Source: Selaginella moellendorffii | Taxonomy: Eukaryota > Plantae > Lycopodiophyta | NCBI RefSeq assembly: GCF_000143415.4 | Contig: NW_003314290.1 | Location: forward strand, 186,001 to 250,000 | Direction: 5' to 3' | DNA: 64,000 nucleotides | Part shown: piece after piece, positions 1 to 64,000 of the stretch | Numbering within the stretch: position 1 is the first letter of the stretch | How the letters are laid out: every line of letters begins with the position of its first letter | Notes under the pieces: generated by a model | The model's database searches: none | Seen by the model: only the letters and a program-made list of their open reading frames with translations | Told to the model about the DNA's origin: nothing | Program-made: the position numbers and the translations under genes

Positions 1-130
1 GGGATAGATTGAGTTTTTGAGCATATAGACAAAGAGCGAAAGAACAAAAATATAGAATAACACCCGAGTGTCAAGTTAAAACAAGAGGATATTAAAAAGT
101 CCTAGAGTATCTAGTATTTCAATGCCAAGA

Positions 131-306
131 TGTAAATAATTAAAGAGAATAATTTAAAAAGATGATTTATTAGGGTTCAAATATAAAGAGAAATTGCTCA
201 TGAATAAAAATGCATTCCTTTTTCAATTGGTTGAATGTCTTGAAATATTTAGTGAGTAATATTGGGTTAGATGAACTCCTAGGAAGTCCAAATTCAAAAG
301 TGTATA
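131..306 (+). mobile_element. Highly degenerate Cassandra-type solo LTR
   Basis: Colinear with the 195-bp LTR at 19764-19958 (tgtaaataattaaagagaa...gggttcaaatata...ggaagtccaaattca), with many G>A/C>T changes; no TSD seen. Confidence 0.7.
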
Positions 307-431
307 GGAGGATATGGATACTCCCCTAATATCATTAACATATAAGGCATGATTACAAGATTAAATATCCTTAGCAAAAAATACATAAAAGTTCTTATTC
401 TATATTTATCTTATATTCGTGATATTCTCCC

Positions 432-1407
432 TATAAGACACAAATCTTTAAGCCTCAAACTGGAGCCAAAAGTGTGCTACATGGTAGTGGTCAAAGAAGA
501 AGTCTAGTAAGCATAATATATTTAGACCAAAAGTTTTGACTTGGAAAGTCGAGAGTGCAAGTGAAACTCCCAATAAAGTGTTTAAGAAATGAGTATGAAA
601 CAATTGATGAATGAGTCTCTAAAAAGGGACACAAGAAGGATTGACATATAGTAAGCGTCATGACACATTGAAGTGTTAGGACCAAGTCTGAAAAGGAGTC
701 TAAGATGAAATTTGAGTCTGAGGTGGAATTCAAGATGGACTCAAAATGGAGTCCAAAATGGAGTTTGAAATGGAGTTCGGATGGAGGTTGAAATTAGGTT
801 TGAGATGGAGTTCAAGACTGGGTTTGAGACTAAAACTGAGATCGAGACCAAGACTAAGTCTTAGTTTGAGTCCAAGTTCAAATTCAAGTCCAAGTCCAAG
901 CTTGAGTTCGAGACTGAGTTCAAATACTAATATATATTATAGGGTGAAAGCCCAAAACAATCATTCCTTGAGGGGTGCAGGGGATATTCCAAAAGTATAA
1001 CAGGGAGAGTATGGGGGTTGAACTCTAATAAAACCAATTTGGCTAGGAAAGGCTAGTATGACCTAGAAAGGTTATAATTATGTGGTGGGTGATGATATAA
1101 CTAATAAAGAGTTTAAGGCTAGAGTGAATACGGATGAACAAGTGGGGTAACTTGGTGAAGTGTTCAAGAGTTGGTTCTAACTCTCCCGGGAAATCAAATG
1201 GTCAATACTCCCAATTTAAGTGTGGGTGGCACTATTTACTTAGATACCTGGTGTGGCTCATCAAAGCTTCACTTTAGCCACATGGCTAGGGCACATAAAG
1301 GTGGAAGGTGGGGGAAGTACTTATGAGGCTTATATAGCACTATGTTGTTTCAAAATGCGTTCTAAAGTCCTAGATTTTGTAAAGAAGAGGAGCAATCCTT
1401 TTGTATA
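432..1407 (+). mobile_element. Old degenerate family-A LTR, interrupted at 1408 by another A LTR
   Basis: tataagacacaaatc resembles the LTR start TGTGAGACACAAAATC; decayed GAGTCC repeats; gggtgaaagcccaaa motif near 941. Confidence 0.75.
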
Positions 1408-2099
1408 TGTAAGTGACTAAATTTTCCATTCTACTTTAGTTATTTAATCACACCTTTGACCATTTGGAAGAGTCTTACTTACAATCTTTATAAATTTTAT
1501 TCCCGACTTAGGGACATGCTAGCCCCGTGAATGGCATTTATTACCAAATGCTCTACATGTTCAATCCTACCAACACCCCAAAGGTACCATTAACATCTCA
1601 ACCCATTACACTAAGGCCATGTCCATTTACCCTTATTTCATTAGTAGTTCAAAACCACTATTATCATAGTCCCATCTCTCCAAGATTGGGTCATCTATCC
1701 ATAAGTGGTCATTCTAGGATCACACTTTAGCATCCTTTGGATGCTCGGAGACAAGGGGAACACCCTTCCTCAATGTCCCTTTTTTAGTTCCTACCAAATC
1801 CCTCTTCATCCATGGCCATTTTCACCAACACTGCACTGAGTTAGGGCTTGAAGGTCCAACCACTAAGTCCCATTAACCTCTGGGACTTCCTCACCACGTG
1901 ATTATGCCTTTGGTCACTATGTAAGAGGATTGTTCCTCTTCTTTTCCACAGTCTAGAACTTTGGGATAACATTTTGAAACACTATAGCCTTACACAAGCC
2001 TCATGAGTACTCTCCCCACCTCCCACCTTTGGGTGCTCTAACTATGTAGTTAAAATGAGGTTTCAATGAGCCACGGCAAGTATTCAAATAGGTAATGCC

Positions 2100-3326
2100 C
2101 GACACACTCCTCGAGGCAGGGGGTCCCCAGCAGATGCCACAGGTCATGAACGATGAAGTAAAAGGACGAATCCGGGTTCTGAGACAGACAACAACTCGGA
2201 CAGAAGTGGTAGAGTCACCATGCTAGCTAGAAGGAGATGGATGACTAGTATGGTGGAGGAAAGAGTTAATAGAAGACCTGGACTAGGACCCAGCAGCGTG
2301 GAGACGTAGGGCGAACAGCTTCTTCACTTATGAGGTCAAGGATGCATGGAACGGTTTGGTGGTGAACAGGGAATTTGAGAGAGAAGAAATCCCATGACTG
2401 TGGCAAAAGTGGATTGTGCTAGGAGTGGTGGCGGACCAGGTGATTGACAACACTGTGGCATTCTAGAAACTACCGATCCAGGAAAAATCAAAGGTAACCT
2501 CTTGGCTCGTGGCGACGAATGGGCTGCCAGTAGGCCAGTGGTTTCAAGCGGAGAATGCTCGCAGGTGTTCGGAATGCGGGGAACTGGAGACAGTCACACA
2601 CCTCCTTTGGGAATGCGACGTGGCCAAGGAGATGTGGAGGCAGGTAGCAAAAGTGACGAAGGAACTAGGGGACAAGCAGGATTTTGAAATTCAAGAAGGG
2701 GATGTCACCCAATGGTTTCTAGAGGCAAGGGGACCATGCACAGGAGCAGCTTGGCGGAAGATCAGGTGTTGGGGACGCTCAGGATGGGGCACCCGAGTTA
2801 GGTGGGATGCGGTAGGAGCCGAAATCAGGACCACAGTATGGGAGGCCCTGGGACGGACGAGATGGGAGGTATGGCGGGCTTCTGGGGTATAGGCACTCTA
2901 GGAGGCTCGGAACTGCAAGCACTTCGAAGGGTAGAGTGCTCAGATTTCAACGATCATGGCGAATTGGTGGAGGCTCACACTGGCTGCTATCTATTTGAGG
3001 GACATGCTGCTCCAGGAGCATGGGAAAAACAGGGAAGCACTCATAGCTTGGTGACGACTATGGACTCCGTGCTACGAAACTGAACACGAGGGGGAGGTCA
3101 AGTGGAAATGGAGACCTTCGGACACGGTAACAAAGGAGGCTCGATGTGGCGATCTGGCACTGGATGCACTGCGGAGGCAATGACCACAGCAGCCACGATT
3201 GGAGGGCAGTGGTCACTATTAGGTGGAGAATTGCAGGACAGTGTAGTTGAGTGAACAACACTGAGGGATTCTTGGTTTTTTGTATTAGTCCCTAAGGGAC
3301 TTGGAGAAATGTACATACATGTTGCA
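2100..3326 (+). mobile_element. 5'-truncated, decayed L1-like LINE (ORF2 C-terminal zinc-knuckle region)
   Basis: 16-bp TSD TCAAATAGGTAATGCC at 2084-2099 and 3327-3342; ORF 2509-2892 has CSECGELETVTHLLWEC (zf-RVT-type motif); stops elsewhere. Confidence 0.85.
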
Positions 3327-6300
3327 TCAAATAGGTAATGCCACCCATACTTGGATTGAGAGCATCGACCATCCGATCTTCTAAGGGAGTTAGAGTTGGC
3401 TCTTGAACACTTCACTAAGTTATCTTATTTGTCCATCTGTGTTCACTTTAGCCTTAGACTCCTTAATAGTTATATCATCACCCACTATGTAGGTATAGCC
3501 TTTCTTGGTCATATTGGCCTTTCTTGGCTAAATTGGTTCCACTGGAGTCCTCCCTTTACTATCCTTTTAGAGCTCACTAAACCCCCAAGGGTCTGGTGTA
3601 AGTGACCAAATTTTCTATTTTACTTTAGTCACTTAACCACACTTCTGACTATTTGGAAGAGTCTTATTTACAATTTCCATAAGTCCTTTTTTGAACTTGG
3701 GGCTTGTTAGCCCCAAGAATGGCATCTATACCACTCAACTTTTGCACTTGGTCCAAGTGCTCCATGTGTCCGATCCCATGATCGATACCTAAAGATACCA
3801 CCGACATCTCAACCTGTTACACTAAAGTCATGCCCATACACCTTTGCCACACTAGTGGTCTAACACTACCTACATCATAGTCCTGTCTCTCAAAGACTAG
3901 GCCATCCATCAATGAGTAGTCATTCCAGATCCATTCCTTCACATCTTTAGGATGCTCGGAGAACAACCTTCCCCAATATCCCTTTTTCAGTCTTCACCAA
4001 ATCCCTTTTTGTCCATGGCCGTGTTTGCCAACACTAGCATTGGGTCAAGGCCCACTAGCCCAACCACTAAGTCCTACTATCCTTTAGGACTCTTTCATCA
4101 TGTGACCATATCCTTGGTCACTACACCAAAGGATTGCCCCTCTTCCTTTCCACAGTCTAGGACTTTGGGGCAATATTTTAGAATACTGTGGCCTTACACA
4201 AGCCTCATAGGTACTCTCCCCACCTTCTGCCTTTGGGTGCTCTAACTATAGGGCTAGAATAATGTTCTATTGAGCCATGTTAGGTATCCAAGTAGGTAGT
4301 GCCACCCATGCTTGTGGACTGAGAGCATCGACCATTCAATCTCCCGAGGGAACTAGAGCCGGCTCTTGAATATTTCACCAAGCTACCCTGCTTGTCAGTC
4401 TATATTCACTCTAGCCTTGGACTCTTTAGTGGATATATCATCACCTAGCACATGGGCATAGCCTTCTTGGGTCACACTAGCCTTTCCTGGCCAAATTAAC
4501 TCCACTAGGTTCCATGCCACTCAACCTTTGCACTTGGTCAAAGTGCTCCACGTGTCCAATCCCATGATCAACACCTAAAGGTACCACTAACATATTATCC
4601 CATTACGCTTAGGCCATGCCCATGCACCTTTGCCATATTGGTGGTCCAACACTACCTGCATCACAATCCCGTCTCTCAAATACTAAGCCATCCGTCCATG
4701 AGTGGTCATCCCAGATCCATTCCTTAGCATCCTTAGGATGCCCGCAGACATAAGGAACAGCCTTCCCCAATATCCCTTTTTCAATCCCCACTAAATCCCT
4801 TTTTGTCCATAGCTGTGTTTGCCAACATTGCCATTGGGTCAAGGCTCACTAGCCTAACCACTAAGTCCCACTATCCTTTTGCACTCCCTCACCATGTGAT
4901 TGTATCCTTGGTCACTACACCAAAGGACTGCCCTTCTTCCTTTCCACAGACTAGGGTTTTGGGACAACATTTCGGAACACCATGACCCTACGCAAGCCTC
5001 ATGTGAGACACAAAATCCTTAGGCCCCAAAGTAGAGCCGGAAAGGGTGCCACGTGGTAGTGGCTGAAGCAAGAGCCAAACGAGCGTAACACGTTTGGACT
5101 AAAAGCTCCGACTTGAAAAGTCAAGAGCAGGAGTGGAACTCCCAACGAAGTGCTCGAGGAACGAGCACGAAGCGAGCAAAAAGCGAGGCTCCAAAAAGGG
5201 ACCCAAAAGGACCAACACATGACACGTGGAAGTGTCCGAGATGGACTCGAGTTGGAGTCCGAAGTGGAGTCCGAGATGGACCCGAGTTGGAGTCCGAAGT
5301 GGAGTCCGAGATGGACCCGAGTTGGAGTCCGAAGTGGAGTCCGAGATGGACCCGAGATGGAGTCTGAGATGGAGTCCGAGATGGAGTCCGAGATGGACCC
5401 GAAATGGAGTCCGAGATGGAGTCCGAGATGGAGTCCGAAGTCGAGACTGAGACCGGGACCGAGACTGAGACCGAGACCGAGACCGGGACCGAGATCGGGA
5501 CCGAGAACGAGACCGAGGCCGAGGCCGAGACCGAGGCCGAGGCCGAGACCGAGCCCGAGCCTGAGTCCGAGCCCGAGTCCGAGTCCGAGTCCGAGTCTGA
5601 GTCCGAGTTCGAGTCTGAGAGGGTGAAAGCCCAAAGCGTTCGTCTCCCAGACCCTGGGGGGTTTGGTGAGCTCCAAAAGTATAGTAGGGGGAGGACTGCA
5701 GTGGAGCCAGTTTGGCCAGGAAAGGCCAGTCTGGCCCAGGAAGGCCGGACCCAGTGTTGGGTGATGAGCTGCCCACTGGGAAGTCCAAGACTAGAGTGAA
5801 CACAGACCGACAAGCGGGGTAGCTTGGTGAAGTGTTCAAGAGCCGGCTCTAGTTCCCCCGGGAGATCGACTGGCCGATGCTCCTAGTCCAAGTGTGGGTG
5901 GCACTACCTACTTGGATACCTGGTGTGGCTCAATGGAACCCGCTCTAAGCCCATGGCTAGAGCACCCAAGGGCAGAAGGCGAGGAGAGTACCCAGGTGGC
6001 TCGCGTAAGGCCACGGTGTTCCGAAATGTTGTCCCAAAGGCCCAGACTGTGGAAAGGAAGAGGAGCAGTCCTCTGGGGTAGTGACCAAGGACACAGTCAT
6101 GTGGTGAGGAAGTCCCAGAGGACCGTGGGACTTAGTGGTCGGGCCTGTGGGTCTCGATCCAGTGGCAGTGTTGGCAAACACGGCCAGGGGCAGGAAGGGA
6201 CTTAGTGGGGACTGACAGAGGGATATTGGGGAAGGCTATTCCCCTTGTCGGTGGGCATCCTAAGGATGCTAAGGAGTGGATCTGAGATGACCACTCACGG

Positions 6301-6616
6301 ATGGTTTGCCTAGTCTTGGAGAGCCAAGACGGTGATGCAAGTGGTATTGGACTACCAGTGTGGCAAAGGTGATTGGGCATGGCCTTAGCGTGACGGGCTG
6401 CTATGTCGGTGGTACCTTTGAGTGTCGGTCATGGGATCGGACATGTGGAGCACTTGGACCAAGTGCAAATGTTGAGTGGCATGGATGCCATTCTCGGGGC
6501 TAGCAAGTCCTAAGTCTTGGATTGGACTTATGGAGGTTGTGAATGAGACTCCTCCAAGTGGTCAGAGGTGTGGTTAAGTGACTAAAGTAGAATGGAAAAT
6601 TTAGTCGCTTACAACT

Positions 6617-6628
6617 TGGTATCGGAGC
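6617..6628 (+). promoter_or_regulatory. Primer-binding site (tRNA-iMet type) of family A
   Basis: TGGTATCGGAGC 3 nt after the LTR end; one mismatch to canonical TGGTATCAGAGC. Confidence 0.9.
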
Positions 6629-9096
6629 TGTTCCTTAATCCGACTTTTATTGGTGTTCAAGTATATCACCACTAGTGTTGGCATCGGAAGGTCCGAGGAG
6701 TGGGCCTATCCTTGAGGAGTAGCAAGTCGGGAAGACATGGCTCTCCATTACAGTTCATGTGTGAATTTGTAGACGAGGTGGTGGATAGAAAAGGGCCAAT
6801 AATGGAACGACTTTGGGATCTTGGGAACAGTGCAGGGTTTTCCTCATTGAGTTGAGGATGTGATCCGGATGAGCATTTGTCTCAGCAAATTGGCTAAGGT
6901 TGTTGTGGTAAACAACTAAAGTTGGGATCACGGGAAAGATAAAGACTCCAAAACAATAAAGGAGTCACAAGATTATCCTCATATAGTTGAGGTTGGTGCT
7001 CATGAATGTGAGACCAGAGGTAATGACCGTGGGAGGTCAAATACGAAAGAGGACTCAAATCCTTGAAATGGTAGCCGGGGCTACCTTTAATAAATGTTGG
7101 AACAACCCAAGGAGTTGGGGGGTGTACTTAGAGATGAGTGGTATTCTCATCGCATGGACAAGTAGTCCTAAGGGGAAAAAGTTGCCCCCAGAGAACAAAA
7201 TCAAGTGTCGGAGTAACACTTGTGAAAATAGTCCTTTTGAGTAGGACAGGAATGCAAGAAGTGTATTCCAGTGAGCTAGTGCCTCACAAGTAGGACCTTA
7301 AAGGTCTGTGGATTAACCAAGTCCAAAACTGCTGATGACTCAAGTAGAGTCAAGGGATGGTCCTAAAAGGACTGATGGAAGCATTTGGACTGAGGTGTGT
7401 TGTATCCCACAAAGGATGGGGGGGGATCATAGGATCCAAGGATGAGAACAGAGGGTATCTCATCGATGGCAAAATGTGCCATGCTAAAGTTATGGGAAAG
7501 GTGTTTTCAGAAGAAAACAACTTTGACACAAAGTTGTGTGTGACCTTTATGGTGAAGTGCTAACGGATGGTTGGCATGAGAAAGAGCGGTGTTGGTCTTG
7601 GCAAAGACATAAACACGAAGGGGAAGTGTCATAGAGGTAGGCTCGTGGAGCCGATGGTGTAGAGACACCAAATGTGCCAAGGTGTGATACCTTGAGGCTA
7701 TGTTGGTGGGTTCATGAGAACCCTTTGCCAAAGGAATCCTAATGGAAATGGGAATGGCATAGCCTAAGTTGCAGAGCATGCAGTTGGAGTGTGGTGACCC
7801 AGATAATGATGGAGGTGTGAAAGCACCAAACAATGAGTTGTAGGACTTGACAACTATGAGGCAACTAAGCAAGAGGTGCAAAATAACTGGTTAAACGGGT
7901 AGAAGGTAGCTACCCAAGACTTCTTAATAGCATAGGGATGTCGGATACATTCTTACGGGGGATAAGTTGTTTGTGTTGCGATATAGTAAATCAATGTCAT
8001 AAAAGGAAATACTCATTGTCAAGAAAGCCATCATTGGGACACCCGAACACTTTAGAACACCAGAAGGTGGTGTTTGATGTCGCGAGGGCAATGGATAAAG
8101 CCCAAGGGACTAAGTCCCTAGCGAATGATGGATAGAAGGTGCTATCCAAATGTCCAAGGTTGTGGAGACAGGAGAGGACTGTCTACCCGAGTTGGACAAA
8201 ACCAAGAATGGAATTTTGGCAAGGTTAGTGATGGGCATGTAAAGGCCCATAAGCAACAATGTAATCCCAGTGTGTGGGATTATAAGGTGAGCATACCCGG
8301 ATTGAGGAACCACTCCTTGGGCTATTGGGTAGGTTCATCCCTAAGAATACTTGCTAAGGCATGATAGAAAGTGCAAAGCTATCCTCCTGGTCTGGAGGAG
8401 AATAACCAAAGGAAACATATGGGGCCAAAAGGCAAGTAGTATTGGGATGGAACTGAACCATAGAAATCGAAGGGCATAACCAAGGTTGGTTATGCCAGCT
8501 GGGAGTGGAGAATCAAGTGGGGGCTCGAGGGTGTTGCCGCTAGCAACCGTGATGCCATGGAGAGTCTAAAATATGGAATTGTCCATGTTAGACTATGTGG
8601 CAATTGGAAAGCTTGCAAAAAGGGAGGCCTTAGCAAGCTAAGGGACAGAGTTCCTTCAAGGTTCCCAAAGATGATTCTAGGTAGCTTAGTACCTAGAAAG
8701 GCCAAGTGTAAATGGTTCATAGAACGCGCGAAATCAGAGTAGCACAGCAGAAGCGTGGTCTTGAAGCTTGCCATGAGGCAAGGCTGTCAAGGTTAGGGAA
8801 GTAGTTCCCGAGTGTTCAAAGAGAGGGCTTTGAACGAAAGTTGATGGTTAAGGACTTCCACGCTTATGCATGAACCATGTTACGATGGCCGGATGACTTG
8901 CTAAGTGAGATTGGCAAGTTGGGGGGAACAAATACCCTAGTTGAAGGTGCTAACTTCAAAAAGGGTGGCCCATAGGGCCAATCATGGAGGAGCCTATGCA
9001 TGATTACAGATATGTCAAGTGAGAGAACTTGGCAGTGTGGGGGAACTAGGTTCCTAAGCTGTGATCTGTAACGCGCTTTAAAAATAAGTTGGTGCA

Positions 9097-9504
9097 CTGG
9101 CGTGGGGAGTCACGCCAGGCATCTTGTGTGATGCCGTCTGTAGATGCATATACGGAGGTTGGGTTCGAGTCCCGACCCTCTAGTGCTTGGGTTCGAGTCC
9201 CAAATCACTAGGGCGTGGTGATGGTTTGGAATATGAGGACACTCATATTTCGGTGGTCATGGACTCTCAGTGGGGAGACTGGTTTGGGCACACCGCCAAG
9301 CGAGGGATGCCTCGGAGTCGTGATGCACGGTTATATTGTTTAGTGTGAAAGCTCGGCATATCTAACTTGAACGCTTTGGTGCAAGTGGCACCAAGGACGT
9401 GGTGAGTGAGATGGGGACACCTAATCTCAGTTGCTATGGACCCTTGGCCGGAAGGGCTGGCTTGGGCGCACCGCCAAGTGTGGGGGATGCCCCCGGGGTC
9501 GTAG
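9097..9504 (+). other. Putative structured cis-acting RNA domain (hairpins, two GGTTCGAGTCC T-loop-like stems, two four-way-junction modules)
   Basis: Stems with compensatory changes between the two modules and against element B 45587-45830. Confidence 0.7.
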
Positions 9505-12500
9505 TTAACAAGTTAAAGGTCTGGAAGACCTAGTACCTATTGGCAAACCTGTTAAAGTGCCGAGGTGAGATCACTAGGTGATTTTGTGGCTAAATAAGGA
9601 CAAGGTCCTTGTTTGGGTTAAGGAATAAGGTTCTTAGTTCAAAGTGTTGATTTGAACTATTGATGATGGTGTGGCTTGGTCAAGGTGACCAAGTGGGAAA
9701 AGCACCTTAGGGAAATGAGCTATGTCATTGCGATGGCATAGTGTGTCCAAGGAAAGTAGTCTTTAAAAAGACCCATGAGAGGGTCACAAAGTTGGGCCGA
9801 GGATAGAGCCCACAGCAGAAGATGCTAAAAGAGACTTACTAAGGGTGAACACCCTAGTATTGGCAAAACAGAGCCTTTGCTATGGAATCAAAAGAATACC
9901 TCAAGGAAGGAGGTAGAGATTCGGTGTTACTTGGTGCAACAATCAACGGATAGGAGCAAAAGATGAGTGGCCAAGATAGGGCCGTGGAATCCCTTGGAAG
10001 GAATCCAAGTGGCAAAGTTAGGCGAGGAACACTAATGTGTTAGACGCTAACAAATTGCGGGAAAGGAAGTGTGTTTCCAAGGATGGATTCTGAATTGCTC
10101 CGATTTGGCGAAAGTGGAAGCTCCAAGGGAGGGAGCGGTAAGGTAGCCAAATGATAGGGCCATGGACAGCCCTAGCACAAAGTATGATAAATGGAACTTA
10201 GTGCCCAAGGTGGCACGAAATAGAAGAGAGGATGATGGTGCCCTCAAGTAAAGAACTTCCTAAGATGAGGAAGTGGAGTTGTACAAAAAGTGCAATGCAA
10301 GGTGTTAGAGACACCTAGGAAATTGACTTCCAGAAGGCAAAGAGTAAAAGTTCCAAGGTGCAAACGTTCCATAGATGGAAATTGAGACTACTCGAGAAGG
10401 AGTAGTGGGATTGACTTAGAGAAGGGTCTCTAAGAGGTTTAGCGAGAACTAAACCAATAAAAGGAGAGAACCATTACATGTGGTCCAATCAATCTCTAAG
10501 TTGGAGAGACTACCCTCCTTAGAGGATAGGCAAGGCATGGTGAGCCTTTGGTGTCAAACCATTGAGGCATATGCAAAAGGCATGGTGAGCCTTCAATGTC
10601 AAACCATTGACAAATATTGGCTAGGTGCCAAGGATGGAAATGGTAACACATGCGAGTGTTACTTTACAAAATGGTTTACCGTTCGATGAGGACATCGAAC
10701 TTCGTCTATGGGTGGTGGAGTTGTGAGACACAAAATCCCTAGGCCCCAAAGTGGAGCCGGAAAGGGTGCCACGTGGTAGTGGCTGAAGCGAGAGCCAAAC
10801 GAGCGTAACACGTTTGGACCAAGAGCTCCGACTTGAAAAGTCAAGAGCGGGAGTGGAACTCCCAACGAAGTGCTCGAGGAACGAGCACGAAGCGAGCAAA
10901 AAGCGAGGCTCCAAAAAGGGACCCAAAAGGACCAACACATGACACGTGGAAGTGTCCGAGATGGACTCAAGTTGGAGTCCGAAGTGGAGTCCGAGATGGA
11001 CCCGAGTTGGAGTCCGAAGTGGAGTCCGAGATGGACCCGAGTTGGAGTCCGAAGTGGAGTCCGAGATGGACCCGAGATGGAGTCCGAGATGGAGTCCGAG
11101 ATGGAGTCCGAGATGGACCCGAGATGGAGTCCAAGATGGACCCGAGATGGAGTCTGAGATGGAGTCCGAGATGGAGTCCGAAGTCGAGACCGAGACCGGG
11201 ACAGAGACCGAGACCAAGACCGAGACCGGGACCGAGATCAGGACCGAGAACGAGACCGAGGCCGAGGCCGAGACCAAGCCCGAGCCCGAGTCCGAGCCCG
11301 AGTCCGAGCCCGAGTCCGAGTCCAAGTCCGAGTCCGAGTCCGAGTTCGAGTCTGAGAGGGTGAAAGTCCAAAGCGTTCGTCTCCCAGACCCTGGGGGGTT
11401 TGGTGAGCTCCAAAAGTATAGTAGGGGGAGGACTGCAGTGGAGCCAGTTTGGCCAGGAAAGGCCAGTCTGGCCCAGGAAGGCCGGACCCAGTGTTGGGTG
11501 ATGAGCTGCCCACTGGGAAGTCCAAGACTAGAGTGAACACAGACCGACAAGCGGGGTAGCTTGGTGAAGTGTTCAAGAGCTGGCTCTAGTTCCCCCGGGA
11601 GATCGACTGGCCGATGCTCCCAGTCCAAGTGTGGGTGGCACTACCTACTTGGATACCTGGTGTGGCTCAACGGAACCCGCTCTAAGCCCATGGCTAGAGC
11701 ACCCAAGGGCAGAAGGCGAGGAGAGTACCCAGGTGTCTCGCGTAAGGCCACGGTGTTCCGAAATGTTGTCCCAAAGGCCCAGACTGTGGAAAGGAAGAGG
11801 AGCAGTCCTCTGGGGTAGTGACCAAGGACACAGTCATGTGGTGAGGAAGTCCCAGAGGACCGTGGGACTTAGTGGTCGGGCCTGTGGGTCTCGATCCAGT
11901 GGCAGTGTTGGCAAACACGGCCAGGGGCAGGAAGGGACTTAGTGGGGACTGACAGAGGGATATTGGGGAAGGCTATTCCCCTTGTCGGTGGGCATCCTAA
12001 GGATGCTAAGGAGTGGATCTGAGATGACCACTCACGGATGGTTTGCCTAGTCTTGGAGAGCCAAGATGGTGATGCAAGTGGTATTGGACTACCAGTGTGG
12101 CAAAGGTGATTGGGCATGGCCTTAGCGTAACGGGCTGCTATGTCGGTGGTACCTTTGAGTGTCGGTCATGGGATCGGACACGTGGAGCACTTGGACCAAG
12201 TGCAAATGTTGAGTGGCATGGATGCCATTCTCGGGGCTAGCAAGTCCCAAGTCCTGGATTGGACTTATGGAGGTTGTGAATGAGACTCCTCCAAGTGGTC
12301 AGAGGTGTGGTTAAGTGACTAAAGTAGAATGGAAAATTTAGTCACTTACACCTCATAAGTACTCTGCCCACCTTTTGCCTTTGGGTGCTCTAGCCATGGG
12401 CTAGAGTGAGGTTCCATTGAGCCATACTAGGTATCTAAATAAGTAGTGCCACCCATGTTTGGATTAGGAGCATCAACCATTCGATCTCCCCAGGGAACTA

Positions 12501-13380
12501 GAGCTGGCTCTTGAACACTTCACCAAATTACCCCACTTATCAATTCATATTCACTTTAATATTGGATTCCTCAGTGGATATATCATCACCCAGCACGTGG
12601 GTATAGCTTTCCTGGGTCACACTAGCCTTTCTTGGCCAAACTGGCTCCACTAGGGTCCAACCCCCACACTCTCCCTACTATACTTTTGGAACCCTCTGCA
12701 GCCCCCACCCTAGGGGAAAATTGCTTTGGGCTTTCACCCAACAGTCTGTATTAGTGTTCGGACTCGGACTCGGACTTAGTCTTGGTCTTGCTCTCAGTTT
12801 TGGACTCGGACTTGGTTTGTCTCGGTCTCAATCTTGATCTCGGTCTTGGTTCCATCTCGGGTCCATCCCGGGCTCCATCTTGGGTCCATCTCAGACTCCA
12901 TCCTAGGTCCATCTCAAACTCCATTTCGAACTCCATCTCAGGTTCATCTTGGACTCTATCTCAAGTCCATTTCGGACTCCATCTCGGGTCTATCTAGAAC
13001 TCCATCTTAGGTCCATCTCGGACTCCATCTTGGGTCCATCTCGGACTCCATCTTGGGTCCATCTAGAACTCCATCTCGGGTCCATCTTGGACTCTATCTC
13101 GGCTCCATCTCAAACTCCATCTCGGGTCCATCTCGAACTCCACCTTGGAATCCTTCTCAGACTCCATCTCGAACACTTCCACGTGTCATGTGTTGGTCCT
13201 CTTGTGTCCCTTTTTTAAAGACTCACCTATTGCTTGCTTCATGCTCGTTCCTTGAGCCCTTTGTTAGGAGTTCCACTCCTACTCTTGACTTTTCGAGTCA
13301 GAGCTTTTTAGTCCAAATGTGTTACTTTCATTTGGCTTCCGCTTCGGCCACTACCACGTGGCACCCTTTCGACTCCACTT

Positions 13381-15416
13381 TGTGAGACACAAAATCCCTA
13401 GGCCCCAAAGTGGAGCCGAAAGGGTGCCATGTGGTGGTGGCCGAAGCGAAAACCAAACGAGCATGACACATTTGGACTAAAAGCTCCGACTTGAAAGGTC
13501 GAGAGCGGGAGTGGAACTCCCAACAAAGTGCTCGAGGAACGAGCACGAAGCAAGCAATAAGCGAGGCTCCAAAAAAGGGACCCAAAAGGACCAACACATG
13601 ACACGTGGAAGTGTCCAAGATGGACCCGAGTTGGAGTCCGAAGTGGAGTCCGAGAAGGACCCCAAGATGGAGTCCGAAGTGGAGTCCGAGAAGGACCCCG
13701 AGATGGAGTCCAAGGTGGACTCGAGATGGAGTCTGAGATGGATCTGAGATTGAGTCCGAGACGGACCCAAGATGGAGTCTGAGATGGACCCGAGATGGAG
13801 TCCGAGATGGAGTCCGAGGTGGAGTCCGAGATGGACCTGAGATGGACTCGAGATGGAGTCCGAGATGGACCCGAGATGGAGTCCGAGATGGATCCGAGAT
13901 GGACACGAGATGGAGTCTGAGATGGACTCGAGATGGAGTCCGAGATGGAGTCCGAGGTGGAGTCCGAGATGGACCCGAGATGGACTCGAGATGGAGTCCG
14001 AGATGGACCCGAGATGGAGTCCGAGATGGACCCGAGATGGATCCGAGATGGACACGAGATGGAGTCTGAGATGGACCCGAGATGGAGTCTGAGATGGAGT
14101 CCGAGGTGGAGTCCGAGATGGACCCGAGATGGAGTCCGAGATGGACCCGAGATGGAGTCCGAGATGGACCCGAGATGGATCCGAGATGGACACGAGATGG
14201 AGTCTGAGATGGACCCGAGATGGAGTCCGAGATGGAGTCCGAGGTGGAGTCCGAGATGGACCCGAGATGGATCCGAGATGGACCCGAGATGGAGTCCGAA
14301 GTCGAGATCGAGACCGGGACCGAGACCGAGACCAAGGCCGAGGCCAAGACCGAGCCCAAGCCCGAGCCCAAGTCCGAGTCTGAGTCTGAGTTCGAGTCTG
14401 AGTCCAAGTTCGAGTCTGAGAGGGTGAAAGCCCAAAGCATTTGTCTCCCAGACCCTGGGGGGTTTGGTGAGCTCCAAAAGTATAGTGAGGGGGAGGACTG
14501 CAGTGGAGCCAGTTTGGCCAGGAAAGGCCAGTTTGGCCCAGGAAGGCCGGACCCAGTGTTGGGTGATGAGCTGCTCACTGGGAAGTCCAAGACTAGAGTG
14601 AACACGGACCAACAAGCGGGGTAGCTTGGTGAAGTGTTCAAGAGCCGACTCTAGTTCCCCCGGGAGATCGACTGGCCGATGCTCCCAGTCCAAGTGTGGG
14701 TGGCACTACCTACTTGGATACCTGTCGTGGCTCAACGGAACCTCGCTCTAAGCCCATGGCTAGAGCACCTAAAGGCAAAAGGCGGGGAGAGTACCCATGA
14801 GGCTTGCATAAGGCCACGGTGTTCAGAAATGTTGTCCCAAAGTCCCAAACAATGAAAGGGAAGAGGAGCAGGCCTCTAATGCAATGACCAAGGATACAGT
14901 CACATGGTGAGGAAGTCCCAAAGGATAGTGGGACTTAGAGGTCGGGCCTGCGGGCCTTGATCTAGTGGCAGTGTTGGTGAACATGGCCATGGACTAAAAG
15001 GGACTGTGTGGGGATTGGAAAAGAGTTGTCAGGGAAGGCTATTCCCCATGTCTGCGGGCATCCTAAGGATGCTAAGGAGTAGATCTGGGATGATCAGTCA
15101 TGGACGGATGGCCCAGTCTTTGAGAGACGAGACCATGATGCAGGTGGCATTAGACCACCAGTGTGACCAAGGTGAATGGGCATGGCCTTAGCGTAACGGG
15201 CCGATATGTCGGGGGTACCTTGGGGTGTCGGTCATGGGATCGGACACGTGGAGCACTTGGACCAAGTGCAAATGTGGAGTGGCATGGATGCCATTCTTGG
15301 GGCTAGCAAGCCCCAAATCCTAACTGGGACTTATGGAGGTTGTGAATGAGACTCCTCCAAGTGGTCGGAGGTGCGGTTAAGTGACTAGAGTAAAATGGAA
15401 AAAGTAGTCGCTTACA
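13381..15416 (+). mobile_element. Family-A solo LTR with expanded 11/12-mer array
   Basis: TGTGAGAC...CGCTTACA; TSD CACTT/AACTT (1 mismatch). Confidence 0.9.
13615..14420 (+). repeat. LTR-internal tandem array of GAGATGGAGTCC / GAGATGGACCC / GAGWCC units (present in all A LTRs; related units in B LTRs)
   Basis: Visible 6-, 11-, 12- and 35-nt units; source of the low-complexity ORFs. Confidence 0.95.
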
Positions 15417-17143
15417 AACTTTTGGGGCTCTAGGATTTGTGTCTCACATCTGGGAGATGATCACTTTGGGCTTTCACCCTCGAACTCGGACTCAAACTGG
15501 GACTTGGTCTTTACCCCGGTCTTAGTCTTGGTCTCGGTCTCGGTCTCGCTCCTTGTCTCGATCCCAGTCTCAATCCCCATCTCAGACTCCTTCTCAAACT
15601 CTATTTCGGATTCCTCCTCAAACTCCATCTTGGACTCTTTCTTGAACTCCTTCTCATACTTCATCTCGGACTCTTTTTCAGAATCCATCTCAGACTCCAT
15701 CTCGGACTCCTCCTTAAACTCCTTCTTGAACTCCATCTCAAACTCCTTGGAATCCTTCTTGGACTCTATCTTGGACACTTGCTATATGTCACGACACTTG
15801 TTATGTGTCAGTCTTTCTTGTGTCCCATTTTAGAGACTCATTCATCAATTGTTTTATACTCATTCCTCAAACACTTTACTCAAAGTTCCACTCCCGCTTT
15901 TGACTTTCTGAGTTAGAGGTTTTTGATCCAAACATGTTATGTTTGTGTAAGGAACCAACTCACCGAGGTGTTGTAGGCCAAAGGACCCCCGAAAGCATGA
16001 CCAAAATGATAAAGAGTTCATCGGATGGGACCAAGTCGAAGATCGAGTCCAAGACCGACTCTGAGACCGAGTTCGAGATAGAGTCCAGAATCGAGTCCGA
16101 GGCCGACTCGGAGACCGAGTTCGAGACCGAGTTCGAGACGGAGTCCGAGATCCAAAATCAGGTCCGAGACCGAGTCCGAGGTCGAGTCCGAGATCGGGTC
16201 CGAGATCGAGTCCGAGATCGAGTCCGAGATCGAGTCCGAGACCGAATCCAAAGTCGGATCTGAGATCGAGTCCGAGATTGAGCCAGAGATTGAGTCCTAA
16301 TACTAATACGGGTCAAGGGGTGAAAGCCCAAAGTGTGTGTCTCCTGGGGGGGGGAGGGGGGCTGTAGGGGGTTCCAAAAGTATAGTAGGGATAGTGAGGT
16401 CTAGGAACCAGTTTTGAGGGAACTCTCTAGTGGGGCTTCCAAACTGACTTGAGGTTGGGACTGGGACCGAGGGGCCTTGGGTGGGAGTGAGCAGGGACTT
16501 GGTTGGTGCCAGAGGGGCCATCCAAGGAAGTGCTCAAGAGTAGCTCCCACTCCCGAAAGGAAACCGACTGTGGTGCTCCCGGCTCATGTGGAGTGGTGCC
16601 CCACTTGAGTACCATGTGGCTCATTGGTCCTTGCCCTTCCCAGGGGCTTGGGCCTTCCTTCGGGATGGAAGTGGGGGGGTAGAGGTACCCATACTGGGCC
16701 GTTAGAACACGTTGTTTCGCCCCGATGTCCCGAAGCAAGTGTTGCACCCAAGACTTGGGATTTAGAGGGTCCCATGATCAAGTCTTGTGGTACCAAGGGA
16801 TGTTAGGAACCTGGAAGCTTGGTGTGCTTGGCTGCTTGTGCTTGCGGGGAGTGTAGCCGAACCTTTAGTCCAGTCTAACCCGGGGAGGGGGATTGGGAGA
16901 GATTTGGGGATCCGTGGATGGATGGCTGACACTCCGTTGCTCGTGCAGTGAGTAGCTGAAACCAAGTAGGAGCTGGTACCATAGGCGGGAACCTTGGCGA
17001 GGGAACTTAGCAAAAGCCAAGGCAGTGTTGGACGGATAGACGAGGTAAGCTGGCAAATTGAAAAGGAAAAATTTGTGGTTTACAATTTGGTATCAGAGCC
17101 TTTTCCTCAGTTATAGCGAAGGATAGAGGCGGATTGCTGGGAG

Positions 17144-18337
17144 ATGGCAAAGGCGGGGCATAAACAAACCAAGTCGGAGACGGAACCTCCGCCAGAGCTG
17201 GAGCCTCCGGTCGAACAAGAGGCTATGGATGAGGAATCCTTGCATGAGGATGACTCCAGTGAGGAAACTTCCAAGCAGGAGTCTGGGGGTGAGGTTCGGT
17301 CGTCCAAGGCTCGACTGGATGTTCTAGAAGGATAGTTGGCACAGACCAATGCCCTGCTAGAGACTCTCGTACGCAAACTAAAGTGTGACGAGAAGCGAAA
17401 GAAAAAATGAAAGACTGCGGATGCTGGCAGCGCAGAAGATGCGGACCCTTCGGTAGGAACTGAGGCAGAACCAAATAAGGTCGAACAGACCGAAGTAGAA
17501 TCAGTCCCTCAGGCAGTTCCCAAGTACAAACCAAAGCCCCTACCGGTTTTCAAGGGAGTGAATGACTATAAAGTGGTGGAGGATTGGTTTTACGATATGG
17601 AGGACTACTTTCGAGTGTTGCGATTACCGAGCTCGAAGAAGGTCCCATGTGCAAAACCATACTTGGCAGATAATGCCAAGTCATGGTGGAGAACAACGGA
17701 GGCCAATGAAGGACCGGTGGCCACTTGGGACATGATGAAGGCGAGGATCCGTGCAACATACATTCCTCCGAATGCCACTCTGCATCTAAGGGATGAGCTG
17801 AGTAGGCTGAAGCAGACTGGAACCATCCAGGAGTATGTGAATGGGTTCATAGCAAAGAGGATACTTGTCACGGACATGGGGGATATGGATGCATTCCATG
17901 CCTTCATATCAAGTTTGCAAACCTGGGCTCGCAGTGAAGTGATGCACTGGAACCCGACCAACTACAAGGAAGCGTTGGATGCGGCTATCAAGGTGCATTT
18001 CAACGATAACCTGCGAAACGGGAACGCGACGGGGTCGGGATCCACATTTAGCAAAGGGGCCAAACCAAGAGGAACATATAGCAAAGGGAAATTCAAGAAG
18101 AGTTTCTCTAAGAATGAGTCCTCGGGATTCCAGAAAGGCAAATCCGGTGGCCAGCAAGCGAGTACGTGGGGGAGTCAAGCGAAAAGAGACAAACCCACGG
18201 ATAAGAAGGTCAAGTCGTTTAGCAGCGTGGGAAACAACGTATGCTACAACTGCGGTGAAGCGGGACACTTTTCGAGGGAATGTCCCTACCCGAAGAAGGT
18301 CAGAGCCAATATGGCCATTAAGTCGGGTGAAGTCTAA
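17144..18337 (+). pseudogene. gag: gag of element B
   Basis: Retrotransposon gag motifs (LKQTGTIQEY), CCHC knuckle CYNCGEAGHFSREC; in-frame stops in the 5' part. Confidence 0.9.
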
Positions 18338-21178
18338 ACTGAGGTATGTGATCTAGTCCCTAGCTCAAAGTTACTCATTACACGAGCAACTTTGGTAGAG
18401 AGTCGTTCGCGACATCTACTAGCCCTCCGAGGGAAGCTCGGGGGTAGCTTTGTTAAAATCCTTATTGACACGGGTGCTTCAGATAATTTTGTGGCTGCAG
18501 ACATAGTCCGGCAAGCCGGACTAATGGTGCAGCGGCTGGGCAAACCAAGGACTATAGAGTTTGTTCAAGGTAGCCAAAGCACCGATGAGGTACTTCAACA
18601 AGCGAGAGTCAAAGTAGAGACTTGGAAAGTAGACATGGACTTCACCGTGTTGGACATGGCGGGATTTGACGTGATCTTCGGGATGGACTGGTTCAATCGG
18701 TTCGTGATAGCCCTACATGGACAAAGTAGGAACCTTGTGGTACTGGCGAATGCCCAAGGAAGAAGATCCAGGGTGGAGGCCCAAGATCTAAAAGTAGGGC
18801 AATGCAAGGCCAAAGATTCGTGCCTAAATCTAGTGTCCACAAGAGGACAACTCACTAAAGGGACCAAGGCTGCATTTTTGTGCTTACTCTCGGTCAGAAG
18901 TGACAAAAAGACTGGAACGAAAGTACCTTTAGTGATCCAGCGGGTGTTGGATCAATTCCAAGATACCATGCCGGAGGAGCTATCGGCGGGGTTGCCCCCC
19001 GCACGACTGATAGAACATAAGATTGAGCTGGTCGAGGGTGCTGAGGTGGTGGTTCGCCCCCCCTATCGTTTGAACGAAAAAGAACTCGCGGAGCTCAAGT
19101 GCCAACTAGAGGAGTTGGTGGACAAAGGGTATGTTAGGTTGAGCAAGTTGCCGTATGGGGCGCCGGTGCTATTTGTGAAAAAGAAAGATGGATCTATGCG
19201 CATGTGCATAGACTACCGGTTGCTCAATAAGTATACCAAGAAGAACAAGTACCCTTTGCCAAGGATTGAGGACCTGTTCGATAGGTTGGGAAAGGCAAAA
19301 TACTTCTCGAGGATTGACCTAAAGTTAGGATACTACCAGATCAGGGTAGCAGAGGAAGATGTCGAGTTTCTAGTGATGCCCTTCGGGCTATGCAATGCAC
19401 TGGCAACGTTTTCAGCGTTGATGAACCATATCTTTGTACCCTATCTGGATCACTTTGTGGTCGTGTATATTGACAACATCCTGATCTATAGCAAAACGCT
19501 AGAGGAGCATGCCGAACACTTGACGAAGGTGTTTGAGAAACTAAGGGAACACCAGCTATATGCTAAAGAGAGCAAATGTGACTTTGCTCAACAAGAGGTA
19601 AAGTTTCTCGGGCATGTGGTGGGCAAGGACGGGCTCAAGGTGGACCCTGAGAAGGTCCAAGCGATCCAAGATTGGGAGCGACCATCGAATGTACACGAGT
19701 TAAGGGCATTCTTGGGGCTATGCAACTACTATCAAAAGTTTATCAGACACTATTCGAGAGTAGTGTAAGCAACCAAAGGGAACAACTCGAGAGACGATCC
19801 ATAAGGGTTCAAATATAGAGGGAAAGGGCCCATGAACAAGAGTGCACCCCCTTTTCCAATCGGTCAAGGGTCTTGGGATATTTGGGGTTAAGCGTCCTTG
19901 GGGTTGAATAGTACTGGGCTGGGTGACCTCCCGGGAAGTCCAAACTTAGGAGCTTACAAGTAGCCCTACCCTTAACGGACCAAACGGGAAAAGGGAAGAT
20001 GGTATGGACAGCAGAATGCGAGGTGGCATTCGTCCACCTCAAGAGGAAGTTGAGGAAGGCTCCCGTGTTGGCATTACCAGACTTTGGTAAGGACTTTGAG
20101 GTAAAAACAGATGCTTTAGACTTTGCATTGGGCGCAGTTTTGAAGCAAGACAACCATCCAATAGCGTTCTTCTCGAAGAAGTTGGATAAGGCCTAATGGA
20201 AGTGGCCTGCCCATGAGAAGGAATTGTTTGCGGTGGTCAAGGCACTCAAGGAGTGGCGACACTACCTTGGGAGACACTTCAAGGTTTACACGGACAATGT
20301 GGCAATGAAACACTTCTTGTCACAGCCCAACCTGAGGGGAAAACAAGGTCAGTGGGCCAATGCTTTGGCCGAGTTTGATTGCGAGATTTTGTACAAGCCT
20401 GGGAAGAGCAACATCGTGGCAGATGCGCTAAGTTGAAAAGCGAGCTTGAAGTTGGCGATATCCAGCGCGACAGCAACCTTTTGGGATGATGTGCGAACCA
20501 CATATGAGAACGACAGTTTAGCACAAGAAGTGTTGCTGAGGAATCTAGAGGCACGAGAAGCTTACTAGAGAGGTGAGCTGCCAACGGAAGAGAAAACAGG
20601 CTATGCGGAACGCAACGGACTCATATATTACAAGCAAACGAGGGTGTATGTTCCAGAAGGGGAACTAAAGAAGGTAGCCTTAGAAGAGTATCATGACGGA
20701 CCTCTTGTGGGACATGGCGGAGTGCCCAAGACAATGGGCTTACTCAAGAGGAAGTACCATTGGCCAGATATGGCTAAGGACGTCCAAGACTATGTAAAGA
20801 CATGTCCAACATGTCAGCAGGTCAAAGCCGTGACTAAGGCTAGTGGGGGCTTGTTAGAAAGCATCCCAATTCCAGATCGCCCGTGGAAATGTCTTACGAT
20901 GGACTTCATCACGGGACTCCCTCCAAGCGAGGGGTTCGATGCGATATTCGTGGTGGTGGATCGATTTTCAAAGATGGCACATTTCATACCCACCACAACG
21001 GAAGTGGATGCGGAAGGTGTGGCGAAGCTGTTCTTCGAACAAGTGGTTCGAGTGCGGGGAAGGCCAGAAGAGATTATCTCAGATCGAGATAAGATCTTCA
21101 CCAGTAGGTTCTGGAGGACCCTCCTAGAACAGTATCGCACCAAGCTGAAATTCAGCATAGCCTATCACCCATAGACAG
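18338..21178 (+). pseudogene. pol: pol of element B: protease, RT, RNase H, integrase N-terminal part
   Basis: [25 protein letters not shown] (YxDD degenerate), TDALDFALGAVL, H-H-C-C zinc finger, MDFITGLP; stops, a deletion in RT and a Cassandra insertion. Confidence 0.95.
19764..19958 (+). mobile_element. Cassandra TRIM solo LTR (5S-rRNA-derived segment) inserted in pol of element B
   Basis: TGT...ACA, TSD AGTAG; GTTAAGCGTCCTTGGG...TAGTACTGGGCTGGGTGACCTCCCGGGAAGTCC resembles the 5S rRNA A/C-box region. Confidence 0.9.
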
Positions 21179-21225
21179 GTAATGGGTATTAAGTCAAGAT
21201 TGATGGCACTAACACATCTTGATAG
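21179..21225 (+). other. 47-nt spliceosomal-type intron in the integrase of B (acceptor duplicated as TSD at 36709-36712)
   Basis: GTAATG...CTAAC...TAG; removal restores YHP(*)T-D-GKTERVNRQLEDYLRCY. Confidence 0.85.
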
Positions 21226-21885
21226 ATGCTCTATTTCGTTAAAGTGGGATTTATTCAGTAAAATGGGACTAGGTACAAATTTTCAAGTATTTGAAAATGA
21301 CGTGAAATTATATGTTTTTTGTCCAGGGGCTAGACATATCTGGGGCATGGTGACTAGTGCGGTGACCTTATGTCCAGACTGAGTCCATCTAGTTGTATAA
21401 TAAATCTCATTATCAAGGTGAACAAGCCGAATCTGAAGCTAAAGAAGAGCGATGGCATGCGCGCACACACTATTTGTTTGTTCATTGAGCGTGTGGTGAG
21501 CTTTCCAAGATGAACATCATTCCTATTAGCCAGACATATAACTTAATGGTGAGAACATTTAGATATTATTCAATGTTATCTTTTTCTAACGAATCTAATT
21601 GTGAAGATGTAGCAAGAGGCATTACTAGTCTGGAGAAGTCATTTAACTCATTTGACCCTTAGTGTATTTTCATGAAACTAAATAACATTCATATTATTAA
21701 GGAATTTCTCTAGTACCTTTTTTTTACGACATAGAGGCTTGCATTTCTTTCAAAGGTGATTTAGTAAAAGGCCTGAGGGCACATGCCATTCTATTTCTTA
21801 GACCGGTATTAAGATATACTAGTGCAAAGGGAAAAAGGTATTTGGTGATCAAGTAAATGGCATGAGGGCACACGCCATTATAAGC

Positions 21886-22143
21886 CTAAGCGCTAGTGGA
21901 CACCTCCTTTTTGGTACTCTCAGCGGTACTATCATCCTTCTCCGGGTCAGTTGTTTTGCTTTGGATTGTTGTCTCTGATGTTACTGGGGCGTTCTCGATA
22001 GTTGTTAATGTTGCCGTTTGTTCAGAAAAATGATCACCTGGAGTATAGTACGGGGAGTTTGGAAGACTTATATATTCTACATCTTCACCTATCTCCTTCT
22101 CCGTCTCCTTTTCTGCCTCACTTACAGATTTTGTGCTTGCCAT
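21886..22143 (-). CDS. Possible small acidic/Thr-rich ORF (~85 aa) inside the DNA transposon
   Basis: Open MASTKSVSEAEKE...EVSTSA with coding-like composition in AT-rich surroundings; no recognised domain. Confidence 0.3.
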   Translation of the reverse strand: MASTKSVSEAEKETEKEIGEDVEYISLPNSPYYTPGDHFSEQTATLTTIENAPVTSETTIQSKTTDPEKDDSTAESTKKEVSTSA

Positions 22144-22781
22144 GAGAACGCTCTTCACCCTAAAATATGGAGTTCGTTGTGTTATAAAAGGAAACCAACA
22201 CACACGCTGCCAGGGAATGATGGTACATAAAGCACGTAAGCCCACAATATGGGTTTATGTGCCATTAATATGGGCCACACGCCATATTATTAGATTTATG
22301 CACGTGTGATTGGTAAATGCATATGTCACATCATCTTTGTTTTACCTCACACACTATATCAGGCCTAATGAACCATATCACATGTGCGCACATGCTATAT
22401 ATATGGAGAAGTATTATGCAAGGATAGAAATTCAATGCATGATTGTGGAGAGCAATGGCATGAAGCCACATGCTAAATAACATTTTAGAGAAAGAATTAA
22501 AATAGAAACATGCAAACAGTACTAAGTGGACCAAGACTTAGAAGTGCACAATTGAATGAGGTATTTCTAATAAATACTTCACTCACCTCATATAGGAATG
22601 GCTACCACTCTCAAATGGCGTATCGCCTCATGCCATCACCTCGCAATTTGTTATAACAATCCGATGAATTCATATTTGGCTTGTTCACCTTGAACTTTAA
22701 GTAAGATTTGCTAGAACAACTAAGAATTTATACTTGTTATTTGTATCATCTCACCTAGGAATGGCGTAAGGCCACATGCCA

Positions 22782-23978
22782 TCACGCCTCCTCTGATTCA
22801 GATTCGGATTGTTCACCTTGAAATAAAATACATTAGAAACTTAGTAAAGGAATATTAATGAATTGTAAGCGACTAAATTTTCCATTCTACTTTAGTCACT
22901 TAACCACACCTCTGACCACTTGGAGGAGTCTCATTCACAACCTCCCCAAGTCCAATCCAGGACTTGGGACTTGCTAGCCCCGAGAATGGCATCCATGCCA
23001 CTCAACATTTGCACTTGGTCCAAGTGCTCCACGTGTCCGATCCCCTGACCGACACTCAAAGGTACCACCGACATAGCAGCCCGTTACGCTAAGGCCATGC
23101 CCAATCACCTTTGCCACACTGGTAGGCCACTACCACTTGCATCACAGTCTTGGCTCTCCAAGACTAGGCAAACCATCCGTGAGTGGTCATCTCAAATCCA
23201 CTCCTTAGCATCCTTAGGATGCCCACCGACAAGGGGAATAGCCTTCCCCAATATCCCTCTGTCAGTCCCCACTAAGTCCTTTTCTGCCCCTGGCCGTGTT
23301 TGCCAACATTGCCACTGGATCGAGACCCACAGGCCCGACCACTAAGTCCCATGGTCCTCTGGGACTTCCTCACCCCACGACTGTGTCCTTGGTCACTACC
23401 CCAGAGGACTGCGCCTCTTACTCTCCATAGTCTGGGCCTTTGGGACAACATTTCGGAACACTGTGGCCTTACGCAAGCCACCTGGGTACTCTCCTCGCCT
23501 TTTGTCTTTAGGTGCTCTAGCCATGGGCTTAGAGCGAGGTTCCGTTGAGCCACGACAGGTATCCAAGTAGGTAGTGCCACCCACACTTGGACTGGGAGCA
23601 TCGGCCAGTCGATCTCCCGGGGGAACTAGAGCCGGCTCTTGAACACTTCACCAAGCTACCCCACTTGTCGGTCTGTGTTCACTCTAGTCTTGGACTTCCC
23701 AGTGGGCAGCTCCTCACCCAACACTGGGTCCGGCCTTCCTGGGCCAAACTGGCCTTTCCTGGCCAAACTGGCTCCACCACAGTCCTCCCCCTACTATACT
23801 TTTGGAGCTCACCAAACCCCCCAGGGTCTGGGAGACGAACGCTTTGGGCTTTCACCCTCTCAGGCTCCGGACTCGGACTCGGACTCGGACTCGGACTCGG
23901 ACTCGGACTCAGATTCGGACTCGGACTCGGGCTCGGGCTCGGTCTCGGGCTCGGCCTCGGTCTCGGTCTCGGTCCCGA

Positions 23979-24010
<32 letters not shown>

Positions 24011-27000
24011 CCGGTCTCGGTCCCGGTCTCGGTCTCAACTTCGGACTCCATCTCGGACTCCATCTCGGACTCCATCTCGGACTCCATCTCGGGTCCATCT
24101 CGGGTCCATCTCGGACTCCATCTCGGACTCCATCTCGGGTCCATCTCGGACTCCATCTCGGACTCCATTTCGGGTCCATCTCGGACTCCATCTCGGACTC
24201 CATTTCGGGTCCATCTCGGGTCCACCTCGGACTCCATCTCGGACTCCATCTCGGACTCCATCTCGGGTCCATCTCGGACTCCACTTCGGACTCCAACTTG
24301 GGTCCATCTCGGGTCCACCTCGGACTCCACTTCGGACTCCAACTCGGGTCCATCTCGGACTCCACTTCGGACTCCAACTCGGGTCCATCTCGGACTCCAC
24401 TTCGGACTCCAACTCGAGTCCATCTCGGACACTCCCACGTGTCATGTGTTGGTCCTTTTGGGTCCCTTTTTGGAGCCTCGCCTTTTGCTCGCTTCGTGCT
24501 CGTTCCTCGAGCACTTCGTTGAGAGTTCCACTCCCGCTCTTGACTTTTCAAGTCGGAGCTTTTGGTCCAAACGTGTTACGCTTGTTTGGCTCTCGCTTCG
24601 GCCACTACCATGTGGCGCCCTTCTGGCTCCACTTTGGGGCCTAGGGATTTTGTGTCTCACATGAATCTCACCTTGAACCCGGGTTATGAATGCTCTTGCT
24701 GCATCTCTTGCATGGTCTGGCAAGGTGATGGTGGCACTCTGCTTCCGCATCCAACCATGCACAACATTATCCACCGATATGCTCATGCTGGGATCCCTTG
24801 GATTCAGCACCCATCTCTTTTCTAGGCAATCGTTCGTATATCCGGAACTTGGCTTGAACCACTCCACAGTTACATTGAAGGAGTTAGTTTCCGCGTCCTC
24901 CTCTGCATCAGTGATGCAGCGCCCCACCCATATCATTTGTTTTTTATTACTGGGTCTGACAAGCACGACCATTCCTTTGCAGACCTGTACTGGATTGAAT
25001 GCTGAATCCGGCTTCTTGTTCCTCGGCCCACAATAGTGATCCTCAACATCGTTATCTGTCATTGCATTTCCAGAGGACATTGTTCTGCTACTATCTGGTG
25101 CTCTGGGTTCTGGCCAAAAGGACTCTTCCAATTCTTCATATACAACCGGCCCATTTTGGATAGCAGATATAATCTTCTCCCAGTATTCGAGCAAAGGCTT
25201 GCACCTCTGAAAATAGGATTCTCCACCAAACACCAACCCCCTCTTCCAGAAGGCAATATGCTGTCTAATCCCGGCCACTATACTTTCCTGGTCTTTGAGT
25301 CCATCCGGGTGCATCGGCCGTGGGGAACCCTGAGGAATCATAGGTTCCTCAGTTATGGGATCTCTCTTGAAGAGTTCAATGCCGTCCACTGGCAGCCACA
25401 CTGTGTCCCATTCTCTCATCTTGTACCTCATCACTGGAGCACCGTCACACATGCTGAAATGAAACTGAAGAGGCTTAGAGTGGCCAATCAGCGTTTCGGA
25501 TCCGTCCCTGATGTAGCCTCTTACAAACCCCTTAAAGTCTGGAACCTCTGTCAGAAGTGCAGCTTCAACAGTGCCTTTGATGCAATTTTGGAATTCATCG
25601 TAGAGTTGTGGGAGGGTGAGGACATTGGATCGCCGGAGGGACTCTGCCAGGTGACTGAACATGGCATCGACATCTTCATGAGTGTGCCCAACCATGAGAA
25701 AGCCAAGTGTAACCGTTTCAAATATGCCTTTGGCAACAAGCATCGCCAAGTACGCGAAGACGTACATGTTTTTGTTCTCACTGCCAGCATTGTCTGTTTG
25801 GAGCAGAAGATGGGGTGGAAGGCCACATCGGCCGCAAGAACTTCCTTGAGATTCTGCTTCGTTTGGATGAGGCTGTGCATTCACCGGGCGACCAGCCTCG
25901 TCGGAATGGCATGAGGCCTCACGTGATAACCCTACAATCTGACGGCCAACATATTCACTAGGATGGCATGGGGCCCCACGCGATACTGCAAGCCTTTGCT
26001 CCTCCTCCAGCTGAACCCTGTATGGGGTTCGATCGACAAGGGCCTTATGCAAGGGTTGGCCGTTCAGCTCAGTCTGCGCACTTTGCAGAGACCTTAAGTG
26101 TTTTGCTAGGGACGCAATCATCATGTTTGCACCCCCGCCACCCCATAGAGGTACAAAGAAGTTCCCATAGTTCTGGGCACCATGCCCATGAGCGATTATG
26201 CCAAACAGAGACACAGGCAGCTGCATGGATGAAGAGATTGCCTTGGGGGCAGGATTGAGTCGAGGTAAGCACGTCTTTTTCTGGTCCATTTTGTCGTGGA
26301 TGATGCAGAGGTAAGAGTCAGGTCTCTCCATGGAGAGAATCCTGTTATGATAATATGCAGTCCTGCAGCTTCTCTGCTCGATGTTGTGGTCGAGCCGCCT
26401 TCTAACCAACGTCTCTCGCTCTTGAGCGCTGCAAGAATTCTTCGACAAAGCCATTTTGATAGCAGTGCACTCGTCACACTTTGAAAAGCTGGAGTACTTT
26501 CCTATACTCACATCCCTGAACCTGTTGCTCCACAATCTACTAAATCTAGATTGGCTCAGCTTCCTGTAGCCATTACTCTGGAGTTCCCGATTCACATCTT
26601 CCAATATGGCCCCCTTGGTATACATGGAAGGGAGAACTCGTTGGGTGTCTCGTGTTCCATCTTCCAAGAGGCGGGTTTTATGTGGTTGCTGCTCGCTACA
26701 TGTCTCGACAAACCTCTTGAAGATTGCCTCTCCATATACAACATGACCCCTGGTTTTGTGCGTACCGTCGTTCCCATGGACTGCCTGTTGAACCCTTTGT
26801 TCCTCGAACTCAGTTTTGATTCTGTAGAATGTGGTTCGAGGGACTCCATAAATGATTCTCCATGCCTTCATGCAGACCAAACCCCTCTGGAAGACCATGC
26901 CCCCCACCTGATGTTCTGAAGCATCAACAGATGACCGTAATGCCTCATACACAAAATTGCGAGCTGCCTTCCAGGACAATGTCTTGTATCTTGCTCTCTC

Positions 27001-27726
27001 CTCTTCAATAGCATCCCAATCAGCATGTTGACAGCACCTCCTCTTGCAACAAGCAACTGTCGAGACCATTCGAACCTCCATCGCCATTTTCTGCCTTTTC
27101 GGTTCGTTGCTCAGATCCCTTTGGCTGCGCTTTAGGAAGGTGTACTTTCTTTTCCCATGAAGAGATGTTCTGTCATCAGTTGTAGTGGTGTTTGATTGTG
27201 AATCCTTCACATTCTCAAACACTAAGTGCCTCAATTTCCACCGCACAATGCTTCCAATAGTCAGACTGTTTTCTTCTGTGTCAACAACCTCTAAAATCGC
27301 AACTCCAATATCATCCCAGCCCAATTCTTGATTAGCAACCGCATCTCTTGGATCGACAACTGTGGCTAAGTCCTCAGCTACCACCTCCCCCTTGGGGTTG
27401 TTTAGAAACACTTTTGCCTGAATCCATGTAGCACGGTTCTTAAGATCCACGGAGGGAACATGCGTCGCACTTGCGCTGTCCCCAACATCTGCTTTCTTCT
27501 GAAGATTTTTCAAGGCAACAACAACATTTACCCCGACGACCATCTCTCCTCGTTCAATAGCGACCACATTCCCATCGAAGACAGTCTCTACTGATACAGC
27601 AGCATTGCCTTCCCCAAGCCTTTGACAGTGTATAACAAAGTTCCGATCCATAGACACAAGGGTCCCTTTTGCAACTCTCTTCCCACCATTCAAAATGTAA
27701 ACCTTTTCCCCAACCCTGAAGGCCAT
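22782..27726 (-). CDS. Putative DDD/E transposase, ~1,030 aa; exons 27726-24672 and 22816-22782
   Basis: Motifs HDKMDQKK, QTDNAGSENKN, FLMVGHTHEDVDAMFS, KCDEC; two N-terminal Tnp1/En/Spm-like repeats; C-terminal BAH-like segment; GTGAG donor at 24671, AG acceptor at 22817, last exon GEQSESESEEA*. Confidence 0.85.
22864..24661 (-). mobile_element. Family-A solo LTR inserted in the transposase intron
   Basis: TGT...ACA, TSD TGAAT (22859-22863, 24662-24666). Confidence 0.95.
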
Positions 27727-28069
27727 TCTGAAAGTGCAGAAAAGAAGTTAAGACCATACAAAAAATGATTGGAGAATGGCATAAATCATAACATACCAAA
27801 CAAACTCAATAGCATGAGGCCACATGCCATTATTCAAACATGCTATTGACACCCACGTGAAATTTTGCATTCACAAAATTGGCATGAGGCCTCATGCCAT
27901 CTTGATATACACACAGCTGCAGGCAAGTAAAAACATACATGACAATACGCTAGCCATGAAATTGCAAGGGCCCAAGATGGCATGTGGCCTCATGCCATTT
28001 CTAAATGTGGTCCTAAGCCATTCCATGGTGAACATACCAGGAAGCACAAGTGCCGAATATCAAGAGGAA

Positions 28070-28225
28070 GCGGTAGCCACACCAAAGACAGTGCCGCTCG
28101 CAACACCGCAACTACTCGTAGCGCCGCTCGCAACACCGCAACTGCTCGTAGTGCCGCTCGCACAAACTGCCACTCGCATAAACTGCCGCTCGCAATGGCG
28201 CTCGCAATGCCGCAACCGCTCGTAG
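28070..28225. repeat. GC-rich ~30-bp tandem repeat (GTGCCGCTCGCAACACCGCAACTACTCGTA) upstream of the transposase
   Basis: 2-3 clear units followed by degenerate ones. Confidence 0.75.
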
Positions 28226-30289
28226 ACGCATAAACCACAGCCCACAACGCCGCTTACACAAGCAGCGCTCACTGCGCTCAGCGGAACCAAGAACACGGCG
28301 CACAAAAATGATAGACCTAGGAATGAGTTCGAGAATTCAAAAATAACACACGCTTGAACGTCACATCAAATCCTCTGACAAACCAGATCTTATGATTCCT
28401 CTGACAAATTTCAAACTGAGTAGCTTCTAGACTTTGCTGTCGGAGGTTGAACTTTGTCACATCATGTCCTTGCCTCGATCCAGCTGTGCCATGTCAGTGA
28501 TTCGAACTTTGCCATGCCATGTCAGCGATCCGCGCCAAGATTATTCGCCGTGTAAAGGAATAATTATGCTGTATGTGTACGTCCATTTATGGCAATATAA
28601 GGCCACACGCCATTCAAAGAATAATGCTCGACATAAGGCCACACGCCATTCAAAGAATAATGCTAGTCGAGCATTTTTTGGTGCATTTTTGGGTTCAAAA
28701 TTGCATGAGCCCACACGCTATAAAGTTTACCTGTACCAAAAATAGAAACAGCTTTATTTACTTGGGAATTTAAGTGGTTGAGGCATTTTTAAACTTACAA
28801 ACACATGCCCTACTTACATTCCTTTGGTTGCCTAAAATTCAAAAATATTATAAACCTTTCTTTTTGCATTTTCAATGTTTTCAATTATGGTTTTTGATTT
28901 TCGTAGGACAAGCCTAGTAATCTATTTGCATCCCGTCATGTTTATAGCTAGCTTTCGTTTGTCCCCTTCGCTAGCCTGAGATACATCTGCTCGGCATCTG
29001 CCTATTACAGCATTTGCCCAGAAAGGACATCTTTCTTCACGTAGCATTTGCCACATGTTTAGGGTTTAGGGTTTAGCAATTCAGTAGCTTGATAAACATG
29101 CAAATACAGAACTTGATGCAAAATCCTTTGATATGTCACAATGCCCCTAGGACCATAAACACATTTCAATAGAGAGGGTCCTTTCATTTCATAACTCCTT
29201 ACGTAGATCTTGGTGAAACCAGAGTTAGTGAAGTTAGTTTCTTGTGATCCCGCATCTGATTGTGATGTCCCTTTGCAGTTTCGATGGAAAGGTCAATGCA
29301 CACCAAACTGTAAAATCTTGGAGCAAAATAACAGTCGGATCTATGGCAAATGCCCCTGAAACATTGTAAGGCTTGTGTGGTCTCATGTGGTGTCCGATCG
29401 AGATGCTTCTTTGCAGGGTCATCAAGAAAGACATTGTATACCATTCTGTAAAATCTAGTTGCGATCTAACGGTTGGATCTCCAGAAAACTCAAAAAAATC
29501 TCGCGCGTGTCAGAATATCCTAGGAATATACTCCTATGTGCCCCTGAAAATGGCATGCGGCCCCACGCCATTCAAGAGATAATGCCAGATGACGCCGAGA
29601 ATTTTTTGGTGCATTTCTTGGGTTCAAAATTGCATGAGCCCACACGCTATAAAGTTTATCTTTGCCAAATAGAGAAAAGTTTATCTGTGTCATGTGAGGT
29701 AGTTACAGTCCTTTGTGCTCGGCATCTGCCTCTTGCAGCATTTGCACTGAAAGGGAATTTTTCTCCATTCAGCATTTGGCCCTGAAAATGGCATGCGACC
29801 ACACGCCATTGAAGGAATAACGCCACAGGACGCCTGGATTTTTGGGTTTAAAATGTTTAGGGTTTTTTGGGTTTTTTCAAAATATTTTGGGTTCAACGTT
29901 TTTTGGGTTTCTTTGGTTCAAAATTGCATGAGCCCACACGCTATAATATTGATTTGAGAGAAAAATAGAAACAGATAGAATTTCTTTATTTAGCTGAACA
30001 TCTGCCATTTTTGGAAATACAAGATGCTTTGGAATATCCAATCATGCATGGTATAAATATAGCGAGGGTATTAAATGATATCCCAATCATGATCTTTCTT
30101 TTGGATTTCGCGTGCATGCAGTCCGAGGAATGATGACGTTGCGGATTTCTTTTGGATTTTGCGTGCTTGCATGCGCGCGGCAATCCAGAAATTAATGGTG
30201 GCGCCCAAGTCCGAGGAATGATGACGTGGCGGGATTACCAACCGTTGTGACATTTCGCGCGTGTGAGGTTAGGTTTTGCATTTTGCTTT

Positions 30290-30482
30290 GTACTCGCGCT
30301 CGCACACTCGCGCTCTCGCTCGCATCACACTCGGGCTCCCGCTCGCATCGCGCTCCCACTCGCGATCACGCTCACTTCTCTACAGGTTTCTCGTGTGCAT
30401 CGGCGTCCACTCGTGCTTGCATCACACTCGCGCTTGCATCACACTCGCGCTCGCATCGCGCTCGTGTGCATCGGCGTCCACT
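30290..30482. repeat. CpG-rich CACTCGCGCTCGCATCA-type repeats upstream of the cargo gene
   Basis: Repeated short units; CTCGTGTGCATCGGCGTCCACT occurs twice. Confidence 0.7.
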
Positions 30483-30690
30483 TCAAGACACACCCAGTTT
30501 GTAACTTCGCCGCCAACTCCGCCGCCCACTCCGCCACCCACACGTAGCCCACTTGGCGTCCCGGGAGATTTCAGCGCCACTCTCCAACTGTAAGTGGCAG
30601 AGTAGCCTTGCTGCTATGATCCGCTGCACACACAGTGCACATTCGCCAGCGAGTCCGGCCTCGATTTTCACGGCCTCCATTCGGCTTCAA

Positions 30691-33600
30691 ATGGTAAGTC
30701 TTTTAGACGAAGTAGAAAATGGCATGAGGCCACATGCCATTCAGTAGCAACATTGGCATGCACCGATTGGGCTCTCGAGTGCAGTCCGGTTACAGATGGC
30801 GTGTAGCCTCACGCCATCTTAGGATGCAGCCTCAAGACATCTGATGCAGTGGTGAATGGCGTGTGGCCTCACGTTATTTTCAGCTGCTAGCTTTTCATCT
30901 GTCAGCTCTAATTGTTGTGCATTTCTGAACAGGCGAGGAATTGCGTTCTTCTTCCAGCCACTGTCAATGTGGATGCAGAGAAGGGGGAGGAGCTCACCAG
31001 TTGGACTTTCGGGATGGAAGGCGAGGATCTGATGCTGTACAACACAGATGGTGGGAGAAAAGAATGCATGGGGATCCTCATCCAAGTGACAGACACTCCA
31101 TGCAGTTCCATGCAAGAATATGGACTGGCACTTGTGGTAGAGACAGCGTCCGCCTTCAAGATCCACCTTGCACATCCTAGCGGCTTCCCGGAGGGGGGCA
31201 GCGGCTATGAGGAATTCCTAGAGGGAGCTAGGGAGAGGTTGTCCAGGAGGCCCACAATTTCAAAGACGCTGCGGGTCTATGAAGATCACATGGAATCCAC
31301 GGACCTCACCTACGGCGATGTTCAAAAACTATATTCCAACATTGAGCCGTTGAGAGTGCCTCCAGTTTGCGAAGCGAAGGGGAAGGGGGTCGATCTGGAA
31401 ACTACCCCGAAGCAGAAAAGGGTGGTCAAGCTCAAGCCGACGTCCGACTCTGCTGCTCCAAAAAAGAAGCTACTCGGTGATGCCATTGCCTCGGGTTCGA
31501 ACACTACACCCACCAGAAAGAAGAGCCGCAAAGAGCAGAAAGAGCAAGAAGAGGCAGCAAAAATCGTCGCAGATAATAGTACTTGTTACTATTCCAACAA
31601 AGTATATACAATCGACGTGAGCCGTATCGAGATCCAAAGCAAATACAACCACAGGCTAGTATCTGATGAGTGGGTGGAGAAACTGAAGCAGAAGATGCTG
31701 GCAAGTCCAGTAACACCCGACATCGCAGACGTGATCCCCTACTACCGAACAATGAAGGGCAAGACGAGGTTTCCAGACTTGATCAATAGGAAGGTGTTGG
31801 ACGATCAGAACATCCGGTTCTATGCCGTCTCCGGGCAGCATTCTAGCTTGGCAATGCAAGAGATAGTTGTGGATATTATGGTGGGCGAAGAGGTGAAGAA
31901 AGTCTTCAAGACAAGAGTTGTCCGCCTGATAAAAGGCAACTCGCCCCTCCGATCTATCATATACATCTCCCACGCGCAGAATGTCAAGCAAGAAACGTGC
32001 TACAAATCGGGTCTGCACGAGACATTGGCACGAACACAGAAGCTCTGGGTTCAACTGAAGAAGCCACAAAAACCAGGACAAGGACGTGCACTAGCAACTA
32101 GCGCCTGGCAGGTAAGCCTCGTTGCATGTGGCATAGCATGTGGCCTCACGCCATTTCCATTGCAGGAATTCTCGAGTCTTCTCTCGAAAACACTGGGGGT
32201 CAATGACACACTCAGCATCCATAACATTCTACTCGCGACAAAAGTTGTTTTTGACAAATGGGTAGATGTGCTAAGGAGGTACCATGACGGGGAGTTGCTA
32301 AACTCAATGGGTGTGGAGGACAGCCGGAAGCCCAATGATTTGAAGCTCAACGCCTTGCGTTTCTCGCGGTCTCTAGACGACGACGACCTTCTGACAGTGG
32401 CTAATGCTCTTCTACGTGGTGAGGTAGTCTTCAACAAGACCAAAATGACTCCCGGCCATATTGTGACATACGAGGACTTGTGCACGACTCTGAGAGCTCG
32501 TGCGCTATTGAAGGATTGGATCTTCGAGCAAGTGGCCGTGGCGAGGGTGAGCATCGACACCACGCAAGAGATGATGGAAGAGCTGGAGTTGTCAAATGAA
32601 GACATCGACGAGTACGTGAAGGGGGCCCCCAAGTTCATCGATCTGCTGCGGGATGCCACGAAAAGTAAAGCTGAGAAGTTGGATCAGTATCCAAATTTCA
32701 TTTAGAGGGATGTCGACCGCCGGCTTCAGAAACAGCTCGACCCCGCAGCAGAGGCCTATCGAGAACCTTACCGGGTATACGTGAATTCGGATGAGGATCA
32801 AAGGTGGAGGAGCATCATTTCCCGCGGAGATGAGCAAGTCAAGAACATCTTTTGTGTGATGGACTTCACAAACGAGGAGATCACTCATGCAGACGAAGTC
32901 AGCTCCATCATTGACTTAATGGTGGGACTTGCGGAGGTGGAATCTTCAGTCCACTATATGATCTACGACTCCGAATCCTATCACAAGTTCTGGAAGGCCT
33001 TGAACGAGGTGAAGGCTCGGTTGAAAGGCAAGGAGATGCGGGAGATCCATGGGATAATGGCTAAGAAGAAGATACCGACGAATGTCCGCATCTTCACAGT
33101 CGCCCTTGTTATTGGTCCTGCAGCAGAGTGGGACTGGAGTGACTTCCCAGCTTCGTTCAACAAAGCCGATCGAATTGATCTGAGGGAGGTCAATTTACCC
33201 ATGCCTGAGGAACTGAAGACGGCTATGGAGCTTTCAAATCCAAAGAAAGCTCCAGGTGCAGCATGGGAAATGCTCAGCTGGGTCTTCAACGCAATAGCGG
33301 GTGACTCCAAGGGCAAATGCGTTGTCGAGTACAACTGCGGCGGACTATTCTTTCAAGCCGCACTACTCAAGGGTGTCCCGTGTGTTGCGGTGACAAACTC
33401 CATTGAAGAGGTGACTTCAATGGAGCATATAATTACAGTTGCCAAAGAAAAACAGTATCTTCTCTACGAACCTGGTGAGTACGCACTTTAAGTTTAAATG
33501 TTATCTCACAAGCTCTGTATGCAGGAGCGTGGCCACCCCAAGATGCTGAAACGGCGTTAACAGCTACTGATGTTAGGCCGAGGTCACAACCTGCACAAGG

Positions 33601-36266
33601 TAAGGTCACGTGAGGCCTCACGCCATTTTGATTATAGATCGTTGTGAATATTCAGACACGAGGACTGAAAAGCGCACTGGTGGCGCGTCGAAGAAGGACA
33701 AACAGACAAGCAATAGGAAAAAAGGAGGTACAAATTATATTTGCAATGGCGTGTGGTCTCATGCCATTCCTTGCAGGAGACACTTCTTCAAAGGCAAAAC
33801 AGGCAAGCACCAGCCAAGCTCAAACTGACAGTGGTCATAAAAAGCGAAAGCACGTTGGACAGTCGTCGGGATCAGAGGCGTTTGATTCGAAAAGGAAGAA
33901 GGGCAACGAAAAGATGATAGGTAATGCCTCGCGGTTATGGCGTGTGTGCTCATGCCATTCATTGCAGATCAAGGGCTGAGTGAAAGGAGCCAGTCACCAC
34001 CTTCTGACTCAGATTCCTATGGCGGACTCCCCTTCCCCAATCTCAATGGAGAGGTACAATGGATGAGGGATGCTTTTCAAGTCAGGGCCACGTTTTTCTC
34101 ATCTCGTCGTCTTCGAAGGGTGCAAGAACGTGCAGAAACCATGTTAAGACAGTCGGGTGAGGATACGGTCCTAGGTCACGCACTAAAACAGGCTATGGAT
34201 GTCTTGTATTTTGAGATGGAGACTCGGCCAGATGATTTTTCCAAGATGGTCCTGGAAAAACAAGCAATCCAGCCTGAGCAGCCTATGGAAGAAATGCAAG
34301 AGGGGGATGAGGAGCCAGAGAAAGATAATGAGCAAGAAGAGCAGAAGGACGAAGAGGAGGACAAAGAAGAGGAGGACGAAGAGGACTTGGATGGTCCTCA
34401 CAATGGTGACGATCACAATAACGACGATGACGATGATGACGACGATGGCCAGCCTGAGGTGGCCAAAGAGCAGCGGAGGAAGGTCATACAAGACAAACCA
34501 TCAGGTAAATAATAGTACATCCATTCCTAACCTTTTACCATTTCTAACATTGTCCATGTAGGTCGCAGAAGAAATGGTAAGTAGAGATTATTCAGTTGAA
34601 TTAAAATACAAACTCTAGCCTTTAGTGTCGAGGAAGGATAGTGCCAAGCAAGGGTCGAAACGTATGTCCAATCCTTCAGAATCAGCAGTGCGCCCAAGTG
34701 ATATCGGTCCTAGTTCCTCAATAGCAGTTGATGGTAAATACAGTATAGTCGATTCAATGTGCTAATGAGTTTGTTTTTAGTAGCACGGGAGGATACCATC
34801 TCAATCGAAGGGAGATATTTGGACATGCATATGGATCTGCCAGTGGACTCTACTTGCCTGCAAGAGTCATCAGAGCTGGTGGAGGCTACTATCCATATCA
34901 ACGCCAAGCAAGCTGACCACGCTCCACTTGATGCTGCCCATACCACTGAGTCAATCTTGTCCACGTATCCAACTGACGGTGACCAGGCGCCATTGGACCC
35001 GCATGAGGCCGCCCCAGCCGCCGAGCCGGTCGTATCCTCATTTCCAACGTGTGCCCAATCGTCTGACTACGCGCCGTTGGAACCTCCCTACACCGCCCCT
35101 GCTGCCTGTTCGGTCATGTCCACTTTGCCAACGGAGGCACCAGCTGAAATGGCGTGTGATCACACGCCATCGGAACCACCCCATGCCACTGTTGAGCCAG
35201 TTGTACCAGAGTCTACAGCTGAAATGGCATGTGCCCACACGCCATCGGATGCAATTGACCCCACATTGCAGAGGAGAGTATTTCCGCCCTTCACGTTTCC
35301 TCGACCAAAACCCTCTGAACGACCATCGGGAGCACCATTCGCTAATATTGTAGATGGTAAAATTGACTTGTACCATTTTTTATGCTGACGCATTTCATTT
35401 CAGAGTCACGGCGAAAGTACTGTATCGTTTTTGATCTGAACGGTGTCCTTTTCTCCCATGAGCGTGGCTCGTCCTCGAATGTCACTGCACCCTCCAAAGC
35501 CTGCGGTCGCAAGTTGGTCAAAAGAGACAGATTCACATTAATCACACGGGAGAAACTGCGGGATCTAATAATGACCATGCGACACTTAAAACAGAGGGCC
35601 GGGTTCAATTTGCAATTGAGAGTTTGGACATCCATGATGCGCCACAATGCATTAACGTTGCTACAGATGATGCACGATCAGACGCGAGTAATATTACCAT
35701 TTGACTTTCTCCTAACGCAGGAGGATTGCTTGACTATGGTCCATGTGAGGGGTAGCAAGCCCATCTTCGTCAAGGCAGAGGCTGTAGTGATGAACCAGAC
35801 TGCTAGGTCAAGTGAAATCCTCATCATTGATGACTCGCCGATTAAAACTGCAGCGAACACGCACACATATGCAGTGCACCCCATCTCTTGCAGTATGGAA
35901 ACTAGGGAGAAGAAACCGTATGTTCTGGGGGACCTTGCAAAACGGCTTGAAGCGATGGTGATAGAGAACCGGCCAGTCCAGGAGGTGGCTGCAGAAATCA
36001 ACCAAATGGCAGATGGAACGGTATATCAGAAGCCATTTGATCGGACAGACACCAGTCATCATTTATGGCATGTATATTGTCTAGCCAAGCACTATCCGCA
36101 TCTCCATAATCTGCTCAACCGGATGGGTTCTTCGACCACTGAACATGAGCGTGGACGTATTAGAGAAGAGATGGCATTACTATTGGGTTTAAATCCTGAT
36201 AGTGTGGAGAGTGATGAAATTCCAAGATTATTGTATAGGCGTTGGAGGCAAAAAATAACAGTCTGA
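30691..36266 (+). CDS. Transposon cargo gene, ~11 exons, ~1,626 aa: ParB-like region, possible degenerate MTase fold, acidic linker, C-terminal FCP1/NIF-like HAD domain; one premature TAG at 32703
   Basis: Introns 30694-30932, 32112-32165, 33475-33524, 33600-33655, 33728-33776, 33921-33967, 34505-34561, 34577-34625, 34734-34780, 35357-35403 splice into one frame; motifs FYAVSGQHS, VFDLNGVL, WTSMMRHN, ILIIDDSPIK. Confidence 0.8.
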
Positions 36267-36765
36267 GATGGCATGTATTTATTTAAAAATGTAACTTATT
36301 ATGGCATGGGGTTCCATGCCATTGTATTAATATTAAAAGACAATTCTTTGAGAGGATTTGCATTATACTAGAAGTGTTACAGCATGTTATTGGAAGTCTA
36401 CGAAGTTGTTTTATTAATAAGGGGAAAGTAAAGATTGAATGGGGACTTGGGCTCCACCTAGACTCGGAGCAACTGAGCCAATATTAAAAGGATGGAAAGA
36501 AATTGGACGACGATGACAAGGAGAAGAGAGAGGTGAAGCAGTGGCAGGGGGAGGAGAAGTGATTGAGTAGACATTTCCTTGTTTAAAATAAAATGGCATG
36601 TGCCTCAATGCAGTTGAATTTTGTTATATTTATATACTATATAAAGGTTTGGAAACCTTATTTTACAAGTGGGATAATGACAATTCCCACTTTAACGAAA
36701 TAGAGCTTATAGACGGAAAAACGGAAAGGGTGAATAGGCAGTTGGAGGATTATTTGCGATGCTAT

Positions 36766-39700
36766 TGTAAGCGACTAAATTTTCCATTCTACTTTAGTCA
36801 CTTAACCACACCTCCGACCACTTGGAGGAGTCTCATTCACAACCTCCATAAGCCCAACTCGGGACTTGGGGCTTGCTAGCCCCGAGAATGGCATCCATGC
36901 CACTCAACCTTAGCACTTGGTCCAAGTGCTCCACGTATCCGATCCCATGATCGACACCCCAAGGTACCACCGACATATCGGCCCGTTACGCTAAGGCCAT
37001 GCTCATTTACCTTGGTCACACTGGTGGTCCAACACCACCTACATTCCAATCCCGTCTCTCAAAGACTGGGTCATCCATCCATGAGTGGTCATCCCAGATC
37101 CACTCCTTAACATCCTTAGGATGCCTACAGACATGGGGAATAGCCTTCCCCAATATCTCTGTTCCGGTCCCCACCAAGTCCCTTTCAGTCCTTGGCTGTG
37201 TTCGCCAACACTGCCACTAGATCAAGGCCCACCGACCCGACCACTAAGTCCCACTATCCTCTAGGACTTCCTCACTGTGTGACTGTGTCCTTGGTCACCA
37301 CACCGGAGGGCTACCCCTCTTCCTTTCCACAGTCTGGGACTTTGGGACACCATTTCGGAACACCGTGGCCTTACGCAAGCCTCATGGGTACTCTCCCCGC
37401 CTTTCGTCTTTAGGTGCTCTAGCCATGGGCTTAGAGCGAGGTTCCGTTGAGCCACACCAGGTATCCAAGTAGGTAGTGCCACCCACACTTGGACTGGGAG
37501 CATCGGCCAGTCGATCTCCCGGGGGAACTAGAGCCGGCTCTTGAACACTTCACCAAGCTACCCCGCTTGTCGGTCCGTGTTCACTCTAGTCTTGGACTTC
37601 CCAGTGGGCAGCTCATCACCCAACACTGGGTCCGGCCTTCCTGGGCCAAACTGGCCTTTCCTGGCCAAACTGGCTCCACTGCAGTCCTCCCCCCTCACTA
37701 TACTTTTGGAGCTCACCAAACCCCCCAGGGTCTGGGAGACGAACGCTTTGGGCTTTCACCCTCTCAGGCTTCGGACTCGGACTCGGACTCGGACTCGGAC
37801 TCGGACTCGGATTCGGACTCGGACTCGGGCTCGGGCTCGGTCTCGGCCTCGGCCTCGGTCTCGGTCTCGGTCTCGGTCCCGATCTCGGTCTCGGTCTCGG
37901 TCCCGATCTCGGTCTCGGTCTCGGTCTCGGTCCCGGTCTCGGTCTCGACTTCGGACTCCATCTCGGACTCCATCTCGGACTCGATCTCGGGTCCATCTCG
38001 GGTCCATCTCGGACTCCATCTCGGACTCCATCTCGGGTCCATCTCGGACTCCATCTCGGACTCCATTTCGGGTCCATCTCGGGTCCACCTCGGACTCCAT
38101 CTCGGACTCCATCTCGGTTCCATCTCGGACTCCACTTCGGACTCCAACTCGGGTCCATCTCGGGTCCACCTCGGGTCCACCTCGGACTCCACCTCGGACT
38201 CCATCTCGGACTCCATCTCGGGTCCATCTCGGACTCCACTTCGGACTCCAACTCGGGTCCATCTCGGACTCCACTTCGGACTCCAACTCGGGTCCATCTC
38301 GGACTCCACTTCGGACTCCAACTCGGGTCCATCTCGGACTCCACTTCGGACTCCAACTCCGGTCCATCTCGGACTCCACTTCGGACTCCAACTCGGGTCC
38401 ATCTCGGACTCCACTTCGGACTCCAACTCGAGTCCATCTCGGACACTCCCACGTGTCATGTGTTGGTCCTTTTGGGTCCCTTTTTGGAGCCTCGCCTTTT
38501 GCTCGCTTCGTGCTCGTTCCTCGAGCACTTCGTTGGGAGTTCCACTCCCGCTCTTGACTTTTTAAGTCGAAGCTTTTGGTCCAAACGTGTTACGCTCGTT
38601 TGGCTCTCGCTTCGGCCACTACCATGTGGCGCCCTTCCGGCTCCACTTTGGGGCCTAGGGATTTTGTGTCTCACAACTCCACCACCCATAGACGAAGTTC
38701 GATGTCCTCATCGAACGGTGAACAATTTTATAAAGTAACACCCGCATGTGTTACCATTTCCATCCTTGGCGCGTAGCCAATATTTGTTAATGGTGTGACA
38801 TTGAAGGCTCACCATGCCTTCTCCATATTCGTCAATGGTTGGACATTGAAGGCTCACCATGCCTTCTCCATATTCGTCAATGGTTGGACATTGAAGGCTC
38901 ACCATGCCTTTTGCATATCCTCTAAGGAGGGTAGTCTCTCCAACTTAGAGACTGATTGGACCACATATAGTGGTTCTCTCCTTTTATTGGTTTAGTTCTC
39001 GCTAAACCTCTTAGAGACCCTTCTCTAAGTCAATCCCACTACTCTTTCTCGAGTAGTCTCAATTTCCATCGATATAACCTTTGCACTTTGGAACTTTGAA
39101 TTTTGACTTCTTGCAGTCAATTTCCTAGGTGTCTCCGACACCTTGCCTTGCACCTTTTGTGCAACTCCACTTCCCATCCTAGGAAGTTCTCTACTCGAGG
39201 GCACCATCATCCTCTCTTCTATTTCGTGCCAAAGTTCCAGTTATCATACTTTGTGCTAGGGCTGTTCATGGCCCTATCATTTGGCTACCTTACCGCTCCC
39301 TCCCTTGGAGCTTCCACTTTCGCCAAATCGGAGCATTTCGGAATCCCTCCTTGAAAACACACTTCCTTTCCCGCAACTTGTTAGCGTCCAACACATTAGT
39401 GTTCCTCACCTAACTTTGTCACTTGGATTCCTTCCAAGGGATTCCACGGCCCTATCTTGGCCACTCATCTTTTGCTCCTATCCGTTGATTGTTGCACCAA
39501 GCAACATCGAATCTCTACCTCCCTCCTTGAGGTATTGTTTTGGTTCCATAGCAAAGACTCTTCTTTGCCAAGTCCGGAGGATGTTCACCCCTAGTACGTC
39601 TCTTTAGCATCTTCTGCTATGGGCTCTATCCACGGCCCAACTTCGTGACCCTCCCATGGGTCTTTTATAGAGACTACTTTCCTCGGACTCACTATGCCAT

Positions 39701-42700
39701 CGCACGGACATAGTTTATTTCCCTTAGGTGATCTTCCCACTTGGTCATCACGACCAAGCCACACCACCTTAAACAGTTCAATTTCAACATTTTGAACCAG
39801 GAACTTCATTCCTTAGCCAACCAAGGACCTTGTCCTTATCTGGCCATAAGATCACCTAGTGATCTCACCTTGGCACCTTAACAGAGTTGCCAAGAGGTAC
39901 TTGGTCTTCTAGACCTCCAAGTTGTTGACTATAACCCCGGGGGCATCCCCCACACTTGGCGGTGCACCCAAGCTAGCCCTTACGGCCAAGGGTTCATAGC
40001 AACTGAGATTAGGTGTCCTCATCTCACTCACCACGACCTTGGTGCCACTTGCACCAAAGCGTTCAAGTTAGATATGCCGAGCTTTCACACTAAGCAATCT
40101 AACCGTGCATCACGACTCCGAGGCATCCCTCGCTTGGCGGTGTGCCCAAACCAGTCTCCCCACTGAGAGTCCATGACCACCGAAATATGAGTGTCCTCAT
40201 ATTCCAAACCATCACCACGCCCTAGTGATTTGGGACTCGAACTCAAGCACTAGAGGGTCGGGACTCGAACCCAACCTCCGTATATGCATCTACGGACGGC
40301 ATCACACAAGATGCCTGGCGTGACTCCCCACGCCGGTGCACCAACTTATTTTTAAAGCGCGCTACAGATCACAGTTTAGGAACCTAGTTCCTCCACACTG
40401 CCAAGTCCTCTCACTTGACATGTCTGTGATCATGCATGGACTCCTCCATGCTTGGCCCCATGGCCCACCCTTTTTGAAGTTATCACATTCAACTAGGGTA
40501 TTTGTTCCCCCGACGTGCCAATCTCGCTTGGCAAGTTCTCCGACCACTGTAACATGGTTCCTGCATAAGCGTGAAAGTCCTTGACCATCGACTTTCGTTC
40601 AAAGCCCTCTCTTTGAACACTCGGGAACTACTTCCCTAACCTTGATAGCCTTGCCTCATGGCAAGCTTCAAGACCACGCTTCTGCTGCGCCACTCTGATT
40701 TCGCGCGTTCCATGAACCATTTACACTTGGCCTTTCTAGATACTAAGCTACCTAGAATCGTCTTTGGGAACCTTGAAGGAACTCTGTCCCTCAGCTTGCT
40801 AAGGCCTCCCTTTTGCAAGCCTTCCAAATACCACATAGTCTAACATGGACAATTCCATAACTTAGACTCTCCATGGCATCACGGTTGCTAGCGGCAACAC
40901 CCTCGAGCCCCCACTTGATTCTCCACTCCCAGCTGGCATAACCAACCTTGGTTATGCCCTTCGATTTCTATGGTTCAGTTCCATCCCAATACTACTTGCC
41001 TTTTGGCCCCATATGTTTCCTTTGGTTATTCTCCTCCAGACCAGGAGGATAGCTTTGCACTTTCTATCATGCCTTAGCAAGTATTCTTAGGGATGAACCT
41101 ACCCAATAGCCTAGGGAGTGGTTCCTCAATCCGGGTATGCTCACCTTATAATCCCACACACTGGGATTACGTTGTTGCTTATGGGCCTTTATATGCCCAG
41201 CACTAGCCTTGCCAAAATTCCATTTTTGGCTTTGTCCAACTTGGGTAGACAGTCCTCTCCTGTCTCCGCAACCTTGGACATTTGGATAGCACCTTCTATC
41301 CATCATTCGCTAGGGACTTAGTCCCTTGGGCTTTATCCATTGCCCTCGCGACAACAAACACCACCTTTTGGTGTTCTAGAGTGTTCGGGTGTCCCAATGA
41401 TGGCTTTCTTGACAATGAGTATTTCCTTTTATGACATTGACTTACTATATCGCAACATAAGCAACTTATCCCCCGCAAGGGTATATCCGACTTCCCTATG
41501 CTAGAAGTCTTGGGTAGCTATCTTCTACCCATTTAACCAGTTATTTTGCACCTCTTGCTTAGTTGCCTCATAGTTGTCAAGTCCTACAACTCATTGCTTG
41601 GTGCTTTCACACCTCCATCATTATCTGGGTCACCGCACTCCAACTGCATGCTCTGCAGCTTAGGCTATGCCATTCCCATTTCCATTGGGATTCCTTTGGC
41701 AAGGGGTTCTCATGAACCCGCCAACATAGCCTCAAGGTATCACACCTTGGCACATTTGGTGTCTCCACACCATCGGCTCCACGAGCCTACCTCTATGACA
41801 TTTCCCCTTGTGTCTAAGTCTTTGCCAAGACCAACACCGCTCTTTCTCATGCCAACCATCCGTTAGCACTGCACCATAGAGGTCACACACAACTCTATGT
41901 CAAAGTTGTTTTCTTCTGGGAACACCTTTCCCATAACTTTAGCATGGCACATTTTGCCATCGATGAGATACCCTCTGTTCTCATCCTTAGATCCTATGAT
42001 CCCCCCCCCCATCCTTTGTGGGGTACAACACACCTCAGTCCAAATGCTTCCATCAGTCTTTTTAAGACCATCCGTTGACTCTACTTGAGTCATCCAGCAG
42101 TTTTGGACTTGGTTAATCCACAGACCCGTAAGGTCCTACTTGTGAGGCACTAGCTCACTGGAATACACTTCTTGCATTCCTGTCCTACTCAAAAGGACTA
42201 TTTTCACAAGTGTTACTCCGACACTTGATTTTGTTCTCTGGGGGCAACCTTTGCCCCTTAGGACTACTTGTCCATGTGATGAGAACACCAACTCATCCAC
42301 TTAATACACCCCCAACTCCTTGGGTTGTTCCAGCATTTATTAGAGGTAGCCCCGGCTACCTTTTCAAGGACTTGAGTCCTTTTCCGTATTTGACCTCCCA
42401 CGGTCATTACTTCTGGTCTCACATTCATGAGCACCAACCTCAACTATATGAGGAAAATCTTGTGACTCCTTTATTGCTTTGGAGTCTTTATCTTTCCCGT
42501 GATCCCAACTGTAGTTGTTTACCACAACTACATTAGCCAGTTTGCTAAGTCAAACGCTCATCTGGATCACATCCTCAACTCTTTGAGGAAAACCATATAC
42601 TGTTCCCAAGATCCCAAAGTCGTTCCATTATTGGCCCTTTTCTATCCACCACCTCGTCTACAAGTTCACACATGAACTGTAATGGAGAGCCATGTCTTCC

Positions 42701-44691
42701 CGACTTGCTACTCCTCAAGGATAGGCCCACTCCTCGGACCTTCCGATGCCAACACTAGTGGTGATATACTTGAGCACCAACAAAAGTCGGACTAAGGAAC
42801 AGCTCCGATACCAAATTGTAAGCGACTAAATTTTCCATTCTACTTTAGTCACTTAACCACACCTCCGACCACTTGGAGGAGTCTCATTCACAACCTCCAT
42901 AAGCCCAACTCGGGACTTGGGGCTTGCTAGCCCCGAGAATGGCATCCATGCCACTCAACCTTAGCACTTGGTCCAAGTGCTCCACGTATCCGATCCCATG
43001 ATCGACACCCCAAGGTACCACCGACATATCGGCCCGTTACGCTAAGGCCATGCTCATTTACCTTGGTCACACTGGTGGTCCAACACCACCTACATTCCAA
43101 TCCCGTCTCTCAAAGACTGGGTCATCCATCCATGAGTGGTCATCCCAGATCCACTCCTTAACATCCTTAGGATGCCTACAGACATGGGGAATAGCCTTCC
43201 CCAATATCTCTGTTCCGGTCCCCACCAAGTCCCTTTCTGTCCTTGGCTGTGTTCGCCAACACTGCCACTAGATCGAGGCCCACCGGCCCGACCACTAAGT
43301 CCCACTATCCTCTAGGACTTCCTCACTGTGTGACTGTGTCCTTGGTCACCACACCGGAGGGCTACCCCTCTTCCTTTCCACAGTCTGGGACTTTGGGACA
43401 CCATTTCGGAACACCGTGGCCTTACGCAAGCCTCATGGGTACTCTCCCCGCCTTTCGTCTTTAGGTGCTCTAGCCATGGGCTTAGAGCGAGGTTCCGTTG
43501 AGCCACACCAGGTATCCAAGTAGGTAGTGCCACCCACACTTGGACTGGGAGCATCGGCCAGTCGATCTCCCGGGGGAACTAGAGCCGGCTCTTGAACACT
43601 TCACCAAGCTACCCCGCTTGTCGGTCCGTGTTCACTCTAGTCTTGGACTTCCCAGTGGGCAGCTCATCACCCAACACTGGGTCCGGCCTTCCTGGGCCAA
43701 ACTTGCCTTTCCTGGCCAAACTAGCTCCACTGCAGTCCTCCCCCCTCACTATACTTTTGGAGCTCACCAAACCCCCCAGGGTCTGGGAGACGAACGCTTT
43801 GGGCTTTCACCCTCTCAGGCTTCGGACTCGGACTCGGACTCGGACTCGGACTCGGACTCGGATTCGGACTCGGACTCGGGCTCGGGCTCGGTCTCGGCCT
43901 CGGCCTCGGTCTCGGTCTCGGTCTCGGTCCCGATCTCGGTCTCGGTCTCGGTCCCGATCTCGGTCTCGGTCTCGGTCTCGGTCCCGGTCTCGGTCTCGAC
44001 TTCGGACTCCATCTCAGACTCCATCTCGGACTCGATCTCGGGTCCATCTCGGGTCCATCCCGGACTCCATCTCGGACTCCATCTCGGGTCCATCTCGGAC
44101 TCCATCTCGGACTCCATTTCGGGTCCATCTCGGGTCCACCTCGGACTCCATCTCGGACTCCATCTCGGTTCCATCTCGGACTCCACTTCGGACTCCAACT
44201 CGGGTCCATCTCGGGTCCACCTCGGGTCCACCTCGGACTCCACCTCGGACTCCATCTCGGACTCCATCTCGGGTCCATCTCGGACTCCACTTCGGACTCC
44301 AACTCGGGTCCATCTCGGACTCCACTTCGGACTCCAACTCGGGTCCATCTCGGACTCCACTTCGGACTCCAACTCCGGTCCATCTCGGACTCCACTTCGG
44401 ACTCCAACTCGGGTCCATCTCGGACTCCACTTCGGACTCCAACTCGAGTCCATCTCGGACACTCCCACGTGTCATGTGTTGGTCCTTTTGGGTCCCTTTT
44501 TGGAGCCTCGCCTTTTGCTCGCTTCGTGCTCGTTCCTCGAGCACTTCGTTGGGAGTTCCACTCCCGCTCTTGACTTTTCAAGTCGGAGCTTTTGGTCCAA
44601 ACGTGTTACGCTCGTTTGGCTCTCGCTTCGGCCACTACCATGTGGCGCCCTTCCGGCTCCACTTTGGGGCCTAGGGATTTTGTGTCTCACA
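36766..44691 (-). mobile_element. Complete family-A element: LTRs 36766-38675 and 42817-44691
   Basis: TSD GCTAT (36761-36765, 44692-44696), PBS 42802-42813, PPT 38676-38690; LTRs near-identical apart from one 35-nt unit. Confidence 0.95.
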
Positions 44692-45061
44692 GCTATGTCT
44701 CGGGAGACCAGACCGATTGGGTAAGTCATTTGGGACTTGCGGAAATGTGTTATAACAACTCACCACATTCGAGCATCGGGGTGAGTCCATGGGAAGTCAT
44801 CAATGGGCGAGCTATTGAAAGTCCTGTGGAATTCGGCGTGGCCGAGTATCATAGAGAGTTACCTGCAGTGGAGGCATTCACGGCGGAAAGACTCAACATT
44901 TGGAATCTAGTGAGGGATTCCTTGGAACGGGCTCAACAAAGGCAAACCAAGTACGCGAACCAGAAGCGCCGGGATGTAGAATTCCAAGCTGGGGAGAAGG
45001 TGTGGCTAAACACCAAGAACTTCAAGCTACCAAGTGGGATCAGCCGGAAGTTGACCCAAAG

Positions 45062-45113
45062 GTAAAAATGCATGTATTCCTGTAAATGAATTGATCTTGA
45101 GTTCCTTAAGCAG
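45062..45113 (+). other. 52-nt spliceosomal-type intron in the integrase of B
   Basis: AG|GTAAAA...TTAAGCAG|G; removal gives KLTQ-R-FAGPY, whereas the unspliced frame stops immediately. Confidence 0.85.
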
Positions 45114-46993
45114 GTTCGCGGGGCCGTACGAAATTGAGGCTCGAATCGGTAAAGTGGCTTACCGTCTCCGACTTCCTCGAGAGATGAGGAAGATGCACCC
45201 CATGTTCTACGTGAACTTACTCAAGCCGTATTTTGAGGATCCACTTCGCAAGGACCAAGTAAGACCTTTACCTGAGGTTATCCAAGGGGAAAAGGAATAC
45301 GAAGTCGAGGCCATCCTCAATGCGCGCAAGAGCAAGCGACAAGGACGCGAGGTGAGAGAGTTCCATGTGAAGTGGAAAGGATTTCCACACTGCGAAGCAA
45401 CATGGGAACCGGAGGAGAACCTAGCGAATGCGCGAGATCTAGTGGAGGAATTTCTGCAAGGCAGAACTCTATGTACTTATGCAAAGTTCAATTAAAAGTA
45501 TCAATTGGTGAAGTTGAGCAATGGCATATGTTGGGACCCGAAAGCGCGCCAAAGGTAAGCTAATTAGCATGGGTTAACTAGGTCGACCAGGCGTAGGGGA
45601 CTACACCCGACTCCCTGCGGGGATGTCGAATCTGTAGACGTATTCTACGGAGGTTGGGTTCGAGTCCCAACCCCCTAGTAAAGCAAGGTTGGGTTCAAGT
45701 CCCGACCCCATACTAGGGCGTGGTGAGGTGAGGAGTATAGGGACACCTATATTCCGTTGTCATGGGCTCTTGGGCGGGGAGGCTGACTTAGGCACACCGC
45801 TAAGTGGGGGGGATGCCTTCGGAGACATGGTCAACAAGTCGTAGGATAAAAAAGAGACGTTCAATGTGGGCATCAAACTTCTTCTATGGGTGGTGGAGTT
45901 GTAAGGAACCAACTTGCCGAGGTGTTGTAGGCCAAAGGACCCCCGAAAGCATGACCAAAATGACAAAGAGTTCATCGGATGGGACCAAGTCGAAGATCGA
46001 GTCCAAGACCAACTCTGAGACTGAGTTCGAGATAAAGTCCGGAATCGAGTCCGAGGCCGACTCGGAGATAGAGTTCGAGACCGAGTTCGAGACGGAGTCC
46101 GAGATCCGAAATCGGGTCTGAGACCGAGTCCGAGGTCGAGTCCGAGATCGGGTCCGAGATCGAGTCCGAGATCGAGTCCGAGACCGAATCCGAGATCGAG
46201 TCCGAGACCGAGTCCGAGATTGAGCCAGAGATTGAGTCCAAATACTAATACGGGTCAAGGGGTGAAAGCCCAAAGCGTGTGTCTCCCAGGGGGGGGGGGG
46301 GCTGCAGGGGGTTCCAAAAGTATAGTAGGGATAGTGAGGTCCAGGAACCAGTTTTGAGGGAACTCTCCAGTGGGGCTTCCAAACTGACTTGAGGTTGGGA
46401 CTGGGACCGAGGGGCCTTGGGTGGGAGTGAGCAGGGACTTGGTTGGTGCCGGAGGGGCCATCCAAGGAAGTGCTCAAGAGCAGCTCCCACTCCCAAAAGG
46501 GAAACCGACTGTGGTGCTCCCGGCTCATATGGAGTGGTGCCCCACTTGAGTACCATGTGGCTCATTGGTCGTCGCCCTTCCCAGGGGCTTGGGCCTTCCT
46601 TTGGGATGGAAGTGGGGGGGTAGAGGTACCCATACCGAGCCGTTAGGCCACGGTGTTTCGCCCCAGCGTCCCGAAGCAAGTGTTGCACCCAAGACTTGGG
46701 ATTTAGAGGGTCCCATGATCAAGTCTTGTGGTACCAAGGGATGTTAAGAACCTGGAAGTTTGGTGTGCTTGGCTGCTTATGCTTGTGGGGAGTGTAGCCG
46801 AACCTTTAGTCTAGTCTAACCCGGGGAGGGATGGCTGACACTTCGTTGCTCGTGCAGTGAGTAGCTGAAACCAAGTAGGAGCTGGTACCATAGGCGGGAA
46901 CCTTGGCGAGGGAACTTAGCAAAAGCCAAGGCAGTGTTGGACGAATAGACGAGGTAAGCTGGCAAATTGAAAAGGAAAAATTTGTGGTTTACA

Positions 46994-47077
46994 ATTTGGT
47001 ATCGGAGCCTTTTCCTCAGTTTTAGCGAAGGATAGAGGCGGATTGCTGGGAGATGGCAAAGGGGGGGCGTAAACGAA
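46994..47077 (+). mobile_element. Second PBS and gag start of family B directly after the right LTR (truncated tandem copy)
   Basis: ATTTGGTATCGGAGCC...ATGGCAAAG matches 17085-17167. Confidence 0.85.
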
Positions 47078-49123
47078 TTAATATTTTTGTTTTTATAGAC
47101 TATGTTATAACTTGACAATTGCGATAGCAAAGTTTAAAGTACAAGATCAGACAGCCCAGAAAATATTTTAGAAGTCTATCTCCAATATTATTTAAAGTAG
47201 ACTAGTAAGCCTACAAACTTTCATACTTTTATGGTTGATAGGGCTAGTGCATGCTAGACTTGTATCCAAGCAATTTTTGGGAATGCTTAGCCTTTGGAAG
47301 GTTATAAGAGGACTTGTGAGTTTCATTGGGCTTAGAGTCTAAATTAGTATTGCCATCTTATTAAGCCAAAGTTTTAATCAGTGTTTAAGGAGTTATGCAA
47401 ATAATGGCAAGTTACATCCTCTAAAGAAGAGTGAAAGAAAATCAAATAAAATCTGAATATGGTGGTATAAAATAGCCATGTAGACACAAGTTGCCTACCT
47501 CAACTTGACTCATGGTTAGGATGGTGGGAAGTTAAGATGTTCCAGTAAGGACATCACTCTTTTTACGTTGGTTTCTTTTCTTTTTTTTTCTCTCATTTTA
47601 TTGCCTTTTAATATTGCCTTTTCCATTGATCAACCATTATATACACCCCAACTGTGAATCTCTCCAAAAGTAAGCATTAAAGCTAGCATTCCTTTGAGGT
47701 AAGGAAAAGGAAGATAAATCTATACAAAGCGTGTCTATAAAATTTTATATGTGCTATAGAGCAATCTTAAAAGATGTTAGCATTTGAGGAAGGAAATATA
47801 TAAGAACAAAGCCTTCTGTTAAAATGTTACATGATAAGATGGAAAGAAAATTGACTCCATTTGGTTGAATAGTGGCAATTGTAATTGAGGAAGTGGTCAG
47901 CAGCACATTTATGGAATACACTCCTTGGGCTTTTATTAGTGATATAAAGATTATTTTCTCAAAAGATTGTTTTTCCTTTACTAGTGAAGATGTTGGTATG
48001 GATATTAGAGTGAAAAGCTCTCACAAGCTTGATGTTAAGTACCACTTTACTTCAAGACATCACCCTCGGATTGATCCATTTCAAATGGTTGATGAAGAAA
48101 AAATATTACAACAAATTGAAATTGTTTATTGTAACATGGAACCAAGGCAATGGGCAATCTGCCAAGTGTTAGTAAAATCTAATATAAGATGTATGGGGCA
48201 AATGTTATGCCTAAATCTATGGTGACAAATTTGTTTCTATTCCAACCCTATATTTCTATGGGAATGAAAGCAAGTAAGATTTTAAAGTTGGTGTTGGATG
48301 TATTGTTGTAGCACCGATGCCAACCATATGAAGTAGTTCAAGGACACTATAGTGACTAAACCTGATGCAATACCTAAAGAATTGCCGGTTGCTAATGAGA
48401 TTGCACTCACTTTGGATGAGATTGAAAACCTTGAGAAATCTTGTTTTAATTTCGAGAGGAGAGTCACAGAATCGAAATTTTTCTCACAAAGATGCACAAG
48501 AGGCTAACAAGAAAAGGTAAAGCATTGAAATTTATTGGTGCAATTTCTAAGTAAAAGTAGGGTAAAATAAGCTTGGCTTAAATACTTGAGTGTGATATTC
48601 TTTTCACAAAGTACATCATTGTGTTTGTAAAAGAGTATATAGTCAAAAAAAGTGGAGAGTACATAATTGTTATTCAAGACTTTCTTTCTTGCATATATTT
48701 AGACTTTACTAAGCGTGAGGAATATAAGAAAGTATATGCTTTTTCTAAGCATATATACTACATCTCTATCAACACCTTAAAGATTCTAAAGTGGACATTT
48801 ATATATACCAAACAAGCCTTATTATTGCTAAATTATAGAAGGTTTTTAGAGCTAACTAAATATACTAAGATTATCAATGTTTATCAATAATATAAGCTTA
48901 TTATACTTTATATAATTAATAGAAAAACATTTTTTATTTCACTTTTCATTTCATATACTTGCAAGTGTTTTTTTTGCAATACTACCCATAGTACTTGTAT
49001 GTTTCTACTTTTATCTTTACCATCTTAAAAAATATTTTATGGTAGTCTTTTGGGTGTGTGATTTTGTAATATGTTGCAAGAATATATATACTATCATACT
49101 AATCATTACAATTGTTTTTATCA

Positions 49124-50665
49124 GTGTCGCGAATGTGATTTCAGGTATCAAAAGATACTTGTTGATCAGTCCTTATGGACACTCTTTCCTTACTACCACG
49201 ATGGCAGGAGGTCAGTACTGTTAATTCTTTTTATGATCTCCACCCAAGCTAGTTGAGAAATTGGTCATTACATGTGCACTTGATTAAATGAGCATAAGGA
49301 CGGAATTCCTATATACTATTTGTCAAGCATACTTGATGTAACACACATGGTTTTTACCCTTTATCCTATGGTGATTTACTATTGGATAACATTGTGAAGC
49401 GGAATCTAAACCCTTCATATGCCATGTGTCATATGCCACATATCACATGCCACATGTCCATAGGATAGTGGTGTGGAACCCAAGGTTCAGTAAACCCTCC
49501 ATATGCCACGTGTCCATAGGACAGTGGTGTGGAACCTGAGGTTCAAGGCCTTAGGCCACTGAACGAAGGAACGGTGCCAAACTCCCAAGCATGGAGCCAA
49601 GGAGTGACGGAACTGAACCTCGGAGCAACTCCCGAGCATACAGCCCAAGGAGCGAAGGGACAGGAGCTTGGAGCAACTTAGAACAGTTATAGAATAACTA
49701 GCATCCCAATGCTAGGACCAACATACAAAATGGAGCCAAACGAAGTTTGGCGCTATTTCAGCATACCGGTGGCCTAATGCAAGGATATGGATACTCCACC
49801 AGTTAACATGGAATGGAATTTAGGCTTCGGATATAGAACAAGGATAAACATGCAAGCAGGAGTTAAACTATGCCTTAAATTAGTCAGCCATGCCCGACCT
49901 ACCCACTATCCCTACTATACATTTGGAATCCCCCCCCCCCCCCTAAGGAACACACGCTTTGGGCTTTCACCCCAAGCCTCCCTTAGTATTAGGAGTTAGT
50001 CTTTGGGACAAACTTGAAACTTACTAAATATGGAATATCCCTAGATTGTGAATTTGGACACGGGACGAACACCATTGTGTTTAAGACAATCTCTACATTG
50101 TGTAGATATGCTAAATGAACAAATCTAGACACTTCCTATAAATAGCATTTGGGAGACTAACACAAAGGGCATGATAGCGAAAGTGTTTGGCAGACACGGT
50201 AAGCTATCATCTAGCAAATATTGAGGGACCAATCTCAATATCACAGGGGTTCCCAACATTAGCAAGTGCAAGTTAACGAATGAGTTTCTCTAACTAGGTT
50301 AAGTATGCTTGATTAATAGCACTTAGGAATTCCGTCCTTATGCTCATCTGGTCAAGTACACACACGAAGACTAGTTTCTCAACTAGCTTAGGCGGAGAAT
50401 AATATCAAGTCCAACAATACTGACCTTTTGCCGTCGTGGCAGTAAGGAAAGAGTGTCTGTAAAGATTGGCCGATAGGTAACTTTTGATACCCGAAGTCAC
50501 ATTTGCAACACTTGACTTGGTTAGAGAAACTCATTCGTTGACTTGCACTTACTAGTGTTGGGAACCCCCTCGATATTGAGTCTAATCCCTCAATATCGTT
50601 ATATGATAGCTTACCGTGTTTGCCAAACACCCGCACTATATGATAGCTTACCGTGTTTGCTAAAC
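49124..50665. repeat. Nested inverted repeats (49124-49311 vs 50324-50512; 50170-50304 vs 50510-50640) around an LTR-like remnant
   Basis: Direct reverse-complement matches; A/B LTR motif (ctactatac...gctttgggctttcaccc) at about 49910-49972. Confidence 0.7.
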
Positions 50666-50982
50666 ACCCTCACAAGGAACTGGTGCTCGTGGGATTGTAT
50701 TGGACCCTCGTTTCATAGTGCAATGGGCTTGGAGTTCGGCTCCAAATTTAGGTGCACTACAATCAGAAGCCAAAAAATATATAAAGTATTTTTTGAAAGT
50801 CACAGAATTACAATTTTCTAAAACAAGTAGACAACATTATTTTTCACTCAATTTTTTGCATACTTTATTATTATGTTTATCTCTAATTTGTAATCACTAT
50901 CCTCACTATCCTTTTTTTCTTTTATATAGTTTGGTTATACTGTGCCATGGGATGATTATTGAAGCTCGTATCCCTTAACTTA

Positions 50983-51801
50983 CTACCCTATAAAGATTGC
51001 ATTGACAACACCAATAAGTATGACCAACTTCATCACACGCCCAACAGTGAACATCACAACCATGACCTCGTCGTCACCCTTGTCCTTGGACTCGAGCAGC
51101 AGTAGCATCAACCTCCATTGGAACAGGACCATCACCCATAGGAAGTGGAGCTGAAGGATGTGCAACAAGAAGTGGAAGAGGTGACATCTCATAACGTTGT
51201 GCCAAACGAAGAGCATCGTCAAGGGTGGCGGGAGCAAGTGCATGCACAAATCCAATAAGATCTTGACGAAGTGTTGGCCACAACATTCCTAGTTTGATCC
51301 GCTCCAACATATTTGGCTCCACTCGAAGCAAAAGACTTCGGAAACAAATGCCAAATTGCATCACCGACTCAGATGGCCCTTGGCGAAGATGATGCAATTG
51401 TTGGAAGGCATCATCACAGTCGTCAGTATGTCCGAAAGCGCATTTGAAGACGTCTGGGAGAACACTCTAATCCCCACGAGTGGCTGTGCTCAAACCATTG
51501 TACCACTGCAACGCTGTCCCTTGGAGACACGTGGGAAACTCAAATGTCGAGCATCATCCCAAGAATAATATGTGGCAATCACTGTGAAGTGATCAAACCA
51601 ATGGTACATATCATCCCTAGGATTCCCACGAAAGAACTCCAGCTGAACGCGAGGATTGGCACCAAGAGTAGGAAGAGTTGTACCACATGCCATGAACGCC
51701 GCCATCAATTGAGTTTGGTTGTTCAATTGCAAGCGCATAGCATCAAGCAATTGTACCAACTGCTGCTCTAGAGTCAAAGGAGGAGATTGCTGATCTGCCA
51801 T
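50983..51801 (-). pseudogene. gag: gag of gypsy element 'E' (inverted relative to its pol)
   Basis: FRGNPRDD, LRQGPSESVMQF, DGPVPMEVDA, decayed knuckle CWACDEVGH; frameshifts. Confidence 0.8.
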
Positions 51802-51802
51802 A

Positions 51803-51996
51803 TGTAAGCAATCAAAGTGAATGACTCAAGAGACAATCCATGGGGTTCAAATATAGAGGGAAAGGGCCCATAAACAAGAGTGCACCCCTTTTTACAATCA
51901 ATTAAGGGTCTTGGGATATTTGGGGTTAAGTGTCATTGAGTTTAAATAATACTAGGATGGGTGACCTTCCGGGAAGTCCAAATTCAGGAGCTTACA
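51803..51996 (+). mobile_element. Cassandra solo LTR at the gag start codon of E
   Basis: TGT...ACA, 5S-like TAATACTAGGATGGGTGACCTTCCGGGAAGTCC, TSD CCATA/CCATG (1 mismatch). Confidence 0.88.
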
Positions 51997-52104
51997 CCAT
52001 GAAGATGAATAAAAAAGAAAGAGCAAAAGGAGAGAAATAACAAAAAGCTAGCCAAATCCAAGCACTCCTCATGGACTATCAAAGGTGCCCCTCACCTCCA
52101 CCAA

Positions 52105-52280
52105 TGTGAGTGCTTGGAATATGGAAAGGGAATATTAAAAATGTATATATCAATTAGCCCAAAAACCCTAGTTTATATATAGGAGCGAGTGGTTCGGATT
52201 GAAACCAATCCAACGGTTATCAAAATCCCACTATGCTAATATTAATATATGGCATCATAGCCGTACACTTGGCCCTCACA
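52105..52280 (-). mobile_element. 5' LTR of element E (176 bp), followed on the minus strand by PBS TGGTGGAG (tRNA-Ala type)
   Basis: TGT...ACA; reverse complement of 62511-62676. Confidence 0.85.
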
Positions 52281-52699
52281 GAGGTTGATTAAAGTATAAA
52301 ATAAAATAAAATTTATTTACAGAAAAAGTAATTTTATCACTTTCTTAAAATTCATACTATCTTTTAAATGTTAGTTTTGTCAAAATTTAAAAATTATTAA
52401 ATTTGAAATAAGAATTTTTTTCAAGATTATATAACTGTTTGAAAGGGAAAAAATAACCATTGACACCCCAATGGTAAAAGGTGAGGGGAGTACCCATGAG
52501 ACTTCCTTTGAGTTGAGGTATTTTAAAATGTTCTAAACTTGTTATATATAAAAGAAAAATTTAGTTCTTTTCTAGAATACATTTTTGAGTGGTTTGTCAT
52601 AGTATAGTGTTTAGAATTTATGAATCTTTACTTGCACTTTCATTTAAAAAAAAGAAATATACATAAATATCTAGAATTTAGTATTAGTGATTTCAACAC

Positions 52700-54757
52700 T
52701 TGTTTTCCGGATTGGTGACCTTCATTTCTTGGGTGGAGACTTTGGCGTCAGCAACGTCTCGTTGGTGCTATTGCAGTAGATGGTTTGGACACCGAGATGC
52801 ATCCGAGAAACGAGGAGTCATGCGAGTAATGGAGGGACCTTGCGTGAATAAGTCAGTGACCCCTCCATCTTTCTTTCGGGAATATCATCAAGGGGTTCAC
52901 TCGGCACTAGTTCATTCAGTATTTACTTTCCAAGCTCGTTTTTATAACAAGAGGTCTCCTATTATTCTCTTTGTGTTGGTTGATACAGGTTCAAGTTTAT
53001 CTTCTATTGCTCGACCTGTTACTACACATTGCCGTCTACGCTTGCATCATGCAGTGGAACCAATTTTCATTTTTTATGGCAACAGCCGTACAAATGCATG
53101 TGTACGGGATGAGGCGGACCTGGTTGTGTGTGTGGGCGATCTCGAGCTTGCGTTGCAATCATTGCGGGTGTTTCCGAGTCAAGCTTTTGACTTCATTCTT
53201 GGTATGGATTATTTGCAGCACAATCATGCTAAGTGTGACTTTGAGGCTTCTCCCCCTTGTTTCATACTTCCTTATGTTTTATCCATTCCTCTCACTTTCG
53301 TACCTCTTCATCCCTTTATTTGTACCTCTGCTTCCATTACTTTTGTTTCCCAACTATTTCCTCCTATGTTTCTGTCTTGTTCTGCTCTTCCCTTTTCCGA
53401 TCCCTTCAACAATCTTTGTGTTGTAGCGGTTGATTGGCTCATGAAAGAGTATTCTGATCTCTTTGAATTTGACCTATCGTCTAGGGCCAAGATTGCCACA
53501 CATCATCCAATTCCAACCGGGGATGCTTGTCCAATCAAGGTTCCTGTTCGTCGTCGGTCACCCAAGGAGATTAAGATTTTACATGCAAACGTCAAGGAGA
53601 TGTTAGAGAAGGGTGTTATTCGGAAGTTGTAGAGTCCTTGGGCATATGAACCTCATCTTGTGACGAAGCCTAATAGGAGTATTCGTTTCTGCATTGACTA
53701 TCGTCCATTAAACGAAGTGACGATCCCTAATATGTACCCTCTTCCTCACACTGCTAATCTCTTGGATCGTTTGGGGTGAAGTCATTGGTTCACCAAGCTA
53801 GATCTTCCTTTTGGGTACTGGCAAGTACCAATGGCCAAAGAAGATATTCCTAAAACTACTTTTTGTACACCATTTGGTCTGTACGAGTTCTTAGTGATGT
53901 TGTTTGGTTTGAATAATGCTCCAACAACTTTTCAGCAGATGATGGATGAGGTTCTTTGCAATATGCCAGAGGTGACTGCTAACTTCATTGATGATGTCTT
54001 GATCCACTCAGAGGGGACGTGGGAGGAGCATGTTCGTGATGTTTGTAAAGTGTTGGATTGGCTACACGACATTGATTTAAAGCTGAAGCGGTTAAAGTGA
54101 GTGTTTGGGTCCAAGGACACAACTTATCTTGGGTACCGTATTTTTCGTGAAGGTTTGCAAGTTGATCCTAACAAATTTGTGGCTGTTTTAAAGTTCCCTA
54201 CTCCGAAGTGTGTGAATGATGTGCAGTGCTTCTTGGGCAAGGTGCAGTATCTCAGTCGTTTTATGGATCATCTTTTTGATTGCACTGCACTGTTGCGAGC
54301 GTTGCTGAAGTCATCAACGTCATCTTTCATTTGGTCTCCGGATTGTGAGCGGGTGTTTGTGGATCTCAAAGAGCTATTGACGACCCCTCCGGTTTTGGCA
54401 TATCCTGACTGCACTCGACCTTTTATTTTGCGCGTGGATGCTTCTAACATTGGTTTTGGAGGTGTGTTAATGCAAGAGAGCTCGAATGTGCTTAGTCAAC
54501 ACCATCCCATTGCATATATAAGCCGTATGTTACAACCAGCGGGGATGAACTACTCCACAATGGAGGAGTGTTTAGTAGCAGTTTGGGGTTTCGAGAAACT
54601 TCATGCATATCTACATGGTTCTCAGATGTTACTTGAAGGTGATCATACTGCTGTTACTTCATTATTGAAGTGGAAGAATCTAGTTGGTTGTACTGCTCAA
54701 TGGTCTTTGAAGCTTCAGATATATGATTTTGATGTTGTTCATCACCTAGGGAGTTCT
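52700..54757 (+). pseudogene. pol: pol of element E: protease, RT, RNase H
   Basis: LVDTGSS, FILGMDYL, RFCIDYR, FIDDVLI, VDASNIGFGGVL; several stops. Confidence 0.9.
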
Positions 54758-57700
54758 TGTAGGCGACTAAATTTTCCATTTTACTTTAGTCACCTAACCA
54801 CACCTCCGACCACTCGGAGGAGTCTCACTCACAACCTCCTTAAGTTCTATTCTGGACTTGGGGACTTGTTAGCCCCAAGAATGGCATCCACGCCACTCAA
54901 CCTTTGCACTTGGTCTAAGTGCTCCACGTGTTCAATCCCATGACCGACACCCCAAGGTACCACTAACATATAAACCCATTACGCTAAGGCCATGCCCCCT
55001 CATCTTGGTCACACCGGTGGTCTAACACCACCCGCATCACAATCCTGTCTCTCCAAGATTGGGCTATCCATCCAAGAGTGGTCATCCCAAATCCACTCCT
55101 TAGCACCCTTAGTATGCCTGCAGACATGGGGAATAGCTTCTCCAATATCCCTTTTCACGTCCTTACCAAGTCCCTTTCTGTCCATGGCCGTGTTCACCAA
55201 CACTGCCACTGGATCAAGGCTCACAGGCCTGACCACTAAGTCCCATAGTCCTCTAGGACTTCCTTGCCACACGACTGTATCCTTGGTCACTATACCAAAG
55301 GATTATTTCTCTTTCTTTCCATAGTTTGGGCCTTTAGGATAACATTTCAGAACACCGTGGCCCTACGCAAGCTTCGTGGGTACTCTCCCCGCCTTCTGCC
55401 TTTGGGTGCTCTAGCCATGGGTATAGAGCGAGGTCCCGTTGAGCCACACTAGGTATTCAAGTATGTAGTGCCACCCATACTTGGACTGGAAGCAGCGACC
55501 ATTCAATCTCCTGGGGGAGCTAGAGCCAACTCTTGAACACTTCACCAAGCTACCCCGCTTGTCAGTCCGTATTCACTCTAGTCTTGGACTTCCCAATGGT
55601 TAACTCATCACCCAACATCTAGGTATAGCCTTCCTGGGCTAATGGCCAAACTAGCTGTAAGCAACCAAAGGGAACGATTCGAGAGACGATCCATAGGGGT
55701 TCAAATATAGAGGGAAAGGGCCCATGAACAAGAGTGCACCCCCTTTTCCAATTGGTTAAGGGTCTTGGGATATTTAGGGTTAAGCGTCCTTGGGTTTGAA
55801 TAGTACTGGGTTGGGTGACCTCCCGGGAAGTCCAAACTCAGGAGCTTACATTTGGTATCAGAAAGGTCTCGGGTCCGACTCTGTTGGTTGGCTAAGGGAA
55901 TCACACCACATGTTAATTGACATCTGGCTGGTCCAGTTTGCTCCCGCTGGGCTCGACCCGAGGGGTAGGGTGTCAAGAGAGCGGGGCTCTCGGGAGAGCT
56001 GCGGCTCTCAGCTTTTGTTCACGAGGGCGTGAACTTGCAGGGAAGTGTGGTGGATTGTAAGCAACCAAAGGGAACGATTCGAGAGACGATCCATAGGGGT
56101 TCAAATATAGAGGGAAAGGGCCCATGAACAAGAGTGCACCCCCTTTTCCAATTGGTTAAGGGTCTTGGGATATTTGGGGTTAAGCGTCCTTGGGTTTGAA
56201 TAGTACTGGGCTGGGTGACCTCCCGGGAAGTCCAAACTCAGGAGCTTACACTAGCCTTTCCTAGCCACAATGGCTCCACTAGGGTCCAACCCCCACACTC
56301 TCCCTACTATACTTTGGAACCCCCTGCAGCCCCTCCCTGGGAATGATCGCTTTGGGCTTTCACCCAATTGCCTGTATTAGTATTCGAACTCGAACTCGGA
56401 CTCAGTCTCGGGCCCGGTCTTGGACTCAGACTCAGACTCGGTCTTGGTCTCGGTCTCGGTCCCGATTCTATCTTGGACTCCATCTCGAACTCCATCTCAA
56501 ACTCCATCTCGGGTCCATCTCAGATTCCATCTCGGGTTCCATCTCGGGTCCATCTTGGACTCCATCTTGGGTCCATCTCAAACTCCATCTCAGGTCCCAT
56601 CTTGGGTCCATCTTGGACACTTCCACGTGTCATGTTTTGGTCCTCCCCTGTCCCTTTTCTAGAGACTCACTCATTGCTCGCTTCGTGCTTGTTCCTCAAG
56701 CACTTCGTTGGGAGTTCCACTCCCACTCTCGACTTTTTCAAGTCGGAGCTTTTAGTCCAAACATGTTACACTTGTTTGGCTTTCGCTTAGGCCACTACCA
56801 CATGGCGCCCTTTCGGCTCCACTTTGGGACCTAGGGATTTTGTGTCTTACAAATCCACCACCCATAAACGAAGTTCGATGTCCTCATCGAATGATAAACT
56901 ATTTTATAAAGTAATACCAACTTGTATTATTGTTTCCATCCTTGGCCCCTCGCCAATATTCGTCAATGGTTTAATACTAAAGGCTCACCATGCCTTTCCC
57001 ATCCTCTAAGGAGCATAGTCTCTCTAACTTAGAGACTTATTCGACCGCTTGTGATGGTTCTCTTCTTTTATTGGTTTAGTTCTCACTAAACTTGTTAGAG
57101 ACACCTTCTCTATTTGAATCCTACTATTCATGCTCGAGTAGTCTCAGTTTCCACCGACATAACCTTTGCACTTTGGAACCTTTAATTTTGACTTCTCATA
57201 GTCAATTTCCTAGGTGCCTCCGACACCTTGCATTGCACATATAGTGCAACTCTACTTCCCCATCCTAGGAAGTTCTCTATTTGAAGGCACCATCATCCTC
57301 TCTTCGATTTTGTGCCACATTTGGTACTAAATTTTAGTTATCATAATTTGTGCTAGGGTTGCCCACCGGCCCTATCATTTGGCTACTTTACCGCTCCCCC
57401 CCTTAGAGCTTCCACTTTTGCCAAATCAGAGCAATCAGGAATCCATCTTTGGAAAAACATTGCTTTTCCGACAATCCATTAGCACCTAACACATTAGTGT
57501 TCTTGGCTTAACTTTGCCATTTAGATTCTTTCCCATGATTCCCATAGCTCTTTTCTTAGCCACTAGTCTTTTACTCCTATCCTTGATTGTTGTACTCAGC
57601 AACATAGGGTCGCTACCTTTATTCTTGAGGTATTCTTTTGGTTCTATAGCAAAGACTTTGTTTTGCCAAATCTAGAGGGTGTTCACCCCTAGTATGTCTC

Positions 57701-60700
57701 TTTAGCATTTTCTGTTATGGGCTCTATTCATGGCCCAACTTTATGACCCTCCCATAGGTCTATTATAAAGACTACTTCCTATAGACTCTCTATGCCATTG
57801 CATTGACATAGCTCATTTCCCTTATGCGTTCTTCCCATTTGGTCACCTTAACCAAGCCACACCATTATCAATAGTTCAAATTAACACTTTGAATTAGGAA
57901 CCTTATTCCTTAACCTCACAAGGACCTTGTCCTTGTTTCAGCCATAAGATCATCTAGTGATCTAACCTTGATGCTTTAACAAATTTGCCAATAGGCCTTT
58001 AAGTTGTTCATCATGACCCTGGGGGCATCCCCACACTTGGCGGTGCACCCAAGCCAACCCTTCTGGCCAAGGGTCCATAGCAACTGAGACTGGGTGTCCC
58101 TATCTCTTTCACCACGTCTTTGGTGCCACTTACACCAAAGTGCTCAAATTAGATATGCTGAGCCATACTAAGCAATTTAACTGGGCATCACAACTCCGGG
58201 GCATACCCCGCTTGGCAGTGTGCCCAAGCCAGTCTCACTCACTAGGGCATAATGGTGGTTTGGAATATGAGGACACTTATGTTTCAATGGTCATGGACTC
58301 TTAGTAAGTGGGACTTGAACCCAAGCACTAGAGGGTCAGGACTCGAACCCAACTTCCATATATGCATCTACGGATGGCATCACCTAAAATGCTTAGTGTG
58401 ACTCCCCACGCCAGTGCACTAACTTATACTTAAAGTGCGTTATAGATCACAATTTAAGAACCTAGTTCTTCCGCACTTCCAAGTCCTCTCACTTAACAAG
58501 TCTGTGAATATGCATGAACTCTTCCATGCTTGGCCCTATGGGCCACCCCTATTGAAGTTAGCACCTTCAACTAGGGGGTTTGTTCCCCTGACTTGCTAAT
58601 CTCACTTCACAAGTCATCCAACTAATGTAACATGGTTTCATACACAAGCGTGAAAGTCTTTGACCTTCGACTTTTGTTCAAAGCTATCCCTTTGAACACT
58701 CGGGGACTACTTCCCCAACGTTGATAGCATTGCCTTTTGGCAAGCTTCAAAACCACGCTTCTGCTATGCCACTCTGATTTCACTTGTTCTATGAACCATT
58801 TACCCTTGGCTTTCTAAGTACTAAGCTACCTAAAATTGTCTTTAGAAACCTTGAAGGAACTCTGTCCTTTAGCTTGCTAAGGCCTCTCCTTTCGCAAGCT
58901 TTCTAATTGCCATATGGTCTAACATGGACAATTCTATGCTTTAGACTCTCCAATGCATCACGGTTGCTAGTAATAACATGCTTGAACGCCCATTTGATTC
59001 TCCACTCCCAACTGGCATAACCACCTTGGTTATGCTCTTCGATTCCTATGGTTTGGTTTTATCCCCTTACTACTTGCTTTTGGCATCACACCTTTCCTTC
59101 AGTTATTCTTCTCCAGACTAGGAGGATAGCTTTGCACTTTCTACCATGCCTTAGTAAGTATTCTTAGGGATGAACCTACCCAATAGCCTAGAGAATGGTT
59201 CCTCAATTCAGGCATGCTCAACTTGTAATCCCACACATGAAATTAAAGTAGCTACTTATGGGTCTTTATATGCCCATCACTAGCCTTGCCAAAATTCCAT
59301 TTTTGGCTTTGTTCAATTCAGGTAGATAGTCTTCTCCTGTCTCTGCAACCTTGGACATTTGGATAGCAACTTCTATCCATCATTCACTAGGGACTTAGTC
59401 CCTTGGGCCTTATCTATTGCCCTTGCGATAACAAACACCACCTTGTGGTGCTCTAAAGCGTTTGGGTGTCTTAATGATGGCTTCTTTGATAATGAATATT
59501 CCCTTTTACGATATTGACTTACTATATTGCAACATAAGCAATTTATCCCCCGTAAGGGTATATTTAACTTCCTTATGCCAGAAGTCTTAGGTAGCTACCT
59601 TCTACTAGTTTAACCAATTATTTTGCACCTTTTGTTTAGTTGCCTCATAGTTGTCAAGTCCTATAACTCATTGCTGGTGCTTCCACACTTCCATCATTAT
59701 CTGAATCACCACACTCCAACTGTATGCCTTCTAACTTAGGCTATACCATTCCCATTTCCATTAGGATTCCTTTAAGAAGGGTTCTCGTGAATCCACCAAC
59801 TCATCTTAAGGCATCACGCCTTGGCACATTCAGTGTCTCTCCACCATCGGCTCCACGAACCTACCTTTATGACACTTCTTACTTGTGTTTAAGTCCTTGC
59901 CAAGACCAATGCAGTTCCTTCTCATGCTAACTATCCGTTAGCACTACACCATAGAGTTTACACCCAACTTTAGGTCAAAGTTGTTTTCTTTTAAGAACAC
60001 CTTCCCCACAACTTTAGTATGGCCCATTCTATTATCAATGAGATACTCACTATTCTCATACTTGGATCTTATGATCCTCCCCAATTTTCGTGGGGCACAA
60101 CACACCTTAGTCCAAATGCTTTTATTAATCCCTTAGGACCATTCCTTGACTCTACTCGAGTCATCTAGCATTTTTGGACTTTGCTAATCCACTAACCCGT
60201 AAAGTCTTATTTTTGAGGTGCTAGCTTGCTACAATACAACTGCATGTATTCATATCCTACTCATAAGGACCATCTTTGCAAGTGTTACTCCAACACTTTA
60301 TTATTTGCCATTATCTGTGGGCTACCTTTGCCGCTTAGGACTATCCGTCCATATAATAAGAATACCAACTCATCCTCTGAGCACACCCCCAACACCTTGG
60401 GTTTGTTCTAGCATTTATAAAAGGTAACCCTGGCTACCATTTCAAGGACTCGTGTCCTATCTGTACTTGACCTCTCACGGTCATCCATTCCGGTCTTAAA
60501 TTCATGAGCACTAACCTCAACTATATGAGGATAATTTTGTGACTCCTTTATTGTTTTGGAGTTTCTATCTTTCCTGTGATCCCAACTATAGTTGTTTACC
60601 ACAACTACATTAACTAGTCTACTAAGTCAAATGCTTATCCGGATCACATCCTCAACTCTCCGAGGAAAACCTTATACTATTCCCAAGATCCCAAAGTCGT

Positions 60701-62225
60701 TCCCTTACTGGCCTCTTTTCTATCTACCACAATGCGCACAAGTTCACACATAAACTTAAGTGGAGAGCCATGTCCTCTCAACATGCTACTCCTTGTGGAT
60801 AGATCCATTTCTAGGACCTTCCAATTCCAATACAAGTGGTGATATACTTGGCCACCAATAAGAGTTGGATTAAGGAACAACTCTTATACCAAATTGTAAG
60901 CGACTAAATTTTTCATTTTATTTTAGTCACCTAACCACACCTCCGACCACTCGGAGGAGTCTCACTCACAACCTCCTTAAGTCCTATTCTGGACTTGGGG
61001 ACTTGTTAGCCCTGAGAATGGCATCCATGCTACTCAACCTTTGCACTTGGTCTAAGTGCTCCACGTGTTCAATCCCATGACCGACACCCCAAGGTACCAC
61101 CGACATATCAGCTTGTTACGCTAAAACCATGCCCCCTCACCTTGGTCACATTGGTGGTCTAACACCACCCGCATCACAATCCTATCTCTCCAAGATTGGG
61201 CCATCCATTCATGAGTGGTCATCCCATATCCACTTCTTAGCACCCTTAGTATGCCTGTAGACATGGGGAATAGCTTTCTCCAATATCCCTTTTCACGTCC
61301 TTACCAAGTCCCTTTCTATCCATGGCCATGTTCACCAATACTGCCACTGGATCAAGGCCCATAGGCCCAACCACTAAGTCCCACAGTCCTCTAGGACTTC
61401 TTCGATATACGACTATGTCCTTGGTCACTACACCAAAGGACTGTTTCTCTTCCTTTCCACAGTCTGGGCCTTTGGGACAACATTTCGGAACACTGTGGCC
61501 CTATGTGAGCCTCGTGGGTACTCTCCCCGCCTTCCGCCTTTGGGTGCTCTAGCCATGGGCATAGAGTGAGGTTCCGTTGAGCCACGCTAGGTATTCAAGT
61601 AGGTAGTGCCACCCATGCTTGGACTGGGAGCATTGACCATTCGATCTCCCGAGGGAGCTAGAGCCGGCTCTTGAACACTTCACCAAGCTACCCCGTTTGT
61701 CAGTCCGTATTCACTCTAGTCTTGGATTTCCCAGTGGTTAGCTCATCACCCAACACTTGGGTATAGCCTTCCTAGGCCAAACTGGCCTTTCCTAGCCAAA
61801 CTAGCCTTTCCTGGCCAAACTGGCTCCACTAGGGTCCAACCCCCACACTCTCTCTACTATACTTTTAGAACGCCCCGCAACCCCCCCCCCCCCCCCCCCC
61901 CCTCCGGAATAATCGCTTTGGGCTTTCACCCAACTACCTATATTAGTATTCGGACTCGGACTTGGTCTCGGTCTTGGACTCGGACTCGGACTCGGACTCG
62001 GACTCGGTCTCGGTCTTGGTCTCGGTCTCAGTCCTAGTTCTATCTCGGACTCCATCTCAGACTCCATCTCAGGTCCATCTTGGACTCCATTTTGGGTCCA
62101 TCTCGGGTCCATCTCAGACTCCATCTCGGGCTCCATCTCAGGTCCATCTCAGACTCCATCTCTGGCTCCATCTTGGGTCCATCTCAGACTCCATTTTGGG
62201 TCCATCTCGGGTCCATCTTGGACTC
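54758..62225 (-). mobile_element. Older family-A-related element: LTR 54758-56851, interior, second LTR 60895-62225 (truncated)
   Basis: Colinear with 36766-44691 but more diverged; right end deleted together with the host integrase core. Confidence 0.88.
55656..56250 (+). mobile_element. Complete Cassandra TRIM (595 bp): LTRs 55656-55850 and 56056-56250
   Basis: TSD CTAGC, PBS TGGTATCAGA 55853-55862, PPT before 56056, near-identical LTRs with 5S A/C-box segment. Confidence 0.95.
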
Positions 62226-62676
62226 AGTACAAAGTGGATGATTTGGTGTTAGTTTGTTTTCCCTATCTTATGGTACGTGGTTTATCTAAAGGGCTCCTTG
62301 CACAGTGGAAAAGACCATATCGGGTGTTGCGGCAAGTTGGACCACAAGTTCTGCATAATGTCTAGTGGGTTGATCCTCCGGAGATTGTGCATGTGCAGTG
62401 GTTGAACACTTCATACAAAGGGATCAGGAGCAATTAATACCACATATAGATCCATTAATGCCTCTTCCTGACGTTCTTCCAAATCCTATTATTTCGAGAA
62501 AAAGGGATGATGTAAGGGCTAAGTGTATGGTTACGATGCCATATACTTATATTAGCATAGTAGGATTTTGGTAGCCGTCGGATTAGTTTTAATCCAGACC
62601 ATTCACTCTTATATATAAACTAGGGTTTTTAGGCTAATTGATATGCACATTTTCTATATTCCCTTTCCATATCACA
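62226..62676 (+). mobile_element. Integrase tail, PPT and 3' LTR (62511-62676) of element E
   Basis: YKVDDLVLV...QWKRPYRV remnant; purine tract GAGAAAAAGGGATGA; LTR matches 52105-52280. Confidence 0.8.
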
Positions 62677-63075
62677 CCTCTTAATATTTTAAAGTTTATA
62701 ATGTTTATATTAAATTACAATTTAAAATTGGGCTAAACTCCTGAGCTTTTAACTGTGGAATGGCCTGCATTCCTCAAAAGCATATGATCCTCTCTCCTAA
62801 AAACAATCTGGCACATTGGGATTTCCAGCACAGATTGCCATTGGCCCCTAGACAGGCTTTTGCATGATGAATTGACAAAGCCGGTGGTGTCACGATTGCT
62901 GTGAAGCTCCACCTGCATCGCTGCTGTGCAATAAGGATGATCCCCTAGTTCTGGAGCAGCTCCCTGGCCTCGATAATCCTGAGATCATCTCCAGATTTTA
63001 GGGTTCTTGGTCCCAATGTTATTTATAGTAAGGGTCTAAAGAGCTATTCCACTGTCAAAGCCCTAAAATCAGGAA

Positions 63076-64000
63076 ATGGGTACCGAGGAGAGCTTTGTGA
63101 AGCTCGAGGCGCTCCCTCATGGCGTCTACGTTCTCAAATTTGATGGTGGAGATGGGCAGCACAGGTGATCCATCCAGTTTCTTACATGAGAATGAGAATC
63201 AAAGTGAATTTCAGGTTGAATCCGACCACTATAGCAGAGATTCATTCGGCGCTTGACAAGGTAATCACGAAAGCAATCTCTCTCTCAGTCGCGCAAATTC
63301 ATTCGCACTTCCAGGTTGAGGATGATCCCAAGGCAGCTGCTTTGATCACTACGAATGAGGTAAACAGCGAAAACATCTAGGAGGAAGGAGAAAGATTTTG
63401 ATTGTTTTCTTTCTTTGGACAGGGAAAGTTTTTCTCGAATGGTCTTGACTTGGGATTCGCACAAAGTAGCCCGGGGAATTTTAAGGCTTGTGGGATCAAT
63501 CTTAGTCCTTGAAGTTTCTCTCAACTTGAGTTGTTTTTTCCAGTACCTGGTCGATCTCTTTCTCAATCTCCTCGATCGTTTTCTTTGTTTTCCAATGCCG
63601 ACAATCGCAGCAATCTGGTCAGTTTTTCGTGACAAGCCTGAGAATTCTTTTTTCTCTTTTCTGTTCTTACGTTTTCGAGATCGTTTGTCAGTGGCCATGC
63701 TGCAGCCGGAGGATGCATGCTCGCACTCGCACACGACTACCGGGTGATGCGAATTGACCGTGGCTATATTTTCATGAACGAGGCAAGTTTTCTCTTCCTT
63801 CTACACAACTTTTCTCACGGTTTCACAGGTGGAGATCAATCTCCATATGAGTCCAGGAATGATCTCTCTGATTCGTTGCAAGCTACCAGTCGCCACTTTC
63901 CACAAATCTCTCCTCTCTGCGTAAGTTCCTTCTTTCATTTTCAAGTGAAAGAGAGCTAGAGAGAGCGACGTTGTTTTGTTTTCTTCGCCCAGGCACAAAT
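63076..64000 (+). CDS. ECI: Enoyl-CoA delta isomerase (crotonase family, plant peroxisomal ECI-like), multi-exon, runs off the window
   Basis: Spliced peptide MGTEESF...QHRLNPTT...ALITTNEGKFFSNGLDL...FPMPTIAAICGHAAAGGCMLALAHDYRVMR...FMNEVEI; short introns. Confidence 0.9.

Follow-up and report, generated by a model that had tools for sequence, protein, structure and literature searches.

Introduction

The RNA transport elements RTE, MTE and CTE sit at a 3' position, and MusD and ETn form a pair of a coding and a non-coding element. To our knowledge, T-arm look-alikes are not part of the RTE, MTE or CTE. These three are cis-acting RNA structures of LTR elements that promote export (PMC12786077, PMC3856414), and the MTE contains a pseudoknot and kissing loops (PMC12786077). 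Plants reportedly do without TAP/NXF1, and the export of LTR-element RNA in plants is described as unstudied (PMC12786077).

In this study, a 64-kb stretch of DNA (the window) was analyzed. A module of approximately 240 nt was found there in a non-coding LTR element (family A), whose three copies each carry it two times, and in a coding chromovirus (element B), which has a single copy in its 3' UTR. Like the IAP RTE, the MusD MTE and the MPMV CTE, the module would be a structured cis RNA on the full-length LTR transcript (PMC12786077). However, it has no sequence or Rfam match to these elements, and its likeness to them is one of position and predicted cis-structure alone. Moreover, its plant-like host is said to lack the NXF1 route (PMC12786077), so that the analogy with export elements comes without a known receptor.

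LARDs such as Sukkula resemble family A in having two LTRs, a PBS, a PPT, a non-coding interior of several kilobases and conserved predicted RNA structure (PMC7215508); unlike them, A carries a defined module that is also present in the 3' UTR of a coding chromovirus and shows pair-level covariation. The Helenus, Cassandra and Ajax TRIMs are likewise non-autonomous LTR elements with tRNA-like motifs (PMC10886601). In A, however, the motifs are in the interior and not in the LTR, A1 is 7.3 kb long and not below 1 kb, and a coding family also carries the module. RNA structure is conserved in the module, whereas PMC10886601 reports it as not conserved in Helenus-type TRIMs. The identification of A as a Helenus-type TRIM was rejected because all seven T-loop/B-box matches are interior.

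Box B of Brome mosaic virus is a T-loop mimic isolated at a stem tip in a long replicating RNA; it belongs to another replicon, whereas the module has two T-loops and a junction. In MLV, the CG of the GACG loop reportedly gives two G-C kissing pairs (Kim and Tinoco). The MLV hairpins with GACG loops have been tied to packaging and dimer stability (PMC516450; PMC7599994). An earlier reading of the window from its letters (the sequence-only reading) had loosely compared the module with these hairpins, and the module does contain a GAC-starting tetraloop hairpin in retroelement RNA. Its GACA loop, however, is without the CG of the MLV loop, occurs once per module and has a 3' or interior position. 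Kinship with the MLV hairpins was rejected, since the loop is GACA in all intact copies and does not lie in the 5' leader.

The retrotransposon nest

Self-comparison resolved the window into a nest of LTR retrotransposons, with the following elements.

5002..12350, forward strand: A1, non-coding LTR element (LTRs 5002-6613 and 10722-12350)
6617-6628, forward strand: A1 PBS, presumably of tRNA-iMet type, judged by the tRNA 3' end that we assume
10710-10721, forward strand: A1 PPT
15946..47077, forward strand: B, Ty3/gypsy chromovirus with gag, protease, RT, integrase and chromodomain, broken
36766-44691, reverse strand: A2, family A, in the integrase gene of B
about 54757-62225 (ends approximate), reverse strand: A3, family A, older copy

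Among LTR pairs and copies, C-to-T differences amounted to 4.7% in the CG, 3.9% in the CHG and 2.1% in the CHH context, a gradient that we take to be a plant-like methylation pattern. A3 was inserted into a second, more distant Ty3/gypsy remnant (52691-54943). The LTRs of both A and B start with long tracts of degenerate hexamer repeats (5234-5620; 45990-46240), which give rise to spurious long ORFs.

Family A has the traits of a LARD, namely paired LTRs, a PBS, a PPT, a target duplication, a multi-kb interior and no coding capacity. The 5-bp target duplication was found for A1 and A2, the tRNA-iMet-type PBS in A1, A2 and A3, and a common PPT region in A1 and A3. A1 is 7.3 kb in size with a non-coding interior of 4.1 kb (6617-10721). 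The three interiors gave no tblastn match to 125 proteins at an E-value of 0.01, and two interior frames gave no Pfam match. The LTRs differ at 32 of 1598 positions in A1 (2.0%) and at 10 of 1876 in A2 (0.5%), which indicates that the family moved recently. The interior of A is hairpin-rich on both strands, with z below -2 for at least one of the two strands in most 150-nt segments.

B has the domain order gag-PR-RT-RH-INT with a C-terminal chromodomain (Pfam, chromodomain E 1.7e-16; tblastn map), and its Gag contains a CCHC knuckle (Pfam). The element is interrupted twice, by a 15.5-kb insert and by A2, and its LTRs differ at 50 of 1164 positions. No target duplication was found at its flanks, so the two halves could derive from different copies. 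A tRNA PBS was not found after the 5' LTR; the nine bases that follow this LTR (17167-17175) are the exact complement of an LTR site (16496-16504), and the extended self-priming duplex ranks fourth among 225 segments, which is not outstanding. Self-priming is a mark of the Tcn1/Tf1-sushi group and in plants is known from mosses and club-mosses (PMC6317226). B likely self-primes and is likely a Tcn1/Tf1-type chromovirus. In an RT tree of 45 rows, for which 44 of 120 matches were picked by name or chromodomain content and which includes no named Tcn1 reference, B grouped with five unnamed proteins (93/84). The search with the B chromodomain found no viral relative, and that with B Gag found no homologue at an E-value of 1e-10.

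The gag frame of B seems to start within the 5' LTR and to cross the self-priming site (17144-17410). The 15.5-kb insert in the integrase gene (21211-36700) has a 22-nt inverted match near both ends and contains a 1101-aa DUF7869 frame (24442-27747, minus strand), unassigned long frames at 30912-33491 and a NIF-phosphatase-like frame at 35367-36266; it resembles a large DNA transposon. It also contains a solo LTR of family A (22861-24661).

Architecture of the module

The module has two domains, the first with three hairpins, a carrier stem and two look-alikes of the tRNA T-arm, the second with an invariant strand, a GACA hairpin and a four-way junction. Its copies and parts are as follows.

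9099-9213, forward strand: Domain I in A1 (H1, H2, H3, T1 and carrier stem P with T2)
9099..9155, forward strand: A1 hairpins H1 (9099-9116), H2 (9118-9135) and H3 (9138-9155); one two-sided change against B in H1 and one in H2
9157..9177, forward strand: T1, A1 T-arm look-alike with a 7-nt T-loop; matches the Pol III B box as well
9178..9213, forward strand: carrier stem P (8 bp), topped by T-arm look-alike T2 (9187-9203)
9214..9257, forward strand: invariant single strand CGTGGTGA and GACA-loop hairpin (9228-9251), copy Aa
9258..9322, forward strand: four-way junction, copy Aa, lowest-energy fold in Aa
9374..9396, forward strand: second P stem, without T-arm, upstream of copy Ab; 8 of 8 pairs kept, with two two-sided changes against Aa
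9398..9504, forward strand: copy Ab, with invariant strand, GACA hairpin (9407-9429) and four-way junction (9434-9504)
10685..10721, forward strand: pre-PPT hairpin and PPT of A, also in B; the hairpin also in related chromoviruses
39926..40343, reverse strand: whole module in A2, the copy inserted in the B integrase gene
45590..45718, forward strand: Domain I in the B 3' UTR (H1, H2, H3, T1 at 45652-45672, P with T2 at 45689-45705)
45719..45829, forward strand: Domain II in B, with invariant strand, GACA hairpin (45732-45755) and junction (45761-45829)
58008..58421, reverse strand: whole module in A3, with an internal inversion (58239-58307)

The sequence-only reading had described the module twice in A and once in the 3' region of B, with a GACA-loop hairpin ahead of each junction and T-loop-like hairpins upstream, and all of these features and the motifs quoted for them are indeed present. 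The unit is, however, larger than had been reported, and the copies in A2 and A3 had been missed.

In B, the module lies between the pol stop and the PPT (45888-45899), with its 3' end approximately 58 nt upstream of the latter. The distances among copies Aa, Ab and B are much the same (72-76%), which indicates that the duplication of Aa and Ab is old. Of their interiors, A and B share just the module and approximately 45 nt that precede the 3' LTR, and the LTRs share the repeat-rich U3 alone. A and B have the PPT, the pre-PPT hairpin, the module and the U3 repeats in common and differ in priming.

Each element has two T-arms with a 7-nt T-loop, and the seven exact matches to the B-box/T-loop pattern in the window, in the form that we take this pattern to have, are all interior and all within the module. 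In addition to the constant GACA loop, the module has purine loops, including GG-bearing ones at H1 and arm 1, and the closing stem of B carries one G-A mismatch. The GTGGTG of the invariant strand and the arm-2 loop, which is invariant too, have 6 bp of complementarity in each of the three lineages. A possible pseudoknot between them would, being invariant, come without covariation; the same strand can alternatively pair upstream. The tRNA mimic envisaged earlier does not extend to a full tRNA, since no cloverleaf with acceptor stem and D arm was recovered in the window, ARAGORN predicting 0 genes and Rfam giving no tRNA match at an E-value of up to 10.

Several further features were observed around the module. 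One of the six A module copies is part-inverted; this clean inversion of approximately 69 bp in A3 (58239-58307) runs across the GACA hairpin and takes in the 3' strand of P on one side and the 5' strand of the closing stem on the other. It is edged by short inverted matches and may have arisen when the template was switched at a hairpin. The linker between the A modules (9329-9360) is itself a hairpin and is complementary to the H1 3' and H2 5' strands (9107-9125), with 20-nt arms at 85% in A3; an inverted duplication or an alternative fold is possible. At 45649-45708, where depth was low, some copies seem to have a third T-arm and others a lost or repeated T-arm unit (36-nt skips). The 4-bp GATG/CATC hairpin before the PPT (10685-10696; 45863-45874) is kept from A and B to distant chromoviruses.

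Evidence for a selected RNA structure

Substitutions between copies were scored on helices that had been placed manually by someone who could see every copy, in three independent lineages and with the exclusion of arm 1, which is not alignable. Between Aa and B, 47 of 65 pairs were the same, 10 had a one-sided change and were still paired, 6 had two-sided changes and 2 were broken. The comparison of Aa with Ab over 35 pairs gave 9 two-sided, 2 one-sided paired and 0 broken, and that of Ab with B, also over 35 pairs, gave 9 two-sided, 6 one-sided paired and 1 broken. When the same substitutions were redistributed in 20000 shuffles per comparison, 8-10 broken and 2-3 two-sided pairs were expected (9.5 and 2.0 for Aa against B). 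None of the 20000 shuffles had as few broken pairs in any of the three comparisons, and as many two-sided changes were reached in 77 (Aa against B), 0 (Aa against Ab) and 1 (Ab against B). Two-sided changes occur in stem P among Aa, Ab and B; the T stems show one-sided changes only, and copy Ab has lost its T-arm. For the junction alone, 136, 1387 and 9396 of 20000 shuffles had as many two-sided changes, so that one of the three comparisons was clearly significant. In the rest of the A interior, compared among A1, A2 and A3 with low power, none of four comparisons had a two-sided excess and two had fewer broken pairs than the null.

Three checks with less bias than the hand-set helices gave the same picture. 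In an alignment made with MAFFT, 98.3% of 117 cells were paired; 2 of 500 shuffles were as high, and partners slid out of register reached 33-58%. RNAalifold found 2 two-sided changes among 44 pairs on this alignment, in which H2 is misaligned. A model built without Aa recovered Aa at 68 bits, the best match to an unrelated part of the window being 14.9 bits. Furthermore, 13 of 14 stem-site variants at a frequency of at least 10% in run X1 keep or gain a pair among the variants listed (12 of 13 with a 5-bp arm-2 register), compared with 55% of possible transitions expected to keep pairing (P about 0.003-0.005); these variants come from the best 40 of 165 and the best 40 of 65 rows, and near T1 those in the B table may stem from A copies. 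One common X1 variant breaks the outer T2 pair. Over the 165 helix positions there were 18 G-U pairs and one C-A, which indicates that the structure is read on the sense RNA strand.

The fold of the T-loop domain (Domain I) had z-scores of -4.2 in A and -4.5 in B against shuffles. Those of the junction alone were -1.6, -1.1 and -0.8, no better than shuffles, and the junction was the lowest-energy fold in one of four copies tested (Aa), with gaps of 0, 1.8, 2.9 and 6.1 kcal/mol. The junction stressed by the sequence-only reading is thus present, but the best thermodynamic support belongs to the T-loop domain. Because much of the A interior also has z below -2, fold energy alone does not mark out the module. 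Covariation is the stronger evidence, and the junction is the weaker part of the module. Taken together, the covariation beyond the shuffle null and its bias to the sense strand argue that the module is a real, selected RNA structure common to non-coding A and coding B, in agreement with what had been proposed from the letters.

Distribution and homologue searches

In run X1, 23712 contigs matched the A stretch and 4453 the B stretch, and in X8, from a second organism, 345 matched A and 103 matched B. Each family thus has a high copy number and extends beyond a single organism. RNA runs gave 2, 1 and 0 reads per 9.2 million records each, in libraries that may lose small RNAs; the expression of A and B in those libraries is very low, as would be expected of silenced elements.

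The Infernal comparison with Rfam that the sequence-only reading had suggested (4227 families) produced no family for the 64 kb at the gathering score and only chance-level matches at an E-value of up to 10. No ribozyme covariance model was matched among the 4227 families at that threshold, and the identity with a known self-cleaving ribozyme or retrozyme was rejected on this ground. Scans with the module pattern returned 0 matches in viral contigs, 0 in metagenome contigs and 0 in prokaryote genomes; looser patterns offered 4 and 2 loci as homologues, which were rejected at no more than 8.3 bits with the model. A tandem T-loop pattern occurred in viral contigs at no fewer than 120 places, with the two motifs 35-56 nt apart, and two close T-loops are therefore unspecific.

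None of 90 other chromovirus loci carried the module, both models scoring at most 11.3 bits; these loci were the best 80 of 495 metagenome matches and 10 of 10 others, fetched by integrase/chromodomain alignment. In the seven that matched best (L121-L125, L182 and L146), the pre-PPT hairpin comes immediately after the pol stop, and the PPT comes next. Since the nearest neighbors of B in the tree are not among the 90 loci, the absence holds for more distant relatives. The module therefore resembles a 3' UTR addition that is specific to one lineage. A description of it was not found in the open literature searched, and repeat databases could contain A or B.

Discussion

The module now stands as a lineage-restricted structure whose function we infer. 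Since A makes no protein, the role of the module would not be mainly translational. The module is absent from related elements, and A and B are primed in different ways, which makes a host factor a likelier partner than the Gag of one family. We tentatively propose, with somewhat less than even confidence, that the module is a cis signal on the genomic RNA that recruits host tRNA-handling or transport factors through its T-loops, for export or protection. The two-domain structure would form on the sense (genomic) RNA of A and B. The B lineage or its ancestor would have gained the module as an add-on, A would have taken it over, and both copies would have been kept in A under selection. The T-loops would then recruit host tRNA-handling or RNA-transport factors, and the full-length RNA would thereby be exported or protected.

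The tRNA elbow is built with U54-A58 and G53-C61 and by pairing with G18/G19 (PMC10424219). The T-arms of the module appear to copy this elbow-forming part, and the GG loops of H1 and arm 1 could receive them, so that the T-loops may dock on these GG-bearing purine loops. An acceptor stem and free ends for tRNA enzymes are absent in the module, which counts against the export reading. In its fullest form, the proposal describes a compact tRNA-elbow mimic with two T-loops on GG loops, locked by a pseudoknot onto the junction, feeding into host tRNA export or processing and doubled by a gene-less family; this complete version is unlikely.

The chief alternative, a packaging or dimerisation signal for the element's own Gag or nucleocapsid, doubled by A to out-compete a putative helper for particles, would account for a module kept and duplicated in a gene-less family that must be packaged in trans. 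The CCHC knuckle of B Gag, the conserved RNA structures reported for non-autonomous LARDs (PMC7215508) and the ability of HIV Gag to read the tRNA elbow (PMC10424219) are consistent with such a signal. We nevertheless regard it as rather doubtful, because related chromoviruses replicate without the module, the B copy is at the 3' end and not in the leader, priming differs between A and B, and the loops (GACA, GATG and purine loops) include no conserved self-complementary one. It is less probable still that the two T-loop motifs act on the DNA as Pol III B boxes (TFIIIC sites), giving a small RNA or a chromatin barrier, as a captured tRNA- or SINE-like unit. For this role speak the confinement of 7 of 7 exact B-box matches to the module, on the pattern as we assume it, and the distance to the next four-T run downstream, which is 380 nt in A and 650 nt in B. 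Pol III promoters do occur in Helenus and Cassandra, but in the LTRs of short TRIMs and without conserved RNA structure (PMC10886601). Moreover, the stems around and beyond the boxes covary, G-U pairs are tolerated on the sense strand only, the A-box match is poor by eye, and no read pile-up was seen in the RNA libraries, which may lose small RNAs.

Very little probability is given to a processing site or ribozyme, in which the junction would cut itself or RNase P/Z-type enzymes would cut the T-arm stems, with release of a small RNA or a circular one, as in the case of retrozymes or mascRNA. The four-way junction is near-perfect with invariant linkers, and the duplication could flank a released piece. 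The weak Rfam hint to mascRNA (16.8 bits, E 1.1) covers the T-loop alone, however, and no ribozyme family was found among the 4227 at an E-value of up to 10. Cleavage upstream of the PPT would destroy the template, and pile-ups of read starts or ends were absent from what little RNA there was. An equally slim chance remains for a neutral relic, that is, a once-structured captured sequence carried along, or hairpins picked by eye from a hairpin-rich region, as the z-scores below -2 in most of the A interior, the hand-set helices and the limit of three lineages might suggest. Against this, the two-sided changes arose after the split of A and B and after the duplication of Aa and Ab, the X1 variants keep pairs, and no other long piece of the interiors can still be aligned between A and B.

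Should the proposed role as a host-read transport signal hold, the module would be the first RNA transport element to be defined for LTR elements of plants, and should host tRNA factors read its T-loops, it would be a new case of tRNA mimicry. The nuclear exit and particle selection of plant LTR RNA are reported as unstudied (PMC12786077), although such elements fill most plant genomes. A module shared by a gene-less parasite and a coding element marks an RNA that would be worth keeping, and may provide a small, testable candidate for such a signal.

Follow-up and report, generated by a model that had tools for sequence, protein, structure and literature searches.

The window, i.e., the whole 64-kb stretch of Selaginella moellendorffii DNA that was analyzed, is a nest of transposons. 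One of these, element B, is a Ty3/gypsy chromovirus according to its gag-protease-reverse transcriptase (RT)-RNase H-integrase order, its C-terminal chromodomain, its TG..CA long terminal repeats (LTRs), its primer-binding site (PBS), and its polypurine tract (PPT). Subtraction of later insertions leaves an element of 7.47 kb, all parts of which lie on the plus strand. Pfam analysis identified gag, a zinc knuckle, protease, RT, the integrase zinc finger and core, an SH3 domain, and a chromodomain in the Ty3/gypsy order; RNase H was recognized from the translation only. The 5' LTR (15946..17084; 1139 bp, TGT..ACA) contains a poly-G tract and tandem repeats and is followed at 17088..17100 by a PBS that we take to be of the initiator tRNA-Met type. 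The PPT (45884..45899), identical in copy 1 of the non-coding LTR family A, precedes the 3' LTR (45900..46993; 1094 bp), and the two LTRs are identical at 1047 of 1093 aligned bases (95.8%). Because the 3' LTR continues into a second PBS and leader (46995-47077), which form a tandem remnant, element B has no readable target site duplication (TSD).

The coding region is composed of three exons separated by two short inserts, referred to below as introns 1 and 2. Exon 1 (17144..21178) encodes gag, protease, RT, RNase H, the integrase zinc finger, and the first two catalytic Asp residues of the integrase. Intron 1 (21179..21225; 47 nt, phase 1) lies within the Asp codon of the HPQT-DGxTER motif. 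Exon 2 is in two pieces, the first 53 nt (36713..36765) specifying the third catalytic Glu of the D,D(35)E motif and the remaining 365 nt (44697..45061) specifying the rest of the integrase core and the linker. Intron 2 (45062..45113; 52 nt, phase 2) splits the region of the GPF/Y motif, and the coding part of exon 3 (45114..45495, with the stop codon at 45493-45495) encodes a Tf2-type SH3 domain and the chromodomain. The 3' region contains an AT-rich stretch at the pol stop (45470..45529; 77% and 63% AT in two 30-nt bins), which is a candidate early poly(A) region, and a structured element (45631..45839), 70-76% common to the non-coding family A, which is a candidate packaging or export signal.

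As proposed in the initial annotation, TSD-flanked insertions separate the two inserts. The first is a 15.5-kb DNA transposon with 24-bp terminal inverted repeats (21226..36708; TSD ATAG), which is located at the acceptor of intron 1 and carries a DUF7869 transposase on its minus strand and a solo LTR of its own (22861-24661). This transposon is missing at the same site in other copies, and the empty site confirms the ATAG boundary. Introns of 47 to 57 nt were predicted within the same transposon. The second insertion is a non-coding LTR element of family A on the minus strand (36766..44691; LTRs 99.5% identical, 5-bp TSD GCTAT). A 195-bp solo LTR inside the RT (19764-19958; TSD AGTAG) is a further late insertion. 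Exon 1 has decayed, with stop codons and a 36-nt (12-residue) deletion in the RT, and the copy of element B present in the window is dead.

The inserts had been read in the initial annotation as spliceosomal introns splitting an integrase motif and the GPY region, respectively. Our analyses bore out the coordinates and ends of both, GTAATG..CTAAC..TAG for the 47-nt insert and GTAAAA..CAG for the 52-nt insert; neither length is divisible by 3, and both inserts are of host intron size, the median intron of S. moellendorffii being 59 nt (PMC3729371, Table 3). The accompanying statement that neither insert has a TSD holds for insert 1 (AG only) but not for insert 2, whose AG|GT...AG|GT boundaries form a 4-bp direct repeat. 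The presence of AGGT at both ends of intron 2 could reflect either a duplication or the usual splice context. The GC content is 36% in intron 1 and 33% in intron 2 versus ~50% in the exons. GT..AG ends, host-like size, and AU-rich content are those of U2-type introns, as are exact removal in RNA and presence in DNA, the RNA status of the runs described below being presumed. A candidate branch point, CTAAC, is found in intron 1; the candidate is weak in intron 2 of the element B copy, whereas CTAAT is present in a diverged version of this intron. A search for an intron-borne hairpin signal indicated that neither intron folds unusually (z = -0.9 and +1.0 versus mononucleotide shuffles). Among the marks of Introner-type elements, neither a hairpin nor a second copy of either intron was found within the 64-kb window, and the AGGT repeat was found at intron 2. 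Descent of both introns from a common source was rejected, since they show no likeness (shuffle p = 0.38). A third intron with a strong donor near 45555 in the 3' region was also considered and dropped, as no joint was seen.

Retention of intron 1 brings a stop codon into frame at 21190-21192, upstream of the third catalytic Glu, and retention of intron 2 does so at 45063-45065, upstream of the SH3 domain and the chromodomain. Since the unspliced frame ends before the third catalytic residue, production of the full integrase would require splicing. Alignment of an intact natural integrase (P0001) with the window by tblastn was broken at residues 94|95 and 233|235, which correspond to both insert sites, and the catalytic motif of element B was aligned with the Ty3 and foamy-virus integrases via the same protein. 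Counted in the translations, the catalytic Glu lies 4 codons past intron 1 and 35 residues past the second catalytic Asp. The distance from YHP to GPY, taken over the exons only, is 441 nt and is identical in five of the seven relatives in which both motifs were found by pattern. Among metagenome loci examined by tblastn (best 80 of 563; 41-51% identity), site 1 was contiguous in 74 and site 2 in 64; none of these 80 relatives carried a 40-60-nt insert at either site, the remainder being uncovered or displaying minor shifts or gaps of 4 residues. No close member of the family was retrieved in protein searches, the best identities being ~50-55%, 36-42%, and <47%. The introns were likely gained in the lineage of element B.

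Crowding of the region with nested insertions, together with the 4-bp direct repeat of insert 2, might be expected if the inserts were specific to this copy and represented repair fillers, mini-transposons, or errors of assembly. Genomic DNA of the family provides the relevant evidence. In the public DNA run X1, which may be the window's own source, 13,042 contigs matched 44697-45890. For intron 2, the summed depth in this run, which is not a copy number, was 867k and 864k in the two bins that overlap the intron and also take in some exon, without a dip relative to the 885k and 1,110k beside them. Run X6, which bears another organism label and covered intron 2 only, provided 237 contigs, with depths of 138 and 235 at intron 2 and spanning contigs at 87% and 97% identity. 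Skipping of intron 2 in DNA was found in none of the joints listed (15 of 20), and the diverged version of this intron persists in 8 X1 contigs. For intron 1, 7,075 X1 contigs matched 20640-21239, and coverage was likewise maintained through the intron, with summed depths of 877k and 606k inside it, 445k immediately upstream, and 61k immediately downstream. Three groups of X1 contigs with loose ends (4, 10, and 5 contigs; total of 19) pass from the end of intron 1 into exon 2. An exit at the start of intron 1 (21178) was found in none of the 6 loose-end groups of X1 listed, the weakest of which comprises 2 contigs; the groups listed are part of longer lists, with 309 further entries for 44697-45890 and 132 for 20640-21239. 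Thus, the bulk of the genomic copies retains both introns, which are not peculiar to the element B copy. Family-wide presence in DNA (insert 2 in two runs and insert 1 in one), together with exact removal in presumed RNA, refutes private inserts, an explanation to which we assign practically no probability. The search for intronless copies suggested in the initial annotation revealed no intronless DNA form among the groups listed, and intronless genomic copies are at most rare.

Element B is likely SM1-Galahad or a close relative, because its open reading frame (ORF) sizes and its length fit the published description. The accessible sections of PMC3350952 present SM1-Galahad as a Galadriel-clade chromovirus of S. 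moellendorffii of ~7.5 kb, with LTRs of >1 kb containing poly-G, a tRNA-Met PBS, and hundreds of copies, none of which was found to be intact in that 2012 study. Its consensus is split into three ORFs (3885, 316, and 309 bp), of which the third encodes the chromodomain; no explanation is given for this organization, and the paper mentions neither introns nor splicing. The unspliced frames of element B are of 3849 nt, giving 3885 nt with the stop codon once the 36 nt of the RT deletion are restored, and of 318 and 309 nt without the stop. Element B and the published family are therefore alike in size, LTR size, poly-G tract, tRNA-Met PBS, sizes of the three ORFs, chromodomain in the third ORF, and high copy number; they differ in that the three ORFs were published without recognition of introns, the match being one of described features. 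The published three-ORF consensus is independent support for family-wide inserts, and the two introns account for this broken consensus. The sister family SM2-Galahad, which the same sections present as a close relative that is both intact and young (LTRs 99.7% identical), has a single 4731-bp ORF. Assignment to the Tcn1 clade was dropped, since element B has a tRNA-type PBS whereas Tcn1 self-primes without one according to the accessible part of PMC6317226. Membership in Ogre was ruled out by a single open frame for protease and RT (18338-19768), with no intron between the two.

Sequence variants within the family bear on the coding status of the intron-bearing copies. The variants listed included 26 coding variants among 40 (140 more) on 44697-45890 and 38 among 40 (37 more) on 20640-21239. 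Among those listed at 5-90% frequency, 20 were synonymous and 3 non-synonymous in exon 1, and 4 were synonymous and 0 non-synonymous in exons 2 and 3, the latter figure representing 4 sites from a non-random subset. Changes private to the element B copy were 11 synonymous and 13 non-synonymous. This pattern suggests that intron-bearing subfamilies diversified while coding. Amplification of intron-bearing copies as DNA, by tandem or segmental duplication, would make any sorting of RNAs unnecessary and would fit the location of the element B copy within a tandem remnant devoid of TSD. We consider such amplification highly improbable in view of the divergence of the copies (3353, 4508, 4199, and 982 X1 contigs at 99+, 95-99, 90-95, and <90% identity, respectively), the mostly synonymous subfamily variants, and the persistence of the diverged form of intron 2.

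Junctions were sought in three assemblies (X15, X16, and X19) whose RNA status is presumed, each providing only 1-2 contigs where the DNA run has thousands. In X15, position 45059 was joined to 45112, a 52-nt skip that equals 45062-45113 given the AG overlap. X15 and X16, which come from different studies and display different SNP patterns, both depart at exactly 21178 into exon 2. Intron 1 was kept in X19, from a third study. Thus, intron 1 is missing from two of the three contigs that cross its junction and intron 2 from the one contig that does so, the evidence for splicing comprising three contigs from two studies, with a single contig for intron 2, and the contigs carrying no information on strand, ends, or level. 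The junction test called for in the initial annotation was therefore positive for both introns at the level of contigs, no raw junction read being found among those listed; likewise, no record crossing both junctions was found among those listed. One of eight raw mates of run X22 reads into intron 2, and positions 45097-45616 had zero cover in this set of only eight mates. Unspliced forms coexist with spliced forms in presumed RNA, and the RNA runs may derive from individuals other than that of X1.

A few intronless master copies could, in principle, produce both the intronless RNA and the integrase, in which case the intron-bearing majority would be defective passengers moved in trans and splicing would be unneeded. 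The groups of contigs beyond those listed leave room for single-copy intronless forms, and the lack of an intact SM1-Galahad copy in the accessible account of the 2012 study would also fit. We nevertheless regard intronless masters as very unlikely. At least two intronless haplotypes would be required by X15 and X16, both inserts have the GT-AG ends, host-like size, and low GC content of introns, the exit at 21178 is absent from the loose-end groups of X1 listed above, and the variants of the intron-bearing majority are mostly synonymous. Alternatively, the introns might be spliced but incidental, the integrase being borrowed from the intronless SM2-Galahad while exons 2 and 3 of element B decay. 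SM2-Galahad, intact, young, and closely related by its accessible description, would be a suitable donor, and the non-coding partners present in the window show that mobilization in trans happens. We judge a borrowed integrase to be very unlikely, since exons 2 and 3 retain the catalytic Glu, the SH3 domain, and the chromodomain, all four of their segregating sites are synonymous, and the absence of copied-back spliced RNA would be left unexplained.

Together, these results make it probable that the family carries two GT-AG introns that are retained in the genome and spliced from RNA, the full integrase likely being produced only from doubly spliced mRNA and the unspliced RNA likely serving as the template. 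The central proposal of the initial annotation, namely, that spliced RNA would be the source of the integrase and unspliced RNA would serve as the genome, is supported by retention in DNA combined with exact removal in presumed RNA. None of the three outcomes named there as refuting this proposal was obtained. As judged from the reading frames, unspliced RNA would direct synthesis of Gag, protease, RT, and RNase H, plus an integrase stump lacking the catalytic Glu. Removal of intron 1 only would afford an integrase core devoid of the SH3 domain and chromodomain, and removal of both introns would afford the full integrase. Splicing would set the dose of the integrase alone, and this enzyme would be supplied by an RNA molecule other than the one that is copied. 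Textbook accounts take intron loss as proof of an RNA intermediate. Here, retention of the introns suggests that spliced RNA would almost never be reverse transcribed back. A spliced template would give rise to copies without introns. Because such copies are at most rare, spliced and unspliced RNAs must undergo sorting, as must be the case for any family keeping two efficiently recognizable introns across hundreds of copies.

Spliced RNA may be sorted by termination at the AT-rich stretch close to the pol stop, upstream of the structured 3' element and the PPT. The spliced X15 contig ends at 45447, just upstream of the AT-rich stretch, and gives at best slight reason to suspect an early 3' end. 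The structured 3' element has a z score of -2.9, with 9 of 34 pairs changed on both sides among 6 related sequences, and has no match in Rfam. By analogy with EVD, splicing-coupled early 3'-end formation is the mode of sorting that we favor as a guess, although it is less likely than not; separate RNA pools, as in BARE1, or a distinction based on splicing history have about the same likelihood. The initial annotation further suggested that the arrangement could act as a splicing-dependent activity switch and could favor mobilization in trans. Young non-coding partners with the same PBS and PPT exist in the window, but partners of this kind also frequently accompany families without introns. 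We tentatively propose that the introns may act as an RNA-fate switch, in which removal of 99 bases would commit a transcript to integrase production and bar it from being copied. The introns would form a natural equivalent of a retrotransposition-indicator intron that almost never trips, and integration would be the only step under the control of host splicing, with no effect on particle assembly or reverse transcription. The spliced and unspliced forms are 99 bases apart, so that the question of message versus genome can be tested by sequencing. ORF-based pipelines will score families of this type as dead, and the family provides a likely case of recent intron gain within a gene that has been considered closed to introns.

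According to the accessible portion of a 2025 review, plant LTR elements are generally devoid of introns, Ogre and EVD being the named exceptions. We found no description of introns inside the integrase of an LTR element in the open literature, subscription papers, Repbase, and REXdb being outside the scope of the search, and no precedent in the accessible main text of PMC13547354, PMC13148404, and PMC12130899. Gating of an enzyme by splicing and retention of introns in the genome are already known as a principle from Ogre and foamy virus. In Ogre, a Ty3/gypsy element of the Tat lineage, an intron located between protease and RT (PMC6317226) is removed from some transcripts for production of the enzymes, yet genomic copies keep it (accessible parts of PMC6317226 and PMC12786077). 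In contrast, element B has two introns of ~50 nt inside the integrase, one in the catalytic core and one in the C-terminal region, so that RT would come from unspliced RNA and the integrase alone would be gated. Similar to the full integrase proposed here, foamy virus Pol is translated from a spliced mRNA distinct from the packaged genome, and splicing has been proposed to set its dose; however, gag is spliced out together with the 5' packaging region in foamy virus (accessible text of PMC3705302), whereas element B loses 99 nt and keeps both the PBS and gag. Penelope-like elements also keep introns after retrotransposition, but these elements are not LTR elements, follow another replication route, and have characterized introns located mostly in the 5' untranslated region, according to the available sections of PMC8557442. 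As described in the accessible parts of PMC5580714 and PMC3735527, splicing divides translated from replicated RNA in the Ty1-copia element EVD, in which intron retention blocks early 3'-end formation (PMC5580714), and in BARE1, as it may do in element B. The polarity is reversed, since spliced RNA of EVD and BARE1 produces Gag only and Pol comes from the unspliced RNA, whereas spliced RNA of element B would be the source of the integrase.

The integrase gene of B, a decayed Ty3/gypsy chromovirus copy split by two introns, has been invaded by a 15.5-kb DNA transposon (21226-36708) bounded by 24-bp TIRs and a 4-bp TSD, the insertion point of which is the acceptor of the first intron of B. This transposon, which we putatively take to be Sola-like, encodes a DUF7869 transposase on the minus strand (24442-27747) and carries on the plus strand a multi-intron gene (about 30.7-36.3 kb) with a weak match to NIF phosphatase. 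All matches in the window to a near-palindromic 20-bp motif (21/21) fall within the transposon, where the sites occupy coding, intronic, and subterminal DNA.

The non-coding LTR family A is represented by a plus-strand copy (5002-12350), two minus-strand copies (36766-44691 and about 54757-62225), and solo LTRs (13380-15417 and 22861-24661). Its interiors span 4.0 to 4.1 kb with no stop-free stretch longer than 134 aa, LTR identity within copies reaches 99.5%, and the type of primer-binding site and the polypurine tract are the same as in B. Family A is likely a non-autonomous partner of B. A structured RNA-like element was detected in B (45631-45839) and at 9137-9513, 39914-40296, and 58004-58375; it occurs once in B and apparently twice in family A. 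It displays some compensatory changes, had no match in Rfam, and is a candidate packaging or export element.

A family A LTR also interrupts a decayed pol (52691-54756; protease, RT, and RNase H) from an unrelated Ty3/gypsy family. The fragment at 2090-3300, the translation of which contains a zinc-binding CxxC..HLLWEC motif, resembles the 3'-terminal part of a LINE ORF2. A tiny non-coding TRIM-like element with a 195-bp LTR is present at 19764-19958, 51803-51996, and 55656-56250, in the form of solo LTRs and a single copy, about 600 bp long, that has both LTRs.

After the 3' LTR of B comes a second primer-binding site and leader (46995-47077), forming a truncated tandem structure of the three-LTR type. 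An in-frame stop (18335-18337) separates gag from protease, and a strong donor-like site lies 7 nt downstream. This stop is probably private to this copy of B, since the published consensus of the chromovirus family SM1-Galahad has a single ORF across the gag-protease region (PMC3350952).
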